The notes under the pieces: model-generated
What the model was told of the DNA's origin: nothing
The model's database searches: none
What the model saw: only the letters and a program-made list of their open reading frames with translations
Position numbers and translations under genes: made by a program
Shown here: positions 1 to 64,000 of the stretch, piece after piece
Numbering within the stretch: the first letter of the stretch is position 1
Layout: each line of letters starts with the position of its first letter
Source: an uncultured Gammaproteobacteria bacterium
GTDB taxonomy: Bacteria; Patescibacteriota; Microgenomatia; 0-14-0-10-38-17
NCBI GenBank assembly: GCA_964348895.1
Contig: CAYGEH010000001.1
Location: forward strand, 312,002-376,001
Direction: 5' to 3'
Length of the DNA stretch: 64,000 bases

Positions 1-1912
1 GGCCAATTTCCTGCAGTGCTTCCAAAATTTTTAACTTCATGTCTGGCGTCAAACGAGCAAAAACCGAAACATTTTTAACTGCCTCTTTAAATTTATGAGG
101 AGAAAAAGAAAATAATTCTTCTCCCGTTAAAACGAAGGGAAAGTCATTATTCTTTTTAAGGTTATCGTCAATTATTCCAACCTGTCGAGCAATCGCCAGG
201 GCTGTTTCTTTGTGGTCACCTGTTTTCATAACAATTCTAAGCCCAGCTCGCTTGGCCTTAAGAACTGCCTCCTTGACTCCTGATCGGGGCGGATCAGCCA
301 TAACGACAAAACCAATAAAGGCAAGGCCTGTTATTGCCTGATGAGAAAACTTTTTTAGATTTTTACTATCTCGACAAGCCAAAACCAACACTCTCATTCC
401 TTGCCGAGTAGATTCTAAAACCTTAGCTAAAATTTCTTCCTTTTCTTTTTGATCTAGTTTTACTTTTTTATTTTTAACTAACTTTTGAACACAAAAACTA
501 AGAACCATTTCTGGCGCCCCAGAAACAAAAACCTCTTCTTGGCCCTGTCTCTCGGCCAACACTGCTTTATATCTTAACTTCTGATCAAAGGGTAATTCGT
601 CAATAATATTAAAGTCGGCCAAATCTTTTTCCAGCCTAGCCTTATGTGTTAAAACGGTTAAAGCACCTTCGGTTGGATCACCGTTAATCTGATAGTCAAC
701 CCCACCAGATGAGGCTTCTTTAGTTACTAATTTTGCTCGACTACAAAGACCGCCTGCAAGAACAAGTTTTGTTAAAACCAAGCTTTTCTTGGGATCTATT
801 TCTTGACCAGCCTCAAAAAATTCTCCTCCAGGGTGCCAACCGTTCCCCGAAACCTGAAAATCATTCTCTTTAGTAACAATTCTCTCAACTGTCATTTTGT
901 TTTGAGTTAGAGTTCCTGTTTTGTCAACGGCAATAACATCGGTAACACTTAAGGTTTCTGTTGCCGGCAAAGAGCGAATAATCGCTTTTCTTTTTGCCAT
1001 TCTGCTTGCTCCAGCCGCCAAAACAATAGCTAATACGGCCGGCATTCCCGTTGGAATACCAGAAACAAGAGAGGCAACGGAAAAAATTAAAATTTCACCA
1101 AAGGCAAGATTGCGAACAAAAAAGCCAATTGAAAAAGTTATGCTCGCGCCAAACATGGCAATAATGGCCATTTGCTTAATTAGACGGCTGGTTTTTTCTT
1201 CAAAGTGGGTTTTTCCGGAATCAATTTCGCCTAAAGTTTGAGAAAGCTTGCCGATTGTGGTTTTTGCTCCAGTGGCAGTTACTACCGCCCTAGCCCAACC
1301 CCCAACAACAAATGTTCCCAACCAAACACTATTTTTTCGATCAGCCAATGGTGTCTTGATTGATAAAGTTCCTGTTTCCTTGCTCGCCGGAAAGGCTTCT
1401 CCTGTTAATGACGATTCGACTGTGCGAAACGATTTGGCTTCGATTAAGCGAGCGTCTGCTGGAACCCTGTCCCCCTCGGCTAAATAAATAATATCTCCAG
1501 GAACTAATTGGCTGGCTGGAATTTTTAATAATTGGCCGTTACGATAAACATTGGCCAAAGAAACCACCATTTCCTTCAGGGCCTCAATTGCTTTGTTGGC
1601 CCTATACTCTTGAACAAAACCAATTGTAGTGTTAATAACAATAACCGCCAAAATAACATAGGTATCAGTAAAATGACCAATAAAATAAGTAATGATTGCC
1701 GCCAAAAGCAAAATATAAACCATGGCATTGTTCATTTGGTGCCAAAGAAGAGTTAGAACAGGAAATCGTGGTTTGTTTTCAGGAATTTCATTAGAACCAT
1801 AATGAGAGAGTCTTGTTTTTGCTTCGGTGTCAGATAGGCCCTTCAGGGGATTAACTTTAAACTTTTTAATTACTTGACCGACGGTAAGATTATGATAAAA
1901 GTAGTTTTTCAA
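1..1912 (-). CDS. P-type cation-transporting ATPase (partial; C-terminus lies beyond window start)
   Basis: Minus-strand frame encodes DKTGTLT (P-type ATPase phosphorylation motif, codons ~925-905) and an N-terminus ...LSDTEAKTRLSHYGSNEIPENK... typical of P2-type ATPases; AAGGAG 8 nt upstream of a TTG start at 1912; + strand ORFs 921-1756 are antisense artefacts of this gene. Confidence 0.8.
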   Translation of the reverse strand, partial: MKNYFYHNLTVGQVIKKFKVNPLKGLSDTEAKTRLSHYGSNEIPENKPRFPVLTLLWHQMNNAMVYILLLAAIITYFIGHFTDTYVILAVIVINTTIGFVQEYRANKAIEALKEMVVSLANVYRNGQLLKIPASQLVPGDIIYLAEGDRVPADARLIEAKSFRTVESSLTGEAFPASKETGTLSIKTPLADRKNSVWLGTFVVGGWARAVVTATGAKTTIGKLSQTLGEIDSGKTHFEEKTSRLIKQMAIIAMFGASITFSIGFFVRNLAFGEILIFSVASLVSGIPTGMPAVLAIVLAAGASRMAKRKAIIRSLPATETLSVTDVIAVDKTGTLTQNKMTVERIVTKENDFQVSGNGWHPGGEFFEAGQEIDPKKSLVLTKLVLAGGLCSRAKLVTKEASSGGVDYQINGDPTEGALTVLTHKARLEKDLADFNIIDELPFDQKLRYKAVLAERQGQEEVFVSGAPEMVLSFCVQKLVKNKKVKLDQKEKEEILAKVLESTRQGMRVLVLACRDSKNLKKFSHQAITGLAFIGFVVMADPPRSGVKEAVLKAKRAGLRIVMKTGDHKETALAIARQVGIIDDNLKKNNDFPFVLTGEELFSFSPHKFKEAVKNVSVFARLTPDMKLKILEALQEIG

Positions 1913-2226
1913 AAGATTTTCTCCTTTTTCCCTGAAAGGGGATAAAAATTAGCCTATTCGTTATTTATATTATCATTATAAATTGTCTTGAGTAAGACCC
2001 GTCTTTTCCTTTTTTCTTATGAACTTGCTCCTGTTTTTATTTTTTTTATCTTGGCTTCCCTCCCATTGACATCTTGCCCTGATTATGAGATTAATTAATT
2101 AACTCTTTTAAACATGCTAACTGCCCGAGAGAGACTAGCTTTTGTTGATTTTCCCTCCTCCTTGTTTTGTCATCCTCTTTTATTTGATCGTTTATTATTC
2201 TCAGTCGCAAAAGGTGGTGATAAATA

Positions 2227-2298
2227 ATGCCAGTCAAGAAAAAAACAGCCAAGAAACCTGTTAAGAGAGTAGCTAAAAAAAAGCCCTGTAAAAAATAA
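2227..2298 (+). CDS. 23-aa lysine-rich basic peptide (MPVKKKTAKKPVKRVAKKKPCKK), hypothetical
   Basis: ATG preceded by AAGGTGGTGA Shine-Dalgarno-like sequence 7 nt upstream; short ORF not in supplied track; no homology recognised. Confidence 0.25.
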   Translation: MPVKKKTAKKPVKRVAKKKPCKK

Positions 2299-2630
2299 TT
2301 TTACAGAGATATTTTTCTCTTAAAAAAACATCAAATGCGGTGATTTTTCGCCGCATTTTTTGTTTGAAAAAATCATTAAATAAAAATAAGGTTTTATTAA
2401 AAAAAATTTAATCTACTCATTTTTTTATATAATCTTTCTTGATATCAAAATAAAATAAAAAAACCTTATAAAATGATGTTTATCGTATAATTAATCAGTT
2501 TCATTGCGATCAATAGCATTAAAATAAATAAGCAGAGCTTTTTTGCCATAATTTAAAAATTTTTTCTGTCTTTAAAAGAAAAAAACACTTAAGATTATAA
2601 TTTTTTTAAAAAAAAACAGTATTTAAAATT

Positions 2631-3488
2631 ATGAAAATTAAAAAGTTATTCGCTGGGCGGAAGCTAGTTATTGCAACGATGCACGAAAAAGAGCGGGTTA
2701 TTGCCCCCTTGCTCGAAGAGCATCTTGGGGTAGAAATTATTGTGCCAAAGAATTTTAACTCTGATAAGTTTGGAACATTTACCAGAGAAACTAAGAGAAC
2801 AGGAAATCAGCTTGAGGCTGCCCGAGCTAAGGTTCAGGCAGCGATGATAAGCGAGAAAGTGGATTTAGGGGTTTCAAGCGAAGGAAGCTTTGATGCTCAT
2901 CCCTCTATTCCCTTTATTCAATCTGATTTAGAACTAGTCTTATTCGTTGACAAAAAAAACAAATATGAAATCAAAGGTCATCATCAAACCCAAGAAGCAA
3001 ATATGGACGGGCAATATGTTACAAGCGCAAAGGAGGCCCTCGTTTTCGCCCAAAAGATAGGCTTTCCCCAACACGGCATCATTGTCAGGAAAAGTAAAAC
3101 TGGACACTTTGGAATTCACAAAAACATCCAAAACGAAAAGGCCCTGGTTGAGACAGTAGAAAAGATGCTTTCTGGTTTATTTTCTAAAAAAGTTTTTCTT
3201 GAAACCGATATGAGAGCACACAGAAATCCTACTCGCATGAAAGCGATAGAAAAAGCAACTAAAGATTTAATTAAAAACATTCTCTCTCTTTGTCCTAAGT
3301 GTCAATCTCCTGGTTTTGTGGTTGTTGATTTTGAAAAGGGTCTTAAATGTTCTCTTTGTAATTTACCAACCAACCTACCCTTAAACAACGTTTATCAATG
3401 CAATTTATGTGGTTATGAAGAAAAAAGAATTGTTACTAAATATGGCAAAGCTGCCGATCCTAAATATTGTGGATATTGCAATCCATAA
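2631..3488 (+). CDS. hypothetical protein with C-terminal four-CxxC zinc-ribbon
   Basis: 285-aa ORF after a long AT-rich intergenic region; C-terminus CPKC...CSLC...CNLC...CGYC suggests Zn-ribbon; no family recognised. Confidence 0.55.
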   Translation: MKIKKLFAGRKLVIATMHEKERVIAPLLEEHLGVEIIVPKNFNSDKFGTFTRETKRTGNQLEAARAKVQAAMISEKVDLGVSSEGSFDAHPSIPFIQSDLELVLFVDKKNKYEIKGHHQTQEANMDGQYVTSAKEALVFAQKIGFPQHGIIVRKSKTGHFGIHKNIQNEKALVETVEKMLSGLFSKKVFLETDMRAHRNPTRMKAIEKATKDLIKNILSLCPKCQSPGFVVVDFEKGLKCSLCNLPTNLPLNNVYQCNLCGYEEKRIVTKYGKAADPKYCGYCNP

Positions 3489-3626
3489 CAAAAAGGGGGC
3501 AAAAAGCTGGTCAAAAAATAACCAACTAACCAAAGAATAATCACGAATTTTTTTTTCAAAAAAACTACCTCCTCGCTAAATTACAAAAAAAGAACTTATT
3601 TTTACTTTATAAGGCTTATTTGGAGC

Positions 3627-4760
3627 TTAGGGGTTTTGTGGTTCCTGACTTTTTGGGGCAACAATTTGCTCAAGAGCTTTCTTCACTTCAGTTGGACCAG
3701 ACAAGAGTTCTTTTTGCCAAGAAATTAAATTTTTAGCAAATGGTTCTCTTGATCGTTTAAGTAAGGCTCTTAATGAGGCAACTTGGTTTTTGGGTTTACC
3801 AGCAATATGCATTCCCACCCCTTTATCGCCAACAACATTTTTATATCTTTCTTCCTGTCCGCCAATCAATCGAAAAATAAAAAGGGGTAATCCCACTAGC
3901 CCTGCCTCTACCGACATTTGTGCCAAAGAAAAGGCTAAGCCAAAATCGGCGACCGCCATCCACTCGGCCATTTCTTCTTCTGAAAGCCAGTTCAAAAAAC
4001 GAAACATAGGGTCATCACCATAGCTCTCTTTCATTTCTTTCTGAAAACTCTGGTTTTTTCCGCATAGAAAAACAAAAACTACATTGTCGTCTTTAAAAGC
4101 AATCCTTAGGTGTTTTATGTAGGCCTTAGATCTTTTTATCAAACCACTTCCCGCCATCACTAAAATTAAAAGACAGTTTTGTTCGACACCTAGTTTTTCT
4201 CGTAAAGAAGTTTTAATGTTTCCCTGTAAGATCTTTTCCCCCATTTCATAAAAAGCTGGTCTTGCCAAGGGTAGAGTATAAATTAATTGATTCAGGTTTA
4301 CTCCAAACTTAATAGCATCTGCTGTTGCTTGTGGCCAAAGAGCAAAGTAATAATCGGGTTGAGGAGAAGTAAAATAGGTTGCATGAGCAATTGGGTCCAA
4401 AAGCAACATTACTTTAACAAAAGTACTACCCCTAGGTCTGATTAGAGCGTGTGTGGAAATAATCAAATCGGCTTCCATATAGTTGGGAATTACTTGATTT
4501 AGCTTTTTTTCAATTTCTGGAACTAAAGGCTCAATCATTGCCTGAGCCAAAAATGGCCGATTAGAAATCTTAAAAAGAAGCTTGTAAATTTTTGGAACCC
4601 TATGAATCCAGCTAGTCGCCTTCTCGCTTATGCGAGGCAAAACATCATATATTTCGGATTGATAGCCCCATTGTTCCAGCCAATACCGATAGGCTTGAGC
4701 CATCGAAAAGTGCCCCTGTCCAGTTTGACCAGTTAAAATAATTGCCCTCTTTTTTTTCAC
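3627..4760 (-). CDS. glycosyltransferase, GT28 / MGDG-synthase (UgtP/MurG-like) family
   Basis: N-terminal IILTGQTGQGHFSMAQA resembles the MGDG synthase/MurG N-terminal sugar-acceptor domain; size 377 aa consistent. Confidence 0.55.
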   Translation of the reverse strand: MKKKRAIILTGQTGQGHFSMAQAYRYWLEQWGYQSEIYDVLPRISEKATSWIHRVPKIYKLLFKISNRPFLAQAMIEPLVPEIEKKLNQVIPNYMEADLIISTHALIRPRGSTFVKVMLLLDPIAHATYFTSPQPDYYFALWPQATADAIKFGVNLNQLIYTLPLARPAFYEMGEKILQGNIKTSLREKLGVEQNCLLILVMAGSGLIKRSKAYIKHLRIAFKDDNVVFVFLCGKNQSFQKEMKESYGDDPMFRFLNWLSEEEMAEWMAVADFGLAFSLAQMSVEAGLVGLPLFIFRLIGGQEERYKNVVGDKGVGMHIAGKPKNQVASLRALLKRSREPFAKNLISWQKELLSGPTEVKKALEQIVAPKSQEPQNP

Positions 4761-4915
4761 TGGCTCAATTTTAACACTAAAAAATAAGGCTTGAGGTTAA
4801 AATAAGCGCCGCTCACTTCTACTAGAGCTTATTTTAATAGTGATTTTGATATCCTGTTTAGAAAAAAGCCAGCAAGAAATAAAAAAGGCTTAAGAATTAA
4901 TCTGGTCTCCCTTAA

Positions 4916-6766
4916 CTATTCGCTATTTAACTTATTAGCTAACTCCTCCTGTTCTTTATGAAGATTTTCGTCTTGATCGATCATTCTTTCTTCAGCTTCA
5001 GTCAACCACTGGTTTGCTTCCATTCTGGCAAAAATCGCTCGGGCAATATTTATTCTAAGTAAAATTATTTCGTTTATTCTGTCAACCTCTACTTTGTTTT
5101 TTTCGTAAAAATCGCGATGGTCTTTTAATTTAAGCCAGCCAGGTTGAATTTCCTCAAGGCCAGAAAGAAGACTCCTCCATGAATCAATTGTTTCTTGTTC
5201 GTAGTTTGGCGGCACATAGCCAGCAAAATGCTGAACAATTACTTGAGTGGGGCAGCCATTAATTTCGCCCTCCACTTCTGCTAGACCAAACTCCTGCATA
5301 TCTTTGTTTAACATAAATTTCTTCCAGTCAGGGGATTCAAAAAAATGCTCAATTAATTCTTCAGCCTCATAGTAGCCCTGTGTTATTGCTTCATTCCAAG
5401 TAATGTTTGAGTATCCCACTTCATTCATTGCTTTAAGCTGGGTATAGCCACTCTCTGTGGCCTCGTAAGAGAAATCGTCATATTTTAGAATTACTTCTCC
5501 TCTTTTAAAAGCCGATTTCTCTAATTTGGGTTGATATTTCAATTCTCCAACCCCAGCCTCTCTTCTTTTTTTATTAAGTAATTCGAGGTATTTTTCAACA
5601 TCTAGTCTAATTTTTGAACCTTCTTCAAAATCTCTTGAAACATCACGCCAATTATTATCAAAATTGCCAATCTGTTTTTCCCAAGGAATAACATGACTAA
5701 TATCTTTGTAATCTATTAAGCCCAGTTTATGCCTTGAATCGCCACTCCCCTTACGATTATCTCCCATAACAAATAGTTTTCCCTCTGGAATGGTTAAACT
5801 TTGACATTCTAAAAAATATGAACTTCCAAAGGTTGAGCGGGCCCTATTAGTATAGGGTTCTTTTTGCGGTTCATTATTTAAATAAAAAATTCCGTCCCGA
5901 ATCTTAACTTTGTCGCCGGGCAGGGCCACCACTCTTTTAACAAATCCAGTCGCCTCGCCATCTTTTTCTGTAATTTCCTTTGTTTTTTCATTAAAGAAAA
6001 GGGCAATATCGCCTCTGCTAATTTCATAACTCAAAAATCGCCGACCAAGAGCCTCAAACCCCCTCGGATAGCGCATCATCCCTGGTGCCCCCACTGTTTC
6101 CCTAATTTGCTCTTCTCTTGTTTTCCCTTGGCCTTTGGGAAAGGTAGGGTACATTGAACCCGTACCAGCTAGGGGAATTGGTTCGGTCGCAAGATTCAAA
6201 TGCTCTTTAATTATCAACTCATTAACTACTAGCCCCGCAAAAACATAAATCCCAAGCCAAACAGGAAGAACCACAAAGACCACCAAGCCCAAAGCAAAAG
6301 ACTTTGCCAAAAAAAGACTTAATTTGAAGGGGCGAAACAATCCCTTTGCTCCAAAAGCTTTAATTTTCTTTATTGTTTCTTTGGGCTGAATAATTTGCCC
6401 AAAAAAATAAAAAGGCAAGAAGGCAAAAAATAAGCCGATTTTTAGGAATAAAACAACAACGTTAGTTTTTTTCTTTTTCTGAAGTTCTGTTTTGTAAACA
6501 AAATAGGCAAGAGACCCTAAGCCAAAAAAAATTATTCCTAAAAAAACAAACCCTAAAAGTATAAAAACAAAAATGTTGGGCGCTTCGCCAAGTGACTCCT
6601 GGCGTATGCCCAAAACAGCAACCATAACTCCTATCGCCCCCAAAACACACAGAAGCCAAAGCCAAAAAGCAAGTTTTGAAAATTTTGCTAACCACACTTT
6701 TCCCGCTTTTTTCTCCATTTGGTTTTTAATAAAAAAATGCCAAATAAGGTGTCGCAAAAAAAACAC
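4916..6766 (-). CDS. lepB: signal peptidase I (S26) with N-terminal polytopic membrane region and C-terminal CAP/SCP-like extension
   Basis: Catalytic boxes GSMYPTF, KRVVALPGDKV and GDNRKGSGDSR; ~200 aa hydrophobic N-terminal region (true start may be an internal Met, e.g. MEKKAGK); C-terminal ~230 aa with CAP-domain-like pattern (GYSNITWNEAI...HFFESPDWKKFML). Confidence 0.85.
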   Translation of the reverse strand: MFFLRHLIWHFFIKNQMEKKAGKVWLAKFSKLAFWLWLLCVLGAIGVMVAVLGIRQESLGEAPNIFVFILLGFVFLGIIFFGLGSLAYFVYKTELQKKKKTNVVVLFLKIGLFFAFLPFYFFGQIIQPKETIKKIKAFGAKGLFRPFKLSLFLAKSFALGLVVFVVLPVWLGIYVFAGLVVNELIIKEHLNLATEPIPLAGTGSMYPTFPKGQGKTREEQIRETVGAPGMMRYPRGFEALGRRFLSYEISRGDIALFFNEKTKEITEKDGEATGFVKRVVALPGDKVKIRDGIFYLNNEPQKEPYTNRARSTFGSSYFLECQSLTIPEGKLFVMGDNRKGSGDSRHKLGLIDYKDISHVIPWEKQIGNFDNNWRDVSRDFEEGSKIRLDVEKYLELLNKKRREAGVGELKYQPKLEKSAFKRGEVILKYDDFSYEATESGYTQLKAMNEVGYSNITWNEAITQGYYEAEELIEHFFESPDWKKFMLNKDMQEFGLAEVEGEINGCPTQVIVQHFAGYVPPNYEQETIDSWRSLLSGLEEIQPGWLKLKDHRDFYEKNKVEVDRINEIILLRINIARAIFARMEANQWLTEAEERMIDQDENLHKEQEELANKLNSE

Positions 6767-6886
6767 CGTTCAAAAAAAGGCTCTTTCTTGACTTTAAGAT
6801 TAATCTAATTAACAACTTATCTCAAGTTTTTAAGCTTGTTCTAGAAGAAGCTTGGATAAAAAACCAGTAAAAGTGAAGAAAAATAA

Positions 6887-7090
6887 TTACTTCTTTTTAA
6901 GGTGAACAGAAAGAATATAAATAGCAGAAACAAGAAGTATTAACCAAGCCAACAACAAATTTTTAGCGAAAAAATCGGGGAAGGTAGCAGCCAAAATAAT
7001 CCCAAACGACATTGCCGACAACTTAAAAATTCCTGCCTGCCACCAAGTAAGGCGAAAATCCTTAAAAAGCGATTGATTCTTTTTTGCCAT
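6887..7090 (-). CDS. small hypothetical membrane protein (67 aa)
   Basis: two predicted hydrophobic helices; no homology recognised. Confidence 0.35.
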   Translation of the reverse strand: MAKKNQSLFKDFRLTWWQAGIFKLSAMSFGIILAATFPDFFAKNLLLAWLILLVSAIYILSVHLKKK

Positions 7091-7135
7091 ACGTTAACTA
7101 TAACCTAGCAAAATAAAAATGGCTTGTCAATAGTT

Positions 7136-8074
7136 TTAACGAATCAATATTTCAGTGAAAACAAACATCGTATACAAAACCAAAAGCACTAGTCCTTCAA
7201 GCCGAGAAATGGTGTTTTTTGTTCGGGCAAAATAATAAAACACTCCTAAGCCAATGGCTAAAAATAAGAGACTGGTTATATAGTTTTTGGCTAAAAGAAC
7301 TGGCTGTCCATACCAAAAAGTCAAGAAGCCCAAAAGAAAGGTATTAAAAGCGGCTGAGCCTACATAGCCACCAAAGGCAACTTGATGTTTACGCATAAAA
7401 ATAGACCTGACAACAAGCGACAACTCAGGCACATTAGTGCCGACAGCAATAAGAATCAAACTTACAAAAAAAGGGGAAACATTTAATAGGCCAGAAAAAT
7501 AAATAGTTTGTTGAACAATAAGTCGACTGGCAACAAAAATAATCATCACTCCAAAAAGTATTTTCAAAAATTCTTTGCCAGCTCTAACGCTATTTCTTTT
7601 GTTGATATTTTGTAGCTTTTCTTTTAAGCTTCGTCTTGATTGAACAATAATAAGAAGAAAACCAAACAAGAGCATCGCAACAACACTGTCTGTTCTTCCA
7701 ATTCTGCCATCCATCGCCAAAATAACCGGTAGGCCAATTACCGCCAAAGAAGCCGGCAAGTTAAACCCTTGAAGCTCAGAACGAAGACGAACCGAGTTTC
7801 CCGCTACCGCCAAAAGTGGCATGACTAACATAAAAAGCACAATAGAAGCACCAATCAGGTTGCCGACATAAATTTCAGGATCATTTTCAAAAATAGCATT
7901 AATGCCGACAGACAGCTCGCCAACAGAAGTAAACAAGCCTAAAATTATAAACGAGACCGTAAAAGAAGAAAATTTAAGCGAGCGGGAGAGTCTTTCCACT
8001 GATTTAATCGCAAGCCCTGAGCCAACCCAAATACCAACAAACGATAATAAATAAACAACAACAGGAAAAGGCAT
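7136..8074 (-). CDS. Ca2+/Na+ antiporter, CaCA (YrbG-like) family
   Basis: Two alpha-repeat signatures GNLIGASIV and GTNVPELSL in a 10-TM-like 312-aa protein. Confidence 0.8.
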   Translation of the reverse strand: MPFPVVVYLLSFVGIWVGSGLAIKSVERLSRSLKFSSFTVSFIILGLFTSVGELSVGINAIFENDPEIYVGNLIGASIVLFMLVMPLLAVAGNSVRLRSELQGFNLPASLAVIGLPVILAMDGRIGRTDSVVAMLLFGFLLIIVQSRRSLKEKLQNINKRNSVRAGKEFLKILFGVMIIFVASRLIVQQTIYFSGLLNVSPFFVSLILIAVGTNVPELSLVVRSIFMRKHQVAFGGYVGSAAFNTFLLGFLTFWYGQPVLLAKNYITSLLFLAIGLGVFYYFARTKNTISRLEGLVLLVLYTMFVFTEILIR

Positions 8075-8299
8075 AAGTCTCTGCTCTCAGTTTAGCAAAA
8101 AAACGCTGTTAATTCACCACCACTTTAGTCCTCTCTTTATGGAAAGACTACGGCAAAAAAAATTTTACTAAAATCATAAGCGAAGAATCTTAAAACTGGG
8201 AAGTAAAAAAACACAACTTAACCAAATAAGGCCTCTTAGTTTGATTGTTAATTTGCGGGCTTCCTAATCATCAAATTACTATACAGCTAGATTTTACCG

Positions 8300-8503
8300 C
8301 TATTTATCGTGATTTTCAACTTTCCTTAAAGTTCTAACATAGAACTTGCCGAGTGAGCGAGCAGCAACAACACGCAGTGAAAACCCAGAAATCATCAAAA
8401 AGATACTAACCCAAGCCAAAAAAGAAGAACCAATGCTGGAAAAATGATAGTAATTTAGTAAAGAAGCAATCAGAATACCAAGGGTGTTAGCAAGAATAAC
8501 CAA
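8300..8503 (-). CDS. short membrane-protein ORF, possibly a truncated gene fragment
   Basis: 67-aa hydrophobic ORF in the AT-rich gap between the antiporter and the R-M island; ends abruptly; weak resemblance to N-terminus of polytopic methyltransferase-type membrane proteins only. Confidence 0.25.
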   Translation of the reverse strand: MVILANTLGILIASLLNYYHFSSIGSSFLAWVSIFLMISGFSLRVVAARSLGKFYVRTLRKVENHDK

Positions 8504-8697
8504 AGCGGGGAGGTTCGGACTCTTTTTATCATATGCTGTTTTATTAAGATCTTTGGCTGAAGAACCAGATCAGATTAACCTTTAAACCACAAAAAAGCCT
8601 GCAATTAAAAGGTAAGCACAAATCGTTGAAAAAGAAATTTGCATGTTGTTTCAAGTATACCTTTTTTCTCTGGTTCTTTGTATAATTTTGTAGAGGT

Positions 8698-8889
8698 ATG
8701 CCGAAGAAAGAAGACGAGTTACCCAAGCTGTTAACTATCAAACAGGCGTCAGAAATCCTAAATGTGCATGTAGAGACTTTGCGCAGATGGGGCAAAAGTG
8801 GGAAATTAAAGGCTGTCAGAGTTAATAAACGAGGCGACAGGCGCTATGATCCCAAAGATATTGAAGCAATACTGAAAAATAAAAAATAA
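8698..8889 (+). CDS. small HTH DNA-binding protein (MerR/excisionase-type helix-turn-helix)
   Basis: LTIKQASEILNVHVETLRRWGKSGKL is a classic excisionase/MerR-type HTH; stop TAA followed 2 nt later by res ATG (translational coupling). Confidence 0.7.
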   Translation: MPKKEDELPKLLTIKQASEILNVHVETLRRWGKSGKLKAVRVNKRGDRRYDPKDIEAILKNKK

Positions 8890-8891
8890 GT

Positions 8892-11477
8892 ATGACCAAT
8901 CTATACCAAAAATTAAAATTAGATGTCGCTAACTGGAGACAGCAAGGTTACTCCTCCTCCTATCCTGCTATTACCACCATCCTCCAGCGCAATCAAGGCA
9001 ACTTTCTAAGAAAGGCACAATTCGAGGCATTAGAGACTTACTGGTATCTCAGGCTGATTAAAAACACTCCCAACATCTTTGATCTCTATAAGGATTACTT
9101 TCCAGGGAAGACCCTCTTTGAAGCCTTTGGATTGAAACACTTGATCGAAAACCTGCCAGAAGACTTAATCACCCCAGAGCTTACCCAGGGAATCCTAAAA
9201 AAAATTGAAACAGATGATGCCTTTATAAAGCAAAATAAATTAGAAGCACTGAGGGAGACACTTACCCTTTCATATCCAAGTTACATTCTGGCATTGGCAA
9301 TGGGAGCGGGCAAAACAATCTTGATGGCTTCAATTATCGCCACCGAGTTTGCGATGGCACTGGAATATCAGGAGGAGGACGGCATCTTCATTAAAAACGC
9401 TCTGGTATTTGCGCCTGGGAAAACCATTTTAGGTGCTTTGAGGGAAATCTCCGATACTCCCTATGATAAGATACTGCCTCCTCGTTTTTATAAATCCTTT
9501 ATCACCAATGTTAAATTCACCTACACCAGAGATGGCGAGAAAGACATTCCCGTTATCCGAGGCAGCTCCTTTAATGTTGTTGTCACCAACACTGAGAAAA
9601 TAAGACTTCAAAAGAACAGCATCCCCAAATCTTTCCTATCTGGGCAGTTAAGGCTTGGGATAGAAGAAGCCAAAGAACTTGTGGCTAATTTAAGGCTACA
9701 GACCATTACTTCATTGCCTCATTTGGCAGTCTTTTCAGACGAAGCCCATCACACCTATGGACAAGAGCTGGCAAGCGATCTTAAACGGGTAAGACAGACC
9801 ATTAACTACATTGCCGAGAAAACCAACCTTCTGGCGGTGGTCAATACCACTGGCACACCATACTACCAAAGACAACTCCTGCGGGATGTCATTTACTGGT
9901 ATGGGCTATCCCAAGGCATCGAAGACGGCATTCTTAAAGAGGTTAGAGGCAACATTATGGCTTATCCTAAGGTCTCCGAGGAAGACTTTGTTATCGATAT
10001 TGTCAAAGATTTCTTCCAAGAATACAAAGATGTCCGAGTTAATAACGGCGAATATGCAAAACTGGCAATCTACTTCCCTCAGGTCGCTGACTTAGAGAAA
10101 GCTAAACCCATTGTGGAGCAAACTCTCATCTCATTAAAAATTGACCCATCAATTGTCCTGCCAGTGCATAACAAGTCAACTGACGAGATCAAAGACCTTT
10201 TTGATAATCGCATCAACGACCATAAATTGCCCTACAGGGTCTTTTTACTCGTCAACAAAGGCACTGAAGGATGGAACTGCCTATCCTTATTCGCCACCGC
10301 TCTGGCAAGGAAACTCACTTCAAGCAACAACTTTGTTTTACAAGCTGCCAGCAGGTGTCTAAGGCAAGTCAACGGCAATACCAAAAAAGCCAAGATTTAC
10401 CTCTCAAAAGACAATGTCTCCATTCTTGATCGGCAGTTGCAAGAAACCTTTGGTGAGGGGCTGGATGATCTCAACAGGGCTTCTACCGACACGGTAACAG
10501 TTAAAGTAACTCTTAGAAAAATTGAATTAGAGCCTTTACTTATCAAAAAGCTCATCCAAAAGATAGTCCCAGAAGACTTGAAAGCTGAAGAAAGTCTAAA
10601 AATCAATAAACCAGGCAAAGAAACGGTCAAATCCTTTGAAAAAACCATTTACTCCATGTCCAAAGCCCAAAGAAAAGGGGTGTTAGTTGAAGTGGGCACT
10701 AAAAAAGGAACGGTAACGGACAGGAAAATCGACCTGTTCCAAGCTGCCGTGGTTCTAGCTCATACTTACCGCTTAGACTCGCTAAAAACTTATAAATTGC
10801 TTCAAGGTTTATACCCAGACGGAGAAATTGGAGCGTTTGAACTGGAACTTATTCGTTCCCAAATAGAAAAACAAACCATGCGCTATAAAGTGGTTAACGA
10901 GACAGTCGAAGAAGCACTTGCCCTAATCAAGCAAAAGGGGTTCGAAGAAGAAATTGTTGACGGTAAAACCTCCTATGTGACCCACATCAGAGTTAACAAA
11001 ACCTCTCTGGAGAAATATGTGCTGGAGCTGAAAAATTACAAGGCAAAGGCTGGGCAGTTACCGCTCTTTGGCTTTCATTACGACCCCTACAATTTTGATT
11101 CAGAAGATGAGCGAGAGTTTTTTGAGAGAATGCTTACCAAACTCGGTGAAGACCCCGATAATGTTGAGGACATTTATTACACAGGCGCAATTAACGATCC
11201 CGCCAGAACTGACTTTATCTTTGAGTATAAAGATGACAAGGGAGACTGGCACAGTTATACCCCCGACTTTTTAATTCGCAAGAAAGACGGCAAGTCCTTA
11301 ATCGTAGAGGTAAAAGCCCCAAAATACAGGATTAAGGAAGCTGAAAAAGAGATGCAAGAGCTGGAAGCGATAAATCCTGATAAAATAAAGTATGAACTCC
11401 TGCTCTTAGAGGAAGGAGAATCAGTATTTGGTAAAGTTGCACCTGTTTTTAACTGGATTTACCAAAAACAAGAATAA
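8892..11477 (+). CDS. res: Type III restriction enzyme, Res subunit (SF2 helicase + PD-(D/E)xK nuclease)
   Basis: Walker A-like LAMGAGKT, DEAH box FSDEAHH, C-terminal YTPDF...LIVEVK nuclease motif; stop abuts mod start (TAA-AT-ATG). Confidence 0.85.
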   Translation: MTNLYQKLKLDVANWRQQGYSSSYPAITTILQRNQGNFLRKAQFEALETYWYLRLIKNTPNIFDLYKDYFPGKTLFEAFGLKHLIENLPEDLITPELTQGILKKIETDDAFIKQNKLEALRETLTLSYPSYILALAMGAGKTILMASIIATEFAMALEYQEEDGIFIKNALVFAPGKTILGALREISDTPYDKILPPRFYKSFITNVKFTYTRDGEKDIPVIRGSSFNVVVTNTEKIRLQKNSIPKSFLSGQLRLGIEEAKELVANLRLQTITSLPHLAVFSDEAHHTYGQELASDLKRVRQTINYIAEKTNLLAVVNTTGTPYYQRQLLRDVIYWYGLSQGIEDGILKEVRGNIMAYPKVSEEDFVIDIVKDFFQEYKDVRVNNGEYAKLAIYFPQVADLEKAKPIVEQTLISLKIDPSIVLPVHNKSTDEIKDLFDNRINDHKLPYRVFLLVNKGTEGWNCLSLFATALARKLTSSNNFVLQAASRCLRQVNGNTKKAKIYLSKDNVSILDRQLQETFGEGLDDLNRASTDTVTVKVTLRKIELEPLLIKKLIQKIVPEDLKAEESLKINKPGKETVKSFEKTIYSMSKAQRKGVLVEVGTKKGTVTDRKIDLFQAAVVLAHTYRLDSLKTYKLLQGLYPDGEIGAFELELIRSQIEKQTMRYKVVNETVEEALALIKQKGFEEEIVDGKTSYVTHIRVNKTSLEKYVLELKNYKAKAGQLPLFGFHYDPYNFDSEDEREFFERMLTKLGEDPDNVEDIYYTGAINDPARTDFIFEYKDDKGDWHSYTPDFLIRKKDGKSLIVEVKAPKYRIKEAEKEMQELEAINPDKIKYELLLLEEGESVFGKVAPVFNWIYQKQE

Positions 11478-11479
11478 AT

Positions 11480-13327
11480 ATGACAAACGATAAAACAAAT
11501 AAAGAATTAACCAAGTCTCTCTCTGACGAGATGAAGATTGAGGCTAAGATAAGCAAGATAAAGATTGAAACGCCAAAAGGTAGACCTCTACTCCATTGGG
11601 TCAACAAACACCCGTTAGAATATGTCACAGGCTTCCCGACACAACTAACAGAGGTTTTTGACCCCCAGAAGAAAGACAAATTCCCAGAAACTCCTAAATA
11701 CAATGAGCTTGAAAAAAACTGGCACAATCTCTTATTTCATGGTGATAATAAAGAAGTTTTAGCCACACTCCTGGAGCAGGGTTTTAGAGGCAAGGTTGAC
11801 CTTATTTACATCGATCCCCCGTTTGCCAGTAACAAAGACTACATAAGGAAAGTTGAGCTGCGAGGATTGAAAGATTTAGGAAAGATTGAAGAAGATAGCG
11901 AGTCTATCATCCAGCAGACGATGTATGAAGATATTTGGAAAAGGGACGAATACTTCCAATTCATGTATGAGCGGTTAATTTTACTGAAGGAATTGCTGGC
12001 AGAAACAGGCAATATTTATGTCCACCTTGATTTCAGGATGGTTCACTACATTAAAACGATAATGGACGAGATTTTTGGAGAAGACAATCTACAAAACGAA
12101 GTTATTTGGGCTTATAGGACGGGTGGATCAAGTAAGGGGAACTGGAGTCAGAAACACGACACAATTCTTTATTATTCTAAGTCGGACAAACCAACCTTTA
12201 ATTTACAGAAAGAAAAGGCTTACACAAAAAGTAAGTCGAGAAAGCCTGGTGTAATTGATTACGGTGGCGGAACTGCTGAATTTTTTGAAGACGAATACGG
12301 CGTTTACAATTTAGTTCACGCCAGAGATGTATGGGATATTCCTTATATCAATTCACAATCCGATGAACGCCAAGACTACGCAACTCAAAAACCAGAAGAA
12401 TTGTTGGATAAAATTATCAAGGCTTCTTCAGATAAAAATGACTTAATTCTCGACTGTTTCGTGGGTTCTGGCACAACTTGTGCTGTAGCTCAAAAGTTAG
12501 GGAGACGCTGGATTGGTGTAGATGTAAATAAGGGGGCAATTCAAGTTACCAGTAAAAGACTACAGAAGATTATCAAAGATCAAAAGGAAACCAAATACCC
12601 CACCTTCGTAATTTACAAGGTTAATAACTACGATTTGAGAATCCTGAAGACTGAGGTTAAGGAACTGGCTATCCAGCAATATGGAATTACTAAGGTCAAA
12701 ACGGACACTTTCTTTGACGGTTTGCGGGATAGTGGTGAGCTGGTTAAGATTATAGATTTCTATCATCCCTTAACACTACTTGACCTACAGCTGATCGTTG
12801 ATGAGCTTAACAAGCGCCCAGACGAGGATAGGGATGTGGTGGTCATCTCACTGGGCAGGGAGACAAAGGTTGATGCTTGGATTGAGGAATGGAATAAAAA
12901 ACAGCCTTATAAAGACACCAGAAGCAAGAAACGCATGCGCCAGTTTATTATCTTCGACCTCAAAGACAAAAACTTTGTGAGCTATGAGCCATCAAAAACG
13001 GAGATAGAAATTAAGAGGATGGGGAAAGGCAAAGTGAAGATTAAGATTACATCCTTTATCTCACCCACTATCATTAAACGCTTGGAGCTTGAACCAGGGC
13101 TCTTGCAAAAGAAAATCCCAGATTTCAGGTCGATGATCGATGTGGTGCTGATTGACACAGACTACAACGGTGAAGTATTTAAGATTGGTTTCTCGGATGT
13201 TCCCGAAAAACAGAAAGATTTAGTTAAGGGCGAATACGAACTTGAAGTAAGCGAAAAGCCAACCAAAGTGGCAGTCAAAGTCATTGACATGTTAGGAGAA
13301 GAAGTTCTGGTCACCAAAGAGGTGTAA
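11480..13327 (+). CDS. mod: Type III restriction-modification Mod subunit (beta-class N6-adenine/N4-cytosine DNA methyltransferase)
   Basis: Motif IV IDPPF (aa ~110) precedes motif I DCFVGSGTT (aa ~325) = beta-class order typical of Type III Mod. Confidence 0.85.
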   Translation: MTNDKTNKELTKSLSDEMKIEAKISKIKIETPKGRPLLHWVNKHPLEYVTGFPTQLTEVFDPQKKDKFPETPKYNELEKNWHNLLFHGDNKEVLATLLEQGFRGKVDLIYIDPPFASNKDYIRKVELRGLKDLGKIEEDSESIIQQTMYEDIWKRDEYFQFMYERLILLKELLAETGNIYVHLDFRMVHYIKTIMDEIFGEDNLQNEVIWAYRTGGSSKGNWSQKHDTILYYSKSDKPTFNLQKEKAYTKSKSRKPGVIDYGGGTAEFFEDEYGVYNLVHARDVWDIPYINSQSDERQDYATQKPEELLDKIIKASSDKNDLILDCFVGSGTTCAVAQKLGRRWIGVDVNKGAIQVTSKRLQKIIKDQKETKYPTFVIYKVNNYDLRILKTEVKELAIQQYGITKVKTDTFFDGLRDSGELVKIIDFYHPLTLLDLQLIVDELNKRPDEDRDVVVISLGRETKVDAWIEEWNKKQPYKDTRSKKRMRQFIIFDLKDKNFVSYEPSKTEIEIKRMGKGKVKIKITSFISPTIIKRLELEPGLLQKKIPDFRSMIDVVLIDTDYNGEVFKIGFSDVPEKQKDLVKGEYELEVSEKPTKVAVKVIDMLGEEVLVTKEV

Positions 13328-13357
13328 TTAGATATTCCTCTCAAAGATTACTGATTT

Positions 13358-13383
13358 AACTGCCCTTAATTGGGCAGTTTTTG
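13358..13383 (+). terminator. rho-independent terminator after mod
   Basis: AACTGCCC-ttaatt-GGGCAGTT 8-bp perfect stem followed by T-run (TTTTTG), 30 bp after the mod stop. Confidence 0.6.
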
Positions 13384-13395
13384 TAGAAAAATAGC

Positions 13396-14001
13396 ATGAT
13401 CGATATAAAAAACTTTGATCCTAAAAAAGACCTTGAAGAATTTCTGAAACCCTATGGTGAGAAGGCGCTATTAGATTTTAGAGATAAAGTCACTCAGGAC
13501 TTGAAAAGAATTTCTGAGAGGCATAAAAGCCTGCTAAAAGATTCTGAAAACTTCAGACTGCAGTTAATTACCATTGCTGGTGGAACAATTTCCATCTTTG
13601 TTGCCCTACAAGGAAACTTTGATATTTCACTGCTGACAAAACTGGGTTTTGCTGGTTTGGGCGTATCTTTGATATTGGGTGTAGCTTCGCTGTTTTTTGG
13701 TCTTGAATCAAAGCGATTTAAAATTCAATTAGAGGAAAGCAGTAATTTATTTCAGCAGAAACAGGCGCTTGATTTTCTTGAAAAGCTTTATCGTCTCGAT
13801 ATCAGCTCAGAAAAAGAGATACTTTCCTGCTCAGAGAGTTTTAAGAAAGAATATGATGCCGACCTCAAAAAAAGACAGAAACAGATAAACAAAATTCTGA
13901 ATTTTATACACCTGGACGCTCAAAAAGTTGAAAACGGACAGTTAATTTTATTTATGTTAGGGATAATCTTTATCGTTTCGGGATTGTTCCTGCGTGTCTA
14001 A
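13396..14001 (+). CDS. hypothetical membrane protein (2 central TM helices + C-terminal TM, coiled-coil flanks); first gene of 3-gene cassette
   Basis: Hydrophobic segments LITIAGGTISIFVAL, GFAGLGVSLILGVASLFFGL, LILFMLGIIFIVSGLFL; 201 aa; no homology recognised. Confidence 0.55.
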   Translation: MIDIKNFDPKKDLEEFLKPYGEKALLDFRDKVTQDLKRISERHKSLLKDSENFRLQLITIAGGTISIFVALQGNFDISLLTKLGFAGLGVSLILGVASLFFGLESKRFKIQLEESSNLFQQKQALDFLEKLYRLDISSEKEILSCSESFKKEYDADLKKRQKQINKILNFIHLDAQKVENGQLILFMLGIIFIVSGLFLRV

Positions 14002-14032
14002 TTAAACAATTAAAGCAGCCTGGTAAATAACT

Positions 14033-14746
14033 ATGAAAAACATAAATGATCTTCTAACTGAACTGGCTAAGGGTGCAACTCACATCATCAGCAAGCCAGA
14101 AACAATAAAGGAGCTTCAGAAGCAAGGGGTAAAGTTTGATGAACCCCAAAGATTGACTCCTGAACAAGCTGTCAAAAGCATATTTTCCCAAAGAAAAGCA
14201 GTTGCCTTAACCAACATAGCCAAATTCACTTCTCCGCCAGATATTGCTATCCCTACAATTGGTTTTCTTTATGATGAAATTCGGGAGTGTATTCTATTCG
14301 GACTTTATGGAGCTGCAATTTCTTTAAGTGCCGTTTTGGTGGAATTTTCACTCAAACACGCCATTATCAAGAAAAAGTGTGGAGACGCCTATGATAAAAA
14401 CGAATGGGATCGAATCGAAAATGTAGAACTTAACCCAACCATTAAAGAAGCCAAACAATTAGGCGTTATTGATAGAGAAACAGAAAAAAGGCTGATCAGC
14501 TTCAAAAACACTATCAGGAATCCCTATTTACATTACAACATAAAGAAAATCACAAAAAATGTGGCTATAAGAAAGGTGAAGCGGTTCGATATTAAAACGA
14601 GAGAAGTGAAAGAAGTCGACCTAGATGCGAAGGATAATCCTGTTGTTTGGGGATTTGCGAAAAGATTTGTTGATAGGGAGATGGTTTTTCAAGTCTTTGG
14701 ATTTGCAGACAATTTAGTAAAATATCTTTTTTCAAATAGCACATAA
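14033..14746 (+). CDS. hypothetical protein with RNxxxH (HEPN-like) motif
   Basis: RNPYLH at residues 162-167 (nt 14516-14533) matches the Rx4-6H HEPN RNase signature; 237 aa; 3-bp gap to next gene. Confidence 0.5.
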   Translation: MKNINDLLTELAKGATHIISKPETIKELQKQGVKFDEPQRLTPEQAVKSIFSQRKAVALTNIAKFTSPPDIAIPTIGFLYDEIRECILFGLYGAAISLSAVLVEFSLKHAIIKKKCGDAYDKNEWDRIENVELNPTIKEAKQLGVIDRETEKRLISFKNTIRNPYLHYNIKKITKNVAIRKVKRFDIKTREVKEVDLDAKDNPVVWGFAKRFVDREMVFQVFGFADNLVKYLFSNST

Positions 14747-14749
14747 GTT

Positions 14750-16390
14750 ATGAGCAAAAATAAGAAAATCGGCAAGAAAACAAACACGCCCTTCATAAGA
14801 TTCAGACACGGAACGAGGTTAGAGATAGACCCTAATGTTAGAGAATCGATAAAGGAATTTTTGGAGAATTATAAGCAGCAAGGTGAACAAACATTTCGTA
14901 GTCTCATCAAAGATATTGCTGATGGTTCTGGCTGGGGCATACACCCAGATTCTACCTGGCACAGAGCGATTCAAGAATTGTTTGAGAGATATCGAGACTG
15001 GGAATCACCATCAAGAGATAATGCTATCGCTGCTGTAATTGAAATACTGGAGATTTTGGCTAGAGGCACTGAACCTCAGACAACTTGGGATGAAGTCGTT
15101 AAAAAGCTAGAAAACAAGTTAGAAGTCCTAAGTGGTTGGGAATACTCTCACATTAAAAAGTTTGGTGAGCAGGATGGGATTAAAAGGGACGCAGATGACT
15201 ACTACATGGAAAAAGGCGGTCAGAGAGTCGATGTGATAGGCACAAAAACTTTGGAAGAAAATAAGTTTGATTACATTCAGGACGACATCAACAGAGATTA
15301 CGGTAATATCGGGTCTTTACTCAAATTGGCGGAGATGCTTTTTATATCTTTGGACTTTGTAGCCAATCCACAGCACTATCGTAAGGAACTTTCTTACGCC
15401 ATGAGCGAAGCGGATAGTAATACTTGGTTTCTACATGGAAGATGGCGAGTAGAAACATCATACGAGTTAATTCCCATTAGCTGGCATCCACGCAGCTGTT
15501 ATACCGATATTGATTGGTTAAAAAGCGAGGCGATAACCATTCTTGCTAGAAAATGCAGAGTTGAGCAAGAAGCGATCCCAAGAATACTCTCAACTGAGGA
15601 TAGTCTTTCAAGGTGGCAGGAGGCATTTCAAGGGTATGCCCTTCAATATGAGACAGCTTATGAAACAGACATAATTCTAGGAAGTGAGCCGTTTGGATCT
15701 TCTCCAGAGGAGCTTTACATTGATTTTGAAGGAAGGAAACTGAGGTGGATTAACGGCACAAAGTATGTTTACCCATCCCTGATAATTCCAGCAAAAGACG
15801 ATACCTACGAAGAAGAACGAGAAATTGCTCGACGGTTTGTCAGTGCGCTAGTGTTTTCGGAAAAGTATCCCATTAGAGAGATTACGAACGCTGCGTGTCC
15901 GAAAAGATTTGCTCCGCTTATTCGCCAGCCACGATCAAATATCTTTCTTGGTATTTCAACAGATATTCTTGCTTTACTTGGTCAACTGAGGACAGAGAGA
16001 CAGTGGCAAGCACTTTCGTATTACAAGGAAGCGGTAAACTCGGAAAGCATTTATTACCAGTTTTTATGTTATTACAACACAGTCAAATTGGCATTTCTCA
16101 ATGCAAACAATGAGGAAGATACGAATCGAGTCGACCAGTGGATAAATAGCCAAGCACCAAACTTAAATATAACTCCATTACTTACAAGGCTAACTAGCCA
16201 GGGAACGACACTAGCAGCTTATTTGAGACACGAAGGAGGGAGGAATGCTATTGCACATGTTGGGATGCTAAGGGGTAATCACCCAACCATTGTTCCAGAT
16301 AATCCAGATGATCGTCGCAGGATTCAAGAAGTGTTGCCGATTGTTAGAGAATTGGCAACGAAAGTAATAGGAGACGGAATGGTCAGTTAA
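14750..16390 (+). CDS. hypothetical protein with C-terminal RNxxxH (HEPN-like) motif
   Basis: RNAIAH at residues 498-503 (nt 16241-16258) preceded by a helical Y-rich segment (YYKEAVNSESIYYQFLCYYNTVKLAF); 546 aa; no other family recognised. Confidence 0.5.
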   Translation: MSKNKKIGKKTNTPFIRFRHGTRLEIDPNVRESIKEFLENYKQQGEQTFRSLIKDIADGSGWGIHPDSTWHRAIQELFERYRDWESPSRDNAIAAVIEILEILARGTEPQTTWDEVVKKLENKLEVLSGWEYSHIKKFGEQDGIKRDADDYYMEKGGQRVDVIGTKTLEENKFDYIQDDINRDYGNIGSLLKLAEMLFISLDFVANPQHYRKELSYAMSEADSNTWFLHGRWRVETSYELIPISWHPRSCYTDIDWLKSEAITILARKCRVEQEAIPRILSTEDSLSRWQEAFQGYALQYETAYETDIILGSEPFGSSPEELYIDFEGRKLRWINGTKYVYPSLIIPAKDDTYEEEREIARRFVSALVFSEKYPIREITNAACPKRFAPLIRQPRSNIFLGISTDILALLGQLRTERQWQALSYYKEAVNSESIYYQFLCYYNTVKLAFLNANNEEDTNRVDQWINSQAPNLNITPLLTRLTSQGTTLAAYLRHEGGRNAIAHVGMLRGNHPTIVPDNPDDRRRIQEVLPIVRELATKVIGDGMVS

Positions 16391-16549
16391 GTGTTAACCT
16401 TGTGTGCCCCTGTGTTGACTTGTGTGGGGCTTTCGTGCCTGGGGTGGATAAGTTACCTTAATTTAGCTTCAGAAGCCTCGTTGGGGATTTGTTGCAGGAT
16501 CTGTAGTGGCTCCGGGAGGACTCCTTAACCTCCATACTTATTTGGGCTA

Positions 16550-16891
16550 GCCTGGAGAATTACTAAGGATAAGTATGAGGAAAAAACGAAAGAGTATCGG
16601 GTAAAACAGAAGGAAATTAGCGGTAAGATTGCCAAACTAAATTATGCTGACGAGGAATACTATTTAACCTCGGAATACCTACTAAAACTGGCTTCTAATG
16701 CAGGAAAATTGTTTGAGAGTTCTGGAGTTCACGAAAAACGGCTACTTTTAAAGATGACACTTCAGAACTTGGAGTTAAATGACAAAATAACCCGATTTAA
16801 ATGGATAAAACCGTTTGACAAAATAGCTTTTTACACCTCTCGTCAGCCTTGGCTCCTCGGGGAGGATTTGAACCTCCGACCAACCGCTTAA
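16550..16891 (+). pseudogene. C-terminal remnant of a large serine recombinase, reading into tRNA-Asn
   Basis: Open frame ...YRVKQKEISGKIAKLNYADEEYYLTSEYLLKLASNAGKLFESSGVHEKRLLLKMTLQNLELNDKITRFKWIKPFDKI... has the same architecture as the C-terminal coiled-coil/tail of the intact recombinase at 28024-29520; no N-terminal catalytic domain upstream (stop at 16547-16549). Confidence 0.45.
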
Positions 16892-16925
16892 CAGGCGGGC
16901 GCTCTACCAACTGAGCTACCGAGGA
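16851..16925 (-). tRNA. tRNA-Asn (anticodon GTT)
   Basis: Cloverleaf TCCTCGG-TA-GCTC..GAGC-..-anticodon loop CTGTTAA-..-GGTTCAAATCC T-arm-CCGAGGA-G-CCA encoded on minus strand. Confidence 0.9.
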
Positions 16926-16995
16926 ATATTTTTTAATATCAATAAACGACTAAATTATAACATGTAGCAGACAGGAAAGGCCTTAGCTAAACCGC

Positions 16996-18165
16996 TTAAT
17001 CTAGATAGTCTTGAAGTTTTTTCCGCCTTGAGGGGTGTTTTAGTTTTCTTAAAGCTTTTGATTCAATTTGCCTGATTCGCTCTCTGGTAACACCAAAGTG
17101 TTTTCCCACCTCTTCCAGGGTTCGGGGTCGATCGCCATCTAGGGCAAACCTTAACCTTAAAACCTTAGCTTCTCGATCGCTTAAGCTCGATAAAACTTCA
17201 TCAACATTTTCTTTCAACAACTCTCTGGCTGCCTCTTCGTAGGGAGAAAGACGGGAGTCGTCTTCAATGAAATCACCTAAAACCGAATCTCCCTCCTCAC
17301 CCACTGGCGCCTGTAAAGATGCGGTATCTTGAGAAATCTTAAAAACAGTTTTTACCTTAGAAACAGGCAGTCCTAATTCTTCGGCAATCTCTTCTGCTAC
17401 TGGTTCTCGGCTTAATTTCTGAGTCAATCGACGACTGGTTCGATAAACTTTATTAATTGTTTCCACCATATGCACTGGGATTCTAATTGTTCGAGCCTGA
17501 TCAGCAATCGCCCGAGTAATAGCCTGGCGAATCCACCAAGTGGCATAAGTCGAAAACTTAAAGCCTCGCCGCCAATCATATTTTTCAGTTGCCCGAATTA
17601 AACCCTTATTGCCCTCTTGAATTAGATCTAAAAAGGATAGCCCTCGGCGAAGATACTTTTTGGCAATTGAGACTACTAGACGAAGATTGGCCTCCGTTAA
17701 TTTTTTCTTAGCCTCAATCGACCCCGCTTCAACTTTTTTTGCTAACTCAATTTCTTCACTCGCCTTTAAAAGGCTAATTCTGCCAATTTCTTTTAGGTAA
17801 TTTCTAACCGGATCAGTAATTTCTCCAGTCTGGGCGACTATTTTTTCAATCTGGGCGGCAAATTTAGCAAAGTCTTCTTGATTGGATTCTTCTAGGTCAA
17901 GCGACTCGAAAACATCCACACCCCTTTTGATTGCCCAATAATAAAACTCATCTAACTCCTTAACTCTTTCCTCAGCATCGGGAAAAACAATCAAAACTTC
18001 CGCTTGAGTTAAAAAGCCCTCGTCTTCACCTTTTTTAAGCAACTGTTTTGCTTCAAGGGAAAGAAAGGTTTTTTTCTTAGACGAATCTTTGTGGTCAACC
18101 TGACTTTTAGTTGAGGCTACTTTAGGCGAAGAAGCGGTTTTTTTAGAAAGACTTTTTTTGGCCAT
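16996..18165 (-). CDS. rpoD: RNA polymerase sigma-70 factor RpoD
   Basis: Regions 2-4 conserved: [54 protein letters not shown]; [26 protein letters not shown]. Confidence 0.95.
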
Positions 18166-18194
18166 AAAAAACTTCTTTCTATTCTATCACAAGA

Positions 18195-19964
18195 TTAGGT
18201 TAGCTGTTTAATCTTACGGCCAATTTCGTCAACCTGACTGGAAAGCTCTTCTACCTCTTTTTCTTGACCGGCTTCTTCGGCCTGACGAACTTGAGCCGAC
18301 AATTTACTTTTTCTCTCTTCTAGGTCAATTAGCCTTAATTCTTGCTTAACTTGATTAATTTCTTTTTCTTGAAATTGAGGATCGGCCAATTTCTCGGGAA
18401 GAGGATAAGTAAAAAAATTATTAAAAATTGATAATAATTCTTCGGGTAAGTCGCTAGCAAATTTCTGACTATCAAAGTGTTTATTGTTAGCTAAATATTT
18501 TTCCAAAAGATCAATTATCCTTTCTAGGCCGGGGTTAGCAACTAGACTCTTTATTTCTAGATCAATTAAGTCTTGGTGTCTTTTTTCTTGAAAACAAAGA
18601 GTAAAAAGATAGTCTAGTAACACTTGCCGACGATTTTTTCGCGGCTGTTGAAGAGGGGGCTGATAGCGGCCTCGTCCCTCATCAGAGGAAGAACCAGAGC
18701 GCCGAAGCCTTTCCCAAATTGCCTCCTGATTAACTTTTAATTTATTTGTTAACACTCCAACATAGTGGGACTGCAAAATTTCATCTTCAATACCAGCCAA
18801 AATCTGAGCGACTTCATCAACCGCTTTCTTTTTCCCCCAAGCGGTATTAGTGTCAAACCTCTCTAGGGCTGACTGAAGATAAAAATCAAAAATTGATCGA
18901 GCTTCTTTAATTTGCTTTTTCAAATAATTCGAGTCTGTCCTGGCAGCCTCATCGGGATCTTTAAACTTTCCCAAGTCAACTACTTTAACATTTAAGCCTT
19001 CATTAACAGCTAGTTGAATTCCCCGCCTAGCCGCGGCATCACCAGCACTATCAGCATCTAGGGCTAAAACTAATTCTTCTACATAGCGAGAAAGTAGGCG
19101 AATTTGTTCTTCTGTTAGAGCACTTCCCTTGATGGCAACAATGTTTTTTATTCCAGCCTGATAAGGAGAAATCATATCAAACTCACCTTCCACTATCACC
19201 ACCTGCTTGGTTTTTCTTAAAAACTCTTTGACCTTATTAAACCCAAAAAGAAGTTGGCTTTTGTGATAAATTGCTGTTTCTGGAGTATTGATATATTTTC
19301 CAACATCATCTTGGGGAATAATTATTCTCCCTGAAAAGCCAACAATATTATCTCGATGATCATAAAGAGGAAACATAATTCGGCCCCGAAAACGGTCGGT
19401 TAGTTTGCCTCGCTGATTTTTAAATACTAGCCCTGAAGCCTCCACTTCCTCAAAAGAAAAACCCTTTTTTTCTACTAGGAATTTAGCCAAAAACTCATAG
19501 CGATTAGGGGCATAGCCCAAGCTGAATTCAGCTATCATTTCCTGACTAATTCCCCGATTAGCTAAATAATCTCGAGCCATTTTGCCCGCCCGATGTTCGG
19601 TTAATAAAAAATGATAGGCCTCGGCGGCTAAATGATTAATTTCATAAAGCCGACGTCTTTTTGTCTCCTCGGAGTTGGGTTGATAGGATTTTAATTTTAC
19701 CCCCACTCGATCGGCTAAAAATCTTAACGCTTCGCCAAAATCCATTTTTTCATATTCCATTAAAAACTTATAAGCATTTCCGCCAATGCCACAGCCAAAA
19801 CATTTGAAAATTTGTCGTTCGGGAGAAACAATAAACGAGGGGGTTTTCTCTGAATGGAAAGGACAGTTAGTCCTAAAATTACGACCAGTTTTTTTTAGGG
19901 CTGATCGTTCATTAATCAGCTCAACAATATCAACCTTTGACAACACTTCTTCAACTTGATCCAT
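18195..19964 (-). CDS. dnaG: DNA primase DnaG
   Basis: CHC2 zinc finger CPFHSEKTPSF...KCFGCG, TOPRIM region (VIVEGEFD, LALDADSAGD); immediately upstream of rpoD as in the conserved dnaG-rpoD operon. Confidence 0.95.
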   Translation of the reverse strand: MDQVEEVLSKVDIVELINERSALKKTGRNFRTNCPFHSEKTPSFIVSPERQIFKCFGCGIGGNAYKFLMEYEKMDFGEALRFLADRVGVKLKSYQPNSEETKRRRLYEINHLAAEAYHFLLTEHRAGKMARDYLANRGISQEMIAEFSLGYAPNRYEFLAKFLVEKKGFSFEEVEASGLVFKNQRGKLTDRFRGRIMFPLYDHRDNIVGFSGRIIIPQDDVGKYINTPETAIYHKSQLLFGFNKVKEFLRKTKQVVIVEGEFDMISPYQAGIKNIVAIKGSALTEEQIRLLSRYVEELVLALDADSAGDAAARRGIQLAVNEGLNVKVVDLGKFKDPDEAARTDSNYLKKQIKEARSIFDFYLQSALERFDTNTAWGKKKAVDEVAQILAGIEDEILQSHYVGVLTNKLKVNQEAIWERLRRSGSSSDEGRGRYQPPLQQPRKNRRQVLLDYLFTLCFQEKRHQDLIDLEIKSLVANPGLERIIDLLEKYLANNKHFDSQKFASDLPEELLSIFNNFFTYPLPEKLADPQFQEKEINQVKQELRLIDLEERKSKLSAQVRQAEEAGQEKEVEELSSQVDEIGRKIKQLT

Positions 19965-20004
19965 CTTCCTGTAATTATATCAACTCTAAGAGGCCAAAAT
20001 GACA

Positions 20005-21165
20005 TCAACCAACAATATAAAGCTCTTCTTCCGCCCTGGTAACGGCGGTATAAAGCCAGCGACGCCAGTCATCATCGCTTGATCTGGAAAAGCGCTCTTC
20101 AAAAAGAACTACTTTTTTACTTTGAGCTCCTTGGGCTTTATGGACTGTCAAGGCATAACCAAAATCAAATAAATTTCCCTCCTTAGTCCGACTTCTTTCT
20201 TGAGTAAAGTTAAGACCGTCTTTATGATTAAATTGATCAACGGCAATTAATCCCCCTTGAAGGTTGTTTTCTTCATCCATGTTGATTTCAGCAAAATACC
20301 AGTCTTTGTTTTTCTTTTTAATAAAGTTAATTGTTCCTAGCATTCCATTGTAAATTCCCGCTTGATGATTATTTCTTAGACAAATTACCCGATCACCAGA
20401 CTGGGGGAGAGAAGAGTCAAAACCTAAGTTTTTTCTAATCTGAGTGTTCAGTCTCACTCGGGTATGGTTATAACCACACAGAATAAGAGTGCTCGGCTGA
20501 TAATTTGCTAACCATTCCGAAACCCTCTCTGCGGTTTCGGGGTTATTTTTTTCGACTTTAAGCACTTGGGGGCTAAATTCAAGAGCAGGAATAACGCCAT
20601 ATTTTCGAGCAACAGTGGCCACTTTTATAATCGGATTGTCTTGGGCTTGACGATGAATATTTTCTAATCTTAAATCGGGCTGATTCATTAGATTGAATTG
20701 ACCTCGAATTGGAGGGAGTTGACCGTGATCGCCGACAGCGATAATGGGAATGCCATAAAAAAGCAAGTCCTGCCAAACTTCCTCGTCCACCATTGAAGCC
20801 TCATCAACAATAATTAAATCAAACTCTATAGCCGTTCGTCTTTTCCAGCCCATAATTTCTCCTTTTGGGCCGATTATCGGCGAATAAATTAAAGAATGAA
20901 TCGTACCGACAAAATCTTGACTAAGCAAAGATTGCTGCTGTTTAATTTTCTGTTTTAAAACTCGAGCCGCTCGACCAGTAAAGCTAACGAAAGCCACTCT
21001 TAACCCTGGCTCGTCTTCGTAAAGCTTTTTTCTCAACACTCCGATTAGGGTGCTTTTGCCGGTTCCAGCATATCCTCCAAAAGTAATAAAACCACCCTGG
21101 GGATTTCTTTGCCAAGACAGCAATTTCGCTAAAGCTTTTTTCTGATCCAAAGAGAGACTAAGCAT
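20005..21165 (-). CDS. RecD/PIF1-family SF1 DNA helicase
   Basis: Walker A GYAGTGKST, Walker B LIIVDEASMV, C-terminal LTVHKAQG motif typical of RecD-like helicases. Confidence 0.75.
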   Translation of the reverse strand: MLSLSLDQKKALAKLLSWQRNPQGGFITFGGYAGTGKSTLIGVLRKKLYEDEPGLRVAFVSFTGRAARVLKQKIKQQQSLLSQDFVGTIHSLIYSPIIGPKGEIMGWKRRTAIEFDLIIVDEASMVDEEVWQDLLFYGIPIIAVGDHGQLPPIRGQFNLMNQPDLRLENIHRQAQDNPIIKVATVARKYGVIPALEFSPQVLKVEKNNPETAERVSEWLANYQPSTLILCGYNHTRVRLNTQIRKNLGFDSSLPQSGDRVICLRNNHQAGIYNGMLGTINFIKKKNKDWYFAEINMDEENNLQGGLIAVDQFNHKDGLNFTQERSRTKEGNLFDFGYALTVHKAQGAQSKKVVLFEERFSRSSDDDWRRWLYTAVTRAEEELYIVG

Positions 21166-21479
21166 TGCTTTTATTTTATCTCTTTTCCTTGTTTAGAGGA
21201 AATGAAAAGCCTATCTTTAGACAATCAAGCTTTGTTTTTCGCTTTATAATAAAACACTTCTCGATCCTTTCTTAGTTTAAAAAATTAGCTGTTTTCTAAA
21301 GGAATCTCTTTTTTATGAACAAGTTTTTTGTTCTTGAAGTTTTCGCTTAATTCAAGAAAAATAAAACGAAGAAAAGACGAAGCTTAAAAAAACCAAGGAC
21401 GGACGGGAAACAGACTCTATTTTTTACCTAATTTAAGGTAAACAAAGAGAGTCTGTCTCCCAAAAGGACTCACGTTCCT

Positions 21480-22010
21480 CTAGCTTGAATTCTCTTCTCT
21501 TCCTATTCCAGCCAGGGTTCGGCAACCAACCCAAATAGCTGATAGGAAAAACGCCCCACCGATTATGACAAAATATTCAGACAACGTCAGAAACATTGTC
21601 TGAATCAGCACCGAGAGCGGATTGGGGTTTTGGATAAAACTACCCCAAATGTTGGTGGCGATGTCATAAATGAACATCAACACGAAAAAGATTCGCGCTC
21701 CCAGCAGTGTTTTTTCGTTCAAGATCGGCAAGAGAACCCTGTACTTGGTCTCGTTTCGAATAGCTTCCTCCACTTCTTTGAAGTCCAAGAATAACAAGCC
21801 CGCGACCACCTCGGATACTGAACTCAAGATTGACAGCCCTAAGACTGTCTCGTATGGCAAGCCAATCAGCTGCAGTGGAATTATACTCAAGTTAATGTCC
21901 TCGAGTACCCACCGGACTCCAATGGAAACCATGAAGAAACCAGATAGAACACAAGATAGAAAGAACACCAACGCCAAGCAATACAAAAACGCTCTTCCAA
22001 ATGAGACCAC
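21480..22010 (-). CDS. hypothetical polytopic membrane protein
   Basis: 176 aa, 4-5 hydrophobic helices; no homology recognised. Confidence 0.45.
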   Translation of the reverse strand: MVSFGRAFLYCLALVFFLSCVLSGFFMVSIGVRWVLEDINLSIIPLQLIGLPYETVLGLSILSSVSEVVAGLLFLDFKEVEEAIRNETKYRVLLPILNEKTLLGARIFFVLMFIYDIATNIWGSFIQNPNPLSVLIQTMFLTLSEYFVIIGGAFFLSAIWVGCRTLAGIGREENSS

Positions 22011-22362
22011 TTTGCTCCTTTCCTAGAGAAACAGATTGTCAAAACCCTTTCGCGCTGTTGCGAAAATTAAACCAAATTATACCTTATAGTCCTATATTAT
22101 TCAATAATAGGTTCTTTTTTTCTCAATATTCATAAAAAATATCCTTATAGATAACCTATTTGCCCTTTTGTTGCTAATTTTACCGATGTTATTTTTAGCC
22201 TTAAATAATATTAAACAACCAAGCGTTAAGGCTAAAATAATAAAAAGTCTCTTCCTGCTTAACAGCTTTTTCTAAAGGAAATCTGAGCATTTTTACCGAC
22301 AATTCAATTTTTAAGTTTTAATTGTCGCTTTTGATTTGGCGAAGAAAATAAGCTTGTCTTTT

Positions 22363-22980
22363 TTAGCGAATAAAATTAGTAAAGACTCTTTTTTCTGTCT
22401 TGGGCAAACCATACTGCTCTTTACCAAGAGTTATGCTTTTAATAAGAAAAGCCATGTTTCTCCCTAAGACACGCATTGTTTGTAGCCCCTCTTCGTCTTT
22501 TCTTACATCATCAGGCGTATACCCATGCACGCTGTTCCAATATTGACTAGACACAATTGGCATGCCCGAAATGGCAAAATACTTGTTCAACATATCAAAG
22601 GTTGCTGAACAACCCCCTCTTCGTGCCGACACAACCGCCGCACCGACTTTCATTGTTTTATTACAATTAACGCTGTAAAAAAGTCGATCAACAAACGACA
22701 CCACAGTGCCGTTGGCCGACGCAAAATATACTGGTGAGCCAATAACAATGCCGTCACAATCAGTAAACTTTGGTGCTATTTCGTTAACTAGGTCATCAAA
22801 AACACACTTTCCCGTTTGCTTACATTTGCGACATCCAATACAACCTCGAATATTTTTATTGCCCACTTGAATAATTTCAGTGGTAATATCATTTTCGTTT
22901 AAGGCTTCTGCCACTTCACTTAGGGCTGTAAATGTACACCCTTTTTCGTTTGGGCTGCCGTTAATCAACAATACTTTCAT
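22363..22980 (-). CDS. iron-sulfur flavoprotein / NADPH-dependent FMN reductase family (flavodoxin-like fold)
   Basis: MKVLLINGSP N-terminus, compact Cys cluster CIGCRKCKQTGKC, GSPVYF motif. Confidence 0.65.
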   Translation of the reverse strand: MKVLLINGSPNEKGCTFTALSEVAEALNENDITTEIIQVGNKNIRGCIGCRKCKQTGKCVFDDLVNEIAPKFTDCDGIVIGSPVYFASANGTVVSFVDRLFYSVNCNKTMKVGAAVVSARRGGCSATFDMLNKYFAISGMPIVSSQYWNSVHGYTPDDVRKDEEGLQTMRVLGRNMAFLIKSITLGKEQYGLPKTEKRVFTNFIR

Positions 22981-23384
22981 TTTGGTTTTCTTTTCTCTTG
23001 GGTTTGAAAAAAATCTTTTTTTGCTATAAAGCTATTTAGCTTAAATCGTCATCATCAACATTAAAGTGTGTTAGCAGTTTTAATCAAAGTTTATCTTGTT
23101 GGGCTTTGATTAGTTTCTTTTTTTAATCTTAACATATGGTGTTAATTTCTAAATCGACGAGGCAACATTTTTCAGTTTCGTTGAATATAAAAACCAACAA
23201 AGTGCTTTTGAACAGCATTAAAAATATTATACAGAGCTATCCGGACTATATCTATTGGTTTACTACAATCAAGCTTCCTCTTGGGTGTGTTTTTAATGTC
23301 TTCGCCAGTTAACATTCTCAAGCCAATCAAGTACAATTAAAATATAACGCTTAACATAAAAAAAATTTTACAGGATAGAAACCT

Positions 23385-24113
23385 ATGGAAGCAGGACCAG
23401 AAGAATTTGTTAAACAAATAGAAAAATCGGCGGAAGATCGACTTACAAAATCAAGTCCTGGTATAACTTTTGTCCTCCAGGAGCAAGGAGGTGTCAAAAT
23501 AGCAGAAAATGACTACTTGGAACTATCATCCGAAAAACAGGCTCAAATAACAAGCTTGATTGGTATTACTGAACTGGCATCACAACTTCGTCATTCTTTG
23601 TTTGAACAAGCTTCGCTTGGTAGCATGACGGATGCGTCCAGGTCTGCTCCAGAATTAAGCGTAATATCTAACCAAGATGAATTTGTCCGAGAACTGTTAG
23701 GGAAAAACCCTAAATTGATTGATAAGTTGGCCGAAATAACAGCTAAAGCACGGATCTTTACGAGCATTTTAGATCAGCAAACAGGAGAAGCGACAAGAGT
23801 AATTGGCGTTAAGGTTAAGTCTTGGGAACACACAATAGGCGGAATCGCACGATCTTTATGTAGCAATAAAGCTGAAGAAGCTAATTATTTGCGCCTCGTT
23901 GAAAATAATATTACAAAATTAAACAATCCGTCTCAAAGAACAACTAAAGGGGCTGATGGGCAACCAACAACAGCTCGAGTCGAGAGTTACACATCGCGAC
24001 TAAATAAGTTAATTCAAAATCCCAGAGCAATAGGGTTTATCTCCTCATCTATGGGTCCTCAACAAGGGGAAGCACTTGCCGACAATATAATTAGAAACCG
24101 CCTTTACTCTTAA
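23385..24113 (+). CDS. hypothetical protein (242 aa), first gene of 2-gene operon
   Basis: ORF ends 4 nt before the next ATG; no homology recognised. Confidence 0.5.
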   Translation: MEAGPEEFVKQIEKSAEDRLTKSSPGITFVLQEQGGVKIAENDYLELSSEKQAQITSLIGITELASQLRHSLFEQASLGSMTDASRSAPELSVISNQDEFVRELLGKNPKLIDKLAEITAKARIFTSILDQQTGEATRVIGVKVKSWEHTIGGIARSLCSNKAEEANYLRLVENNITKLNNPSQRTTKGADGQPTTARVESYTSRLNKLIQNPRAIGFISSSMGPQQGEALADNIIRNRLYS

Positions 24114-24117
24114 TGCT

Positions 24118-26925
24118 GTGCGAGTTCTAGATAGAATACAGCGACCGCTTGGCTTCAACGGTAAATTTAGAAAACTTACTTCATGTCTAAAAGGACGCGA
24201 AGCGGATCCTGTCTACATACAGATTATAGAAAGCAACGGCCTTGTTGAAGTTTTCGTTCGGCTTAGAGATGAAATTGAACAGGTTCACGGTTCGCCTTTA
24301 GATAGTGATGAAACAAAGCAGAAAATCCAAAAGCTTAACGATAATTTTAGAGAACACTGTCGTCCAATCATCGAGAGATCTTTTGTAAAAGAAACAGATA
24401 ATGATGAGGTTATAAACCTTGTGGCCACCAAAAATAAAATTGTCGATATAAATAGACGGGCTAACGAAATAAATTCGTCAAATTTGGGTGAAGACGAAAA
24501 AAGACAGCGACTGGTTGACCTAGATAGAGAAATGCAGTCATTACTAATTCCCATCGCCAACAAAATAGATCGAATTTTCCCCCATGAAAGCTCCACCAAT
24601 CTTATAAGAGTGTTAGAAAGAGAAGATGCTGTTTGTGCCGGTAAAGTAAATGTTCTCCTTGCCATTTCTAAGTATTTAGGCATTAACGCCCGAACCAGTG
24701 TGGTAAAAGAAATTCTAGACAACAGCACAGCAGGACATGTTTGCTACGAATGTGATCTTCCTAGTGGAACGAAACTGGTCGTCGATGCCAACTTTGGTAA
24801 TAATTATGGCTCCGAAGAGAGAACAGATGACCAATTAATAACCCAGATAACAAGAAATAATCCTGGAATTAGCGATACGGAGATTGAGTCCTCATTAAAG
24901 TACGCTCACTTAGCAATAGCTAATGCCCGATTTATTTCTCCCGATTCTAGAGTGTTGATATACACAACTGAAAACACGGGGAAAATTGTTGCAAACGAAG
25001 ACCAGTTGCAAGAGGTAAGAAATAATCCTAATTTATTAATTAGAATTAACCCATATACTGGCCAAAAGGAAGTCTGGAAAGCAAGCGTTCCCTACCCACA
25101 CTTGATTACTTTTCCAGATAAGGATGGGTATTTATGTATCAATTCATCCTTTGCTTTCAATAATGCAAATTTAATACCAATGGGCTATAGGGAAGTTGGA
25201 ATATATCTGTTCAGAAAATGTATAGAAATGAACCCTTATAGTACTCGTGCGTATACTGGCTTAGCGAGTTTGCTTTCAGAAGAAGAGAGGGTTGCTTTTT
25301 TTGAAAAGATTAGGGAGACACAATCTGTTTTGTATTGGGAGGGGATAAGCACTGACCACGCATTATTGTCTGCGCATCAAGGTAACTTGGAGCTAGCTAC
25401 CCAATTATTTGAAGAAACAAGGGTTAAAAACCCGTCTGTCTATTACAAAGAAGTGTCCCGATTGTTTTATTTTTTTATAAGCGAAGCAAATAAAATGGCG
25501 GGCCAAGAAGCGACCAAGCTCAAAACAAAAGCAAAGGCTTTTATGGAGCTTGCCCGAACTGAAAACCCTTCGGCTTTCTACTCGAATAGATATAATGTTT
25601 CGGTAATGACTGGGATATATAGTGATCAAATAGATAAAAAGATCGAAATATACCAGCAATTTAAAGAAACACAAGAAACGGGATTTTGGAATACAGGCGA
25701 ACACTCTCCACCTTTCCAAAAACTAATGGAATTATATCTAGAACAAGCGGAGAAAAATCCTGCCTTAAGATTAAAAGCAATTGAACTTGCGAACGAAGTA
25801 AGGACACGAAACCCAAGACTCTATGCTAAAAGGGCTTACCTTTACGCCTCGCCTCTGTTTTTAGAAAACCAAGAAAATGATCCTAATCAAGTAGTGATTA
25901 TAATGGAGCTCGCCAAGAGTGGCTCTGAGATTTCGTTTTTTCAAACGGACGACAATGTTACTGGACTCGCAAGAGCTTATGAAGATCAGAATAATAGAGA
26001 TAAGGCCATAGCGTTGTTTGAAAGAGCAAGGATTGTCAATCCTAAATTATTTTGGAATGGTAAATACAAACCACTCTATGAAGACTTGGTTCATTTATAT
26101 GTAAAAGAGGGTCAACCAGAAAGGGCAATAGTAATATATCAAGAGGCAAAAGACAAAGACCCATTATTTTGGAGGGCCCCATATAGTGAAGGTTATTCTC
26201 GTCTTGCTTCCCTATATGCTGAAAATAAACAATTGACTGAAGCTATAGCCATATGCACCGAAGCCCAACTTAAAGATCCAAAATTTCTCAACCCTAGATA
26301 CTATAATTCTGGATATGCTCAGCTGGCCTCTTTATATGCCCAAAACGGACAAATGAATGAAGCTATCAAAACAATGCAACTTGGTCAAGAAACCGATGAA
26401 AACTATTGGACAGAGTCTTCCAGGGTTTTTAGATTAGTAAGTTATTATGAAAAAAACAATCAACTTAACGAGGCAGTTGCTGTCCTCGAGCAAGTAAGAG
26501 AAAGAGTCCCTAATTACTGGAGAACAGATTATTACATAATTTGTGATCTCTATCAAAAAAGTGGCAATACAGAAAAATCAATTCAAGTTCGCACTGAGCT
26601 AATCAAAATTTACGAAGCATTAAGAATATCTGATCAGAAGCTGTATTATCGCTTAGCCAAGAATTTGGCATATCTATATTTAGGCGAGGAACAAATCGAA
26701 AAAGCTATCCAAACATTAGAAGAGGGCAAGAAAAACTTTGCTTATTTCCATAATGAAGACATTATTGCTCTGGCCGAGCTCTATTTACGGGTCGGCAACA
26801 CAGAACAGGCAAAATTGACCTACCAAGATTTAATAGAGAAATACAAAAGGATTAGTACGCCAGAGATGATCCAATACGTTGTTGATAGGGCAAGGTCACA
26901 TGGGGTAGAAATTATAAACACTTAA
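24118..26925 (+). CDS. transglutaminase-like cysteine-protease-domain protein with long C-terminal TPR-like repeat region
   Basis: N-terminal AVCAGKVNVLLAISKYLGINARTSVV ... AGHVCYE ... KLVVDANF matches the C/H/D core of transglutaminase-like (TGc) domains; C-terminal 600 aa of ~34-aa helical repeats (YY/EA/KA periodicity). Confidence 0.6.
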   Translation: MRVLDRIQRPLGFNGKFRKLTSCLKGREADPVYIQIIESNGLVEVFVRLRDEIEQVHGSPLDSDETKQKIQKLNDNFREHCRPIIERSFVKETDNDEVINLVATKNKIVDINRRANEINSSNLGEDEKRQRLVDLDREMQSLLIPIANKIDRIFPHESSTNLIRVLEREDAVCAGKVNVLLAISKYLGINARTSVVKEILDNSTAGHVCYECDLPSGTKLVVDANFGNNYGSEERTDDQLITQITRNNPGISDTEIESSLKYAHLAIANARFISPDSRVLIYTTENTGKIVANEDQLQEVRNNPNLLIRINPYTGQKEVWKASVPYPHLITFPDKDGYLCINSSFAFNNANLIPMGYREVGIYLFRKCIEMNPYSTRAYTGLASLLSEEERVAFFEKIRETQSVLYWEGISTDHALLSAHQGNLELATQLFEETRVKNPSVYYKEVSRLFYFFISEANKMAGQEATKLKTKAKAFMELARTENPSAFYSNRYNVSVMTGIYSDQIDKKIEIYQQFKETQETGFWNTGEHSPPFQKLMELYLEQAEKNPALRLKAIELANEVRTRNPRLYAKRAYLYASPLFLENQENDPNQVVIIMELAKSGSEISFFQTDDNVTGLARAYEDQNNRDKAIALFERARIVNPKLFWNGKYKPLYEDLVHLYVKEGQPERAIVIYQEAKDKDPLFWRAPYSEGYSRLASLYAENKQLTEAIAICTEAQLKDPKFLNPRYYNSGYAQLASLYAQNGQMNEAIKTMQLGQETDENYWTESSRVFRLVSYYEKNNQLNEAVAVLEQVRERVPNYWRTDYYIICDLYQKSGNTEKSIQVRTELIKIYEALRISDQKLYYRLAKNLAYLYLGEEQIEKAIQTLEEGKKNFAYFHNEDIIALAELYLRVGNTEQAKLTYQDLIEKYKRISTPEMIQYVVDRARSHGVEIINT

Positions 26926-27089
26926 CCGCGCTTGTTGCCTTGTAAGCCACTTTTCTCTCCAATCTGGGGTTAGTTTATCGTCTTTGTTGTTCCAAACAGC
27001 TTGCTTATTCTTATTTTTGATTTTGCTTCTATGAAATTAAGCAACAAATCGACGAGGCGGTGTCTTTTGCTTTTGTTGAATATAGAACT

Positions 27090-27179
27090 TGGCGGAGGAG
27101 GTGGGATTCGAACCCACGTGAGCCATACGGCTCGCAAGGTTTTCGAGACCTGCTGATTAAACCGCTCTCACACTCCTCC
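27090..27179 (-). tRNA. tRNA-Ser (anticodon CGA), type II with long variable arm
   Basis: GGAGGAG acceptor, anticodon loop CTCGAAA, long variable arm, GGTTCGAATCC T-loop, CCA encoded. Confidence 0.85.
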
Positions 27180-27215
27180 ATCTTTTTAGAATTCCAAAAC
27201 ACCTAAGCTCTCTTT

Positions 27216-27292
27216 TGGCGTCCCCGGCGTGATTCGAACACGCGGCCTACAGTTCCGCAAACTGTCGCTCTATCCAACTGAGCTACGGGAAC
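27216..27292 (-). tRNA. tRNA-Arg (anticodon GCG read from sequence)
   Basis: GTTCCCG acceptor, D-arm GCTCAGTTGGATAGAGC, anticodon loop TTGCGGA, GTGTTCGAATCAC T-arm, CCA encoded; near-identical backbone to tRNA-Arg(CCG) at 37176. Confidence 0.75.
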
Positions 27293-27339
27293 AAGACAAG
27301 CTAATTATAGCAAAACGGGGCCAAAAAAAGAGATTTTTA

Positions 27340-27906
27340 TTAATTTTTCTTTTCGCCTGAAGCTTCTAGGGGGAAAGTTTTCGCCAACCAAGCAGTGCTT
27401 TTTTCGATAAAGCTTGGCTCTGGTTTGTGGTAAGGCAAGAAGTCTTCCATAATTTTTCTAACTTCTTTGCCGCCTTGCTCGCCTAAGAGCATAATTATTC
27501 TTTTGGGAAAATTAATCGTGGTGTTAACATTGAGAATTTTTTGTCCGTTTTCCTCTTCAATAAAAAAATAATTAAGCATATTCCAAGCATATTTTTGCTC
27601 GCCCCAAACCAAGCCTTGATTTGTAATTTTGTAAGTCGTGTTTTGAGGGGGCTTAGTCGAGAGAATGTAATAAAGAAAGATCAAAGCAAAAATAGTGGCA
27701 ATTAAAAAATATTCTTTAGCAAAAAATAAAATTATTGAAATTAAAAGAGCAATAGAAAGAACGGTAGTCCAAAAATCCTTATTTCGAGGCTTAAAGTTTC
27801 TTTCTGGAGCTTGCCAAGAAAGAAATGTTTTTATTCGATAAGAGGGAATTACCTCTTGCGGAAAAGGAGGAGGCTGGGTAATTTCTTCTCTTCTGTCTTC
27901 AACCAT
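27340..27906 (-). CDS. hypothetical membrane protein (188 aa)
   Basis: proline-rich N-terminus, two TM helices, no homology recognised. Confidence 0.5.
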   Translation of the reverse strand: MVEDRREEITQPPPFPQEVIPSYRIKTFLSWQAPERNFKPRNKDFWTTVLSIALLISIILFFAKEYFLIATIFALIFLYYILSTKPPQNTTYKITNQGLVWGEQKYAWNMLNYFFIEEENGQKILNVNTTINFPKRIIMLLGEQGGKEVRKIMEDFLPYHKPEPSFIEKSTAWLAKTFPLEASGEKKN

Positions 27907-27988
27907 TAGAATGATTGTATATCAGTTAACTTTTTAATTGCAAGTGTTAGGTTAAGTCTGCTGATTTTGGTATAATTTGAGAAGTCAA

Positions 27989-28077
27989 GGAGGAGTCGCT
28001 TAGAGGCCCATAGCACAGGTTTGCTAAACCTGCGAGCCGTATGGCTCACGTGGGTTCGAATCCCACCTCCTCCGCCA
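27989..28077 (+). tRNA. tRNA-Ser (anticodon GCT), type II
   Basis: GGAGGAG acceptor, anticodon loop TTGCTAA, long variable arm; 3' 45 nt identical to tRNA-Ser(CGA); 3' half overlapped by the recombinase ORF end. Confidence 0.85.
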
Positions 28078-29520
28078 GTTAGAAAAAGAAGGGTTTGGCT
28101 CGCCCTCTACGAGGGCTCGCCAGCCGATTTTAGGCGCAAAATTGAATTTTTTGTCTTTCAAAATAAAGTTCGAGCCGACATTTTTTAGAAATTGACGGAT
28201 TTCCGTTTTGTCGCTTTGCGACAAAAGAATTTTGGCTTGGCTACTCTGTAAAATCATTTCTTTCATCGGTTCGAGCCAATTATTTCCCGCTTGTTCAAAA
28301 TCTCTGATTTTCTGCTCAATTTCCAGTTTTTCGTTGAGCAGTTTTTGTTTCTTGGCTTGATATTCTTCAAGCGTCAAAGCCCCGCCAGTAATGTAGAGGT
28401 CTAACAATTTTTCAATTTTCTGCTCGGCTTCCGTTTTTTGCCGGTGGAGATTTTGAACAAAAATTCTACTTTCATTTTTGGCTTGTTTTTTTTCTTTGTC
28501 TAACTCGGCAAGCATATTTTTAGCCCACTTGTACGGCAAAGAAACTTTTTGAATAAAATCTCTCATCTGTTCAACAAGATTTTCCTCTCGCAGATATTTT
28601 TCATTACAAGTTTGCTTTTTCTTGGTGCACCGATAATAGTTATGTCCTTTTTGAGTTTCGGCAGTAATGAAGCAACCGCAAGACCCGCAACGCATTAAAC
28701 CGGAAAAAGCAAACTCGTGCTTTCGTTTCCTCTTTTTCTTGCCCCGGTTATTCATTACTTGTTGAACAGAATCAAAAAGTTTCTTGGAAATAATTGGCTC
28801 GTGGATTCCCTGATAAATTTCACCGTTGAATTTGAAAACGCCGTAGTAAAAAGGATTTTTTAACATTCGCTGGACACAAGAACAGGAAAGAACATTGCCT
28901 TTATAGCTGTCTATTTCAGTATCAGCCAAAAACTGCTTTATGGCCTTTAGCGTATATTCGCCGGTGGCATAAAGTTCAAAACATTTTCTAATTAACGGTG
29001 CTTTTTCTTTGTCAGTATCAATAGCTTTCGTCTTATGATTATTGAGATAGCCAAGCGGCGCAAAGCCAGGCCAAATTCCTTTTCGCAGTTTTTGGCGGTG
29101 TCCTCGTTTGATATTTTCAGAAAGGTTATCAATGTAGTATTTACTTTGGCCAAAGGCAATGTTCATCATGAATTTTCCTTGCGGTGTGCTATCAAACCAA
29201 AATGTCGGGAATTTCAAATCCTTAATCTTTCCTGTGTCCAGCAGGTAAATAATCTTTCCGCCATCAATAGAATTTCTCGCCAATCTGTCTGGATGCCAAG
29301 CCAAAATTCCGCTGGCTTCGCCAGCGCAAATCCGATCAAGCATTTCTCCGAAAATTTTTCGGCCAGGTTCTTTGGCGGTTTGCGCCTCGCATAGCGAGGC
29401 GACGATTTCAAGTTTTTCTTTGGCGGCAAATTCTTTTAATTCAGAAAGCTGGGATTCAATACTTAAAATTTGACGTTCCTCGCTGTCCGTTGATTTTCGG
29501 GTGTAAATAAAATACTTCAT
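28024..29520 (-). CDS. large serine recombinase (resolvase/invertase catalytic domain + recombinase/zinc-ribbon + coiled-coil)
   Basis: N-terminus MKYFIYTRKSTDSEERQ (catalytic Ser motif YxRxST), CxxC...C..C zinc-ribbon region (CGSCGCF...YYRC), long coiled-coil tail; last ~50 codons translate IR-A and the tRNA-Ser 3' half (…WRRRWDSNPREPYGSQV). Confidence 0.85.
   Translation of the reverse strand: MKYFIYTRKSTDSEERQILSIESQLSELKEFAAKEKLEIVASLCEAQTAKEPGRKIFGEMLDRICAGEASGILAWHPDRLARNSIDGGKIIYLLDTGKIKDLKFPTFWFDSTPQGKFMMNIAFGQSKYYIDNLSENIKRGHRQKLRKGIWPGFAPLGYLNNHKTKAIDTDKEKAPLIRKCFELYATGEYTLKAIKQFLADTEIDSYKGNVLSCSCVQRMLKNPFYYGVFKFNGEIYQGIHEPIISKKLFDSVQQVMNNRGKKKRKRKHEFAFSGLMRCGSCGCFITAETQKGHNYYRCTKKKQTCNEKYLREENLVEQMRDFIQKVSLPYKWAKNMLAELDKEKKQAKNESRIFVQNLHRQKTEAEQKIEKLLDLYITGGALTLEEYQAKKQKLLNEKLEIEQKIRDFEQAGNNWLEPMKEMILQSSQAKILLSQSDKTEIRQFLKNVGSNFILKDKKFNFAPKIGWRALVEGEPNPSFSNWRRRWDSNPREPYGSQV
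28072..28158. repeat. IR-A left copy (87 bp), begins inside the tRNA-Ser(GCT) 3' end (CCGCCAGTT...)
   Basis: Reverse complement matches 29578-29664 with 1 mismatch. Confidence 0.8.
28159..28186. repeat. IR-C left copy (28 bp), contiguous with IR-A
   Basis: CAAAATAAAGTTCGAGCCGACATTTTTT; perfect reverse-complement copy at 29793-29820. Confidence 0.75.
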
Positions 29521-29577
29521 AATTCTAAAAGATTAAAATTCAGAAAAGCCCGTTTCTGGCGTTTTGCTTCGCAAAAC

Positions 29578-29664
29578 AAAGACAAAAAATTCAATTTTGC
29601 GTCTAAAATCGGCTGGCGAGCCCTCGTAGAGGGCGAGCCAAACCCTTCTTTTTCTAACTGGCGG
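29578..29664. repeat. IR-A right copy (inverted), 47 bp upstream of recombinase start
   Basis: Reverse complement of 28072-28158 (1 mismatch); preceded by perfect hairpin GTTTTGCTTCGCAAAAC at 29561-29577. Confidence 0.8.
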
Positions 29665-29770
29665 TGTGTATTTGAAAAAATCCGAACTGATTTTGCGACC
29701 GATTGGCTCGGCGGGCGGAATTCCCCCCGAACCCCCTTTCCGCCCGCCTCGCCTTGAAGCGGAAGCGAAA
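29661..29770. repeat. IR-B left copy (110 bp) containing GC-rich hairpin GGCGGGCGGAA...TTCCGCCCGCC
   Basis: Reverse complement matches 30975-31084 with 1 mismatch; overlaps end of IR-A by 4 nt. Confidence 0.8.
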
Positions 29771-29792
29771 AGGCAAACCGCCAAAGAACCTG

Positions 29793-29820
29793 AAAAAATG
29801 TCGGCTCGAACTTTATTTTG
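29793..29820. repeat. IR-C right copy (inverted)
   Basis: Perfect reverse complement of 28159-28186. Confidence 0.75.
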
Positions 29821-29929
29821 GCCAGAAGCGGGCTTTTCGAATTTTTATTGATTAAATCCATTTTATTTGGTAGTATTACATTAGGGATAAAGTTCTTATA
29901 TACTACAATACTATCAAAACTTTATTTAT

Positions 29930-30136
29930 ATGACAAGTGGAGAAATAATCAGCGAAAATATTAAACGATTACGCAGTAAACTTGGCTTAACCCAAGACGA
30001 CTTAGCCAAGAAGGCGGATATTAAATACACAACGCTTATGAAAGTCGAAAGCGGTGCTGTAAATAAGCCAAGCGTTCAAACTATGGCGAAAATCGCCAAA
30101 GCGCTTGGTGTTTCAATAGAAGATTTAATAAAGTAA
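29930..30136 (+). CDS. XRE-family helix-turn-helix transcriptional regulator (68 aa)
   Basis: IKRLRSKLGLTQDDLAKKADIKYTTLMKVESG classic XRE HTH; 9 bp before the next gene. Confidence 0.8.
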   Translation: MTSGEIISENIKRLRSKLGLTQDDLAKKADIKYTTLMKVESGAVNKPSVQTMAKIAKALGVSIEDLIK

Positions 30137-30145
30137 AATAAACTT

Positions 30146-30910
30146 ATGAACAAAAAAATTCTTTGGATAATCACAGTTATAATTATTCTCATCAGCGCGG
30201 GTGTATATTTTGTGTTGAACCAGCAACAATCATCGCCGTCGCAGATGATTACTAATTTTGAGGAGTGCGCCCGAGCTGGTTATCCGGTTGGGGAATCATA
30301 CCCAAGACAATGTTGGACACCCGATGGCGGACATTTTGTAGAAGAAATAAAAATTGAACAAATAAAAGAAAAATATACGTCTGAATTGATGGCTATTCCC
30401 GGCGTGGTCGGCGTTGGCATTGGTGAATGTGAAGGCAATCCTTGTATCAAGGTGTTTTTAGAAAACGATTCATCGGACTTGAAAGCGAAAATACCAGCCC
30501 AACTTGACGGATTCAAGGTAGATATCGAAGTAACCGGACCTATTGAAGCGTTAGGTCAAGTAACCATTGTAAGTATGGCGCCCTTATCCGGCTCTTTAGG
30601 AGAAGGAGTTACTATCTACGGCTCAGGTTTTACTCCAAACAATAACGATATTGCTTTTACTAGTGACAAGATAAAGTTCCGAGGAAGAAATACCGCTTAT
30701 TTAAATGGCATTGTTTCTCCAGATGGCAAAACATTGCGCTTTAATCTTCCGGATAACAATAATGTACTGCTTGGCGCCTGCGCATTCTCGCAAATGAAAG
30801 CAAACGAAGCATGTCCAGATATTGGGATAGAATTACCAACAGGCAGTGTCCAAATTTCCGTTGTAAATAAGAATGGTACAAGCAATAGTGTAACCATTGT
30901 AGTAAGATGA
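30146..30910 (+). CDS. secreted/membrane-anchored protein with conserved Cys-containing N-terminal module and beta-sandwich-like C-terminus
   Basis: N-terminal signal anchor; NFEECARAGYPVGESYPRQCWTPDGGHFVEE shared with the protein at 36548-37057; C-terminal G/T/N-rich beta-strand pattern. Confidence 0.65.
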   Translation: MNKKILWIITVIIILISAGVYFVLNQQQSSPSQMITNFEECARAGYPVGESYPRQCWTPDGGHFVEEIKIEQIKEKYTSELMAIPGVVGVGIGECEGNPCIKVFLENDSSDLKAKIPAQLDGFKVDIEVTGPIEALGQVTIVSMAPLSGSLGEGVTIYGSGFTPNNNDIAFTSDKIKFRGRNTAYLNGIVSPDGKTLRFNLPDNNNVLLGACAFSQMKANEACPDIGIELPTGSVQISVVNKNGTSNSVTIVVR

Positions 30911-30974
30911 TATTAATGTAGTATTACAACGCAATAGTATGCCCGAAGTTATCTCAAAACATCCGGAGATTACA

Positions 30975-31084
30975 CTTTCGCTTCCGCTTCAAGGCGAGGC
31001 GGGCGGAAGGGGGGTTCGGGGGGAATTCCGCCCGCCGAGCCAATCGGTCGCAAAATCAGTTCGGATTTTTTCAAATACACACCG
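30975..31084. repeat. IR-B right copy (inverted)
   Basis: Reverse complement of 29661-29770 (1 mismatch). Confidence 0.8.
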
Positions 31085-31212
31085 CTAAGCCAGAAAATGT
31101 TTTTGTTGGCCTAATGCTTCTTTTGATGATTTAGTGAAAAAAACCATGGCAAATATTAAAGAGGCAAAACCAAAATAAAGAATAAACAAATTGTCTGAAT
31201 AAACAGATTCCC

Positions 31213-31695
31213 TTGCCTTGGAAAAAATTAAATCTATTAAGAACTCAGCCGATAAATAAATCTACCATGCTGTACTTTGCTTACGGATCAAACATGAATC
31301 ACACCCAAATGAATGAAAGATGCCCTGGTAGTCGATTTATTGGTCCTGCCAAATTGAGCAGTCATAAATTCGTTTATGACGGTTATTCTAAAACAAGAAA
31401 GGGTGCCGTTGCAAACATAATTAATAAAAACAATTCTAAAGATGCCGTTTGGGGTGGGTTGTTTAAGATTTCGAAAGACAACAAGAATTCTCTCGACTGT
31501 TATGAAGGCTACCCGAGAGTATATGAAAGGATGGAAGTAACCGTTCAGGACTTAAATGGCAAAATGTTTAATGCGTTAGTGTATTTGCGTAAGGGCGAGA
31601 AGGTCGGAATTCCGAGTGAAAATTATCACAAGACTGTGCTTTGTGGTGCTAGGGATTGCGGGTTGCCACAAGACTATATTGATTCGAATCTTTAA
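31213..31695 (+). CDS. gamma-glutamyl cyclotransferase (AIG2/GGCT-like) family protein
   Basis: YFAYGSNM N-terminal motif and catalytic-region E (YEGYPRVYER); true start is probably the internal Met at 31267 (MLYFAYGSNM). Confidence 0.7.
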   Translation: MPWKKLNLLRTQPINKSTMLYFAYGSNMNHTQMNERCPGSRFIGPAKLSSHKFVYDGYSKTRKGAVANIINKNNSKDAVWGGLFKISKDNKNSLDCYEGYPRVYERMEVTVQDLNGKMFNALVYLRKGEKVGIPSENYHKTVLCGARDCGLPQDYIDSNL

Positions 31696-31809
31696 TGTGA
31701 AACATTTATCTTCACAATAGTTTGGCAGAACACTAACCCTGTGGCTAAAATAACGGCTAAAACCATAAAGAAACTAGATGTTTTTATTGATGTTTTAATG
31801 AAATAGAGA

Positions 31810-32439
31810 ATGAAGAATCAGCCTAAGCTAACCACAGAAATATATGATGAGATAAGCACTGCTTATGTCGCTAAATTTAATAAGCCATCTGAGAATATAG
31901 ACGATTTTCTGAAATTGATTAGAGAGGGGGGTAAAATTTTAGATGCAGGCTGTGGCCCCGGAACAGACGCTTCTTATGTTGCTTCCAAGGGTTTTAATGT
32001 AATCGGCATTGATCTTTCGGAAAAAATGCTTGAAATAGCAAAAAGAAAAAGCCCAGGAATATGTTTTCAAAAAGCTGACATCCGTAGGCTTAATTTTAAA
32101 CCAAATATTTTTGACGGCATTATTGCTTCCTTCTCTCTCATTCATATTTTTAAGAAAGATATTAATAAAACCATTAATAATTTTTATAAGTTGCTAAAAC
32201 CTGGGGGAGTTGTTTATATCGGAATTCAAGAGGGAAAATCACAAGAAATATTTTTAGTCGAACCATTAAAGTCAGACGAAAGAATTTTTCTTAATATTAT
32301 TTCTGTCAAAGAAATAAAAGAAATTCTTATTAGAGCAAGATTTCTTGTTTTAGCTGAATTTTTAAGACCTGCAGAAAATAAAGAAGAATTTGATTTTAAA
32401 AAGTTTATTGTAATAGCAAGAAAGTCCACTTCAAATTAG
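31810..32439 (+). CDS. class I SAM-dependent methyltransferase
   Basis: Motif I ILDAGCGPGTD, motif post-I VIGIDLSEKM, motif II FDGIIASF. Confidence 0.75.
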   Translation: MKNQPKLTTEIYDEISTAYVAKFNKPSENIDDFLKLIREGGKILDAGCGPGTDASYVASKGFNVIGIDLSEKMLEIAKRKSPGICFQKADIRRLNFKPNIFDGIIASFSLIHIFKKDINKTINNFYKLLKPGGVVYIGIQEGKSQEIFLVEPLKSDERIFLNIISVKEIKEILIRARFLVLAEFLRPAENKEEFDFKKFIVIARKSTSN

Positions 32440-32649
32440 AGAAAATTTTATAGAAGCGCTTTGTGTTTCAATAAAAGGTTTAGTAAAAACAATATGGAAA
32501 AACATCTCCGCCAATTTATAAGTGATTTAAGAAATAAATAAAACTGTGTTTGTCGCAATTTCCAAATTTACAAAAAATATTTTAAAATATATAAATATAA
32601 TCACACATAAAATAATTTTATTAGAACAAAATTTTCAATAATAAAACTA

Positions 32650-33411
32650 ATGAATCCGCTAATTATAAAAATATCAACACTGGTGGCCTATGTCGTCATG
32701 GTGGCTGTTAACCATTTGGCGGTAATACTTCCCCTCGGTGGTAGAACCACGGGTACGATATCAAACAATTATCCAAACCTCTTTGCTCCAGCCGGCTATG
32801 CGTTTTCCATCTGGGGTTTGATTTATATTCTTTTGGGTGTTTACGCTGTATATCAATTACGAAGAGAGAAAGATGTATTGGTGGAAAAAATCAATCGTAT
32901 TTTCATCGTAAATACTCTTCTTAATGCTTCATGGATGTTTGCTTGGCACTATGATTTTATCTGGCTCTCTGTCGTTCTCATGATTGGACTGTTAATTACT
33001 CTTATTAAAATTGTGAATATTTTCTCTACACATATTTTTACTCCAAAAGAAAAGTTTCTGGTGCGCCTGCCCTTCAGTGTTTATTTTGGTTGGGTTACTG
33101 TTGCTACAATTGCCAACATTACCGTTTTTCTAGTTTATCTTGGCTGGAATCGATTTGGATTGCCTGAAAATGTTTGGATGGTTATGGTTCTTTTGATCGG
33201 AGCCCTAATTGGTTCGTGGCGAATGTTGCGCGATCGCTATGCTTCTTATGGGCTTGTGCTTGTTTGGGCGTATGGTGCTATTCTTGCTAGACACCTTTCG
33301 ATAAGTGGTTTTAACAGACAATATCCAAGTGTAATTTGGACTGTGGTTTTGTGTCTTTTTATATTTTTAGGAGTAATCACCTTTATAAGCATTAAGAAAA
33401 AGAATAATTAA
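32650..33411 (+). CDS. hypothetical polytopic membrane protein (possibly TspO/MBR-like, uncertain)
   Basis: 253 aa, ~7 hydrophobic helices, Trp-rich (NASWMFAWHY); family assignment not secure. Confidence 0.5.
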   Translation: MNPLIIKISTLVAYVVMVAVNHLAVILPLGGRTTGTISNNYPNLFAPAGYAFSIWGLIYILLGVYAVYQLRREKDVLVEKINRIFIVNTLLNASWMFAWHYDFIWLSVVLMIGLLITLIKIVNIFSTHIFTPKEKFLVRLPFSVYFGWVTVATIANITVFLVYLGWNRFGLPENVWMVMVLLIGALIGSWRMLRDRYASYGLVLVWAYGAILARHLSISGFNRQYPSVIWTVVLCLFIFLGVITFISIKKKNN

Positions 33412-33413
33412 TT

Positions 33414-33812
33414 ATGTTTCTTAAGCTCTGGTTTATCGCCCTGCCAGTTTTTTTTGTTATCGATATGCTTTGGCTTGGGCTAGTGGCTAAGAACTTTTAC
33501 GCTAAACAAATCGGAACACTTTTAAAGTCAAACGTTAACTGGGCGGCGGCGGTTATTTTTTACTTAATTTTTATTACTGGTCTAGTTGTTTTTGTTATTA
33601 ATCCAGCCATGGAAAAGGGATCGTGGACACACGCTCTTCTTTTTGGCGCTTTGTTTGGTTTCGTGTGTTACGCAACTTACGATCTGACAAATTTGGCACT
33701 AACAAAGGGCTGGTCAGTTTTAGTAACTGTTGTTGATTTGGCGTGGGGTGCGACTTTGGCGGCTTTGGTTTCGGTTATAACCTACTTTATCGCCACCAAA
33801 CTAGGGCTGTGA
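33414..33812 (+). CDS. hypothetical 4-TM membrane protein
   Basis: 132 aa, start 3 nt after preceding stop (operon with 32650). Confidence 0.5.
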   Translation: MFLKLWFIALPVFFVIDMLWLGLVAKNFYAKQIGTLLKSNVNWAAAVIFYLIFITGLVVFVINPAMEKGSWTHALLFGALFGFVCYATYDLTNLALTKGWSVLVTVVDLAWGATLAALVSVITYFIATKLGL

Positions 33813-33967
33813 ACTACTTCTTGATCCTTATCTTAATCTTATTTGTATATGTGTTTTTGTGGTTTAGGTTTTTAAAGAGAAAAGAGAACAGCCCGATTAA
33901 CATGATTTGGGGTCTGGGGTTTGTCTTTTTGGTGCGGATGTTTTTTTTGTTTTTTTAAAAAAGTAAT

Positions 33968-34312
33968 ATGCGTATCTGGGATATATCGCCAAAATATTTG
34001 TGCAGGAAACATTTACTCGCCGAACACCGTGAACTTCATGGTTTATGGAACATTTTAACCAAACATGAAGGTAGGGGTGGTTACTCTCGACACCCCGAGA
34101 CCCTGCGTTGGGCTGGAAAAACAAAGGCGCTTTACAAAAGGCACAAAATGCTAACAGAGGAATTTGCAAGACGGGGATATGAGCATCGTTCCCCACTTGA
34201 GGAAAAATTAGCCAAAGGCTTAATTAGTCAAAAAGCGTTTATTAATACCCTCCAAGAACAAAAAACGATTTTAAAAAATAAACCTTGTGATTGCCTGCTT
34301 CGCTTTAAATAA
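33968..34312 (+). CDS. pyrimidine-dimer DNA glycosylase-like protein (T4 endonuclease V-like family), tentative
   Basis: N-terminus MRIWDISPKYLCRKHLLAEHRELHGLW matches the conserved start of bacterial Pyr_excise/DenV-like proteins as recalled. Confidence 0.45.
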   Translation: MRIWDISPKYLCRKHLLAEHRELHGLWNILTKHEGRGGYSRHPETLRWAGKTKALYKRHKMLTEEFARRGYEHRSPLEEKLAKGLISQKAFINTLQEQKTILKNKPCDCLLRFK

Positions 34313-34488
34313 GGCAAGGAGCTGGTAATTAATAAAACTTTATTTGTATTGTGAGTGAAAATATTAAAAATATGCCCATTATTTTTGCTGAAAACTTAGA
34401 TCTAAAGCCAGAAACAAATCAAAGCCTTAAACTCTGACAGAAACATTAAAAATTGGTGTTTGAAGAGAAACTTTAATAAAATAATCAT

Positions 34489-35742
34489 ATGGAGAAACAA
34501 GCACAGACTGGGGAAACTACTTTTAGTTTCGAACAGCAAGGGGTAGCCCCAAGAGAGAGATTGCTAGAAATTAAAAATGAACTTTGGGGAATTAGTAAAA
34601 ACTCATCAAACGAACAGCGCAGCCAATTAATCGACAGAATACCCTCTGCTCTTATTTTTATGGGTGAAACACTAAAACAAGATAATTACTATCTTGAAAC
34701 CCTTAAAATAATAAACTACATGGGAACAGCCTCTTCTGTAGCAGATATCCCTGAGTTAAATCAATTAAGAAATTCATTTGTAGAGCAAAATTTGCAGGTA
34801 ATAATGCAGGGGGCGATAGAAGAAGGCATTAAGAGTGATGGCGACGATAAAAATAGAAGGGTCGCTCTTCGGTGCTTGTCTTTTACTGTTGTAAGCGGAA
34901 CCGAAAAACAGCGAACACATATTTTATCTACAATAGATTCCCACAGATTTGACTTGATTCACAGCCCTGGCGATACAGAAGTGTTTCGGTCTTATTTTGA
35001 AGTCATATTTAAACATGGATCAGTCGAACAGAAGAAAAATGCAGCAGAGCTAGTTTTGTCTTTTTACAATAATAATGAAGATTTTTCCAGAAAAGTTGCT
35101 GGTTTAAACATGATGAGACTTTATTATGACCAATTTTCTGATAAAAGTTTTCCTGCCTCCGATATAATACAATTGGACGATCCAATTTATCAACAGATTA
35201 CAGAAACACTAAAGCAATATATTCCCGACATTGATGATCTTGTCCAGAAAGTTCTTTATGGTGGCCCTGTTAGTAAAAACATTTTTGGTAATCCCGATAA
35301 TGTAGGCACAAGACTGGTAGACAACATGAATGCTGTTTTACATCTTGAACGGCAGAGGTCGGGTATTTGTCAAGTATTACGAAAGGAATTTGGCATCAGA
35401 AACTTCTTTAGATATCCCCCTGAAGTACTCATTGCCCAATATGATAATCGTAATGTTGTGACAGAAATAGGCATCGTAGCAGTAGCCCTCTATGACCACA
35501 ATGGGTATTTTTACCAAGGGTTTGTTCAAAACAAAGTGCTAAATTTATTTGCTCGACTACAAAACGAACAAACACTGGGAAAGAAATATGGCCTTATGGT
35601 TTATGAGATTGAGGATAGTCGCGAACTGGCAAGAGCCATTACTCACAGTCAGAGTAGAAAACTATTGTTTGGCATGATAATCGGTTATGGCGCGTTATGG
35701 CCAAAGAGCTCAGTTGAACTTGACGATTTCTTTTCTTTATAG
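34489..35742 (+). CDS. hypothetical protein (417 aa)
   Basis: long soluble ORF, helical-repeat-like N-half; no homology recognised. Confidence 0.5.
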   Translation: MEKQAQTGETTFSFEQQGVAPRERLLEIKNELWGISKNSSNEQRSQLIDRIPSALIFMGETLKQDNYYLETLKIINYMGTASSVADIPELNQLRNSFVEQNLQVIMQGAIEEGIKSDGDDKNRRVALRCLSFTVVSGTEKQRTHILSTIDSHRFDLIHSPGDTEVFRSYFEVIFKHGSVEQKKNAAELVLSFYNNNEDFSRKVAGLNMMRLYYDQFSDKSFPASDIIQLDDPIYQQITETLKQYIPDIDDLVQKVLYGGPVSKNIFGNPDNVGTRLVDNMNAVLHLERQRSGICQVLRKEFGIRNFFRYPPEVLIAQYDNRNVVTEIGIVAVALYDHNGYFYQGFVQNKVLNLFARLQNEQTLGKKYGLMVYEIEDSRELARAITHSQSRKLLFGMIIGYGALWPKSSVELDDFFSL

Positions 35743-36105
35743 AAAGGCTAATCGTAATAACTCCTTAATCTCAGAAGATATGGAAAATTTAATCCCCTCT
35801 GTTTCTGGAGCACTTGAAAAAGCACTTCAATTATCTTTGATTCTTGCAGTACTGGACAGGGCATAGTCCAAGAAGCCTCAAGGTTAAGCTTAAGAGTTTT
35901 GGGGCCAATTCGCCCTGATTTAATCAAGTCATATACTATAACTCACAAAAAGAAGGACTCAACATTGACGCTGAATGGATTTTAGAAGAAAAAGTAACTT
36001 ATTGTCATAGCGCTCGCGAGTTTGATTTAAAAAGTATTAACCACTAAAAAAGGCCTTGAAGACAAACTCTTGCGACTACCTTCTTAACATGCTTAAATAG
36101 TTTTT

Positions 36106-36423
36106 ATGAAAAAAATCATAACAATAATATCGATTATTGTTTTGGGCGGGGCGGGGGTTTATTTATTAACTTCTTCAAGAGAGCCCACAGTTCGACCAGA
36201 ATTAAAGTGTCAAACAGCAGAAATGACCTACTTTTACCGCCCTGAATGTTCTTGGTGTCAACAAATTAAGAGAGAAAGGGTGATAGAGAAAATAAAAGAA
36301 TTGGGAGTAGAAGTAGAAGCAAGATATTCAAGTATGGGTTCAGTGCCAAGATTTTTAATTAATGATGAGACTCATACTGGCTATAGAACCCTAGAACAAC
36401 TAAAAGAATTATTGGGTTGTTAA
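36106..36423 (+). CDS. membrane-anchored thioredoxin-fold protein
   Basis: N-terminal TM anchor followed by PECSWCQQ (CxxC) redox motif. Confidence 0.6.
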   Translation: MKKIITIISIIVLGGAGVYLLTSSREPTVRPELKCQTAEMTYFYRPECSWCQQIKRERVIEKIKELGVEVEARYSSMGSVPRFLINDETHTGYRTLEQLKELLGC

Positions 36424-36547
36424 AATTTCAATAAACAAAAACGGGCTGGTTTCGTCTTCGTGATAATAAACACTCCACAAGAAGAACTTAAAGCCAAGCG
36501 GGTATATAATAAAAGAGGCTTGGGTCTAAATTATTAAAATAAATCTT

Positions 36548-37057
36548 GTGGGTAGAAAAACTGCTTTTATCATCGTAATTGCTCTTTTCCTTTTGGGCTT
36601 GGGTGTGTATTTTATGCAAGCCCAGCAAAGACCATTATCAACACAAGCAGTAACCAACTTTAAAGAATGTGCTCAGGCTGGTTTTCCTGTGGGAGAATCT
36701 TTTCCTAGACAATGCTGGACACCAGACGGAAGGCATTTTGTTGAAGAAGTAAAACAAGAAGGGCCGTCCCCTGTTTCGGAATCAATTATGATCTCTGGAA
36801 CAATAACCTGCCTGCCAAAAATCAGTTCAGGCCCACAAACCATGGAGTGTGCCATTGGCTTAAAAGACAATGACGGCGACTATTATGGCCTAAAAAATCT
36901 CTTTAGTTTTGACCTGGAGTATAAGTTTTCTCAGCCTGGATTAAGAGTTCAGGTTTCTGGTGTTTTACTGGAGGAGGAAATGAGGGGTCCAGACGGAAAC
37001 AGATATGATATTATCGGAGTAATTGATTTGGCTTCCATAAAAGAGGCTGAAAATTAA
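36548..37057 (+). CDS. secreted/membrane-anchored protein, paralog of 30146-30910 N-terminal module
   Basis: NFKECAQAGFPVGESFPRQCWTPDGRHFVEE ~80% identical to the N-terminal module of 30146 protein; different C-terminus. Confidence 0.65.
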   Translation: MGRKTAFIIVIALFLLGLGVYFMQAQQRPLSTQAVTNFKECAQAGFPVGESFPRQCWTPDGRHFVEEVKQEGPSPVSESIMISGTITCLPKISSGPQTMECAIGLKDNDGDYYGLKNLFSFDLEYKFSQPGLRVQVSGVLLEEEMRGPDGNRYDIIGVIDLASIKEAEN

Positions 37058-37081
37058 AAAGATTAGATAGCCAAAATAAAG

Positions 37082-37165
37082 GGAAGGGTCGGATAATGGT
37101 ATTCCACCAGTCTTGAAAACTGGCGCCGCTAAAATGGCTTGTGGGTTCGAGCCCCACCCCTTCCG
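37082..37165 (+). tRNA. tRNA-Ser (anticodon TGA), type II; CCA not encoded
   Basis: GGAAGGG acceptor, anticodon loop CTTGAAA, long variable arm, GGTTCGAGCCC T-loop. Confidence 0.8.
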
Positions 37166-37175
37166 CCCTCTCTTT

Positions 37176-37249
37176 GTTCCCGTAGCTCAGCTGGATAGAG
37201 TGACGGTTTCCGGAACCGTAGGTCGCGTGTTCAAATCACGCCGGGAACG
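37176..37249 (+). tRNA. tRNA-Arg (anticodon CCG)
   Basis: GTTCCCG acceptor, anticodon loop TTCCGGA, GTGTTCAAATCAC T-arm; ends 3 nt before the Nudix ATG. Confidence 0.85.
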
Positions 37250-37252
37250 CTT

Positions 37253-37675
37253 ATGAAACGAGAATTTTCTGCTGGTGGAATCGTTTATAAAAAAGAGGGC
37301 GACAGGGTTCTTTGGTTGTTAATTCAACCAAAAGACACTAATCGCTGGCAATTTCCTAAGGGCTGGATCGAAGCAGGTGAAACGGCCAAAGCTGCAGCCC
37401 TAAGAGAGGTAGAAGAAGAGACTGGTGTTATTGGGGAAATGATAACAAGAATCGGAAGAGTTTCGTGGTGGTTTGTTGAGAATGGTGAAAAAATTTTTAA
37501 AACTACTACCTACTTCTTGATCGAGGCTAAGGAAAGTCTCAAGCAATTTGACAAGGAGGAAATTGAAAAAATTGCTTGGGTTTCTTTTGCCAAAGCTCAA
37601 GAAAAACTCACTTTTGATTCAGCTAAAAAAGCTCTAAAACAAGCTGAAGGGGTTTTGGCTAATCGGTTGTTTTAG
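37253..37675 (+). CDS. Nudix hydrolase
   Basis: Nudix box GWIEAGETAKAAALREVEEETGV (Gx5Ex7REUxEExGU). Confidence 0.8.
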   Translation: MKREFSAGGIVYKKEGDRVLWLLIQPKDTNRWQFPKGWIEAGETAKAAALREVEEETGVIGEMITRIGRVSWWFVENGEKIFKTTTYFLIEAKESLKQFDKEEIEKIAWVSFAKAQEKLTFDSAKKALKQAEGVLANRLF

Positions 37676-37811
37676 ATCATCTTCTTTTTAAGAGAAAACG
37701 CTAAAAAAAGAAACCAATCAAATATGAGGGGCAACAAAAAGCGCCGTTAGCTATAATTTTCTTCTCAAAAAAACTTATTGATATAATAAGGGTGGCAAAA
37801 AAATTAACTTT

Positions 37812-37903
<92 letters not shown>

Positions 37904-38044
37904 TTAGGAAATGTCTTTGTTCCACAAAGCGGACGCTAGAGGCGAGTTTTTGTTGATTAGGTTCATTTTGTTTGGGAACATAAAAAAATGAAAATAAACA
38001 CCAATTTAATCTTAAGTTGTCAGAATCCTAAGATGTGGCAAGTA

Positions 38045-38235
38045 ATAAAAATACAATTAGGAACAACATCAAGAAATTACGAGTAAAGCTTGGTTTAACG
38101 CAAGACAATTTAGCCAAAAAAATCTGGTGCTAAACACATAACCCTTTCAAAAATTGAAAACGAGGCGTTTACAAAATCGGTCGCACATAATAATATAACA
38201 GTGAAATCTCTAAAACGCTTGGTGTTTTTTAATAG
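38045..38235 (+). pseudogene. decayed copy of the XRE HTH gene (frameshifted, no start codon)
   Basis: Translates ...IRNNIKKLRVKLGLTQDNLAKK then shifts frame to SGAKHITLSKIENEAF...; clear homology to 29930-30136 protein but disrupted. Confidence 0.5.
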
Positions 38236-38279
38236 AAGAATTATTAAAATAGTTTTAATCATCATTTAAAAATAAATTT

Positions 38280-38627
38280 ATGAGGAAAAAAATATCAAAA
38301 TTTTTAAATAGAACTATTTTTCTAGTTGCCAGCGTATTAACAGCCATTTTTTTAAAAGCAGCTCATGCTTTGGCTCAAGAATTTAATCCAAATACAGTAA
38401 TTATTTATGGTCCTCCAGAGCTTATAGCCTGCGGGGGCAATAAATTGTGCTATTCATTATTACTATACTGGTCAAGACTTTCGTGGATATCTGCTATTAT
38501 TGTTTTGCTTGTTTTACTTGCGATACCATTTGGGATTGTTAAGCTCATAACAAAAGTTGTCCGAAGAAAGAAACAAAATCAAAAAATTCAACCACCAAAA
38601 TCAACCGATGGATTACCCAAGCAGTAG
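38280..38627 (+). CDS. small signal-peptide/TM protein with CGGNKLC motif; possible substrate or partner of the downstream radical-SAM enzyme
   Basis: 115 aa; stop TAG immediately followed by the radical-SAM ATG (TAGATG). Confidence 0.45.
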   Translation: MRKKISKFLNRTIFLVASVLTAIFLKAAHALAQEFNPNTVIIYGPPELIACGGNKLCYSLLLYWSRLSWISAIIVLLVLLAIPFGIVKLITKVVRRKKQNQKIQPPKSTDGLPKQ

Positions 38628-39680
38628 ATGTCAAATTATCTTTTGTCGAAAATCAAACTTATTGGTTTTCAAAAGAGCTTTTTATTGTCCTATAAAATAG
38701 GCGTTGTTCCTCCACCAAAGTTTATAATTTGGGATTGCACCAGAAAATGTAATTTGAGCTGCGAACACTGTGGTGCAAAAAAAGAGAAATATTCGACAGA
38801 GCTCACAACTCAACAGACAAAGAATCTCGTTAAAAAACTATCAGACTACAAAGTTAAGTATTTCGTTGTTACAGGTGGAGAGCCATTATTAAGACAAGAC
38901 CTTTTTGAAATTTTTTCTTTTGCAAAAGAAGTTGGACTGAAAACTGGTTTAGCAACGAACGGTTTCTTTATTAACGAAGACAACAGTAAAGTTATCGCTA
39001 AGGTTTTTGATTCTGTCCAGATTAGCTTAGACGGGCCTCAAGAGGTCCACAATAAGATAAGGGGAAATAAAGAGGCTTTTCAAAGGGCTGTTAACGGAGT
39101 AAACTTGCTTCGCAAAAATAAATGTAAGCAAATAACAATATCTTCGGTTATTACCACTTCAAACATTAGGAATTTAAAGAAACTTATAGGAATAGTAAAG
39201 AAATTAGATGTTGATATTTGGAAAATTGTTTCGGTTATGCCAATAGGAAAGGTTGAACAAAATGATAATTTATACTTAAATAGGCAAGAGTTTTTAAAAC
39301 TTTTAAATTTCATAAAAAGGAATAAAAAGAAATTAAGAATTGAGTTTGGGGAAAATCTTGGCTATTTAGAAAAATATGATAAGAAGGTAAGAAGTGAACC
39401 ATTCTTTTGCCCGGTTGGATTTTTGGCTTGTTGTGTTGGCGTTAATGGAAAAATAAGAGGATGTCCCGAGCAGCCGGATATTCCATCTTTTACAGAAGGA
39501 AATATTTTAGAAAGGGATTTTTCTGAAATTTGGGAAAGTGGATTTAAGAAATATCGGGACAGGGAGCTTTTACAAGATGAAACCTGCAGGAAATGTAAGC
39601 TTAAGAATGACTGCAATGGTGGTTGTTGGGTAATGAGATTAAAAGACATTAACTGTTCAGTAAGACGATATTGTTTATAA
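38628..39680 (+). CDS. radical SAM enzyme with C-terminal SPASM-like Cys-rich domain
   Basis: CNLSCEHC (CxxxCxxC) radical-SAM cluster; C-terminal CPVGFLACCVGVNGKIRGC...CRKCKLKNDCNGGCW auxiliary-cluster pattern. Confidence 0.85.
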   Translation: MSNYLLSKIKLIGFQKSFLLSYKIGVVPPPKFIIWDCTRKCNLSCEHCGAKKEKYSTELTTQQTKNLVKKLSDYKVKYFVVTGGEPLLRQDLFEIFSFAKEVGLKTGLATNGFFINEDNSKVIAKVFDSVQISLDGPQEVHNKIRGNKEAFQRAVNGVNLLRKNKCKQITISSVITTSNIRNLKKLIGIVKKLDVDIWKIVSVMPIGKVEQNDNLYLNRQEFLKLLNFIKRNKKKLRIEFGENLGYLEKYDKKVRSEPFFCPVGFLACCVGVNGKIRGCPEQPDIPSFTEGNILERDFSEIWESGFKKYRDRELLQDETCRKCKLKNDCNGGCWVMRLKDINCSVRRYCL

Positions 39681-39728
39681 TAAAAATAATTTACCGCCAA
39701 GGAACAAAGAGAACAAAGAACCAGCCCC

Positions 39729-40523
39729 ATGAATAACTTCTCAAGAAATATAGCAAAAACCGTTGAGGAAAGCGTAGTAATGACAATGGACGGTTCCGAC
39801 AAAGAAATCTTCCCATTTTTACCCTACATACTTCAAGATCTTTGGGAGATTGGTTCAGACCCAGAGGTTATTATCAAATTGATTAAAAAACATTCCTTTA
39901 ATTACAATAACTTAAGGGTTCTTGACTTGGGTTGCGGAAAGGGGGCGGTTTCCATAAAAGTTGCGTGCGAATTTGGTTGTTCCTGCTATGGAATTGACGC
40001 AGTGTCTGAATTTATTTCTGATGCTCAGCAAAAAGCCGTTGAGTATAGCGTAGATCATTTATGTAAATATGAGATAGGAGATATTAGGGAGAAAGTGAAA
40101 GAACTGGGGGTATATGAAATCATAATTCTTGGGTCGATTGGGCCAGTTTTTGGAAATTGCTTTGCGACATTGATGGCCTTGTCAAAATGCTTAAGCGACT
40201 CGGGAATAATAATCATAGATAACGGTTATATTGAAGACAATGTCAGCTATACACATCCGTTATACTCCAAAAAACAAACAATTCTTCAACAAATAAACTC
40301 GGCGGAAATGAAATTAATAGAGAACGACATATTTAATCGCAACAAAATCAAACATTCCAACGATTTTATTTTTCATAATTTGAGAAAAAGGTGTCTGGAG
40401 CTAATTGATAAATATCCAAAAAAAAGAAACTTGTTTGAAGACTATATTAGAAAACAAGCAGAAGAGAATGGTGTGCTTGAAAATAAAATAATATGCACAA
40501 CAATGGTTATAAGAAGAAATTAA
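39729..40523 (+). CDS. class I SAM-dependent methyltransferase
   Basis: Motif I VLDLGCGKGAVS; 264 aa. Confidence 0.7.
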   Translation: MNNFSRNIAKTVEESVVMTMDGSDKEIFPFLPYILQDLWEIGSDPEVIIKLIKKHSFNYNNLRVLDLGCGKGAVSIKVACEFGCSCYGIDAVSEFISDAQQKAVEYSVDHLCKYEIGDIREKVKELGVYEIIILGSIGPVFGNCFATLMALSKCLSDSGIIIIDNGYIEDNVSYTHPLYSKKQTILQQINSAEMKLIENDIFNRNKIKHSNDFIFHNLRKRCLELIDKYPKKRNLFEDYIRKQAEENGVLENKIICTTMVIRRN

Positions 40524-40776
40524 GTAAAAAAGTCAATGTTTAAAATACTTTGGGATGCTTGTTGTTATTAAAGAAGAAATTCTAAATCTTTCTTTTCTTT
40601 TTCTAGCGGGAACGAACAGAAAGGGGGTGGAGAAAGTTGCATTCGCCCTTGATAGATTTTGGGTAAAATCAGTTCAAGTTTTTTTAAAAACATATCATCA
40701 AAAAAACAAAATAACCACTTTTGGCTCATTTTTTTAAAAAATTTATTTTATTCTAATAACAATTTAATTCCTGATA

Positions 40777-42102
40777 ATGTTTAAAAGTTTTTCAGAAGCA
40801 CAAAAGTATCTTTTCTCTCAAATTAGCAAGCAAAAAAAAGGCCTTTCTCCTGCTTATCGTTTATCCAGAACTAAGGAAATTCTCAAGTGTCTTAACAACC
40901 CTCAAAACAAAATAAAAAACATCCATATCGCCGGAACTGCCGGAAAAGGTTCAACAGCCTTTTTGCTCAGTCTAATTCTAAGATCACAAGGCTTTAGAGT
41001 TGGTCTTCATCTTTCCCCACACCTAGTTGACATTCGGGAGCGATTTCAAATTAATCATCAATTAATCTCAAAAAAACAATTTTTAAAACACCTTAATAGC
41101 CTTTTACCTGTTTTAGAAAAAATTAGCAAAACTCCGTTTGGGCCCCCAGATTACTTTGAAATTTTAACCGTTATGGCTTTTCAAATTTTTTATCAAGAAA
41201 AAGTTGATTATGCCGTTATTGAAACTGGAATAGGGGGGTTATACGACTCAACCAACACTATTGTTAGCCCTCAAAAGATTAACATCATTACCAGAATTGG
41301 CTTTGATCATTGCCAGATTCTGGGCAACACTCTAACAGAAATTGCTTTTCAAAAAATGGGCATTGTTGCTAACAACTCAACGGTTATCACTGGAGATCAA
41401 AGACCAACTGCCAGCTGGATGATTGAAAAAGCCTCTCAGCAAAAGCAGGCCTGGCTAATACAGGTAAAAGAGGGGAAAGATTTTCAAGTCGAACAAGTCA
41501 AGCTTGAAAAAACCAGCTTTTCTTATCAAGGACGCCCTCTTCTTTTGGGCTTAAGCGGTCGTCACCAAGTTCAAAACTGTGCTCTGGCCCTAAAAACAGT
41601 TGAATTAATCTCCAGCCGCGATCAATTCAAATTGTCTTGGCCTAAAATAAAGGTCGCTCTTGCTGGGGCACAATTTCCAGGCAGACTAGAAATTATTCAA
41701 AAAAATAATAAAAAAATAATTCTCGATGGCGCCCACAATGAGGCCAAAATGGTCGCCCTTACTGAAGCCTTAAAAGAGCTTTTCCCTCAAAAAAAATTCA
41801 ACTTTTTAATTGCTTTTAAAAGAGATAAAGACATTAGAAAAATGATTAAAAAGATTATTCCTTTAGCTAATAATATAACTATATCTAGTATTTTTTCTTC
41901 TGATAGTAATTGGCAGAAAATGATTTATCCTCCAAAAGAGATAGAGACACTTATCCACAATTTAGGCTTTACTAAAACTATCACTATTAGCGAACCAAAA
42001 CAGGCCCTTAAAGAAAGTCTTAAAAGCAATAATCGGCCATTAGTTGTTACCGGATCGCTTTACTTGCTTAGTGAGATTTATCCTTTATTGAGCAAGGGTT
42101 AA
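40777..42102 (+). CDS. folC: folylpolyglutamate synthase / Mur-ligase-family protein (FolC-like)
   Basis: P-loop IAGTAGKGST, Mur ligase middle-domain pattern, 441 aa. Confidence 0.7.
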   Translation: MFKSFSEAQKYLFSQISKQKKGLSPAYRLSRTKEILKCLNNPQNKIKNIHIAGTAGKGSTAFLLSLILRSQGFRVGLHLSPHLVDIRERFQINHQLISKKQFLKHLNSLLPVLEKISKTPFGPPDYFEILTVMAFQIFYQEKVDYAVIETGIGGLYDSTNTIVSPQKINIITRIGFDHCQILGNTLTEIAFQKMGIVANNSTVITGDQRPTASWMIEKASQQKQAWLIQVKEGKDFQVEQVKLEKTSFSYQGRPLLLGLSGRHQVQNCALALKTVELISSRDQFKLSWPKIKVALAGAQFPGRLEIIQKNNKKIILDGAHNEAKMVALTEALKELFPQKKFNFLIAFKRDKDIRKMIKKIIPLANNITISSIFSSDSNWQKMIYPPKEIETLIHNLGFTKTITISEPKQALKESLKSNNRPLVVTGSLYLLSEIYPLLSKG

Positions 42103-42807
42103 AACCCAAACCTTGGGAAGACCAGCTTTTTTTAAGGTTCGACCAGCTTCTTTGGCGGTTGTTCCGCTAGTCCAAATATCGTCAATCAATAAAACAGGAG
42201 GCAGATTTTCTTGACAATTACCAAGCCTGTCCGCATTAATTACAAAAGCATTTCGAATGTTTTTTTGACGCTCCTTTTTGTTTAGTTCGAATTGAGGGCT
42301 GGTTGACCTCTTTCTTAATAAAAGCTTGTCTTCTAGGGGCAAACCATAATAATCAGCTATTCTTTCACCAATAATTCTGGCCTGATTAAAACCCCGTTGG
42401 CGAAACTTGCTCTTGTGAAGAGGAATGGGAATAACTACTGGTTTTTCTTTAAGAAAGTTATTAAAAACTAAAAAACTTTCTTCTTTTTTAAAAAAATCTA
42501 GGGCAAAATTAGTTAAATTTTCCAAGGCAGAAAAAACGAACGGCTCAAACTTAATTTGAGCAATAATTTCCTTAAACAGAGAGCGATAAGAAAAAGCAGA
42601 AACTAGACCGTCAAGAAAATAGCCATGACGACAATCCTCATGAATCTGACCAGTCAAAGATGGCCTGCCACAATAAGGACAAATTTGTCTTGTCAAAAGA
42701 GGTAGTCGCTCTTGACAGGCAGAACAAACAAGAGCCCCCTGTTTTTGGCAACCCAAACAGGCAGAAGAAAAAACAAAGTCAAGTAAGTGGCCAACAAGAC
42801 CAGACAT
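42085..42807 (-). CDS. comFC: ComF-family protein (phosphoribosyltransferase domain with N-terminal zinc finger)
   Basis: N-terminal CLGCQ...CSACQ...CPYCG Zn-finger, C-terminal PRTase motif LLIDDIWTSGTT; convergent 18-bp overlap with folC. Confidence 0.8.
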   Translation of the reverse strand: MSGLVGHLLDFVFSSACLGCQKQGALVCSACQERLPLLTRQICPYCGRPSLTGQIHEDCRHGYFLDGLVSAFSYRSLFKEIIAQIKFEPFVFSALENLTNFALDFFKKEESFLVFNNFLKEKPVVIPIPLHKSKFRQRGFNQARIIGERIADYYGLPLEDKLLLRKRSTSPQFELNKKERQKNIRNAFVINADRLGNCQENLPPVLLIDDIWTSGTTAKEAGRTLKKAGLPKVWVLTLAQ

Positions 42808-42997
42808 TAAATCTAATCTAAACCAATAAATGATAAAATTAAAGTAATAAAACCTAGTTGTTCTTGTTGTTCCTCTTTAAAAAAATTTTAATGGTCTTTT
42901 GGGAAGCTTTTGGTTTTTTGACCACTAGCCCCTTTTTAAAAAACAGCAAAATCTTTTAAAATCTAAACTGTTAAAAATTGAAAAATTAATTCAGAAA

Positions 42998-43411
42998 ATG
43001 CTAATCAAAAACCATAAAGCTTATCGAGATTGTCGAATTATAGCTGAAAAGGAGGCTGGGGTTGTTTTATGGGGATCAGAAGTAAAAAGCTTACGATCTG
43101 GCCAAGCAAATCTTGACGGGGCCTTAATTCACCTTAGAAACCAAGAGGCCTTTTTAGTTGGGGCCTATATTGCCCCTTATCAGACTAATCGCGAATCTCT
43201 TGACCCCAAAAGAACTCGAAAATTGCTTTTAAACAAAAAAGAGCTTATTGCCTGGTTTAATAAAATTAAGCAAGAAAAATTGATCATTTTGCCGCTAGAG
43301 TGGTATAATAAAGGCAATCTTATTAAATTAAGAATTGCCTTAGGCAAAAAGAAGAAGACTGAAGGAAAGAAACTCCCCAGTCTTCGTAGTCAGGAATTTC
43401 GCCAAAGCTAA
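42998..43411 (+). CDS. smpB: SsrA-binding protein SmpB
   Basis: Conserved SmpB core (GSEVKSLR, NLDGALIHL..., C-terminal basic tail). Confidence 0.9.
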   Translation: MLIKNHKAYRDCRIIAEKEAGVVLWGSEVKSLRSGQANLDGALIHLRNQEAFLVGAYIAPYQTNRESLDPKRTRKLLLNKKELIAWFNKIKQEKLIILPLEWYNKGNLIKLRIALGKKKKTEGKKLPSLRSQEFRQS

Positions 43412-43455
43412 GACAGAAATAAAATTTTTATTTTTTTCGGCGAAAGTGGACTGTA

Positions 43456-43852
43456 GGGGATGTATTTGATTCGACGATTTTGGTTCTTTTAAAATTCGCA
43501 AGCCGGGAATGGTTTAAGCCCGTTAAACAAAACCAAAACTAAATGCCGACAGAAATGTCGACTACTCGTTTGAGCCAGAGCTAAATTTTGCTTTTGCTTA
43601 ATTTGCTTAAAGCTTAAAACATGAGCATTTTTGGGAGTTTTTTCTTATCGGAAGCCCAAAGGTGAAAACACAGATAAGATGCGTCAAATTACCTCCCGTC
43701 TTGAAGGTAATTTCGACAAAGAAAAACTAAAGACTAACTCTAAAATGGCTGTCGATTGCCCTTATTTTAGAGAAAATTATAAATCGACTAAGCTTGTAGT
43801 GATTTTAAAAAGTCATTTTCGGACGGGAGGTCACACCTCCCCATCTCCACCA
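43456..43852 (+). ncRNA. ssrA: tmRNA (SsrA)
   Basis: 5' GGGGATGTATTTGATTCGACG matches the canonical tmRNA 5' acceptor/TLD; 3' end GGAGGTCACACCTCC T-arm-like hairpin + CATCTCC-A-CCA pairing with 5' GGGGATG; internal reading frame GCC GAC AGA AAT ... TTT GCT TAA predicts tag ADRNVDYSFEPELNFAFA; located directly after smpB. Confidence 0.75.
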
Positions 43853-43920
43853 AAATAAGGGTTCGTGGTTTTTTCCATACTACTAACTACTATCCAAAAA
43901 GGCTCTTTTGTTTTGCTCTT

Positions 43921-45732
43921 CTACTCTAAGTTTACCTTTAGAAGCTTATCTTGAGTGCCAATAACGGCAACAGTTTCATCGGGAGAAATAATTAATCCTT
44001 TTGCTTGATCAAGATCTATCGCTTTAATTTCATTACCAATTTGACCTGTTTCTTTGTTGACAGACAAGAATCGACTATTGTTTTTATCAACCAGATAAAC
44101 ATTGGCGAAGTCGGCAGCGGTGTGAATTAAAACTTGATTGCCTAAATTGGGCACACTATAAGTTTCTTCTAGATAGCCCTGAAAGAATCTATAAAGATTA
44201 TCTCCTGTCAACCAAATCGCGCCATCAATCGCCATTTTAGCCCCTTCGGTTAATTGAGGCAGATCTTCTTTGTTCCATTTTCTAATCGCTCCAAAACCAG
44301 CCCTGATGGCTGGATACTGCCAAATTGTTCCATTTTGGACATCCAAAAGATACAGGCTGCCCAACCAACCAGAGAAATCAACTATTTTACCCCAGGAGTC
44401 GTTAGTTTCAATCGTCTTGTTAAGCCTGTTATTGTTAATTTCATAAAAACCATCATCAGTTAAAAGGGTTATTTTGCCCGCCTGAGAAAAGATGGCCGTT
44501 GCTTTTTTAATTTTTTCATCGCCCAGAATAACTGCAGACCTGCGATTTTCCCAATCTAAAGAGTAAACCTTTCCCTGATTGTTATCCAGTAAATAAATCG
44601 TTCTGCCAGTGGCCGTTAAGCTCGCCAAATTTAATCCCTCCTCTATTTGTGCCAAAGAAAAAAATTCCGTTAAACTTTCGACTGGTTCGGGGGGGGTTTG
44701 AGTTAAGGTGATCAACAACTGATTAAGTTCTTCCCTTAAGCGATCGGCCTCTTCCTGGCTGGTTCGATCAAAAGAAATTGAGTCTAAAAGGTCTTTGGCC
44801 CTAGCAATGGTCGCTATTGCCTGATCTTTGTCTAGCGAAGCCAGCCCCTGAGCCTCTTGATACTTATCTTGAGCCTGACTAAGGACTTCTTGCCTCATTT
44901 CTTGTCGAACCAAGTTGTTTTGGCGAAAAAAGAAATATCCTCCGGCTGCCAAAGCTAAAACTAAAGTAAAGCCAGCCGCTAGAACTGACCAGCGTTTCCA
45001 AGGAAAAGACTTGAAACGGTTAAAAGTGGAAAAAGAAGATTTCTTTTCCTGTTTCTCCTCAAGAATAATTGCTCCAGTTTCACTTTGATTCTTTTTGTTA
45101 ACTAGTCCAATTAATAAACCAGCTGCATCACTGTTTTTAGAAGAAATCGATAAACCACTGGATAATTTATCGGCGGTCTCTTCTAGGCTTTGCTGGCCAA
45201 GGGCTTGTTGAATTAAATCGTCTCTTAAAATGTAAAAACTGCTTGTTCCCAAAATCACCAAGTCTCCAGCTTCGGCTTTTCCCGAAGAGGAAACCACTTG
45301 ACCCAGTCCTTCGCCGACTAAAACTGCCGAAATGGTTGGTCCTCGCTTAACCAAAACTTTTCCCTCGCCCAAAACAGCAAAATACCAAACCCCTTTCCAG
45401 AAAACCCCAGCAACAATTTCAACTGCAAAGTCAAACTGACTTTCGGTTATTTCTTTAGTAATAGCCTCCAGAGCCTCAACTAGCCTTGCCATCGGCCAAC
45501 CACTGGGTTGATCGTAATATTCTTTTTGTAGCCGATCAATTAATTCCTGTCCAAACTCAGGGTTAATTTCATCTTGTCCAAGTAAAGAAAAGCAGGCCAA
45601 CAAAGATCCTCTCTTTTCTAACAAGTCTTTATTTTCTGGAGAAAAAAAATAAGTTTGAGCCCAACCATTATTGCCTCCAGTTCCTAAAATTTTAGCGACT
45701 TTTAGGGAAAAGTTATCCATAGTTTCTTTCAA
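43921..45732 (-). CDS. hypothetical bitopic membrane protein (cytoplasmic N-domain, one TM, large extracytoplasmic C-domain)
   Basis: 603 aa; TM VLAAGFTLVLALAAGGYFFF near residue 240; no family recognised. Confidence 0.5.
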   Translation of the reverse strand: MKETMDNFSLKVAKILGTGGNNGWAQTYFFSPENKDLLEKRGSLLACFSLLGQDEINPEFGQELIDRLQKEYYDQPSGWPMARLVEALEAITKEITESQFDFAVEIVAGVFWKGVWYFAVLGEGKVLVKRGPTISAVLVGEGLGQVVSSSGKAEAGDLVILGTSSFYILRDDLIQQALGQQSLEETADKLSSGLSISSKNSDAAGLLIGLVNKKNQSETGAIILEEKQEKKSSFSTFNRFKSFPWKRWSVLAAGFTLVLALAAGGYFFFRQNNLVRQEMRQEVLSQAQDKYQEAQGLASLDKDQAIATIARAKDLLDSISFDRTSQEEADRLREELNQLLITLTQTPPEPVESLTEFFSLAQIEEGLNLASLTATGRTIYLLDNNQGKVYSLDWENRRSAVILGDEKIKKATAIFSQAGKITLLTDDGFYEINNNRLNKTIETNDSWGKIVDFSGWLGSLYLLDVQNGTIWQYPAIRAGFGAIRKWNKEDLPQLTEGAKMAIDGAIWLTGDNLYRFFQGYLEETYSVPNLGNQVLIHTAADFANVYLVDKNNSRFLSVNKETGQIGNEIKAIDLDQAKGLIISPDETVAVIGTQDKLLKVNLE

Positions 45733-45738
45733 TTAACT

Positions 45739-45969
45739 TTAAAGAATTGTGAACAATAAAATTAATAAACCCAAAACCGACAAGGCCAATAAAAGCCAGT
45801 TTCCCACCCTTAAGAAAAAGTCTAGGCTGGTCTTAAAAAGGTTTTCCATTAAAACTATTTGTCGTCCGACAATTAAAAGAAAAATAATCTGACCGACAAA
45901 GAAAAATAATAAAAACCATTTTAGCAAGAAAATTAAACCAAATTCAGCTAAAAGATTATTTAGATTCAT
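45739..45969 (-). CDS. small membrane protein (76 aa)
   Basis: two hydrophobic helices; overlaps start region of upstream gene by 1 nt. Confidence 0.4.
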   Translation of the reverse strand: MNLNNLLAEFGLIFLLKWFLLFFFVGQIIFLLIVGRQIVLMENLFKTSLDFFLRVGNWLLLALSVLGLLILLFTIL

Positions 45970-46667
45970 TATTTGTTGTTTGCTTTGCTGACTGCCACTT
46001 CTCTTAGTTTTCTCAAAGTACTAGCAACCTCAGCTGGACGAGGAACTTTTAAAAATTCAATTTGAGGCTTAGATCCAGCCGTTTGAACATAGACATTGCC
46101 AAAGTTAAAAATTATTCCCAATAAGCCACCCATATTGTGAGTAACATCTTGGATTTTGTCCAGGTTAGCATCAGAAACTTCTCGATAAATCAAATCGTGA
46201 AAGTCAACGTTAATAATTCTTTTGTTGGAAATAATACTGACGTTAAAATACCAGTTTAAAAAAGCTGACCAACCAATCAAAAAGGCTAAAACCAACCAAC
46301 CATAAACTGTCATTGTTCGCAATCCACTAGATAAAGAATCTAGCCAACCAAAACTTACCGTCAAAGAGGCAACTAAAAACATCGCTAAAAATAAAATTAA
46401 AGGGGGAATCTTGACGAGCGGATGACGACGCAAAACAACCAAGGCCTCCTCGTCCTCGGTTTTATCAAAAAATCTCACCCTCTTAGGTTTGATTGATAAA
46501 CCTACACTCGGACGAATCCCGTCAGCAGCTTCATGAAAAAAACTATTCTCTTTATTATCGTGATCAGAAGAAGAGGGGCTACTTGGCTCTTGATTAACAA
46601 CCTCCATTTTGTTATCAAAAGAAGCGTTTTCTGTTTTCTCTTTGGGAGCCTTATAAATAAGTGCCAT
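45969..46667 (-). CDS. membrane protein with bacterial PH-like (YdbT/bPH_2-type) domain, tentative
   Basis: two TM helices followed by a ~100-aa domain resembling bPH_2 (NVSIISNKRIINVDF...VYVQTAG). Confidence 0.45.
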   Translation of the reverse strand: MALIYKAPKEKTENASFDNKMEVVNQEPSSPSSSDHDNKENSFFHEAADGIRPSVGLSIKPKRVRFFDKTEDEEALVVLRRHPLVKIPPLILFLAMFLVASLTVSFGWLDSLSSGLRTMTVYGWLVLAFLIGWSAFLNWYFNVSIISNKRIINVDFHDLIYREVSDANLDKIQDVTHNMGGLLGIIFNFGNVYVQTAGSKPQIEFLKVPRPAEVASTLRKLREVAVSKANNK

Positions 46668-46796
46668 TTCCTATAAAAAAACAATTTCTAACTTTACAAC
46701 TAGTTTCTAATAGTTTCTAACAAATTATTTTATGGCCAAATTAGCCAATTCTTAACCTTTTATTTCTTTTTTTTCTAGTCTTAGATTGATTATAGC

Positions 46797-48488
46797 TTAT
46801 TTTTTCTCAATATTAAAAAGAGGAGAGCGAATAGCAACAAAACCCGGGGCTCGTAAATTAAAGGCTTCTAGAAACTCTGATCCTGGCACAGAAACTTCAC
46901 CTCTGTTGGTTTGAAAAATTACCAAGCTGGTTTGACCATCGTTTCCATAGCGAACCGAAACAGACGAAACATTGGTATAAGCTCCGCCACTATCGTTGGC
47001 TCGAGTCCTCATTTCTTCTAAAGAATAGGGATTTCCAGTTATATTGTTAATGGGGCATTGATTGATTGTCACTGGCAAAATGCGAGAGTCGTCTCGATGA
47101 CTTCTCAACACTAGCCAGGCATTGAGAATGTCGGCCATTTCAGTTTCAGACAACCAAGGGTGAGTTCGACCACAAGTGCCAGTAGCGACATTAAAACCTC
47201 TGGTATACCAAGAGCTATAAAACCAAGGCGAACCGGCAATGCTTTCCCAAGCTCGACTAGCAAAACCCTCGCCCCCTTGTCCATCACGAGTATCCCAACC
47301 AGAAGTAGTTAAAAAGCCTCCAGCAGTAGAAGAATAGTAGGTAACGACATCTTCAATTATTTGACCCCTGGTATCTTCAACTGCTTTTCGCCAAGCTGCG
47401 GGTGGATTATTGGCTTTGCTTCTAGAAAAAACCTGACAAGCTTGGGTCACACAAATCGCCCGACCACTTTGTTTAAATCGATAAGCATAAGTTCTGGCGG
47501 CAATGGCTTGGGCCCTTAGAGCCTCTTCTCGCCAAGAAGCTGGCATTTCGGCAATTCCCAGCAAATAATCTTCTTCAAAATTAAGTGAACCGTGCCCTTG
47601 AACAAGAATGTTACCACTGGTGTCTCTTTCTACTGGCTCTTTGCCATAATAGGCTTTTAAGATTTCCCGATAACTTTGACCAGCCTCAGCTCTCCCTTTG
47701 GCTCCATACTGACTCATTCCTCTTCGATGAGTCCAGGCTCCAAAAGAAAAAGCGGCAAACCAAGTTCCCCCGCCCGGATCACAAAATGAAGGACTTCCCG
47801 GTGGACCAGAGCAAGGAATGTTAGACACTGGCACCTCTCCCACTGCCGAAGCAAAACTCCCTGATCGGGCGGCCAGCAACTCTTTTTGACGAGCTGACAG
47901 CTGAGCCCTATACCGCTCGGCGGTTCTAATTTCTCCCTCTAAAAACTCTTTTCTCTTGGCAAAAGCGACCTTAACTGTCGCCAATTCTTGCCGAACTCTT
48001 TCTAGCGCCTTTTTGTCTTGTTTCAGTTGAACCAGTTTTTCTGCTAAAACAATTAAATCCTCTCGGTCTTTTCTGGCAGCAACTCGAGAAAAAGAAACTC
48101 CTCGCGCCAAATCAGCCGCCTCACTATCACCAGCAAAAATAGTTAATAGGGGAGAAGCAGAAGACCGCTGTTTAAGATACTGGCTTCTTACTCTTTGCTC
48201 AAACATCGCTCGTTGATAAACTAAGTCTTCGGTTCGTTCATCAATTTCTCCACTCAACTGGCGAACCCTTTGTTCGATGCTAATAATTCTGTTTTGAGCA
48301 TTGACAATTTTACTGGTAAGATCAGCTGATTCGTTTTTTAAGGGACCAATGGCGGCGGTAATGTTAGCCAACTCTTTCTCAATTTCTTCTAGGCTCATCT
48401 CGCTAATTGACCTAGAGAAAACCAGAGAATCACTTAAAAGCACGAAAAACAACAAAAAGAACAACAAACCAACTAAAAATTTTTTCAT
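46797..48488 (-). CDS. SpoIID/LytB-domain protein with N-terminal signal peptide and coiled-coil
   Basis: GMSQYGAKGRAEAGQSYREILKAYY = SpoIID signature; N-terminal signal peptide and ~200 aa coiled coil. Confidence 0.75.
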   Translation of the reverse strand: MKKFLVGLLFFLLFFVLLSDSLVFSRSISEMSLEEIEKELANITAAIGPLKNESADLTSKIVNAQNRIISIEQRVRQLSGEIDERTEDLVYQRAMFEQRVRSQYLKQRSSASPLLTIFAGDSEAADLARGVSFSRVAARKDREDLIVLAEKLVQLKQDKKALERVRQELATVKVAFAKRKEFLEGEIRTAERYRAQLSARQKELLAARSGSFASAVGEVPVSNIPCSGPPGSPSFCDPGGGTWFAAFSFGAWTHRRGMSQYGAKGRAEAGQSYREILKAYYGKEPVERDTSGNILVQGHGSLNFEEDYLLGIAEMPASWREEALRAQAIAARTYAYRFKQSGRAICVTQACQVFSRSKANNPPAAWRKAVEDTRGQIIEDVVTYYSSTAGGFLTTSGWDTRDGQGGEGFASRAWESIAGSPWFYSSWYTRGFNVATGTCGRTHPWLSETEMADILNAWLVLRSHRDDSRILPVTINQCPINNITGNPYSLEEMRTRANDSGGAYTNVSSVSVRYGNDGQTSLVIFQTNRGEVSVPGSEFLEAFNLRAPGFVAIRSPLFNIEKK

Positions 48489-48786
48489 TGTTTATTGTTT
48501 CTGGAATAGGTAAACCATTATTTTACTTTTGGCAAACAAAGCAGATATGTCTTGAGGTGGCGAATTGTCCTTTCTTTAAGATAAGATTAAATAGTTAGTT
48601 CAAATATCATAATATCAAATTTGGCTTTTTTTTGCTATGATTAACTATCTCAAGTTTTAAAAACAAAAGATGTTGCTAGTCTCAAGGTTGTTTTTTTGTT
48701 TTAGTTGTGTTTTTCTTTTTTTCTTTTGGCGAAACCAACCTTGTTAATTATTAATAGATTAAACAGAAATCAAAAAAGAGACCTTC

Positions 48787-49974
48787 TTGATTTCTGTTTT
48801 CTGCTGGGATAAACTAAAAAAAATGTTCTCAAGAAAAAAAAGACTGCTTTTGTTAAACTTTTTAGCTTTTGCTTTTTTCTTTCTCCTCGTCTTTTTTGGC
48901 CCATCACAGGTTTCCGCTCAAGTCTGTGAAAACTGGAGAGTTAACGGTCTTTCTGACGGAAGAATCGTTACTGAAAACAACAATCCTGTCTTGACCTTCA
49001 CCTTCGATGTAGCGAACCTCAAGGAAGGCGATCGCTTCACTATTTGCACTGACCTTTGCATAAGGGAACGTTTTGACTTTGTTCTTCAAAATCAAACATT
49101 GAAAGAGGGAGCAAACACAATTGTAATTGACGATTCAATACAAGCCACATTCGGCAACAATAGGGGCAGGGGTCGCTTAAAAATAAGAAATGTTATGAGA
49201 AATGAAGATGTCGATGTTTGTTATTTTGACTTCGAGGTTGTGGTTAAAAACGAATTTTCTCTATGCTCTTTGAGGGTCTCTAGTTCCATATATGAGGGAC
49301 GCAGTTTCACCCCCAACACTGAAATTTTTATTGAAGGGAGCAACATTCCTCCTCCTACTAGGCACTCCTCTTACTTTATAAAACTTAAAGGTAGTCCTCT
49401 TGTTGGTCGGGAGAACGTCATTGAAGATTATTCCATTACATTCTTGGAAGGAAACTCTGGTCAGCTTAACAAAACTTCTCTGGGTCGACTTGATGAAGGA
49501 GTCTACCAAGTTTTTCTGTATGAGCATAACGTTTCGGGTGAATATCAAGTGGCTTGCCCTCCCGCATCCTTTCGAGTTAGTTATGGTGGCGGAACCCCAG
49601 GCGAAGGTTTTCAGTCTCCAGCTGCAGCAAGAATTTGCGATAACATTGAGCCGGTTTCTAGACAAAACGCTTGCCTTCTTTGTTTTTTCGACAATAAGGG
49701 AATCTGGACGGCTCTAGGCTGTTTGCCGACTGATCCGTTGGGTTTAGTTAAGGCTTTTTTTCCTTATCTTCTAGGATTAGGGGGGTTGTCGGCTTTTCTT
49801 TTGATTGTTTTTTCAGGCATAAAAATTTTAACTTCAGCTGGTAATCCTGAAGCCATTCAGGGGGCAAAAGAAACCATCACTTCGGCTGTTACTGGACTAC
49901 TTTTTGTCATCTTGTCTTTATTCCTTTTAAGATTAATTGGGGTTGAGATTTTGGGATTACCAGGATTAAATTAA
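48787..49974 (+). CDS. secreted protein with C-terminal VirB2/TrbC-like pilin domain (N-terminal extracellular domain fused to pilin module)
   Basis: Signal peptide; C-terminal ...SAGNPEAIQGAKETITSAVTGLLFVILSLFLL matches the conserved motif of the seven downstream small pilin-like proteins. Confidence 0.6.
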   Translation: MISVFCWDKLKKMFSRKKRLLLLNFLAFAFFFLLVFFGPSQVSAQVCENWRVNGLSDGRIVTENNNPVLTFTFDVANLKEGDRFTICTDLCIRERFDFVLQNQTLKEGANTIVIDDSIQATFGNNRGRGRLKIRNVMRNEDVDVCYFDFEVVVKNEFSLCSLRVSSSIYEGRSFTPNTEIFIEGSNIPPPTRHSSYFIKLKGSPLVGRENVIEDYSITFLEGNSGQLNKTSLGRLDEGVYQVFLYEHNVSGEYQVACPPASFRVSYGGGTPGEGFQSPAAARICDNIEPVSRQNACLLCFFDNKGIWTALGCLPTDPLGLVKAFFPYLLGLGGLSAFLLIVFSGIKILTSAGNPEAIQGAKETITSAVTGLLFVILSLFLLRLIGVEILGLPGLN

Positions 49975-50000
49975 AATAGATATAATATCAATCAGCAGAA

Positions 50001-50354
50001 ATGACAGAAAAAAATCTTCTCTTTGCCCAAATTACAATACCAGAATATTCCGATATTAATTTAACGCCGGCTCCAGGGGCATCTGGTCAGCCAAATATTG
50101 TTCACTGGACCAATATTAGTTCAATCGTTAATCAAGCTCTTGCTTATATTTTCCCCCTTGCTGGTATTTTAGTTTTTATTTATCTTCTTTACGGCGGAAT
50201 AAGCTTAATGTTGGCTATGGGGAATGAGGAGGGAATCATAGAGGGTAAGGCAAAAATCACTAACGCCATAATTGGCTTCTTAATTATTTTTGTCGCTTAT
50301 TGGTTGGTTCAGGCCCTAGAATTAATTTTGGGAGTTACTTTACTTGGTTGGTAG
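50001..50354 (+). CDS. VirB2/TrbC-like T4SS pilin paralog 1
   Basis: two TM helices flanking GGISLMLAMGNEEGIIEGKAKITNAIIGFLIIF conserved loop. Confidence 0.65.
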   Translation: MTEKNLLFAQITIPEYSDINLTPAPGASGQPNIVHWTNISSIVNQALAYIFPLAGILVFIYLLYGGISLMLAMGNEEGIIEGKAKITNAIIGFLIIFVAYWLVQALELILGVTLLGW

Positions 50355-50394
50355 AAATTGTCAAATAAAGAGGGAAATGTTAAACTTCAATTAA

Positions 50395-50727
50395 ATGAAC
50401 TACGCTTTGTTGTCGGTTAGCCTCGGTGATGTTTTTAGAATAGGACCAGGAAGGGGTATCGACGAGGCTTATCAATTCAGCTCAATTGGTGAGCTTATTT
50501 CTACCATTTTACCCAGCATTTATCTCTTGGCCGGCTTAATTCTTCTTTTTTTCTTGATTTTTGGTGGCTTGTCTGTTATCTTGGGAGCAGGTAAAGGAAG
50601 CCAAGAACAGGTAGAAAAGGGTAAAAAAACTCTAACTGGGACTTTGCTAGGATTTTTGGTAGTTTTTGCCAGTTACTGGATTGTTCAAATTTTAGAAATT
50701 ATTACTGGCATAGAAATTTTTAAATAA
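50395..50727 (+). CDS. VirB2/TrbC-like T4SS pilin paralog 2
   Basis: GGLSVILGAGKGSQEQVEKGKKTLTGTLLGFLVVF. Confidence 0.65.
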   Translation: MNYALLSVSLGDVFRIGPGRGIDEAYQFSSIGELISTILPSIYLLAGLILLFFLIFGGLSVILGAGKGSQEQVEKGKKTLTGTLLGFLVVFASYWIVQILEIITGIEIFK

Positions 50728-50756
50728 TTTTTAAGTTTATTCTAAATTAAAAGGTT

Positions 50757-51113
50757 ATGAATCTTTGGCAAGTCATTGGCAGAATTGAACCGCCTGAACC
50801 TTTTGGGTCTAATGGAGGCATAGCCGACGGAGGCTTAAGTAGATTTTTAAATAATATTTTTGTCCTTTTAACTGTTGGGGCGGGCATTTTTGCTCTTTTT
50901 AACTTTATCCGAGCTGGTTACACTTATATGGGCGCCAAGAATGAAAAAGAAAAGATCGCAGACGCTAGCGCAATGATTGTTAATAGTATTATTGGACTTT
51001 TTATTATTGCTTCCGCTTTTGTTGTTGCCGCCTTGGTTGGTCAAATTTTTTTTGGCGATTGGGAGTTTATTATTAACCCTAGGATCGTCGGTCCAAGACC
51101 AAGTGCAGGATAA
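50757..51113 (+). CDS. VirB2/TrbC-like T4SS pilin paralog 3
   Basis: YTYMGAKNEKEKIADASAMIVNSIIGLFIIAS. Confidence 0.6.
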   Translation: MNLWQVIGRIEPPEPFGSNGGIADGGLSRFLNNIFVLLTVGAGIFALFNFIRAGYTYMGAKNEKEKIADASAMIVNSIIGLFIIASAFVVAALVGQIFFGDWEFIINPRIVGPRPSAG

Positions 51114-51131
51114 ATATTTTTATTAAAAAAT

Positions 51132-51500
51132 ATGTTTAAAATTCTCCAAATTACTTCTTCTGTAAGAGAGGATACCCCCCTGGGGCCATTGGTTGGACCT
51201 GGAATTGTTCCAGAAGAAAATGTTGGGCAACAAATTGCCAGCATTATTTCCACCATTATTGGCATCTTCACGGTCTTGGCGATTATTTGGTTTATTATTG
51301 AGTTTGTCATTGCTGGCTATCTTATGGTTAGCTCCGCTGGTGATCAAGAAAAAACCGCCGAAGCTAAAAAAAGATTGACCCAGTCTCTCTTTGGCTTGAT
51401 TATTGTTATCAGTGCCATTTTCTTTATTAGCCTTGTCTCCTTCATTGCCGGAATTGATTTTCTAAACATTGCTGAATATATTAATAGGTTAACTTTCTAG
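51132..51500 (+). CDS. VirB2/TrbC-like T4SS pilin paralog 4
   Basis: AGYLMVSSAGDQEKTAEAKKRLTQSLFGLIIVIS. Confidence 0.65.
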   Translation: MFKILQITSSVREDTPLGPLVGPGIVPEENVGQQIASIISTIIGIFTVLAIIWFIIEFVIAGYLMVSSAGDQEKTAEAKKRLTQSLFGLIIVISAIFFISLVSFIAGIDFLNIAEYINRLTF

Positions 51501-51529
51501 AAGTTAAAGAAAAAAACACTAAACCTTAA

Positions 51530-51880
51530 ATGATTCAACTGGGCTTAATTATCAACCAAATTGTTAATCCGCTTTTACCATATCAGCCGACTATGGAACA
51601 AGCTCCAGCTCTCCTTGGCCAAACCCTGAGTAATGCTTTGGCTTTGCTTTTAATTGTTGTTGGATTAGCCTTTTTCTTTATGTTTGTGGTCGGGGGAATA
51701 AAGTGGATCTCTTCGGCTGGAGATAAAGAAAAAGTTGGGGGTGCCAAAAAGCAAATCTCTTCGGCTGTTATTGGCTTGATCTTAGTTTTGTTGGTTTTTG
51801 CCGTTGTTGGTTTAATCAACACTCTTTTCGGCGTTAATTTAGTTAATTTTTCCATTCCAAGGCTTCTACCTCAACAGTAG
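51530..51880 (+). CDS. VirB2/TrbC-like T4SS pilin paralog 5
   Basis: GGIKWISSAGDKEKVGGAKKQISSAVIGLILVLLVF. Confidence 0.65.
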   Translation: MIQLGLIINQIVNPLLPYQPTMEQAPALLGQTLSNALALLLIVVGLAFFFMFVVGGIKWISSAGDKEKVGGAKKQISSAVIGLILVLLVFAVVGLINTLFGVNLVNFSIPRLLPQQ

Positions 51881-52015
51881 TCAAGTCCAGGAATTCCAAG
51901 AGAAAGGAATCCAATTCATGAGATCCGATAATTTAAAAGTCAACAAAAGCAATGTTTTATTTATGATAAAATAACTTTTTAAAAAGAAACCTAAAGAAAA
52001 GGCGGTGAAAGAAAA

Positions 52016-52405
52016 TTGAAAAACATTTTTGATAAATTTAATAGTTTAGCGCTGTGGGGGGTCGTTTATGCCACTTCTAATACTACAAGCAGGGTCGTTA
52101 TTGACCCTCCAGCAAATGCTACAACCCTAGAAAGAATTACCATTCAAGCCTTAATATCGGGATTAATTTCTCTCGTTTTTATTGTTGCTTCGTTGGTTTT
52201 TTTCTTTATGCTGGTGACTGGAGGCATTAAATGGATGATGGCAGGTGGAGATAAAGAAAAGGTTGGAGGTGCCCGAAGCCAATTAACTTCAGCCCTAATC
52301 GGATTAATTGTTATCTTTTTGTCTTGGGCAATCTCTCAGTTATTGAGAACTTTGTTTGGGGTTGACATTCTTGGCGAGTTCACTATCCCTGCGTTTTTTA
52401 ACTAA
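52016..52405 (+). CDS. VirB2/TrbC-like T4SS pilin paralog 6
   Basis: GGIKWMMAGGDKEKVGGARSQLTSALIGLIVIFLSW. Confidence 0.65.
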   Translation: MKNIFDKFNSLALWGVVYATSNTTSRVVIDPPANATTLERITIQALISGLISLVFIVASLVFFFMLVTGGIKWMMAGGDKEKVGGARSQLTSALIGLIVIFLSWAISQLLRTLFGVDILGEFTIPAFFN

Positions 52406-52414
52406 ACAAACGAC

Positions 52415-52771
52415 ATGAGCGTTCTTAGTCTGCTAGTCGGAATTGGTGTTTTGGCCCAAGAAGGCAGATGGAGTGAAAACCCTGAATATGTGGTGAATGA
52501 TGTGGCCACAATTCAAGCTCTAGAGGCAATCATTGCCAGTATTTTGGGCATTATTGTTCCCCTTGTAGGGGTCGTTCTTTTGGTGATGTTAATCCTTGGC
52601 GGATTTAAATATATCACCTCGGGCGGAGAGGTAGAACAGGCCAATCAAGCCAAAAAGACTTTAACTTCCGCTATTTTTGGCTTGATGGTGGTCTTGGGGG
52701 CTTGGCTGATCATTCGTTTACTAGAAGAGTTTACTGGTCTTAATTTAAGCACTTTTGTTATTCCACGCTAA
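52415..52771 (+). CDS. VirB2/TrbC-like T4SS pilin paralog 7
   Basis: GGFKYITSGGEVEQANQAKKTLTSAIFGLMVVLGAW. Confidence 0.65.
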   Translation: MSVLSLLVGIGVLAQEGRWSENPEYVVNDVATIQALEAIIASILGIIVPLVGVVLLVMLILGGFKYITSGGEVEQANQAKKTLTSAIFGLMVVLGAWLIIRLLEEFTGLNLSTFVIPR

Positions 52772-52888
52772 ATGCGCTCAAATTGTTATTTTAATTTTGA
52801 CAAATAAAGCAGATGCACTTTTTGCCACCAAAATGGCTAAGCTGACAAAACTAGACTTGGCCTGTTTCCTTGTTTTAAGAAACTATTT

Positions 52889-54514
52889 TTGTTAAATTTA
52901 ATTAAGACGATTTTTTTAAGACTTTATCTTTATAAGATGAAAAATAAATCTTACAAAAATAGGTTTTTTTTCATTCTATTAAGGTTATTAGTGTTTCTTT
53001 TGTTCTTTTTTTCTCTCTCTTCGTCTGTTTCTGCCCTTCAATCTTCACTTGCTCCAGAAATTATTATTCCTCGACCAGGAGTTGCCACTACTAACTTTGA
53101 AATTGAATTTAAGACCCAAACAAAAACAACACTCTCTAGTCCTGTGTGTTCTCATAACAATAGCCCTTCTGATAATCAAGAAGGCCCTCTTTATGAAGAG
53201 GGCGATTTGAGAGGAGAGCTTTTCTGGCTGAAGCATAATTACCCCGATCTTTCAGTTATGGGTAGAATTATGGCTGGAGCTTCCGAGAAGCTATTGCCCC
53301 GAATTTTGGGAGAAACTCTGGAAATTAGGGGGGGAAATGACTTGTCTGGACAAGCCAAGCATCATGTTTTTGGTCGTTATCAAAAAATCGTTCTAAATAG
53401 CAACGGTGAAGAAGTCGTCGTTGACGTTGAGGATTCCAATCCTTTGGCAACCCCAACAGAAAGAGTTTTTGTTCCTTCGGAATGGTCACAAATAATTGGT
53501 CAGGGCAAAATTTTGGGGGGTCTATTTGGCACCACCGAGGCCCCTAATAGCGTTATTATTGAAATTGTCAATCCCACCAACACCAACGCTCCGCCACGAA
53601 AAGTTAATCACGTTCCCACCAATATCAGAAAAGAGGCTTCTCAGGCTAACAGTGTCATTGAAAATAAGAACTTTGAAACTAAAACCTTGTTGCAAACCCT
53701 TATTCGAACCACTGTTTCTATCGTTCGAAGATTAATTGAAGATGCTTTAGCTTGGATTAGACAAGAGGATACGGAGAAAAATCTTTTGGCTCAAGATAAA
53801 TTAGGAGGACTAACTTTGGTCAACAAAACTAGGGCCACTGTTCCGGGGTTAGAAACAATCAACCAGCAAGCAGAGTTATTTTCTGTTTTTCTGCCTGCCA
53901 ATTTAGTTAAAAATCAAGAAGGAAAAATAAGTGCCCCTCTTGCGGTTGAAGCTCAATATCAGGTTTCAGAAAACTATTCTCTTCGAGAAGGCTCTGAAGA
54001 AACTGTTTTTCAAAACTTAGGAAGAACCGTCAGAAACTACTGCTTGGCTCTTTGTTCCCAATATCCGGCCGGATATCCAATTAACAGAATTGACCCCCTG
54101 TGTGTTTCCTGTAATCCAAAGGACTACGAGCTAACTGGTTATGGAGACATCGCCCTAAACAAACATCTGTGTAATCTCGAAGGTGGACTCTGCCATTATT
54201 ATATCAGCCCGTTTAGCTTGGCTGATCAGGGTTGTGGCCCCAATCAAGACCCAAAGTGCACAGGAAATCGCTGTAATCCCTATGAGATTGGTCCTGACGG
54301 TGATTATCGTGAAGCTGGTTGTTCCATGCCTCATGGCACTTGCTACGACAGCTCTGTTTGTTATGCTATGACTTTTGCCCCTAACCCTGCTGGGGGCTTT
54401 GGTGAATGCCAATACGCCAATCCTAGTGTTTGTGTTCGAGCCGATCGAGTTCAAGTTGGAGAATGTGCTGCTGTTTGTTATTGGGGTTGCTGCGCTGAAC
54501 AAGGAAGAAGATAA
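52889..54514 (+). CDS. secreted protein with extremely Cys-rich C-terminal domain
   Basis: Signal peptide (start possibly internal Met at 52937); about 30 Cys in the last ~160 residues; no family recognised. Confidence 0.5.
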   Translation: MLNLIKTIFLRLYLYKMKNKSYKNRFFFILLRLLVFLLFFFSLSSSVSALQSSLAPEIIIPRPGVATTNFEIEFKTQTKTTLSSPVCSHNNSPSDNQEGPLYEEGDLRGELFWLKHNYPDLSVMGRIMAGASEKLLPRILGETLEIRGGNDLSGQAKHHVFGRYQKIVLNSNGEEVVVDVEDSNPLATPTERVFVPSEWSQIIGQGKILGGLFGTTEAPNSVIIEIVNPTNTNAPPRKVNHVPTNIRKEASQANSVIENKNFETKTLLQTLIRTTVSIVRRLIEDALAWIRQEDTEKNLLAQDKLGGLTLVNKTRATVPGLETINQQAELFSVFLPANLVKNQEGKISAPLAVEAQYQVSENYSLREGSEETVFQNLGRTVRNYCLALCSQYPAGYPINRIDPLCVSCNPKDYELTGYGDIALNKHLCNLEGGLCHYYISPFSLADQGCGPNQDPKCTGNRCNPYEIGPDGDYREAGCSMPHGTCYDSSVCYAMTFAPNPAGGFGECQYANPSVCVRADRVQVGECAAVCYWGCCAEQGRR

Positions 54515-54557
54515 AAGTTATAACTGAATGTTTTTTGTGATATATTAAACATAAGAT

Positions 54558-56021
54558 ATGTTTGTCAAAAAAGGTTTAATGCTTCTTCTTTATTCTTGTG
54601 TTTTTCTGCCTATTTTTTTGATTCTTGTCCCAAAAGCTTGGGCTCAAACCCAAAACGAGCTAGTAACTTTTGAACAAGATGTTTTCGACACTGATGATTC
54701 TCATAACCAGCCAAAACACGCCCATGGAAATATCGGAAACATTTCTGGGTCGCTAGTAAATAGAATTATGGGGTGTGTTACTGAGGCTTGTCAGAGAAAA
54801 CAAGACGAGGCTTCTGGTGGTGCTGTTGGCAGCATTAATGATCTTATTGTCGTTTTATATTCCACTCCTCCTGCCTCTTCTGCCTATTATCTTGCTGACC
54901 TAGGTCAACGATTAAACATTGTTCAACCCGCTTATGCTCAAGGTATTGGTTTTTCTGGCCTGCAACCTCTTCTTCCTCTCTGGCGGGCTGTTCGCAATAT
55001 CGCCTATATCTTTTTTATTTTTGTTTTTATTTTTATTGGCTTTGCAATAATGTTTCGAGCCAAAATTAACCCTCAAGTGGTAGTTACCCTTCAATCTGCT
55101 ATTCCCAAAGCAACGGTCGCTCTTATTCTTGTTACTTTTTCATATGCGATTGCTGGTCTAATGATTGACCTTATGTATCTTATTACTGGTTTATCTCTTT
55201 ATGTTCTGAGCAATGTTGCTGGAGCTCATCTTTTTCGCGATATTCCTGCTTACTTCACTGCCAGCTTTGGAGACCTGTTTCACGATGTTTGGAGTCCTAT
55301 GTACGGAAACATTCGAGAGGTGCTTGGAGGGCTTTTGCCTTGGACAGGAGGCACGCTTGCGGTATCAGTCGTTGCTGGTTTTATGCCAGCCATCCTTATG
55401 GGCGCCGGAGGTTGGCTTCTTGCTCTCGCTACAGCCGGGCCAGCTCTCGTTTTTATTCTTCTGGCGGCACTTGTTTTTCTTTTTATTGTCATTAAAATCT
55501 TTTTTGCTGTCGTTAAAGCCTATTTTGGTGTTATTATTAGTGTTCTTATTGGTCCTCTTCAGCTAATGCTCTCTGCTGTTCCTGGTCAAAATACCTTTGG
55601 TGCTTGGATGAAAGGTCTTCTGTCTAACCTTCTTGTTTTCCCCACGGTAACGATTATGCTTGTTTTAGCTAATTTTTTGGCACAAACCACCGAAAACTTA
55701 TGGGTTCCTCCAATGCTGGGCGCTTTTGGTGCAAGCACTGGAGAAGTTGCAGGCTCCATAATAGGGCTCTGTTTTGTTTTTGCGACCCCAAAAGCAGCTG
55801 ATATAATAAAAAGCATGTTTGATCGTAAACCTTTTAACTATGGAGGGGCTGTGGGTGAGGCAATGACCCCAATTTCCTCTGGAATGAAGACTTATGGAGT
55901 TTATCGAGGAGCTACGATGGCTAGACACCTTAAAAGAATTGGTCGAGCAGGAACACCACAGGCTGATTGGAAGGCTACAGCTGGAGCAGTGTTAGAAAGG
56001 GGATTAGGGGTAAAACAATAA
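54558..56021 (+). CDS. VirB6/TrbL-like polytopic membrane protein of the T4SS-like cluster
   Basis: Signal peptide + ~130-aa periplasmic region followed by ≥6 TM helices, position between pilins and VirB4. Confidence 0.5.
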   Translation: MFVKKGLMLLLYSCVFLPIFLILVPKAWAQTQNELVTFEQDVFDTDDSHNQPKHAHGNIGNISGSLVNRIMGCVTEACQRKQDEASGGAVGSINDLIVVLYSTPPASSAYYLADLGQRLNIVQPAYAQGIGFSGLQPLLPLWRAVRNIAYIFFIFVFIFIGFAIMFRAKINPQVVVTLQSAIPKATVALILVTFSYAIAGLMIDLMYLITGLSLYVLSNVAGAHLFRDIPAYFTASFGDLFHDVWSPMYGNIREVLGGLLPWTGGTLAVSVVAGFMPAILMGAGGWLLALATAGPALVFILLAALVFLFIVIKIFFAVVKAYFGVIISVLIGPLQLMLSAVPGQNTFGAWMKGLLSNLLVFPTVTIMLVLANFLAQTTENLWVPPMLGAFGASTGEVAGSIIGLCFVFATPKAADIIKSMFDRKPFNYGGAVGEAMTPISSGMKTYGVYRGATMARHLKRIGRAGTPQADWKATAGAVLERGLGVKQ

Positions 56022-56109
56022 ACAAGGAAAGCAATAAAGATTAAAAAGATACTCTTTCTTCTAATCTGGACAGCTCTTAGGGTTAGTTTTGTGCGATAAA
56101 TTGGCTATT

Positions 56110-58041
56110 TTAGGTTATATTTAATTCTTCTCCAGCAAAGGTTCCAAGAATAGGGTGTTTTCTAAGAAGACCTGTGTCGAAGTTCCTAAACAACGATTGA
56201 AAGGCCGATCGATCTTGATCGTTTTCAAATGGAGCCGTAGCCCTTCTTAGGTTGGGATTTTTTACTCCTCCACGACTAGCATAAACTGCCCAAACTTTTA
56301 AGTTGTGATGCTGTTTTTCGCTCAGTCTTCCTCCGTGCTCTGATCTTAGCTTCAATCTAACAAATATATCCATTAACGGTCTTGTCCATTCCGTTATTTT
56401 AACTTCTTCAAGTGGAGCCTCACCCGCAAAATATGCATTTAGCTGGTTAGCCTTATTAAGAACGACCGTTTGATAGTTTGTTTTCCAAGGATCTTTTTGA
56501 ACCCTGTTCCAGTTAATTCTTTCTCCGTTTATTAGTTTAGACAAAAGACTTTCTCTTTCCCCCTCCTCTCCATATGTTTCCCAAAAACTTTGCATCGTCG
56601 TGACAGGATAACATTCAGGAACAGAAACTAAAACTCTTCCCTTCCAGTCCCTATGTTTCCAAAATTCCGACGGAGAAGATGCCCCCATAAAAATAAATTC
56701 TGCTGATCTTTGGCTTTGAGCGTTTCTAATTCTGTTCATTTGTAACACCCCCCAGCGACCAAAAGCTCCTCGCGCCTGATCTCCTTGTGCCTTGCTTTCA
56801 AACTTTTCCAAAGGATGAAAAACTGCCCTTAAGTCATCGGAGCAAATTGCTGACGCCAAACTACCGTGTCTTTCTCTTAAAAAACCACTTTCTTCTCTTT
56901 CCTCCAAACTTCGTTCTTTCCAAAAATCATATCTTGAATCAACTGACTCAACTAAGTTTGAAACAAAAATCCAATTCCAAGCAATAGCGTCAGCCCCTTT
57001 GATTCTAATCCGCAGTTGTTGTCGCTCTTGTTCGTTCATAGCCGCTTCCATTTCTCTTGTAACACCAAAAACATTTCTTTTTAGATAATGTTGAAGATTC
57101 ACCCTAAACTCTTTGAGCTCTTTACCACTTTCACATTCCACTAAAGATTTTCTTAGGGTTATTTCTTTCCCATCATCAGCTTTCCCTTCAATTTCAATTC
57201 TGCCTAAAATCGCTCTTGTATACCACTCAAGCCCTTCTTTTACTCCTTCAATGTTGTAAAGTAGTTCCATATCCTCAGAGGAAAGATCAATTAGGTCTTG
57301 ATTTTCTACTAGTTTTTCTGTGTTAGCAGAGTAAATTTTTTTCCAATAAGCCGCTCGAGCCAATCTCCAACGAACCTCCCATTCCTCACGCTCTTCGGAA
57401 GAAAGGCTAGTGTAAAAACCTGGCTCTATGTTCGGAGTAAAACGAGCATAAAACTCTTGTTGCCACTCTACATCTACCCATCGCTCTTGTTCGTCTTCTG
57501 GTGAAAGCCGAGGTCTTGTTATTCTGTCGATAAGAAGATTATAAGCTTGTATGCTTATTTCGTTAGCTCTCATCATTTCTTCTATTTGTAAACGAAAAAG
57601 CTCTTTCATCTCTTTCCTTTCTGGTGTTTCTGTTGATATAGAAGGAGAGATAGATGTTCTTTCTCCAGGCTGTTTTGTCGTTAAGAACCCCCTGTGTTCC
57701 TCTAGTTTTAACACCAGCTCCATCCATTGTGCCCACTCACCACTCTCTTCTGTAAGCGTTCCTTGGTCGCACAGATCGTTGCCGATATTTATTAACTTTG
57801 TTAATCCTTCTGGCGTTTTCCCAGCATAACTCATCGCCCTTCTTGCCAATTCAACAAGCTCTATTTTTTCAACTATTGCTGGAACTACCAGGTCTTCGCC
57901 TTGTTCGTTTTTAACAACTCTAGGTTCAATCAAACCACGAATACTCCTGTTAAAAGCCTCTTGAGGGCTTTCAATATTTTGTTCTGGTCCCATCACTAAC
58001 CTTTGTTCTGGTCCTGACATACCCTGTTCTCCTTCTGTCAT
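56110..58041 (-). CDS. hypothetical soluble acidic protein (643 aa), opposite strand within T4SS-like cluster
   Basis: long ORF with visibly higher G+C and Glu/Arg/Trp-rich composition than neighbours; no homology recognised. Confidence 0.5.
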   Translation of the reverse strand: MTEGEQGMSGPEQRLVMGPEQNIESPQEAFNRSIRGLIEPRVVKNEQGEDLVVPAIVEKIELVELARRAMSYAGKTPEGLTKLINIGNDLCDQGTLTEESGEWAQWMELVLKLEEHRGFLTTKQPGERTSISPSISTETPERKEMKELFRLQIEEMMRANEISIQAYNLLIDRITRPRLSPEDEQERWVDVEWQQEFYARFTPNIEPGFYTSLSSEEREEWEVRWRLARAAYWKKIYSANTEKLVENQDLIDLSSEDMELLYNIEGVKEGLEWYTRAILGRIEIEGKADDGKEITLRKSLVECESGKELKEFRVNLQHYLKRNVFGVTREMEAAMNEQERQQLRIRIKGADAIAWNWIFVSNLVESVDSRYDFWKERSLEEREESGFLRERHGSLASAICSDDLRAVFHPLEKFESKAQGDQARGAFGRWGVLQMNRIRNAQSQRSAEFIFMGASSPSEFWKHRDWKGRVLVSVPECYPVTTMQSFWETYGEEGERESLLSKLINGERINWNRVQKDPWKTNYQTVVLNKANQLNAYFAGEAPLEEVKITEWTRPLMDIFVRLKLRSEHGGRLSEKQHHNLKVWAVYASRGGVKNPNLRRATAPFENDQDRSAFQSLFRNFDTGLLRKHPILGTFAGEELNIT

Positions 58042-58210
58042 ATGCTTGCTTCTCCCTTAAACTTATTATTACAAGAAAAAGAGAGAATAGTCAAACACAA
58101 AACTAATAATAATTAATATTATAAGACATAATGGTGTTTTTTGTCTAGAGACCATTTAAGATTGCATCAGGTTTTAGTTTGTTGTAAGCTTAAAAAAATA
58201 AGGTTCTTTA

Positions 58211-59064
58211 TGAAACAGCATCCAGTTCCCCAACACATTTCTTCTTATCGGTTTCGCCTAGTAGGAGAAATGACTCTCGAGCAGTTTGCTAAAGTGGCAG
58301 CTGGTTGTATTATTGCTCTTGTTTTTTACGCCCTGCCTCTGCCGGGATTAATTAAATGGTTGTTTATTATAATCTCTGCCTCTACTGGGGCTATGCTTGC
58401 CTTTGTTCCCTTTGAGGGTCGCCCAATAGAGGTTTGGATTGTTTCTTTCATTAAGTCAATCTATTCTCCAACTGAGTATGTTTGGCAGAAAACAGCGATT
58501 GAGTTTCCTTTTACTAAAATTAAAAAGAAAACAGACTCTTTGGCAGAGCAACCACCCCAAAAAGAGACGACCCGCTCGCTTTCTGTTAAAGAGCTCGCCC
58601 TTATTCAAGCCCTGTCAGACAATAAATCTTTTTACAGCCAAGAAGAGTTGAATCAAACTCAACAACTTTTGGCTCTTTTTCAATCAACCGCCACCACCAA
58701 TCAACCTCCAGTTAAAGAATATTCTTTGGTAAAAGAACCCCCTAAAAAAGAGGCTAAATTCAGCCAAGACCTTCCTTTTCCCAATGCTCCAGACCAACCA
58801 AACATTCTGGTCGGCATGGTAATCGATAAGAATAATAAAATTGTTGAAGGGGCAATTATTGAAATTAAAGATGGCAACAACGAGACTGTGCGAGCAATGA
58901 GAACTAATAAACTTGGTCAATTTCGGACCGTTTCTCCTCTTCCTGACGGCCAATATCAAATTAACACCGAAGGTCTTAATCTTAGGTTTGATATAATAAA
59001 AATCCAACTTAATGGCGAAATTGTCCAGCCAATTGAAATCAGAGAAAACGAAGTCGATAATTAA
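58211..59064 (+). CDS. membrane protein with C-terminal carboxypeptidase-regulatory-like beta-sandwich domain
   Basis: Start taken at Met with AAGG 6 nt upstream (ORF track start 58141); two TM helices; C-terminal ILVGMVIDKNNKIVEGAIIEIKDGNNETV...DGQYQI pattern. Confidence 0.45.
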
Positions 59065-59158
59065 AGACCATGTCTTTGAGAATTAATTATTAAAAAAGCA
59101 AGACTTACAATCTCTTTTAACGATATATTCTAATTTTTTTTAATTTAAAACTGCCAGC

Positions 59159-59866
59159 ATGTCTGTCACGCCAATTCGTTCGTCTACCCAAGAGGCTCTG
59201 CCGATTGAAGATATTCGTGAGGATTTAATTATTTTAAAAGACGGTTCGGCCGCATTAGTTCTTCAAGTTAATGCCATTAACTTTAGTTTATTATCAGAAC
59301 AAGAACAAGATGCTATTATTTATGCTTATGCTGGATTATTAAACTCTCTTAATTTTTCCGTGCAAATTATAGTCCGTTCTCAAAAGAAAGACATTACTGG
59401 CTATTTATCTTTACTAGAAAAAGCCAAGGTCGAGCAAAACAACCCTCTGTTAAAAGCTTTAATTAACAAGTATCAGGCCTTTATTCGAGAAACAGTTACT
59501 CAGACAGAAATTTTAGATAAAAAATTTTATTTAGTCATTCCCTTTTCCTCGCTTGAATTAGGAGTTGGTCAGGCTGCCTCCAGTGTTTTAAGCCAGTTCT
59601 CGCCTCTTAAAAGCAGAAAGAAAACAAACAATACTCTTAATGTTGACTTGGTGGTCGAAAAAGCTAAAACTAGTTTGGAGCCAAAAAGAGACCATCTTAT
59701 TCGACTACTTGGACGCATTGGTTTAGTGGCCCAACAACTAAACACCAACGAACTTCTTCGGCTATTCTTTAGAATTTATAATCCTGACGCCAAAATTATT
59801 GATCACGCCCTCACCAAAGAATATACCGATCCTGTTATCAAAAACAATAATCCTGTTCTTAAATAA
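59159..59866 (+). CDS. T4SS-associated protein (VirB4 N-terminal-domain-like / VirB3-position protein), tentative
   Basis: 235 aa; stop TAA followed by AG then VirB4 ATG; IEDIREDLIILKDGSAALVLQVNAINFSLLSEQEQ resembles N-terminal segments of Gram-positive VirB4-type proteins as recalled. Confidence 0.4.
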   Translation: MSVTPIRSSTQEALPIEDIREDLIILKDGSAALVLQVNAINFSLLSEQEQDAIIYAYAGLLNSLNFSVQIIVRSQKKDITGYLSLLEKAKVEQNNPLLKALINKYQAFIRETVTQTEILDKKFYLVIPFSSLELGVGQAASSVLSQFSPLKSRKKTNNTLNVDLVVEKAKTSLEPKRDHLIRLLGRIGLVAQQLNTNELLRLFFRIYNPDAKIIDHALTKEYTDPVIKNNNPVLK

Positions 59867-59868
59867 AG

Positions 59869-61791
59869 ATGATTAGTCTAAAAAACCTAACAAAGAGGGG
59901 AAAGAAAGAGAAGACAGCTCCTGCCCCCGCCCAGAAACAGCGTGATTTAGGCGAAGGAGTCACAACTATTAAAGACTTGCTTGCTCCATCGGCAATTGAG
60001 GTTGATTTTAATCATTTAAGGATTGACAATAAATACTTTCGCTCTCTTTTTGTGGCTGGTTACCCTCGGTTTGTTAATGCCAATTGGCTGGCACCACTAA
60101 TTAACTTTGATCATACTCTGGACATTGCTATGTTTATCTATCCCGTTGACATTAAGGGTACTCTTGATGATTTGAGAAGAAAAATTGCCGAAATGGAAGC
60201 TGAAATCGCCACTGATATTCAAAGGGGCAAGGTTATTGATCCTTCCACTAAAGCAAAGCTAGAAGACGCTCTGGGTCTTCAAGAGCAGCTAACCAAGGGG
60301 GTTGAGCGTTTTTTTCAATTTGGGCTTTATTTGACTGTTCCTGGCAATAGCGTTAAAGAGCTTGATGAAACAACTAAGGAAATTAAGTCTACCCTTGGTT
60401 CGTTAATGATTATTGCCAAAGACGCCTCTCTTCAAATGGAAGAAGGTTTTCAGGCCACGCTCCCAATTGGCACTGGTAAACTCAATGTTACCAGAAACAT
60501 GGATACCACTTCTTTGGCGACAACCTTTCCTTTCACCTCTTCAGAATTAACCGCCAACGAGGGTATTTTGTACGGCGTTAATCAACATAACGGCTCTTTG
60601 GTTATTTTTGATCGTTTTAATTTAGAAAACGCTAATTCTGTGGTTTTTGGCAAGTCTGGTTCTGGTAAAAGCTATATGATTAAACTCGAGGCCCTAAGAT
60701 CGCTAATGATGGGGGCAGAAACCATCATTATTGATCCAGAAAGTGAATATGAAAAACTATCAGAGGCTGTTGGCGGAGAGTATATTAGTTTTGGTTTCGG
60801 TTCTAGTGCTAAAATTAACCCTTTTGACTTACCCCAGAAATACACGGAGCAAGATGGGGCCTCGTCAGAAAATCGACTCGGTTTTAAACTGCTTTCTCTT
60901 CAGTCTCTTTTTAAAATCATGATGGGCAAAATGGACTCTGATGAAGAGGCGGTTTTGGATCGAGCCTTAGTCGCCACCTATAAAAATAAAGGCATCACTC
61001 CTGATCCGACCAGCCAAAAAGGCGAAGCTCCATTACTAGAGGATCTTTATAAAACTCTTTTGGGAATGGAAACTCCTAAAGCCAAGACCCTGTCTAATCG
61101 TCTAGAAAAGTTTGTTAAAGGGTCTCTTATTGGCATTTTTGATCAACGATCTAATGTTAATTTAAAAAATCCGTTTACTGTTTTTTCTTTAAAAAATGTT
61201 GAGGGTTCACTGCGACCAATTGTAATGTTTATTATTCTTGACTATATTTGGACCAAGGTTCAGGATGATCTTAAAAAAAGGATTGTTATTGTTGATGAAG
61301 CCTGGTATTTAATGCGCCACAAAGATTCGGCTCAATATCTAGAATCAATCGCTAAGCGAGCTCGAAAATACTATTTGGGTCTAACCACCATCACCCAGGA
61401 CGCTCCTGACTTTTTAGCCTCTCCTTATGGTAAATCAATTATCACTAATTCTTCGATTCAAATTTTAATGAAGCAACACCCAGCGGCAATCGATCAGATC
61501 GGAGAAATCTTTTATTTGTCTCAGGGAGAAAAGAATCTTCTACTTTCCGCTGATATCGGCGAAGGTTTATTTTTTGCTGGCGAAAACCATGTTGCCATCC
61601 AGGTAATTTCTTCGCCTGAAGAACATAAACTAATCAGCACTGATCCTCGAGAAAAGTCGATTGGAGTTAATATTCCCGAAGAAGGGAGTAAGGAACCCCA
61701 AGACCAAGAAGTAAAAAACATTGATCAAATTAACATTCCCAAGCCCTCAGCGCCAATAAATAGCGAGGAGGGAGTAAGTAGTCCTTTATAG
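59869..61791 (+). CDS. virB4: VirB4/TrbE-family T4SS ATPase
   Basis: Walker A VVFGKSGSGKSY, Walker B RIVIVDEAWYLM, upstream FRSLFVAGYPRFV...IIDPESEY layout typical of Gram-positive-type VirB4. Confidence 0.85.
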   Translation: MISLKNLTKRGKKEKTAPAPAQKQRDLGEGVTTIKDLLAPSAIEVDFNHLRIDNKYFRSLFVAGYPRFVNANWLAPLINFDHTLDIAMFIYPVDIKGTLDDLRRKIAEMEAEIATDIQRGKVIDPSTKAKLEDALGLQEQLTKGVERFFQFGLYLTVPGNSVKELDETTKEIKSTLGSLMIIAKDASLQMEEGFQATLPIGTGKLNVTRNMDTTSLATTFPFTSSELTANEGILYGVNQHNGSLVIFDRFNLENANSVVFGKSGSGKSYMIKLEALRSLMMGAETIIIDPESEYEKLSEAVGGEYISFGFGSSAKINPFDLPQKYTEQDGASSENRLGFKLLSLQSLFKIMMGKMDSDEEAVLDRALVATYKNKGITPDPTSQKGEAPLLEDLYKTLLGMETPKAKTLSNRLEKFVKGSLIGIFDQRSNVNLKNPFTVFSLKNVEGSLRPIVMFIILDYIWTKVQDDLKKRIVIVDEAWYLMRHKDSAQYLESIAKRARKYYLGLTTITQDAPDFLASPYGKSIITNSSIQILMKQHPAAIDQIGEIFYLSQGEKNLLLSADIGEGLFFAGENHVAIQVISSPEEHKLISTDPREKSIGVNIPEEGSKEPQDQEVKNIDQINIPKPSAPINSEEGVSSPL

Positions 61792-61817
61792 TTTCTAAAG
61801 AACTAAAGTTTTCTAAT

Positions 61818-64000
61818 GGCAACAGTCGACAATAAAAAATTAATTCTCTCTAAAGAATCTGCTCAGTTTCTCCTTGAGGGTTTGAGATTTTTTCAAAACA
61901 ATCCTCAGGCAAGAGAGTGGCACAATTTAGATAAAAACACTTTTTTACTTCTTGCCCGCGATATCGCTCAGTTCTACCCTGACGAACAGGAGACTTTAGG
62001 TGAATATTTAGTTCGCTTTGAATTTTTTTTACGAAGAGTTGTTAACAATGAAGAACTTGCCCCTTCCCTTCCTCAAAACCTAAAAGAACTTGTTGCCGCT
62101 TTTGAGATCTTTCAAAAAGAAAAAAACGCTAAAACAAAGGCAGAAGGAATTGATCTTCCCACTACTCAAGATATTAACCTTGAAGACTGGATTAAGTTTT
62201 TACAAGAAAAACATACTATCCAAAGAGTTGAAAAAGAAATAAGGGAAAACCCTGTTTTTGTAAGTCTACCAAAGCAGCAAGAAGAAGGTTTAAGAAAAGC
62301 TCTTGTTAAAAGAATTGCCAGTGTTGTTCCCCGATCTGCTGTTCCCAGCCAAGAAGAAGAAGTGGTCGCCACCGAAGAAATTAACAATATCCTTAATCAA
62401 GGTATAGTAGGATTAACCCTAGAAGGAAGGGATCCTCTTGTCAAACAAATCTCTGAACAAATTAGGTTTCTTACGGTTCCACCTGAAGAAGAACAACCAC
62501 TATCTCCAGCAGAGCAAGTCTTAACCCAAGCCGTTACCAGGACAATAAAAAACAAAACCCCCATAAAAGAACCTGAGCAGGTCTTGCAAGTGGCTGAAGC
62601 AATTACTCGAACTCTAGCCCAAAAAACCCCAAGACTAACCGAGCAAAAAGAGAATCTTTTATCCGAAATAGAAAGATTTTCCCTGACAGAACAGGTAATT
62701 AACGCTTCTTTGCCAGAAATTGTTGAGCTATTTACTCACCCCACCACCACAACCACTCCTAATCTAAGTCCAGAAGAGTCTCAAGACTTTCTTCAAGAGC
62801 TAACTAAAGAAACGGCCCAACCCTTGCTTTCCCTTTCTGTTCTGCTGGGAGAAGAAGCAAGAGTCGATTCTCTTCATCTCCCTAAAGCAAGAAGAAACCA
62901 AGAAGGTTTGGTCTTTTCTCAAGTCAGCGAAAACCCTTTATTAATATATCAACTTGCTCCTGAAGAAGGCCAAACTCCGCTTGCCGCTCAGATGCGCCAA
63001 GTAGTCGATCATCACGGTTTTAATTCAAAGTCAGCCGAAGTCCTTAGTTATCAAAATGAAGAGGTTTCTGGCTTAATTAACAACCTAACTGGAAAAACAA
63101 GCCTTTGGTGGCAAAATCAAATTAATTTATTCCGAGCCAAAGGCGAAAACCAAAATCTGGTCGAGCAAGCAGTTAAGGGGTTTAATTTTCAAATCAGATT
63201 TGAAAGAAATTTTCCTCAGTTAAATGGTTTTTATCACCAGGCAGTTAGTTGGGCTAAACCACAGCAATTGCTTAGTCGAATTACTCATCCTGCTTTTGGC
63301 CCTCTCAAAACCAAGATTGGAGATTGGTGGCAAAACACCGCCCTGGCCAAAAGAATTGCCCAAAGCGCAAAATCTAAGAGCCTCCTTTTTTTAAAAAAAA
63401 CCCTGGGTTCTTTTAATTTCTTTGGAACTGGAGCTAGGAAAGGTCTTCAAGTAATGGCAAAAAAGGGCGCAATCAAAGCAGTTGGTTTGTTGGCAAAAAA
63501 ACTTGCTGCTACTAAGATAGGAGCTCTCCTTGGTTCGATTGCTCCAGGAGTGGGTAATCTTATTGGCGCAGTTGCTGGGTTTGGTTTTGATTTGATCAAG
63601 GGAGGGCTTGGTTTTTTTTCTCGGTTCTTACAAAAAGTCAGTGGCGGTGAAACTGAAGCTGAAGAAACAATTAAGGCTAGTTTTGGTCCTTTAGGTAAGG
63701 TCGCTCTTTCTCCAATCGTTTTGATTATTGTTGGAATGCCAGTCTTAATCTTTTCTTTAACTTTAGGGCTGTTTCAGTTTGAGGGAAGTGCTCTTGTGGT
63801 TGGCGACGAAGAAATTATTTCTGGAATACCCTTTTCTCAGCTACCAACAAAAGAGCCTCTTCCTGATAGCCATTTTGCTGAGTGGCTGGCGGCCATCTTA
63901 CAAGAATGTCCTGCTACTGGGCCAAACGGATATATTAACAGAAGAAATTTTCCTGAGGTAGCCAAATGTTTGGCCAACGCAGGGGTCAGTGAAAATGTGA
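61818..64000 (+). CDS. large hypothetical protein with C-terminal TM segments (partial; continues beyond window end)
   Basis: ATG at 61818, open to the window end; soluble ~480-aa N-region then glycine-rich hydrophobic helices (AVGLLAKKLAATKIGALLGSIAPGVGNLIGAVAGFGF). Confidence 0.5.

Follow-up and report, generated by a model that had tools for sequence, protein, structure and literature searches.

The questions raised by this locus, which we analysed within a 64-kb stretch of DNA (the window; Table 1), are how a block of restriction-modification (R-M) genes came to lie beside a tRNA-Asn gene and what the open reading frame is that runs antisense into that tRNA. A sequence-only reading had proposed an ~8.7-kb element integrated at the 3' side of the tRNA, with its integrase largely deleted. 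Our comparisons retain from this proposal a recombinase stub and a neighbouring set of accessory genes, find no evidence for its left border, and leave the R-M and motif-bearing genes as only possible cargo of the element.

Table 1. Features of the locus, with their coordinates in the window and the evidence for each.
Feature	Coordinates	Strand	Evidence or remark
p616, S26 signal peptidase + CAP-domain protein	4916-6766	-	Pfam
CaCA (Na/Ca exchanger family) antiporter, conserved housekeeping-type neighbour	7136-8074	-	Pfam 3.6e-33
AT-rich gap, GC 0.35, holding ORF 8300-8503 (-)	8075-8676		composition
Left limit of DNA common to L014; TATAAT box and ribosome-binding site before the HTH gene	8677-8697	+	blastn
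HTH_17/MerR-type small DNA-binding protein, opens the R-M operon	8698-8889	+	Pfam HTH_17 5e-13
Res, 861-aa ResIII helicase-type restriction subunit	8892-11477	+	Pfam ResIII 1e-6
Mod, N6/N4 DNA methyltransferase	11480-13327	+	Pfam N6_N4_Mtase 1.2e-50
p201, 201-aa predicted membrane protein, 3 hydrophobic segments	13396-14001	+	hydropathy
p237, 237-aa protein with RNPYLH (Rx4H) at residue 162	14033-14746	+	motif
p546, 546-aa protein, C-terminal MauJ domain	14750-16390	+	Pfam PF17419, E 1.7e-16
Non-coding spacer (X side), p546 stop to J1	16391-16558	+	unrelated to LSR genes
J1 junction, GGAGA/ATTACT	16554-16564	+	break between 16558 and 16559
C-part, last ~99 codons (ITKDKYEEK...SRQPWL) of a large serine recombinase (LSR) gene	16559-16855	+	tblastn
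J2, core TGGCTC (reverse complement of tRNA discriminator + CCA), attR-type junction	16850-16855	+	3'-end alignment across loci
Read-through tail LGEDLNLRPTA + stop	16856-16891	+	antisense to tRNA T-arm
tRNA-Asn(GUU) (gtt anticodon), intact, without intron	16850-16925	-	ARAGORN; Rfam 70.8 bits
Intact second LSR	28024-29520	-	overlaps tRNA-Ser(gct) 27989-28077 by 54 nt, also antisense

The frame is open on the forward strand from 16529 to the stop at 16889-16891, and reaches 42 nt into the 3' part of tRNA-Asn. Its product has no Pfam match and no BLASTP match to the window's own LSR, and its LSR origin is visible through relatives only. The database relatives (n=138) are all 71-210 aa in length, the longest beginning within the zinc ribbon. 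We also recovered 79 related genomic loci (most of them metagenome-assembled, copy numbers and independence being estimates), against which tblastn places the C-part at residues ~391-490 of ~500-aa LSRs with 55-82% identity; 28 of the loci hold open frames of 495-569 codons that end in the stub sequence. By this homology the segment is the 3' stub of an LSR gene, in agreement with the sequence-only reading, which had seen in it the C-terminus of a serine recombinase fused into the tRNA; the catalytic part has been deleted. The C-part is the sole surviving piece of the tRNA-Asn-family recombinase in the window, the N-terminal part of that family being absent from all 64 kb. The same antisense arrangement, as had been pointed out, recurs in the intact second LSR, whose identity to the tRNA-Asn family is no more than 27-29%. 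Many of the LSR genes in the related loci overlap the 3' end of tRNA-Asn, and subclades use tRNA-Gln, Asp or Arg. As for the metagenome-assembled loci, repeat-induced mis-joins alone cannot create novel junction sequences.

The parent is a widespread, apparently undescribed family of ~6-8 kb circular integrative plasmid-like elements found in Patescibacteria and some other phyla. Its genes are ordered geneB, a SpoVG-like gene, a 390-aa Rep_trans-fold rolling-circle initiator (p390), an HTH_17 gene, a variable cargo slot and the LSR, and this backbone is kept in ~20 loci. A Rep_trans crescent fold is the best structural match of p390, which carries an invariant Y191 within the motif F-Y-D-K and is not matched by Pfam Rep_trans. 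The parent LSR combines Resolvase, Recombinase and Zn-ribbon domains with a coiled-coil C-terminus, and its best NCBIfam matches, XisF and CcrA/B, both fall under their cut-offs. One complete circular copy (L087) was identified by a 30-nt terminal overlap and a geneB ORF that is unbroken across the joint; it holds an intact 525-aa LSR, with attP at the 3' end of the uninterrupted gene. The attP, attL and attR sites align on a common core corresponding to the 3' end of the tRNA (GCTCCCCC), and their comparison places the attachment point of the family at the 3' (CCA/acceptor) end of tRNA-Asn. Judged from these alignments, the LSR crosses over in the final ~8-10 nt of tRNA-Asn(GUU), at its acceptor/CCA end, so that the tRNA is restored on integration and the LSR gene then reads antisense into it. 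C-part homology in the window stops at J2 when the 3' ends are aligned across loci, and the read-through tail stands in place of the native ~35-aa LSR tail of the circular form. J2, supported by attP of the circular copy and by attL sites in L013, L015, L020, L005, L045 and L011, is on this alignment the junction left behind by the crossover.

The other end of the stub, J1, is where the window departs from an intact gene. Among ~40 truncated copies, 28 break within the same 1-5 nt of the 1500-nt gene, at the same nucleotide as here (GGNGR/ATTACT, slash marking the break) and with unrelated left flanks; in the GGNGR consensus, G stands at -5 in 24, at -4 in 27 and at -2 in 29 of 30 fragment-type copies, a class that includes 2 divergent full-length genes. 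Uninterrupted LSR genes read GGTAGT/ATTACT, once per element, and GGTAGTATTACT, which likewise occurs once per element, is identical among LSRs that are only ~45-55% identical. Both synonymous conservation and DNA identity rise at J1, codon identity at identical residues being 0.47 before and 0.66 after it; the p390 gene has no comparable block of synonymous conservation. The uninterrupted genes are themselves mosaic, with phylogenetic affinity switching at J1 (between L005 and L013, for example, identity is 54% over the N-part and 80% over the C-part), and in L030 direct repeats of 301 bp begin exactly there. That the stub is cut at the identical base in dozens of related genomes suggests that a specific enzyme makes the cut, and from these junctions we infer that a one-ended deletion at a specific site, as opposed to random decay, took away the recombinase.

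The sequence-only reading had spoken of decay, a term that is wrong for the recombinase because the same breakpoint nucleotide recurs in 28 independent copies. Ordinary pseudogene decay, in which random deletions and point mutations would make the position of the fragment meaningless, agrees with the breaks seen elsewhere at residues 126-350 (L027, L029, L031, L035, L054 and L061), with those inside the C-part (L046, L060, L064 and L074) and with frameshifts or stops in L053 and L018, but it is contradicted by the clustering of breaks and their GGNGR signature and by the shift of affinity in uninterrupted genes, and we regard it as very improbable. Nor do the data fit a single ancestral J1 event after which the left flank was replaced, since the left flanks break the same element genes at different places: codons 24, 31, 84, 137 and 237 of geneB, LSR codon 46 and HTH codon 25. 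Split integrases of the SSV1 type, which in archaea yield recurrent, precise integrase fragments beside a tRNA, offered a resemblance; here attP would lie inside the recombinase gene and the stub would be half of an intact provirus. This candidate, hardly credible, is refuted by the position of attP at the 3' end of the intact gene in L087 and by the lack of an N-terminal half in the window; moreover, integrated copies with complete LSR genes adjoin the tRNA, and rpoD-dnaG lies to the right of the stub.

Which enzyme cut at J1 is a matter of more tentative judgement. Going by the junctions, the most likely agent, proposed with some doubt, may be the element's own rolling-circle initiator acting at a replication nick site inside the LSR gene. 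Plasmids of the pT181/pC194 type are known to give deletion derivatives and origin-switch mosaics, and in the pT181 family one-ended deletions and hybrid replicons arise at the nick site. In this scheme, after the element had integrated at the 3' end of tRNA-Asn by LSR crossover (J2), the initiator would nick an origin site within the LSR gene (...GGTAGT/ATTACT...), and the 5' end at the nick would be joined to pseudo-sites ending in GGNGR, giving one-ended deletion derivatives as well as origin-switch mosaics. A second deletion would be needed in the window, L014 and L012 to account for the missing backbone, which disfavours a single clean deletion. The nick-site reading is weakened because pT181-type origins display the nick in a strong stem-loop (PMC4797284, PMC5775427), whereas around J1 we found no stable conserved hairpin, only a mini-palindrome of 3-5 bp, (G)TAGT-ATT-ACTA, and because L063 retains the J1 motif with no p390 detected in 4.5 kb upstream. 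Alternatively, J1 could be the work of a recombinase, whether the element's own LSR or another serine or tyrosine recombinase resident in the same genome, that recombined a cryptic site within the LSR gene with pseudo-sites, so that the segment with the cargo and the catalytic part was exchanged or lost. LSRs do use pseudo-sites, J1 carries the small palindrome TAGTA-T-TACTA, the cargo and N-part module is exchanged like a cassette, and there are several LSRs per genome here. However, the proven LSR crossover in attP, attL and attR is J2, at the tRNA end, and the J1 flanks are unlike P or P' arms. A 2-bp serine crossover also requires an identical central dinucleotide, whereas positions -1 and -4 differ systematically between truncated and intact genes, and the two reconstructable left parents (L012 and L014) have no dinucleotide in common with J1 in register. 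A recombinase origin of J1 seems unlikely to us.

Compatible with any of these mechanisms is the idea that the stub is retained because it is useful: it may convert attB into an attR-like site closed to re-integration, offer incoming elements an arm for homology or docking, or encode a coiled-coil peptide that interferes with incoming recombinases. Most stubs hold an open frame of ~110 codons with 40-80% identity, their synonymous sites are unusually conserved, and in L030 an element lies between two 97%-identical stubs, as expected from a circle entering via the stub. Against this, the stubs share no conserved start codon or ribosome-binding site, the N-terminal extensions of the called stub ORFs are mutually unrelated, and the window's 120-codon frame reaches no canonical start before residue 61 (TTG, 16709). 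The conservation would be explained equally well if the stubs had only recently descended from intact genes, or by sites that act at the DNA level, and we think such usefulness improbable.

Directly upstream of the stub, the HTH-res-mod operon and the three genes that follow it are all encoded on the forward strand, as the sequence-only reading had described, and the family matches and Rx4H motifs bear it out. Res begins 3 nt past the HTH stop and Mod 3 nt past the Res stop. The HTH protein has a TIGR01764 excisionase-family domain and matches PADLOC mad1, in keeping with the excisionase/MerR-type fold proposed for it; the element's own excisionase-like gene, however, is of another HTH_17 lineage, missing here along with the replication backbone, and the HTH gene of the window belongs to the lineage that opens a mobile R-M operon. 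Mod is best matched by Type III methylases (PADLOC MTase_III 1e-71). Res matches PADLOC REase_III (5.5e-5), the NCBIfam BPTD_3080-family restriction endonuclease (1e-14, well under the cut-off) and, at its C-terminus, a TnsA-like nuclease (Pfam Tn7_TnsA-like_N, 1.7e-5). For p201 and p237 we found no family matches, and a single-sequence AF2 model of p237 (pLDDT 49.5) was too low for use. The Rx4H motif of p546, RNAIAH at residue 498, falls inside its MauJ domain; the protein has no PADLOC, PHROG, NCBIfam or PDB match and no homologue among the 79 loci. Downstream, the spacer holds a GC hairpin followed by T's at ~16405-16436, terminator-like; its structure is not unusual (z = +1.06), and no Rfam family was matched.

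Composition and distribution mark these genes as accessory DNA. In tetranucleotide profile, 8698-16390 is more atypical than any other stretch of the window (distance 0.2016; mean 0.138, sd 0.023), and gene order is not conserved among relatives. The nearest one, L014, is without 8774-16549: its 9915-10011 matches 8677-8773 (blastn, 90% identity), and that segment is joined directly to the counterpart of 16550-16925, with HTH codon 25 fused to the same stub at J1. It is quite conceivable, if somewhat doubtful, that the R-M operon and the three-gene cassette were never carried by the tRNA-Asn element and entered this hotspot earlier or independently; the LSR element would then have landed to their right, and a J1-anchored deletion would have removed it up to their 3' flank. 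In two Woesebacteria (L045 and L081), a closely related HTH-(HEPN)-Res-Mod operon follows directly downstream from the S26-peptidase gene, outside the LSR element; its Res is 80% and its Mod 71% identical to those of the window, compared with 66% for RpoD and 44% for p616. This different context weakens the reading of the R-M and Rx4H genes as cargo of the tRNA-Asn element, as does the lack of a bounding attL on the window's island. The lineage of the window HTH and the terminator-like hairpin with 160 nt of non-coding DNA between p546 and J1 likewise favour independent insertion, since cargo directly adjoins the LSR start in intact elements. On the other hand, R-M genes occupy the cargo slot in the same orientation in related elements (L007, L023 and L081), every reconstructable J1 left partner elsewhere falls inside the element, and in L014 the HTH gene lies upstream of, and co-oriented with, the same stub.

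For the left border proposed near 8100 we found no support. The antiporter gene is, as had been supposed, a housekeeping-type neighbour (594 relatives, the best 61-75% identical, with named matches that include Woesebacteria and Roizmanbacteria). An insertion scar in the AT-rich gap had been suggested; no att repeat or P' arm is present, and similarity to L014 starts at 8677. In the gap we detected neither a backbone remnant nor an att sequence, and nothing in it is homologous to the related loci. Nowhere left of the island is there a copy of the tRNA-Asn 3' end, a search for which had been proposed, or an attL-type sequence. The ORF in the gap is plausible as the truncated membrane-protein gene it had been taken for, its one match being weak and sub-threshold (Pfam Acyl_transf_3, E 0.005). 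Because a homologue of the S26-peptidase gene lies inside the integrated element in L013 and L011, between attL and geneB, the foreign stretch may begin left of p616.

In its LSR domain set the family resembles known LSR elements and prophages (phiC31/Bxb1-type phages, SCCmec Ccr, TnpX/TndX transposons and the XisF element), and it shares with them a precise crossover, a very short common core, a regenerated target gene and a small HTH_17 protein nearby. Here, however, the target is the extreme tRNA 3' end, the LSR gene itself spans the P arm and has in J1 an additional, internal hotspot distinct from the att site, and the Patescibacteria family adds a rolling-circle-type initiator. The p390 fold, its invariant Tyr in F-Y-D-K and the small circular form recall pT181-family (Rep_trans) plasmids, whose double-strand origin lies within a coding region (PMC5703833), which the conserved block right of J1 matches. 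Unlike in that family, p390 lacks a Pfam Rep_trans match, J1 has no strong ICRII-like hairpin, the putative origin is in the recombinase gene instead of rep, and the element integrates into the chromosome. Rolling-circle replication after excision is also a feature of pSAM2-type integrative elements of actinomycetes (AICEs) and of ICEs such as ICEBs1, which are alike in tRNA-site integration, replication of the excised circle, a small excisionase-type HTH and cargo; those elements use tyrosine integrases, duplicate a tRNA stretch, are larger and conjugative, and to our knowledge no recurrent internal integrase truncation has been described for them. The R-M operon resembles Type III systems in its Mod, in its 3-nt gene gaps and in a Res that joins a ResIII helicase motor to a PD-(D/E)xK-type nuclease region, and differs in its res-to-mod order, its leading HTH gene and the weak match of Res to REase_III.

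The locus resembles tRNA-linked genomic and defence islands whose integrases are degraded: R-M and other defence-type genes form a fixed block by a tRNA, the block is atypical in composition and polymorphic for presence or absence, and the integrase survives as a dead fragment; here, by contrast, flanking direct repeats are lacking, and the end point of the fragment is defined and recurs across phyla. Taken together, we consider it probable that the locus combines the LSR-stub remnant of a tRNA-Asn element, accessory genes and a site-specific truncation at J1. Without the catalytic 390 codons, the backbone and attL, the element is reduced to its right-end stub, and this region of the chromosome is therefore no longer self-mobile.

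The reading frame that runs antisense into tRNA-Asn (hereafter the stub; the last ~99 codons of a large serine recombinase, LSR) meets the tRNA at its CCA end and reads onward into it. The stub peptide (16529-16888) contains no Pfam domain and showed no BLASTP similarity to the intact window LSR at 28024-29520, so that the window by itself did not suffice to confirm the sequence-only assignment of 16550-16891 to the C-terminus of a serine recombinase. At the protein level, 138 relatives were retrieved, each 71-210 aa long and unannotated (49-83% identity among the 120 matches listed), the longest of which start within a zinc-ribbon motif, YRYYHCTQYKGKHG, and continue through a coiled-coil region. 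A scan with a single genome for each species yielded 79 loci, and frame extension across these revealed that the stub-type C-terminus closes an open frame of 495-569 codons in 28 copies; the full-length proteins carry Resolvase, Recombinase and Zn-ribbon (Zn_ribbon_recom) domains. Stub homology corresponds to residues ~391-490 of domain-bearing LSRs of 495-534 aa, at 55-82% identity, and window 16559-16888 matches residues 392-501 of full-length LSRs at 70-76%. Searched exhaustively, 1.84 billion representatives yielded 1020 stub relatives, of which only 14 among the best 150 reach at least 440 aa. It is thus through the full-length LSRs of its relatives that the original assignment stands: by homology, window 16559-16855 is a genuine LSR C-terminus, the remnant of a gene. 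The window copy lacks the catalytic resolvase domain, the recombinase domain and the zinc ribbon of a functional LSR; the N-terminal part of the tRNA-Asn LSR family is absent across the whole 64-kb window, where the sole other recombinase signal is the gene at 28138-29520 (27-29% identical to this family). We also considered a structured RNA in place of a gene remnant, because the homologues are short and highly conserved, and rejected it: Rfam gave nothing in 16391-16850, and shuffled sequence folds as well as the spacer does. The breakpoint at which such stubs recurrently start (J1, below) accounts for hundreds of short 'hypothetical proteins' beside tRNA-Asn in metagenome annotations.

Features of the tRNA-Asn locus in the window and of related genomic loci (L numbers)
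Sequence	Feature	Coordinates	Strand	Basis or remark
Window	HTH_17/MerR	8698-8889	+	Profile match
Window	ResIII-type restriction subunit (Res), C-terminal TnsA-like nuclease match	8892-11477	+	Profile match
Window	N6/N4 methylase (Mod), best match Type III Mod	11480-13327	+	Profile match
Window	Membrane protein (p201)	13396-14001	+	Predicted
Window	237-aa protein (p237) with RNPYLH	14033-14746	+	ORF, motif
Window	546-aa protein (p546), MauJ domain containing RNAIAH	14750-16390	+	Pfam, motif
Window	Open frame of stub	16529 to stop 16889-16891	+	Extends 42 nt into tRNA 3' part
Window	tRNA-Asn(gtt)	16850-16925	-	tRNA gene call, Rfam
Window	tmRNA gene	43456-43852		Rfam, 130.5 bits; not reported by ARAGORN
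L087	geneB, 55-aa ORF, SpoVG-like, p390, HTH_17, 126-aa ORF, LSR, 231-aa ORF (minus strand)	1-6001		
L034	Group I intron directly after tRNA-Asn(GUU) 3' half	10341-10558		Rfam RF00028 (64-99 bits for the seven introns)
L026	Group I intron, as above	10358-10574		RF00028
L028	Group I intron, as above	10349-10583		RF00028
L001	Group I intron, as above	9034-9283		RF00028
L046	Group I intron, as above	10235-10533		RF00028
L055	Group I intron, as above	284-478		RF00028
L022	Group I intron, as above	1701-1911		RF00028
L001	LOOT RNA near element, Patescibacteria MAG	6513-6624		RF03000, 80.8 bits

Upstream of nearly every complete LSR lies a common backbone consisting of geneB (in which no known domain was found), a SpoVG-like gene, a gene for a 390-aa protein (p390), an HTH_17 gene and a variable slot, whose cargo among related elements includes Type II and Type III-like restriction-modification (R-M) systems and Erm-like methylases. 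One relative, L087, is a 6001-nt metagenome contig (Logan SRR26786831_39531) with a 30-nt exact terminal overlap and a geneB ORF that is uninterrupted over the joint; it therefore represents a complete 5971-bp circle, an extrachromosomal form of the element with an intact 525-aa LSR. The 3' region of L087 supplied the attP sequence, which we compared with the chromosomal copies. The LSR-proximal arm runs into tRNA-Asn in these copies (attR; in the window the crossover junction, J2, is TGGCTC at 16850-16855), and the distal arm, which codes for the native LSR tail PLKDLFCNHKLEF..., borders unrelated host DNA at the opposite end of the element (attL) in six relatives (L013, L015, L020, L005, L045 and L011). 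The core common to attP, attL and attR, GCTCCCCC, is the acceptor/CCA end of the tRNA. This comparison indicates that the family integrates at the extreme end of tRNA-Asn without duplicating the tRNA; tRNA-Gln, Asp or Arg is used by LSR subclades. Several of the loci that seemingly have no tRNA actually hold a tRNA-Asn split by a group I intron, which reads as interrupting the exon at the anticodon loop. These intron-bearing tRNA-Asn genes of Patescibacteria are missed by ARAGORN, and the window tRNA-Asn is intronless. A split integrase of the SSV type was rejected, given that attP lies at the 3' end of the gene in circular L087, integrated intact genes abut the tRNA and the window holds no N-terminal part. 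Viral contigs gave a match to a single distant locus. In a 462-kb Woesebacteria contig (L081), a complete element with Type II R-M cargo (10951-18061, geneB through LSR) has an LSR that terminates where the CaCA gene has its 3' end and that retains a long non-tRNA tail, WLEKWIQFRTTDW..., suggesting either a second target or another state of integration. We found no description of the element family, or of LSRs and tRNAs in the candidate phyla radiation, in a searchable literature that is itself incomplete.

The window copy of this element is reduced to the stub: no backbone gene remains in the window, and a search of the gap at 8075-8697 found no backbone remnant. The attL present in the six relatives has no counterpart in the window above shuffled background, whether sought as copies of the tRNA 3' end (a check that the sequence-only reading had suggested for 8100-8700), with P' arms from seven relatives, with all native tail types at the protein level, or by aligning 65 J2-downstream sequences locally with three candidate borders. 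The nearest relative found, L014 from a Microgenomates MAG, matches window 8677-8773 (90%) and then directly 16550-16925 (84%), so that the first 25 codons of its HTH gene are fused to the stub and all of the intervening window DNA (8774-16549) is missing; the region is thus polymorphic for presence and absence, and the cargo differs at every related locus. The similarity to L014 begins on the left at 8677, and the gap at 8075-8676 gave no informative homology. We note that L014 also holds, 6.6 kb upstream of its stub, a middle piece of the same LSR family (residues 246-327) followed by IS3-family transposase genes (3041-4480). An S26 signal peptidase and CAP-domain gene at window 4916-6766 looks like a housekeeping neighbour there; its counterparts lie inside the integrated element in L013 (3090-4895) and L011 (179-1942), between attL and geneB, and the foreign DNA of the window could therefore start left of 4916. 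The core of the sequence-only reading stands. With the attL searches blank and the L014 similarity starting at 8677, the borders of the decayed ~8.7-kb island drawn by the sequence-only reading (8100-16925) need to be corrected, as does the role it gave to the HTH gene. The neighbourhood of the CaCA gene is rearranged between genomes. The 67-aa ORF at 8300-8503 has only a sub-threshold Pfam match, to Acyl_transf_3, and its stretch GFSLRVVAARSLGKFY can be read as similar to the N-terminal portion of membrane methyltransferases of the ICMT/PEMT type.

Among 7.7-kb stretches of the window, 8698-16390 deviates most in tetranucleotide composition (distance 0.2016; mean 0.138, sd 0.023; ~2.8 sd above the mean); the difference in GC is small (0.402 versus 0.384). 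Mod is an N6/N4 (beta-class) methylase that fits Type III models (PADLOC MTase_III, 1e-71; Pfam N6_N4_Mtase, 1.2e-50), and Res matches ResIII (1e-6), with REase_III (5.5e-5) and a TnsA-like nuclease (1.7e-5) both below or near cut-offs. Type III R-M operons customarily run mod then res. Judged from its sequence, the window operon, in the order HTH, res, mod, departs from this textbook layout, because res precedes mod and Res carries a C-terminal TnsA-like/PD-(D/E)xK match and is weakly similar to restriction endonucleases of the BPTD_3080 family (53.6 bits; cut-off 800). Copies in two Woesebacteria (L045 and L081) are 80% (Res) and 71% (Mod) identical to those of the window, compared with 66% for RpoD and 44% for the S26 peptidase. 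The related operons there (L045 12431-19526; L081 657-8073) have an extra gene for a 220-aa HEPN-domain protein between HTH and Res (in L045 PF05168, E 2e-4, just under cut-off), and sit outside the LSR element, downstream of the S26-peptidase gene; in both, an OLD/AAA_15-type ATPase-nuclease gene adjoins the operon, making a small defence cluster. Taken together, the L014 gap, the composition and the Woesebacteria identities show that the R-M and cassette genes are accessory and mobile; they may have been cargo of this particular LSR element. In the cassette, the Rx4-6H motif occurs as RNPYLH at p237 residue 162 and RNAIAH at p546 residue 498. The Pfam match of p546 is to MauJ, with no HEPN-named model, and the searchable literature held nothing relevant on MauJ and HEPN; p237 matched no family, and its AF2 single-sequence model (pLDDT 49.5) was too poor for a fold search. 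In kind, the window island is a familiar one: defence genes and a dead integrase in an accessory island linked to a tRNA. The second LSR is intact (28024-29520, minus strand) and shares 54 nt with tRNA-Ser(GCT), again in antisense (region 27989-29520), and the DNA upstream of it (28000-35700) is the second most atypical tetranucleotide stretch of the window, so that this region is probably another island, and possibly a live one.

DNA alignment at the start of homology showed that 28 copies, from 26 loci and the window, join unrelated DNA to ATTACT... at the identical nucleotide (J1, GGAGA/ATTACT, the slash marking the break at 16558/16559), and passive decay of the integrase, as first proposed, needs to be corrected in the light of this shared breakpoint; ~14 further truncated copies break at other positions. 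The five bases to the left of J1 follow the pattern G,G,N,G,R, with G at -5, -4 and -2 in 24/30, 27/30 and 29/30. Uninterrupted genes read GGTAGT here, with T at -4 in 24/40 and at -1 in 36/40, a difference indicating that the GGNGR bases are not simply inherited. Where the left partners of J1 can be recognised, they are differing points of the element itself: geneB codons 24, 31, 84, 137 and 237, LSR codon 46 (in L012) and HTH codon 25 (in L014). The 12-mer GGTAGTATTACT occurs once per element and is identical in LSRs that share just ~45-55% of their residues. Codon identity at identical residues rises from 0.47 before J1 to 0.66 after it, after correction for composition and in every amino-acid class; no comparable block of synonymous conservation was found in the p390 gene. 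A conserved block lies 20-40 bp downstream of J1. Furthermore, uninterrupted LSR genes are mosaic at J1: DNA identity jumps from 0.62-0.70 to 0.82-0.93 at LSR codon 389, and in the pair L005 and L013 the N-terminal part is 54%, the C-terminal part 80% and p390 85% identical. In L030, two 97%-identical 301-bp stub copies that start exactly at J1 flank 4.6 kb of element.

Three other accounts of J1 were tried without success. J1 and J2 as the inverted-repeat ends of a miniature transposon rest on a likeness (ATTnnnGAGAG / CTCTCnnnAAT) that is seen in one clade only and fails in the clade of the window; with respect to HUH-type nick sites (the circovirus nonamer TAGTATT/AC and the IS608 target TTAC/), J1 falls 3-5 nt to the left, and ATTACT is always kept; and a Shine-Dalgarno origin of GGNGR was rejected for its wrong spacing to any start codon. 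The established pattern comprises a fixed right end, left ends that vary in position within the element and show a short sequence preference, and recombinant genes at J1; from it we infer that a site-specific enzyme made the joints.

A candidate for such an enzyme is p390. Public data hold over 2,100 relatives of it, all unannotated, and sequence searches against Pfam, PHROGs, NCBIfam and PDB gave no match. A fold search alone gave an annotation, with a moderate match to the Rep_trans fold, using an AlphaFold model built from a 30-sequence alignment (pLDDT 73, pTM 0.75); an invariant tyrosine, Y191, lies within F-Y-D-K. From this predicted fold p390 is probably, with moderate support, a rolling-circle initiator. 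In rolling-circle plasmids, one-ended deletions and hybrid replicons arise at the nick.

A recombinase seems an unlikely maker of J1, since the LSR's own crossover lies elsewhere, at the tRNA end (J2), and the base pattern at J1 is unlike the 2-bp exchange of serine recombinases. A rolling-circle initiator acting at J1 fits the pattern better, and we regard it as a serious possibility that still falls short of an even chance; a considerable share is left to other mechanisms. The conserved block to the right of J1 may be compared with the recognition site of Rep_trans-type initiators, ~23 bp downstream in known plasmids (PMC4797284), and a rolling-circle plasmid origin inside a coding region has precedent (PMC5703833). 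Against an initiator, J1 lacks a stable hairpin (its palindrome is merely 3-5 bp, with folding energies no better than shuffles, unlike an origin with a stable inverted repeat), the fold match of p390 is moderate, one clade has the motif with p390 not seen in the sequence examined, and the missing backbone calls for a second deletion in the window, L014 and L012.

If an initiator is nevertheless responsible, GGTAGT/ATTACT in the LSR gene might, as a tentative proposal, be the rolling-circle origin nick site of an integrative mini-plasmid family of Patescibacteria, cut repeatedly with deletion of the LSR catalytic part and rep. p390 would nick the J1-bearing sequence GACGGTAGTATTACTGAGAGC between AGT and ATT, and aberrant strand transfer by the initiator would repeatedly remove the catalytic part of the integrase together with rep, because the origin would sit within the integrase gene; mobile elements would thereby become fixed cargo islands. 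Left behind at tRNA-Asn would be the conserved 300-bp stub, comprising origin and attP arm, with which later arrivals could recombine to yield mosaic integrases and stub-flanked insertions such as that of L030. On this view, both the conserved block to the right of J1 and the stub's added synonymous conservation would reflect origin DNA.

Of known systems, the parent element comes closest to integrative plasmids that pair site-specific tRNA integration with rolling-circle replication, such as those of the pSAM2 type; it is set apart by its large serine recombinase, by a crossover at the CCA end and by a hotspot within the recombinase gene. The stub is the trace of an abundant element family of Patescibacteria that carries a serine integrase, a rolling-circle-type initiator, and R-M and other cargo. 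To our knowledge, genetic tools for Patescibacteria are still few, and the attP/attB pair at the tRNA-Asn CCA end, together with the small circular backbone, offers candidates. Patescibacteria have small genomes, many such stubs occur in them, and the recurrent breakpoint provides a testable hypothesis on how mobile elements become fixed islands there. If the nick-site reading is true, these bacteria would possess an inbuilt mechanism, specific in sequence, by which defence genes are locked in.

Follow-up and report, generated by a model that had tools for sequence, protein, structure and literature searches.

Probable independent passengers on a decayed mobile island: three tightly packed genes behind a Type III restriction-modification pair

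Genes A, B and C, which lie downstream of a Type III restriction-modification (R-M) pair in a 64,000-nucleotide stretch of DNA (hereafter the window), probably ride independently of one another on a decayed mobile island beside a tRNA gene. The initial annotation had read them as one candidate novel module within a defence island. The defence-island setting was confirmed, and the single module was not, because A accompanies R-M enzymes, B mostly occurs on its own and C is missing from its slot in the closest relatives. Co-occurrence of the three genes across genomes, set beforehand as the test of that proposal, was not found in the loci sampled, and a conserved three-gene defence system is largely refuted by this non-co-occurrence. 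Tight packing of motif-bearing genes in a single genome is no evidence of a system.

The explanation that we regard as probable on balance is that positions ~8650-16856 hold a decayed integrative island, the cargo of which accreted as independent defence-type modules instead of forming one system. This stretch opens with an HTH_17 gene, continues with the cargo and closes with a serine-recombinase remnant beside tRNA-Asn (Table 1). Its first module would consist of the Type III R-M pair together with A, a protein with three transmembrane (TM) helices belonging with the R-M enzyme. The second would be B alone, predicted to act as a dimer and as a metal-independent RNase through R162, N163 and H167, and perhaps switched on by infection or stress by analogy with single-gene HEPN abortive-infection proteins. 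The third would be C alone, the Trp-rich N-terminal region of which may sense or regulate, while its MauJ domain (R498/H503) may serve as a HEPN-like effector.

Table 1. Coordinates of the island, its cargo and its boundary features in the window.
Feature	Position (nt)	Strand	Basis or remark
HTH_17/MerR-type small DNA-binding protein, first gene of island	8698-8889	+	Pfam HTH_17 5e-13
Res, Type III-like restriction subunit: helicase and C-terminal nuclease-like region	8892-11477	+	Profile matches
Mod, Type III methyltransferase	11480-13327	+	PADLOC MTase_III 1e-71; Pfam N6_N4_Mtase 1.2e-50
GC-rich hairpin and T-run in the Mod-A spacer	13360-13382	+	Read from sequence and folded; terminator- or attenuator-like
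Gene A, three hydrophobic helices, R-M-linked accessory	13396-14001	+	Hydropathy, family alignment
Gene B, stand-alone HEPN-fold protein (structural model), family without a Pfam model	14033-14746	+	
B motif RNPYLH, residues 162-167	14516-14533	+	Predicted catalytic Rx4H, R162-H167
Gene C, two-part: Trp-rich N-terminal region and C-terminal MauJ-type module; variable-slot cargo	14750-16390	+	
MauJ domain of C, residues 421-540, candidate HEPN-like	16010-16369	+	PF17419
C motif RNAIAH, residues 498-503	16241-16258	+	R498-H503
Conserved non-coding block, right edge of cargo slot	16419-16501	+	Homology with L008, L009, L041 and L042 resumes
Serine-recombinase 3' remnant, no start codon, ends at tRNA	16529-16856	+	70% aa identity to L001 ORF
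tRNA-Asn(GTT), right end of island	16850-16925	-	ARAGORN; Rfam tRNA 70.8 bits

The three open reading frames (ORFs) obtained by ORF calling, which encode 201 (A), 237 (B) and 546 (C) residues, their intergenic gaps of 31 bp (A-B) and 3 bp (B-C) and the coordinates of both RNxxxH motifs were all reproduced from the sequence as first annotated, as was the Tyr-rich stretch SYYKEAVNSESIYYQFLCYYN that precedes RNAIAH in C. In the host genome the genes are probably co-transcribed and their products could interact, and their tight packing on the same strand counts against a mosaic reading. RNxxxH occurs three times in the 53 large ORFs (16,854 aa) of the window, against 0.5 expected. The third copy lies in the ORF at 39729-40523, which was rejected as another HEPN protein on account of its SAM-methyltransferase-like VLDLGCG motif and of its matching neither local HMM (B family, MauJ-like domain of C); the RNxxxH in it looks like a chance occurrence. 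The motif alone is therefore weak evidence, and the weight is placed on its conservation in homologs. With A, B or C as query, PADLOC, NCBIfam, PHROGs and the PDB sequences gave no significant match, and MauJ in C was the sole significant match to Pfam.

Genomic context was sampled at 23 B genome loci, about 10 C loci and about 14 A loci, drawn from much larger B and C families, and the A-B-C triple was repeated at none of them. B stands without A or C at 21 of its 23 loci; Res, Mod and A lie beside it at only two, both from close Woesebacteria relatives, and the long form of C lies beside it at none (0/23). Homologs of C are solitary, fused to an HTH domain or part of other operons, and adjoin integrases or recombinases. 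Nucleotide comparison with relatives likewise separates the genes into independent cargo. Homology to five relatives stops at 14745-14751, at the stop codon of B, and resumes at 16373-16421, after C, which is absent from these otherwise collinear loci (L008, L009, L041, L042 and L049). The corresponding slot holds an HNH gene and a 519-aa gene in L008 and L042, an unannotated insert of similar size in L041, and products of 334 and 123 aa with a short MauJ protein of 277 aa in L009, and it is empty in L049. The short MauJ protein of L009 stands two genes after B, and counts against the mosaic reading.

On the left of the island, DNA homology to related islands begins at ~8649-8677, near the HTH_17 gene, a 71%-identical copy of which heads the C-containing island L005; the same domain is also fused to the N-terminus of the C homologs P0006 and P0012. 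On the right, an Rfam scan over 8000-17500 found only the tRNA and assigned no family to the conserved non-coding block at the edge of the slot. The recombinase remnant that follows gave no Pfam match, and its relative in L001, a 113-aa ORF, matches annotated 'recombinase family protein' genes (tblastn, 1e-5). Intact serine recombinases are present in the sister islands L005, L031 and L046, the first of which ends at tRNA-Ser. The ORF at 16709-16891 was rejected as a gene, being the tail of the recombinase remnant running into the antisense strand of tRNA-Asn.

The Type III R-M operon that had been placed upstream of A was recovered as adjacent Mod and Res helicase-nuclease genes (PADLOC, Pfam), with Res matching Pfam ResIII (1e-6), a TnsA-like endonuclease (1.7e-5) and PADLOC REase_III (5.5e-5); here res precedes mod, whereas the textbook order has mod first. 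The initial annotation had also set A, B and C apart as a transcription unit of their own behind a terminator, and this claim held in part. The hairpin is present (CTGCCC-TTAATT-GGGCAG followed by TTTTT, folding to an 8-bp stem with flanking pairs), but separate transcription was not borne out: the T-run ends just 13 nt before the ATG of A, so that a promoter has no room, and no promoter-like site was detected between them. A consensus terminator scan missed the hairpin, probably since the stem extension consumes part of the T-run; close relatives keep it without covariation, and it is degraded in L033/L043. In other islands (L031, L046), the R-M gene runs up to or past the start of A, and A is probably transcribed by read-through from the R-M operon.

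A is tied to R-M enzymes by its position. Wherever a contig includes the upstream sequence, an R-M gene directly precedes A, namely a Type III Mod (without B in L033, L034 and L043), a Type ISP enzyme (L031, L032, L044, L047 and L048) or a Type IIG-like enzyme (L046). Its description as a membrane protein with three TM helices agrees with the Kyte-Doolittle profile, in which the 19-residue windows that exceed 1.5 have their first residues at 53-57, 75-87 and 177-183; a polar helical segment lies between TM2 and TM3, and polar residues are conserved within TM1 and TM2 in the family alignment. SLATT domains are reportedly effector domains with two TM helices, and A resembles them in its small size, its TM hairpin with conserved polar and glycine residues and its flanking helices, to which a C-terminal TM is added. 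Weak matches to NCBIfam SLATT_1 were obtained over the TM hairpin in 3 of 17 members of the A family (best E 0.085); A itself scored E 0.19 and 11.7 bits, far below the cut-off of 41, and the Pfam SLATT models did not match it. The constant partner of A is a methylase-bearing R-M enzyme, and no SMODS, SLOG or other nucleotide-signalling gene was identified beside A in the loci examined. Because A keeps this place immediately after all three kinds of R-M enzyme, it may act in a second line of defence as a pore-forming effector that is physically associated with them.

B is a HEPN-fold protein according to its structural model, which shows an alpha-helical up-and-down bundle of HEPN type; together with an invariant R-N-x3-H, this upholds its earlier designation as a HEPN-motif protein. 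R162, N163, L166, H167, Y168 and N169 do not vary among 39 sequences, which range down to 45% identity, and RNPYLH falls at the end of helix 148-166 of the model. The family counts at least 143 members; its named homologs and most of its genome loci come from Patescibacteria MAGs, and the MAGs behind a few loci are labelled Gammaproteobacteria, Burkholderiaceae or Blastocatellia. We infer that B may be activated by phage and, as a dimer, would cleave RNA independently of metal. Neither B nor C was found in scans of viral contigs or among PADLOC models, so a defence role is proposed for them from genomic context only. The closest known proteins are the single-gene HEPN abortive-infection and defence proteins (AbiV, HepS, AbiD/AbiF class) and the minimal HEPN of HEPN-MNT pairs, from which B differs by having no sequence match in Pfam, PADLOC, NCBIfam or PDB and, in the model, by an extra N-terminal helical region of ~70 aa and a beta-hairpin (178-198) that separates the motif helix from the last helix. 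No nucleotidyltransferase domain that could mark an MNT partner was found in A, B or C, nor in the subset of B and C neighbours scanned with Pfam. Six of the eight co-directional genes directly downstream of B elsewhere carry Rx4H, against ~1.9 motifs expected, an excess that may point to a preference of B for a second HEPN-like neighbour; a weaker, speculative idea is that B would be the common partner of diverse second HEPN-like proteins encoded just downstream. PADLOC and Pfam placed these downstream genes in no family, with the exception of an AriA/PtuA/GajA-like ATPase in L011.

In C, residues 421-540 match Pfam MauJ at 1.7e-16 and 61.6 bits (gathering cut-off 28) over the whole 116-position model, and the match recurs in 40 of 40 sampled domains (best E 6e-31). 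Homologs of C comprise 18 close and 338 distant representatives, and R-[C/N/D]-A-[I/V]-A-H is found at the equivalent place in most of ~150 representatives, including long, short and ~420-aa forms. Across 58 aligned full-length sequences (57 homologs and C), R498 is conserved at 94% and H503 at 98%; the polar residues of the C-terminal half that exceed 85% conservation (E427, S433, Y436, R498, H503 and D517) all lie in the MauJ domain. Conservation in the N-terminal region is mainly of Trp, and DGSGWGIHPDSTW was rejected as an active site there, as it is not kept in the deep family, where only W70 survives. The claim that C is a HEPN protein stands for its conserved Rx4H within Pfam MauJ. As to its fold, the whole-protein model has a pLDDT of 67, which drops below 50 at residues 496-510 around the motif; Foldseek of this model against PDB gave no match, nor did a PDB profile search; and when the MauJ-like domain was compared with the B family by hhalign, E was a non-significant 0.1-0.15, with the motifs and flanking helices in register. 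A HEPN fold in the motif region is plausible.

Short proteins of ~260-280 aa that match residues ~290-545 of C have the size expected of MauJ-type proteins (methylamine utilisation protein MauJ). C differs from these by an additional Trp-rich N-terminal region of ~285 residues and by its placement on mobile islands without mau neighbours, no methylamine-utilisation (mau) gene having been identified around it. The literature yielded no link between MauJ or PF17419 and HEPN, the sole co-mention being an unrelated grapevine study, and the 2013 HEPN census does not mention MauJ (PMC3710099). The family name is probably misleading, and MauJ may represent a large, unrecognised clade of HEPN-type RNases.

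HEPN active sites form as composite dimers. If A, B and C were one novel abortive-infection or toxin module transcribed apart from the R-M genes, two HEPN RNases, perhaps as a B-C heterodimer or cascade, would work with a membrane effector or anchor. The packing of the genes on one strand, the HEPN nature of B and the conserved Rx4H of C, the Rx4H often present in genes directly after B elsewhere and the short MauJ protein near B in L009 would all suit such a module. It is nonetheless improbable, since none of the other loci examined has the triple, the five collinear relatives do not carry C, B stands without A and C at 21 of 23 loci, A occurs without B behind three R-M types, and the spacer after the hairpin has neither room for a promoter nor a detectable one. 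A PrrC-like layered defence would instead make Res-Mod-A(-B) the functional unit, with only C as unrelated cargo, and A and/or B would be held inactive by the Type III R-M complex and freed once restriction is knocked out by a phage. HEPN genes beside R-M systems are an established theme, with R-M linkage in at least 16 HEPN clades (PMC3710099); the present locus resembles PrrC/EcoprrI (Anantharaman et al. 2013, PMC3710099) in that a HEPN gene directly follows an R-M system within a defence island, and by this analogy the same first-line/second-line logic is plausible. A always comes right after a methylase-bearing R-M enzyme, of three types, sometimes with overlapping or abutting reading frames; Res-Mod-A-B is collinear in five relatives at 82-93% nucleotide identity, three of which (L009, L042 and L049) also have the HTH gene; and other DNA methylases precede B in L021, L022 and L028. 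We consider this arrangement unlikely, however: B has no ABC-ATPase regulatory domain, unlike PrrC, and lies outside any Type I system, its R-M linkage is not conserved (a methylase adjoins it upstream in only 5 of 23 genome loci), it stands beside housekeeping genes elsewhere, such as a DNA polymerase III tau-like gene in L016, and A is found without it.

B and/or C could also be island-maintenance (addiction) toxins, or non-catalytic RNA- or ligand-binding HEPN-like regulators comparable to MtlR, a suggestion that agrees with the carriage of both genes by recombinase-bearing islands, with the HTH_17 DNA-binding domain fused to some C homologs and with the absence of PADLOC and viral matches for either. 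It is very doubtful in view of the catalytic-HEPN pattern of conservation, in which R, the next polar residue and H are strictly kept in B and R and H are kept in MauJ, whereas non-catalytic HEPN domains usually lose the motif (PMC3710099); moreover, no antitoxin-like partner is conserved beside B or C.

Independent modules accreted on a decayed island thus remain the preferred reading, and three leads come out of it: the B family with its at least 143 members and no Pfam model, the MauJ Rx4H proteins on mobile islands, and A, which shadows three kinds of R-M enzyme. That MauJ is an unrecognised HEPN-type RNase clade and that A is a pore-forming R-M-coupled effector is speculative and rather unlikely. 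If true, the long MauJ form, with its Trp-rich sensor region and MauJ domain, would constitute a single-gene abortive-infection or addiction module on recombinase-bearing islands, and A would point to a layered defence in Patescibacteria that joins R-M to a membrane effector. The genomes of Patescibacteria (CPR) are tiny, with few defence systems recognised in them, and each uncharacterised defence-type gene found in them helps to close the gap in their known defence repertoire.

Three tightly packed genes, A, B and C, lie downstream of the Res and Mod genes of a restriction-modification (R-M) system, separated from one another by gaps of 31 bp (A-B) and 3 bp (B-C). The initial annotation placed these ORFs correctly, together with an RNxxxH (HEPN-like) motif in B and another following a Tyr-rich stretch in C, and regarded them as one candidate novel abortive-infection or toxin module. 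A-B-C as a conserved three-gene system is not supported. The clearest test is nucleotide comparison: homology with five relatives (82-93%) runs from HTH/Res through 14745-14751, which is exactly the stop codon of B, breaks there, and resumes at 16373-16421. The slot in between holds C in the window, an HNH gene and a 519-aa gene in the related loci L008 and L042, an insert of similar size in L041, genes for 334-aa, 123-aa and 277-aa (short MauJ) proteins in L009, and nothing before the tRNAs in L049. C is therefore variable cargo.

Coordinates of the features discussed (window positions unless a locus is named)
Feature	Coordinates	Strand	Description
Hairpin	13360-13382		CTGCCC-TTAATT-GGGCAG, then TTTTT
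Gene A	13396-14001	+	201 aa
Gene B	14033-14746	+	237 aa
RNPYLH	14516-14533	+	B residues 162-167
Gene C	14750-16390	+	546 aa
RNAIAH	16241-16258	+	C residues 498-503
Conserved non-coding block	16419-16501		~80 nt, directly 3' of C; nucleotide homology with relatives
Serine-recombinase 3' remnant	16529-16856	+	start-less ORF, homologous to serine-recombinase C-terminal part
tRNA-Asn	16850-16925	-	
Rx4H gene 3' of B	L012 6711-7628		
Rx4H gene 3' of B	L014 2211-2798		
Rx4H gene 3' of B	L021 3298-3855		
Rx4H gene 3' of B	L022 6719-7252		
Rx4H gene 3' of B	L011 5018-6406		
Rx4H gene 3' of B	L015 6734-7432		

The wider distribution of the genes is equally modular. Neither A nor C is found at 21 of the 23 genome loci with B; the genes around B there differ from locus to locus and include other methylases, a UvrD helicase, a kinase with Nudix, an AriA/PtuA-like ATPase and housekeeping genes. 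Homologs of C are solitary in L001, L002 and L036-L040, carry an N-terminal HTH_17 fusion in two lineages (proteins P0006 and P0012), lie in L005 behind HTH_17, a 73-aa gene and a gene whose 413-aa product is a borderline match to DUF4145, and adjoin tyrosine or serine recombinases, ParA or Fic. Two residual hints of coupling can be named. The 277-aa MauJ gene near B in L009 has a 3' end homologous to that of C at the DNA level, and six of the eight co-directional genes just 3' of B elsewhere carry an Rx4H motif (RGVIEH, RCGMTH, RNILAH, RNQIHH, RLLIAH). The genes directly 3' of B homologs are mutually unrelated, one being an AriA/PtuA/GajA-like ABC ATPase with Rx4H near its C-terminus; they may reflect a recurring association of B with a second HEPN protein or simply clustering in defense islands.

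The region is a decayed integrative island with swappable defense cargo, as indicated by its two edges and by the layout of sister islands. On the right, the recombinase remnant ends exactly where the opposite-strand tRNA-Asn begins and looks like what is left of the integrase of the island that bears A, B and C along with the R-M genes; on the left, homology with relatives starts at ~8650, just 5' of the HTH_17 gene. Sister islands are similarly arranged with intact recombinases, in the order HTH_17, C, serine recombinase and tRNA-Ser in L005, and R-M enzyme, A, a 259-aa gene, HTH_36 and serine recombinase in L031 and L046. The right edge of the cargo slot is formed by the non-coding block (…CTTGTGTGGGGCTTTCGTGCCTGGGGTGG…GCTTCAGAAGCCTCGTTGGGGATTTGTTGCAG), which is 77-81% conserved in four related islands and has no Rfam match. 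It may serve as a recombination site, encode a small RNA or have a regulatory function. The HTH_17 protein that opens this island (window 8698-8889) shares 71% identity with its counterpart at the head of the C-containing island L005 (3561-3773), which, with the HTH_17-C fusions, suggests a functional link between HTH and C or descent from a minimal island made up of HTH_17, C and a recombinase. An intact 498-aa serine recombinase ~11 kb away (28024-29520, minus strand), 33-36% identical to those of the L005 and L031 islands, suggests that the window contains a second integrative element.

The upstream R-M pair is Type III-like, as initially proposed: Mod matches PADLOC MTase_III at 1e-71, and Res, nuclease-like at its C-terminus, matches ResIII (1e-6) and REase_III (5.5e-5). 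Res and Mod are 2 nt apart in the window (11477-11480), and their junction is a second variable slot, within the R-M operon, which accommodates a 284-aa protein in L008 (2439-3293), a DUF3800 protein in L009 (2659-3435) and 205- and 106-aa genes in L033 (4146-5138). Nucleotide homology with all close relatives also breaks for ~250-280 bp in mid-Mod (window ~12104-12383), where an exchanged target-recognition domain may confer another methylation specificity. The terminator-like hairpin and T-run between Mod and A are present, but the separate transcription unit deduced from them is not supported. Since only 13 nt separate the T-run from the ATG of A, and a sigma-70 consensus scan found no promoter-like site in this spacer (Patescibacterial promoters may differ), A, and probably B and C, would be transcribed from a start 5' of the hairpin, suggesting that the hairpin is read through or acts as an attenuator. 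The hairpin is kept without covariation in close relatives and degraded in L033 and L043.

The 53 large ORFs of the window contain three copies of RNxxxH, where 0.5 is expected. The third copy (RNKIKH) lies in a 264-aa ORF (39729-40523, plus strand) with a SAM-methyltransferase-like VLDLGCG motif, which matches neither the HMM built from the B family nor that built from the MauJ-like domain of C; it was rejected as another HEPN and taken as chance, so that the motif alone is weak evidence.

B is a HEPN-fold protein, as had been proposed. Its AlphaFold model is confident (pLDDT 91.9, pTM 0.86) and places the motif at the end of helix 148-166, followed by a beta-hairpin (178-198) and a long last helix, with ~70 N-terminal residues forming extra helices. 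R162, N163, L166, H167, Y168 and N169 are invariant in 39 homologs with identities down to 45%. The 143 homologs, Patescibacterial wherever they bear a name, contain no Pfam domain, and B, for which profile HMMs had been suggested, is recognized by no sequence search.

In C, the segment 421-540 scores 61.6 bits against Pfam MauJ (PF17419; cut-off 28). A search of 1.84 billion representatives returned 338 relatives, of which ~58 are full-length (~530 aa), many are short (~260-280 aa, covering C residues ~290-545) and others, of ~420 aa, have the module at the N-terminus; most bear R-[C/N/D]-A-[I/V]-A-H at the equivalent place. Across 58 aligned full-length sequences (57 homologs and C), conservation in the N-terminal region mainly concerns Trp (W70, W113, W130, W232, W245, W256, W333), and polar residues of the MauJ domain (E427, S433, Y436, R498, H503, D517) exceed 85%, a pattern that suggests an N-terminal sensing or structural part and a C-terminal active site. 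As to the fold, no significant match came from Foldseek, from profile searching of the PDB or from an hhalign comparison with the B family, and the whole-protein model has a pLDDT of only 67, below 50 at the motif. In the hhalign comparison the motifs and flanking helices are nonetheless in register, and a HEPN fold in the MauJ domain is a plausible candidate. No literature tie between MauJ and HEPN was found.

A has the three TM helices ascribed to it: they begin at about residues 53, 77 and 177, and the stretch linking helices two and three is polar and helical. Its 29 homologs share polar and glycine residues in the TM1-TM2 hairpin (N52, Q56, T59, G62, G63, T64, Q72, G84, S91, G95, S98); SLATT_1 scores far below its cut-off, and that A forms a pore is our guess from its architecture. 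A belongs with R-M enzymes, lying directly 3' of a methylase-bearing R-M gene wherever a contig includes upstream sequence: a Type III Mod in the window, L008, L009, L041, L042, L049 and the divergent L033, L034 and L043 (Mod only 54% identical), a 1058-aa Type ISP enzyme whose stop overlaps the start of A in L031, L032, L047, L044 and L048, and a different, 1092-aa Type IIG-like enzyme in L046. The next gene is B only in close Type III relatives; elsewhere there is none or an unrelated 259-aa protein. In L044 (2311-2379), the A homolog P0154 (258 aa) continues into a short stretch that shares 78% identity with the 23 C-terminal residues of Type III Mod, which looks like a recombination scar of the A cassette moving between R-M types.

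The placement of HEPN genes beside R-M systems is well documented: at least 16 clades of HEPN are R-M-linked (PMC3710099). By analogy with known HEPN proteins, B would dimerize to build a composite Rx4H active site and, once triggered, would cleave RNA without metal, in the manner of single-gene HEPN Abi proteins; C would likewise cleave RNA through its MauJ domain, with its N-terminal part as sensor (PMC3710099). At the membrane, A may work jointly with the R-M enzyme. New here are B, as a HEPN family that escapes current profile libraries, a probable new reading of the MauJ domain, and A, a membrane protein that shadows R-M enzymes.

Follow-up and report, generated by a model that had tools for sequence, protein, structure and literature searches.

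An integrated ~3-kb serine recombinase element at tRNA-Ser(GCT) and the probable nature of its inverted repeats

Genes and repeats at the locus

The DNA analysed here (the window, 64,000 nucleotides in length) contains a gene for a large serine recombinase (LSR) that overlaps a tRNA-Ser(GCT) gene, together with an XRE-family gene and a gene for a membrane-anchored protein. Inverted repeats are interleaved with these genes.

27989-28077, plus strand: tRNA-Ser(GCT), the integration target (ARAGORN; Rfam tRNA, 55.9 bits)
28024-29520, minus strand: LSR open reading frame, 498 aa (Pfam Resolvase, Recombinase, Zn_ribbon_recom)
28072-28158 and 29578-29664: IR-A, 87 nt, one mismatch, at 29602
28159-28186 and 29793-29820: IR-C, 28 nt, perfect
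29364-29383 and 29773-29792: further inverted repeat, 20 nt, perfect, part of the sequence coding for the LSR N-terminus
29534-29560 and 29821-29847: further inverted repeat, 27 nt, 85% identity
29661-29770 and 30976-31085: IR-B, 110 nt, one mismatch, within a hairpin loop
29848-29929, unstranded: candidate divergent XRE/LSR promoter region, with consensus-like promoters on both strands in a number not above chance
29930-30136, plus strand: XRE-family HTH gene (Pfam HTH_3)
30146-30910, plus strand: cargo protein, 254 aa, membrane-anchored; N-terminal module widely shared, IPT/TIG match weak

IR-A, IR-B and IR-C, each with at most one mismatch, had been described in an earlier sequence-only reading of this DNA, and their coordinates hold with one exception: the right arm of IR-B exists, but had been placed one base off, at 30975-31084. 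A GC-rich hairpin noted within IR-B was also found (11-bp stem, 29710-29748). The two further pairs were absent from that reading. In the 64-kb window, the 48-nt core of IR-A and the 39-nt core of IR-B occurred in two copies each and no more, and a shuffled-sequence control (100 shuffles) gave an expectation of 0 matches for these cores. The three named pairs are real and far above chance.

Inverted repeats are a known assembly hazard, and contigs of many relatives break at these repeats, so that palindromic mis-assembly or a chimeric contig, a worry already voiced in the sequence-only reading, had to be considered. However, the 5.6-kb region is 100% identical in MEGAHIT k141 assemblies of two further samples, the repeats are shorter than k=141, and about 40 independent assemblies or loci, obtained with many assemblers, share this layout, as does the isolate Schleiferia thermophila DSM 21410. 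We therefore reject an assembly artefact, to which we give practically no credence. The contig from sample ERZ27247794 stops exactly before the lone IR-A mismatch at 29602.

The recombinase and its relatives

The LSR matched PF00239 at residues 4-149 (E = 1.9e-17), and PF07508 and PF13408 (Recombinase and zinc ribbon) were matched as well. The N-terminal YxRKST motif is kept, and residues Y6, R8, K9 and S10 were invariant in 50 homologues, as were C278, C281, C298 and C305. A structure model (mean pLDDT 69) placed long helices at 330-377 and 384-411, where a coiled coil is expected. From these features the protein is predicted to be an integrase-type LSR, with a catalytic domain carrying the nucleophilic serine, a Recombinase domain, and a zinc ribbon with embedded coiled coil. 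A small serine invertase (~190 aa, C-terminal HTH) was rejected on account of the 498-aa LSR architecture.

The LSR reading frame runs through the repeat arm beside the tRNA (arm "a") into the tRNA in antisense, and the conserved part of the protein stops near residue 454. Conservation falls past L454 and model confidence is low (pLDDT <50) from residue 450, suggesting that the stretch that codes for the tail, which comprises IR-C left (patch "c") and arm a, is mainly a DNA element. The end of the reading frame overlaps an antisense tRNA in 53 of 61 relatives.

We found 7376 homologues of the LSR. Identity to any phage or plasmid LSR was at most 29%, and matches in the PDB reached only E = 1e-5 to 1e-8. 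The family is very large, moves between bacterial phyla, and is apparently undescribed. Nearly identical LSR genes (99.5-99.7%) are found at differing tRNA-Ser genes in three phyla, namely in Thermodesulfovibrio, the Schleiferia isolate and a Patescibacteria MAG, which bears out the earlier proposal that the module is recombinase-driven and mobile. In the clade with at least 75% identity the target is always tRNA-Ser, and Trp, Gln, Leu, Val, Arg or Asn tRNA genes serve as targets in more distant clades.

IR-A, copies of which in relatives the sequence-only reading had proposed to look for, was present in 41 of 44 informative relatives, and IR-B in 26 of 28. Within one locus the arms share about 99% identity, against a median of 79% between loci. 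Every target clade, down to 55% protein identity, retains this layout and its boundaries. What the IR-B arms enclose as cargo varies by relative (restriction-modification, ThsB, methyltransferases and others; 0.7-5.6 kb). A divergent XRE homologue lies 250-450 nt from the LSR gene in 23 of 39 relatives, and is limited to the closer clade of at least 65% identity.

No recombination directionality factor or excision factor candidate was recognised in the elements examined, and minimal relatives carry about 0.7 kb beside the LSR. In this respect the family may be compared with SCCmec/Ccr, since excision would presumably proceed without a classical RDF in both. Both comprise LSR-driven cassettes that stack in tandem beside the 3' end of a conserved gene (tandem arrays occur here in L013, L088 and L092), and this LSR has weak NCBIfam similarity to CcrB and CcrC, far under the cut-offs. 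However, SCCmec targets rlmH rather than a tRNA gene, Ccr consists of two recombinases, and SCC elements have neither an internal attP nor long inverted repeats that bracket modules. Small cargo islands at the 3' end of a tRNA-like gene, with mention of serine recombinases, have been described as Dehalococcoides ssrA islands (PMC3146451) and Prochlorococcus tycheposons (bioRxiv 10.1101/2020.12.28.424599). The titles and abstracts of these two reports mention no internal inverted attP, T-arm mimicry or interleaved repeats.

Attachment sites of the integrated element

The segment 28075-31084 is an integrated element of about 3 kb that belongs to this LSR-driven family and lies at tRNA-Ser(GCT). 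Its parts are as follows.

28072-28074, plus strand: attL crossover region CCG, the final two acceptor-stem bases and the discriminator
28072-28158, minus strand: arm a at attL (IR-A left), which also codes for the last 29 codons before the crossover (..KDKKFNFAPKIGWRALVEGEPNPSFSNWR)
28159-28186, minus strand: patch c inside the LSR gene (IR-C left), with a T-loop-like GGCTCGAAC motif
29364-29383, minus strand: patch y inside the LSR gene (nt 138-157), with a perfect 20-nt inverted copy at 29773-29792
29384-29400, minus strand: hairpin hp, 7 bp, GCCTCGC-TAT-GCGAGGC, in the LSR gene between patches x and y
29534-29560, minus strand: U box (GCCAGAAACGGGCTTTTC..), 14 nt upstream of the LSR start codon
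29561-29577, unstranded: hairpin h, GTTTTGC-TTC-GCAAAAC, between the U box and the internal attP
29578-29770, plus strand: internal intact attP (IR-A right and IR-B left, a/b), inverted with respect to attL and attR
29773-29847, plus strand: patch y (29773-29792), patch c (IR-C right, 29793-29820) and u box (29821-29847)
30976-31085, minus strand: arm b at attR (IR-B right), crossover CCG at 31082-31084
31086-31115, plus strand: flank with the look of a degenerate a arm from a previous occupant (..CCAGAAAATGTTTTTGTTGGC)

The attL arm corresponds to IR-A left and the attR arm to IR-B right; the other two copies, IR-A right and IR-B left, together form one contiguous, intact, inverted attP. Its two arms abut at the crossover CGG (29662-29664), directly upstream of the LSR gene, and its plus-strand frame (NWR-CVFEKIRTDF...) matches real LSR tails of the relatives P0152 and P0227. 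Three-junction alignments of about 30 loci narrowed the crossover to the CGG/CCG common to attL, internal attP and attR. In the Ser clade only CGG is common to the three junctions, a 3-nt identity that either CG or GG as crossover dinucleotide would fit, and other clades have the equivalent position. The family thus inserts at the discriminator/CCA boundary of tRNA genes. The CCA of tRNA-Ser(GCT) (28075-28077) is supplied by the element, and a tRNA-Ser(tga) elsewhere in the window, apparently unoccupied, lacks an encoded CCA. One simple-form LSR (P0169, 100% aa identity) was found behind tRNA-Ser(cga), behind tRNA-Ser(gct) and behind the b arm of another element, and these three contexts part exactly at CCG.

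Between the two ends of the element there is no identity beyond the 3-nt crossover, and otherwise no target-site duplication. Classical Islander-type tRNA islands, as defined in PMC4383910, have a tyrosine integrase, and at their distal end the displaced 3' fragment of the tRNA forms a direct repeat. This class was rejected, since the enzyme is a serine recombinase and the two ends share only CCG. An IS-like unit with 87-bp terminal inverted repeats, as had been suggested from the sequence, or another TIR-bounded transposon, is likewise refuted, because the moving units end at tRNA/a and b/flank, with IR-A right and IR-B left internal and contiguous.

The T-loop-like motif of arm b is 5 bp farther from the crossover than the T-loop of the tRNA (17 nt vs 12 nt in 32 of 34 loci). 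This agrees with the rule for serine integrases that the ZD-motif is shifted by 5 bp between attB and attP and lies closer to the centre in attB (PMC3783163). The rule holds in the b and T-arm halves only; the a and flank halves have no such motif. The recombinase may therefore recognise a B-type half-site in the T-arm of the tRNA and the corresponding P-type half-site in arm b. The LSRs of phages and ICEs (A118/LI Int, Bxb1, phiC31, SPbeta SprA) likewise have the Resolvase, Recombinase and Zn ribbon set (with the coiled coil for which the two long helices within 330-411 stand in the present protein), a 5-bp-shifted attP/attB half-site motif (PMC3783163), and inter-site identity confined to the crossover. 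Unlike them, the present family targets tRNA 3' ends with one specific attB half-site found, the T-arm, has one attP arm within the recombinase reading frame, and keeps an additional inverted attP inside the integrated element.

The short patches are also preserved. Patch y co-varies with its partner in relatives, the U box is kept and co-varies with the u box, and the junctions b/rc(x) and b/y of relatives flank hairpin hp on its two sides. The stem of hairpin h co-varies, with differing stems at the same place in L006, L007, L009, L013 and L026.

Proposed rearrangements and competing explanations

Altogether, we consider it probable that the inverted repeats are the attachment-site arms of an LSR element inserted at tRNA-Ser, with an intact inverted spare attP in addition. 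The free form would be a circle of a "double" type, in which two inverted attP sites separate the recombinase module from the cargo module. Insertion via the attP at the 3' end of the LSR gene would yield the arrangement seen, with the second attP remaining inside. The yeast 2-micron plasmid (FLP, 599-bp inverted repeats) is also a circle that is halved by inverted sites and encodes its own recombinase; unlike it, the present family has no replication genes and uses a different recombinase class. We found no evidence in this family for flip-driven amplification of the 2-micron kind. Inverted attP pairs were found in the literature solely as engineered landing sites or for cassette exchange. 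No unambiguous circular form with both attP sites was found among the relatives: L005 is circular in appearance, but its internal site is interrupted by an N gap, and a tandem array might give the same picture.

With inverted arms on either side, each module could be flipped, and the cargo module is indeed flipped in L091. Flipping of the recombinase module would place patches y, c and u beside the internal attP as direct repeats of the gene's y, c and U, and deletions between these repeats would give three natural forms: a "simple" one-attP form that is still mobile, truncated forms, and recombinase-less cargo islands. Among the relatives are simple forms in which c adjoins u (L084-87, L046, P0052, P0141 and P0169), a y-y deletion (L112), and about 35 recombinase-less tRNA/a-h-u-XRE islands. 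The occurrence of such presumed flip-then-deletion products in nature suggests that the spare attP is a working site and not debris. An intact flipped state (LSR away from the tRNA, still c-a-b-y-c) was not seen among the relatives, only its presumed deletion products. Canonical serine integrases are not known to recombine attP with attL. A flip catalysed by the LSR is therefore an assumption, and flipping could instead result from homologous recombination of the 87-nt arms. LSR sites require about 50 bp, which leaves arms of 87-320 nt at ~99% identity and 20-28-nt patches that co-vary with the gene unaccounted for. The repeat order A-C...A'-B-C'...B', to which the sequence-only reading had attached importance, is indeed meaningful. 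Its suggestion of successive inversions agrees with the inverted module in L091 and with products that need an inverted recombinase module, but this strain shows a single arrangement.

A regulatory function is compatible with the integrative-element explanation and not exclusive of it; as the explanation of the repeats, it is rather improbable. In this reading the 300-nt block u-c-y-b-a-h-U that separates the XRE gene from the LSR gene would act as operator or leader. The LSR might repress the divergent promoters by binding its attP copy, like a resolvase at res; otherwise, a long LSR leader RNA might base-pair with segments U, y, c and a of the message to which it belongs. The block does sit exactly between the divergent genes, with promoter-like hexamers facing both directions (29875-29936), and folds as a closed domain via the U/u stem (z = -8.2 and -6.5). 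Hairpins h, in a and in b retain pairing by compensatory changes, and co-variation of the short patches with their partners could reflect selection for pairing or a common binding protein. However, arm mismatches lack a strand-specific G.U bias (18 vs 17 in arm a), and the segment order is not nested, which makes a single RNA helix system impossible. Moreover, the same a/b site is a working attP in simple-form relatives, an Rfam search gave no match, and promoter matches are no commoner than chance.

Alternatively, the internal attP and the patches might be the frozen remains of a single ancient inversion-duplication, or of an insertion nested in a second recombinase gene, kept identical by gene conversion only and functionless now. 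In the circular form the patches would follow the order of the gene (u..x [LSR unit] y c), like a whittled-down second LSR, and simple-form elements without these features remain mobile. Conservation across all target clades argues against a relic, as does the presence of the spare-attP layout at 44 of 79 LSR starts, with the block reversed (patch c sense upstream of the LSR) at 0 of 79. Gene conversion is implausible for patches of 20-28 nt, and purifying selection should purge useless inverted arms, since such arms cause recombinase loss. We regard a relic as distinctly unlikely.

The sequence-only reading had suggested, as one possibility, an invertase- or shufflon-like switch of the secreted protein. 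In this case the LSR would flip 28159-29792 and/or 29771-30974 and thereby change the expression of either the secreted protein or the LSR itself. Near-perfect inverted repeats do bracket each module, L091 has its flipped cargo module, and the ERZ27247794 contig end before the 29602 mismatch hints at arm heterogeneity or conversion. Inverted sites also bracket DNA segments in the Hin/Gin/Cin invertases and the R64 Rci shufflon, and those systems use small invertases (a tyrosine recombinase in R64), sites of ~26 bp and a constant set of genes to be switched. Here, in contrast, an integrase-type LSR sits at a tRNA, the repeats are att arms that are identical from the crossover onward, and the cargo is unrelated from relative to relative. 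Flipped recombinase modules are known only as deletion derivatives. The alternative orientations that had been proposed as a check were not seen in this strain, for which one protein cluster member was found on 5 contigs, all of them with one arrangement. Phase variation thus appears very doubtful.

Transfer as a single-stranded circle, in which a.b pairs with rc(b).rc(a) to give a folded duplex attP, seems hardly credible. Folded single-strand att sites are used by CTX phage and as integron attC sites, and the order tRNA/rc(a)-LSR-a.b-cargo-rc(b)/flank is exactly that expected for a circle opened at rc(b)/rc(a). The identical stretch of about 200-470 nt has sharp, conserved ends, hairpins are plentiful, and the arm identity could result from mismatch correction within the folded stem. 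However, a double-stranded circle with two attP sites predicts the same order, serine recombinases cut both strands of a duplex and would turn a folded site into hairpin-capped chromosome ends, the cargo lacks a rolling-circle or relaxase gene, and the one-attP simple forms move without inverted arms.

Beyond arm b, the flank 31086-31115 differs from the a-end motif of relatives at 2 positions (chance expectation, 0.31 matches), and looks like a decayed a arm left by an earlier occupant. Elsewhere in the same window, tRNA-Ser(GGA) carries one recombinase-less remnant of the family.

Layout of the element and its crossover sites

A repeat finder recovered all three inverted-repeat pairs (IR-A, IR-B and IR-C) that the sequence-only reading had listed in the window, together with two pairs absent from that list. 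The cores of IR-A and IR-B occur exactly twice each in the window, and shuffled sequences gave zero matches. Between the IR-B arms lie an XRE gene and the gene of a membrane-anchored protein.

Features of the window element (window positions)
27989-28077: tRNA-Ser(gct)
28024-29520, minus strand: ORF of the large serine recombinase (LSR), with Resolvase, Recombinase and Zn_ribbon_recom domains
28072-28158 and 29578-29664: IR-A, 87 nt, 99% identical
29661-29770 and 30976-31085: IR-B, 110 nt, 99% identical
28159-28186 and 29793-29820: IR-C, 28 nt, 100% identical
29364-29383 and 29773-29792: additional pair, perfect over 20 nt, an N-terminal piece of the LSR gene
29534-29560 and 29821-29847: additional pair, 27 nt, 85% identical, flanking the whole intergenic block
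28072-28074: attL
29662-29664: intact inverted attP
31082-31084: attR

An assembly artefact was ruled out, because positions 27000-32600 were 100% identical in two independent MEGAHIT k141 assemblies and the repeats are shorter than k. The exact LSR protein is also recorded on several contigs from different samples. A third contig (L003, sample ERZ27247794) stops at 29601, one base ahead of the sole IR-A mismatch at 29602, which is at most a hint of an assembly-graph branch caused by polymorphism or by conversion between the arms.

For the description of the element we use letters in the sense of the LSR gene, with rc() for reverse complement, T for the tRNA, F for the far flank and a slash for a junction. 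Arm a denotes the final 87 nt of the LSR ORF ahead of the crossover, c the 28 nt immediately 5' of a, and b the 110 nt after the crossover in the a/b junction. Patches y and x correspond to nt 138-157 and 83-120 of the LSR gene, U and u are the GCCAGAAGCGGGCTTTTC boxes upstream of the LSR and XRE genes, respectively, and h stands for a small hairpin that separates the internal a arm from U. The plus strand of the window then reads T / rc(a) rc(c) rc(LSR) rc(U) h a/b y c u XRE cargo rc(b) / F, because the a/T, internal a/b and F/b junctions share only the crossover in about 30 aligned loci. In the Ser clade this shared sequence is CGG, the final two acceptor-stem bases and the discriminator, and the equivalent position is common to the other clades. 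The predicted empty site after excision is ..CCCACCTCCTCCG/CTAAGCCAGAAAATG, and the predicted circle junction in plus orientation is ..CAAATACACACCG/CCAGTTAGAAAAAG. The CCA of the tRNA is encoded by the element, as the W codon of NWR on the opposite strand; an apparently unoccupied tRNA-Ser(tga) in the window has no encoded CCA. In the LSR gene, a perfect hairpin of 7 bp (29384-29400) is directly flanked by patch x on one side and patch y on the other.

Both the tRNA and arm b contain a T-loop-like motif, T[TC][CG]GAAC, at a distance from the crossover of 12 nt and 17 nt, respectively (32 of 34 loci, all target clades). Rutherford et al. (PMC3783163) described the distal, zinc-ribbon motif of attB as 5 bp nearer to the centre than in attP. 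Because the 12 versus 17 nt offset matches this 5-bp shift, arm b is, judging from the sequences, a P-type mimic of the tRNA T-arm, and a/b a bona fide attP. The motif was absent from the a half and from the flank half. The attB shows recognisable specificity on just one of its sides, in keeping with the arbitrary flanks.

Relatives, hosts and cargo

The homology search returned at least 7376 LSR homologues at E <= 1e-20. Their C-termini are alike through ..GEPxxxFxNWR and then split into classes. About 95 continue as R[GRE][WR]DSNPR.., which is a tRNA T-arm translated in antisense, and about 16 as [CY]xxxx[IV]RT[FYD]F.., like the plus strand of the window across the junction between the second IR-A arm and IR-B (NWR-CVFEKIRTDF..). 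In a few, c runs straight into the u box (..GSNFILARSGLF..). Among 80 relatives' loci from GTDB genomes, an antisense tRNA overlaps the end of the LSR ORF in 53 of the 61 that reach beyond the gene. The target is a tRNA-Ser of any anticodon in the clade of at least 75% identity, and a Trp, Gln, Leu, Val, Arg or Asn tRNA in more distant clades.

The interleaved repeats are a feature of the family (IR-A, 41 of 44 loci; IR-B, 26 of 28). An LSR site requires about 50 bp; the arms are 80-320 nt long and about 99% identical within each element, and arm a has a median identity of 79% between loci. Patches y (20 nt) and c (28 nt) track the clade-specific variants of their own gene, with 0-1 mismatch in most of 45 loci. 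The hosts come from many phyla, among them Patescibacteria, Nitrospirota, Bacteroidota, Omnitrophota, Marinimicrobia, Kiritimatiellia and Gammaproteobacteria. An origin from a phage, plasmid or virus was rejected, since the best relatives were at most 29% identical in INPHARED and PLSDB and at most 37% in IMG/VR. The nearest solved structures (SPbeta SprA/YokA and A118 integrase) and the nearest NCBIfam models (XisF and CcrB) are distant.

Three hosts, namely one MAG of Patescibacteria, one of Thermodesulfovibrio and the isolate Schleiferia thermophila DSM 21410, carry LSR genes that are 99.5-99.7% identical and adjoin different tRNA-Ser genes (loci L021, L025 and L026). This indicates very recent inter-phylum transfer or, for the two MAGs, mis-binning. 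Copies 99.5% identical in three phyla would mark a current route of inter-phylum gene flow, with a payload of mostly restriction-modification and other defence-like cargo and with tRNA-proximal hot spots as its destination. The cargo between the b arms is variable (0.7-5.6 kb). Restriction-modification genes are frequent in it, and ThsB-TIR, SocA/Panacea, GIY-YIG, methyltransferases and others also occur. In 23 of 39 loci the LSR has a divergently oriented XRE homologue beside it; every one of these loci belongs to the closer clade.

The cargo protein encoded at 30146-30910 has an N-terminal module, a membrane anchor followed by about 50-70 residues, with counterparts of 60-85% identity in over 100 proteins whose C-terminal parts differ (IPT/TIG, Hint-like PF13403 and others). 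The protein belongs to a shuffled modular surface-protein family.

The LSR tail, the intergenic block and rearranged forms

Invariant LSR columns end at L454, and beyond this residue only K457, F461, W482 and R483 are nearly invariant. A conserved protein tail encoded by arm a was rejected on this poor conservation, on substitutions in arm a without a third-codon-position excess (in only 9 sequences), and on an AlphaFold model with pLDDT below 50 from residue 450 on (mean pLDDT 69, shallow alignment). In the hairpin inside a, substitutions compensate each other so that pairing is kept although the peptide changes (CCCTC..GAGGG versus CCCGC..GCGGG). The LSR tail, which c and a encode, is thus mainly DNA and not protein, which fits the intact, mobile LSRs of the simple form, described below, that end at c.

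A protein gene across the intergenic block was likewise rejected. Some assemblies annotate an ORF of 114 aa in it, but the frame is broken in most relatives, and the block is therefore non-coding. An Rfam search of the region matched only the tRNA and assigned the block to no family. The block folds as a closed domain via a stem between U and u. The mismatches of arm a showed no strand-specific G.U bias as a sign of RNA pairing (18 versus 17); in arm b the split was 4 versus 13, with too few sites. Promoter and terminator scans gave no excess of matches over chance. In the putative circular form the patches follow the order of the LSR gene (u..x, LSR unit, y, c), as if a second copy of the gene had been whittled down to patches.

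The simple form has the order T / rc(a) h U LSR c/u XRE cargo rc(b) / F, without inverted repeats or an internal attP, and its LSR points away from the tRNA (loci L084-87 and L046; LSR proteins P0052, P0141 and P0169). The rc(b)/rc(a)-h-U block serves as the only attP of this form; in the window element the same block is the spare site. The P0169 LSR (100% identical in amino acids, 98.6-99.3% in nucleotides) lies behind a tRNA-Ser(cga), a tRNA-Ser(gct) and another element's rc(b), and the three contexts diverge exactly at CCG. Judged by these sequences, the simple form is mobile. A metagenome scan for the T-arm, rc(a) and U within 130 nt yielded 46 contigs, about 35 of them without a recombinase (T / rc(a) h u XRE cargo). 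One (L112) retains only codons 1-56 of the LSR, and L120 is another truncation.

If the LSR module were inverted between the a arms, y, c and u would each form a direct repeat with the counterpart y, c or U that belongs to the gene, and deletions between c and c, y and y, or U and u would yield simple, truncated and recombinase-less forms. The flip thus predicts three deletions, and these would give exactly the forms found in nature. An intact flipped intermediate was not found among the relatives, only deletion derivatives. A model in which the block itself inverts as a switch, with the U and u boxes as its limits, was rejected, as the required sense c upstream of the LSR was present at none of 79 LSR starts (44 were standard and 7 had a tRNA upstream).

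Tandem arrays join the a arm of one element to the b arm of the next (L013, L088 and L092); their members belong to different clades, each with its own identical arms. In the L091 array the second cargo module, or the whole element, is reversed, and the b arms are 100% identical. The circular-looking 4.6-kb contig L005 was rejected as proof of a circle, since it has an N gap and a tandem array could mimic it. In its b arm beside the a/b junction, an additional palindromic insertion of about 170 nt (L005:77-290) separates the half-site from the GC hairpin; this insertion may represent a miniature element or else a structured segment.

The spare attP and remnants in the window

We favour, and rank first, the reading that the window holds an element with two attP sites, of which the unused one remains inside and makes the modules invertible. 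The role of the spare site may lie in a second insertion, in autoregulation, in a programmed flip-and-delete or in a single-stranded folded site. Two bolder versions appear unlikely to us: the spare attP and patches y, c, u and x could form a built-in rearrangement programme, or the arms could serve a single-stranded transfer form, which would use them to fold up as a duplex attP. In the programme, the LSR, or short-homology recombination guided by the patches, would flip the LSR gene against the tRNA. Precise loss of the spare site would then create an active form with one attP, downstream of the tRNA and in the same orientation, and precise loss of the whole LSR gene would leave a fixed cargo island. 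If true, there would be dormant and active configurations and a self-removing delivery vehicle for defence cargo.

The LSR is a member of the serine-integrase family by its domains, its catalytic motif and its half-site offset, and the element is by mechanism a serine-integrase integrative element. By their defining tests it is not an invertase or shufflon system, not an insertion sequence bounded by terminal inverted repeats, and not a classical tyrosine-integrase tRNA island. The sequence-only reading was right in proposing a mobile module, driven by the recombinase and invertible in principle; its switch of a surface protein and its unit with 87-bp terminal repeats are not supported.

The full-text literature searched described no internal inverted attP, no T-arm mimicry by an LSR attP and no such family, although these may exist elsewhere; the inverted attP pairs in it were solely engineered landing sites. 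The tRNA T-arm is among the most conserved sequences in biology. Recognition of it through mimicry in the element's own attP, with the textbook +5-bp offset, makes the LSR family naturally suited to testing how asymmetric sites are read by serine integrases. The family may also supply integrases whose landing sites already exist in nearly every genome. The spare attP, the long identical arms and the co-varying patches of 20-28 nt lie outside current models of serine-integrase elements. Since related elements occur in several defined states, directionality control and self-limitation are directly testable.

The window also contains a second, decayed and recombinase-less family member (37897-40700) at tRNA-Ser(gga) (37813-37902). 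An rc(a) remnant, CCGCCAGTTAGGAAATGTCTTTGTT, is present at 37897-37921. After it come sequence resembling a u box and an XRE promoter, and an XRE pseudogene interrupted by stops (about 38050-38255). The cargo that follows encodes a membrane protein of 115 aa and includes ORFs of 350 aa (radical-SAM-like) and 264 aa (methyltransferase-like); an rc(b) half-site remnant lies at 40665-40692.

The right flank of the window element (31086-34500) looks like debris of earlier occupants. It shows an rc(a)-like remnant (31086-31115), XRE-start-like sequence (31138-31160), XRE-end-like copies at 32454-32487 (88%) and 34447-34480 (74%) and an XRE-upstream-like stretch (34334-34364), with an AIG2/GGACT gene and a methyltransferase gene between the remnants.

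tRNA-Ser(cga) (27090-27179) ends in an encoded CCA, and downstream of it the minus strand at 27040-27090 carries CCGCCAAGTTCTATATTCAACAAAAGCAAAAGACACCGCC, in which two CCGCC motifs are spaced 38 nt apart; at their inner ends there is weak similarity to the beginning of rc(a) and to the end of rc(b). This stretch may be a minimal scar of the same element family. Finally, tRNA-Arg(gcg) and tRNA-Arg(ccg) (27218-27294 and 37174-37250) form a 77-nt, 90% inverted repeat 9.9 kb apart. Both adjoin tRNA-Ser genes, on opposite strands, and two inverted tRNA-Ser/tRNA-Arg clusters therefore bracket the island region.
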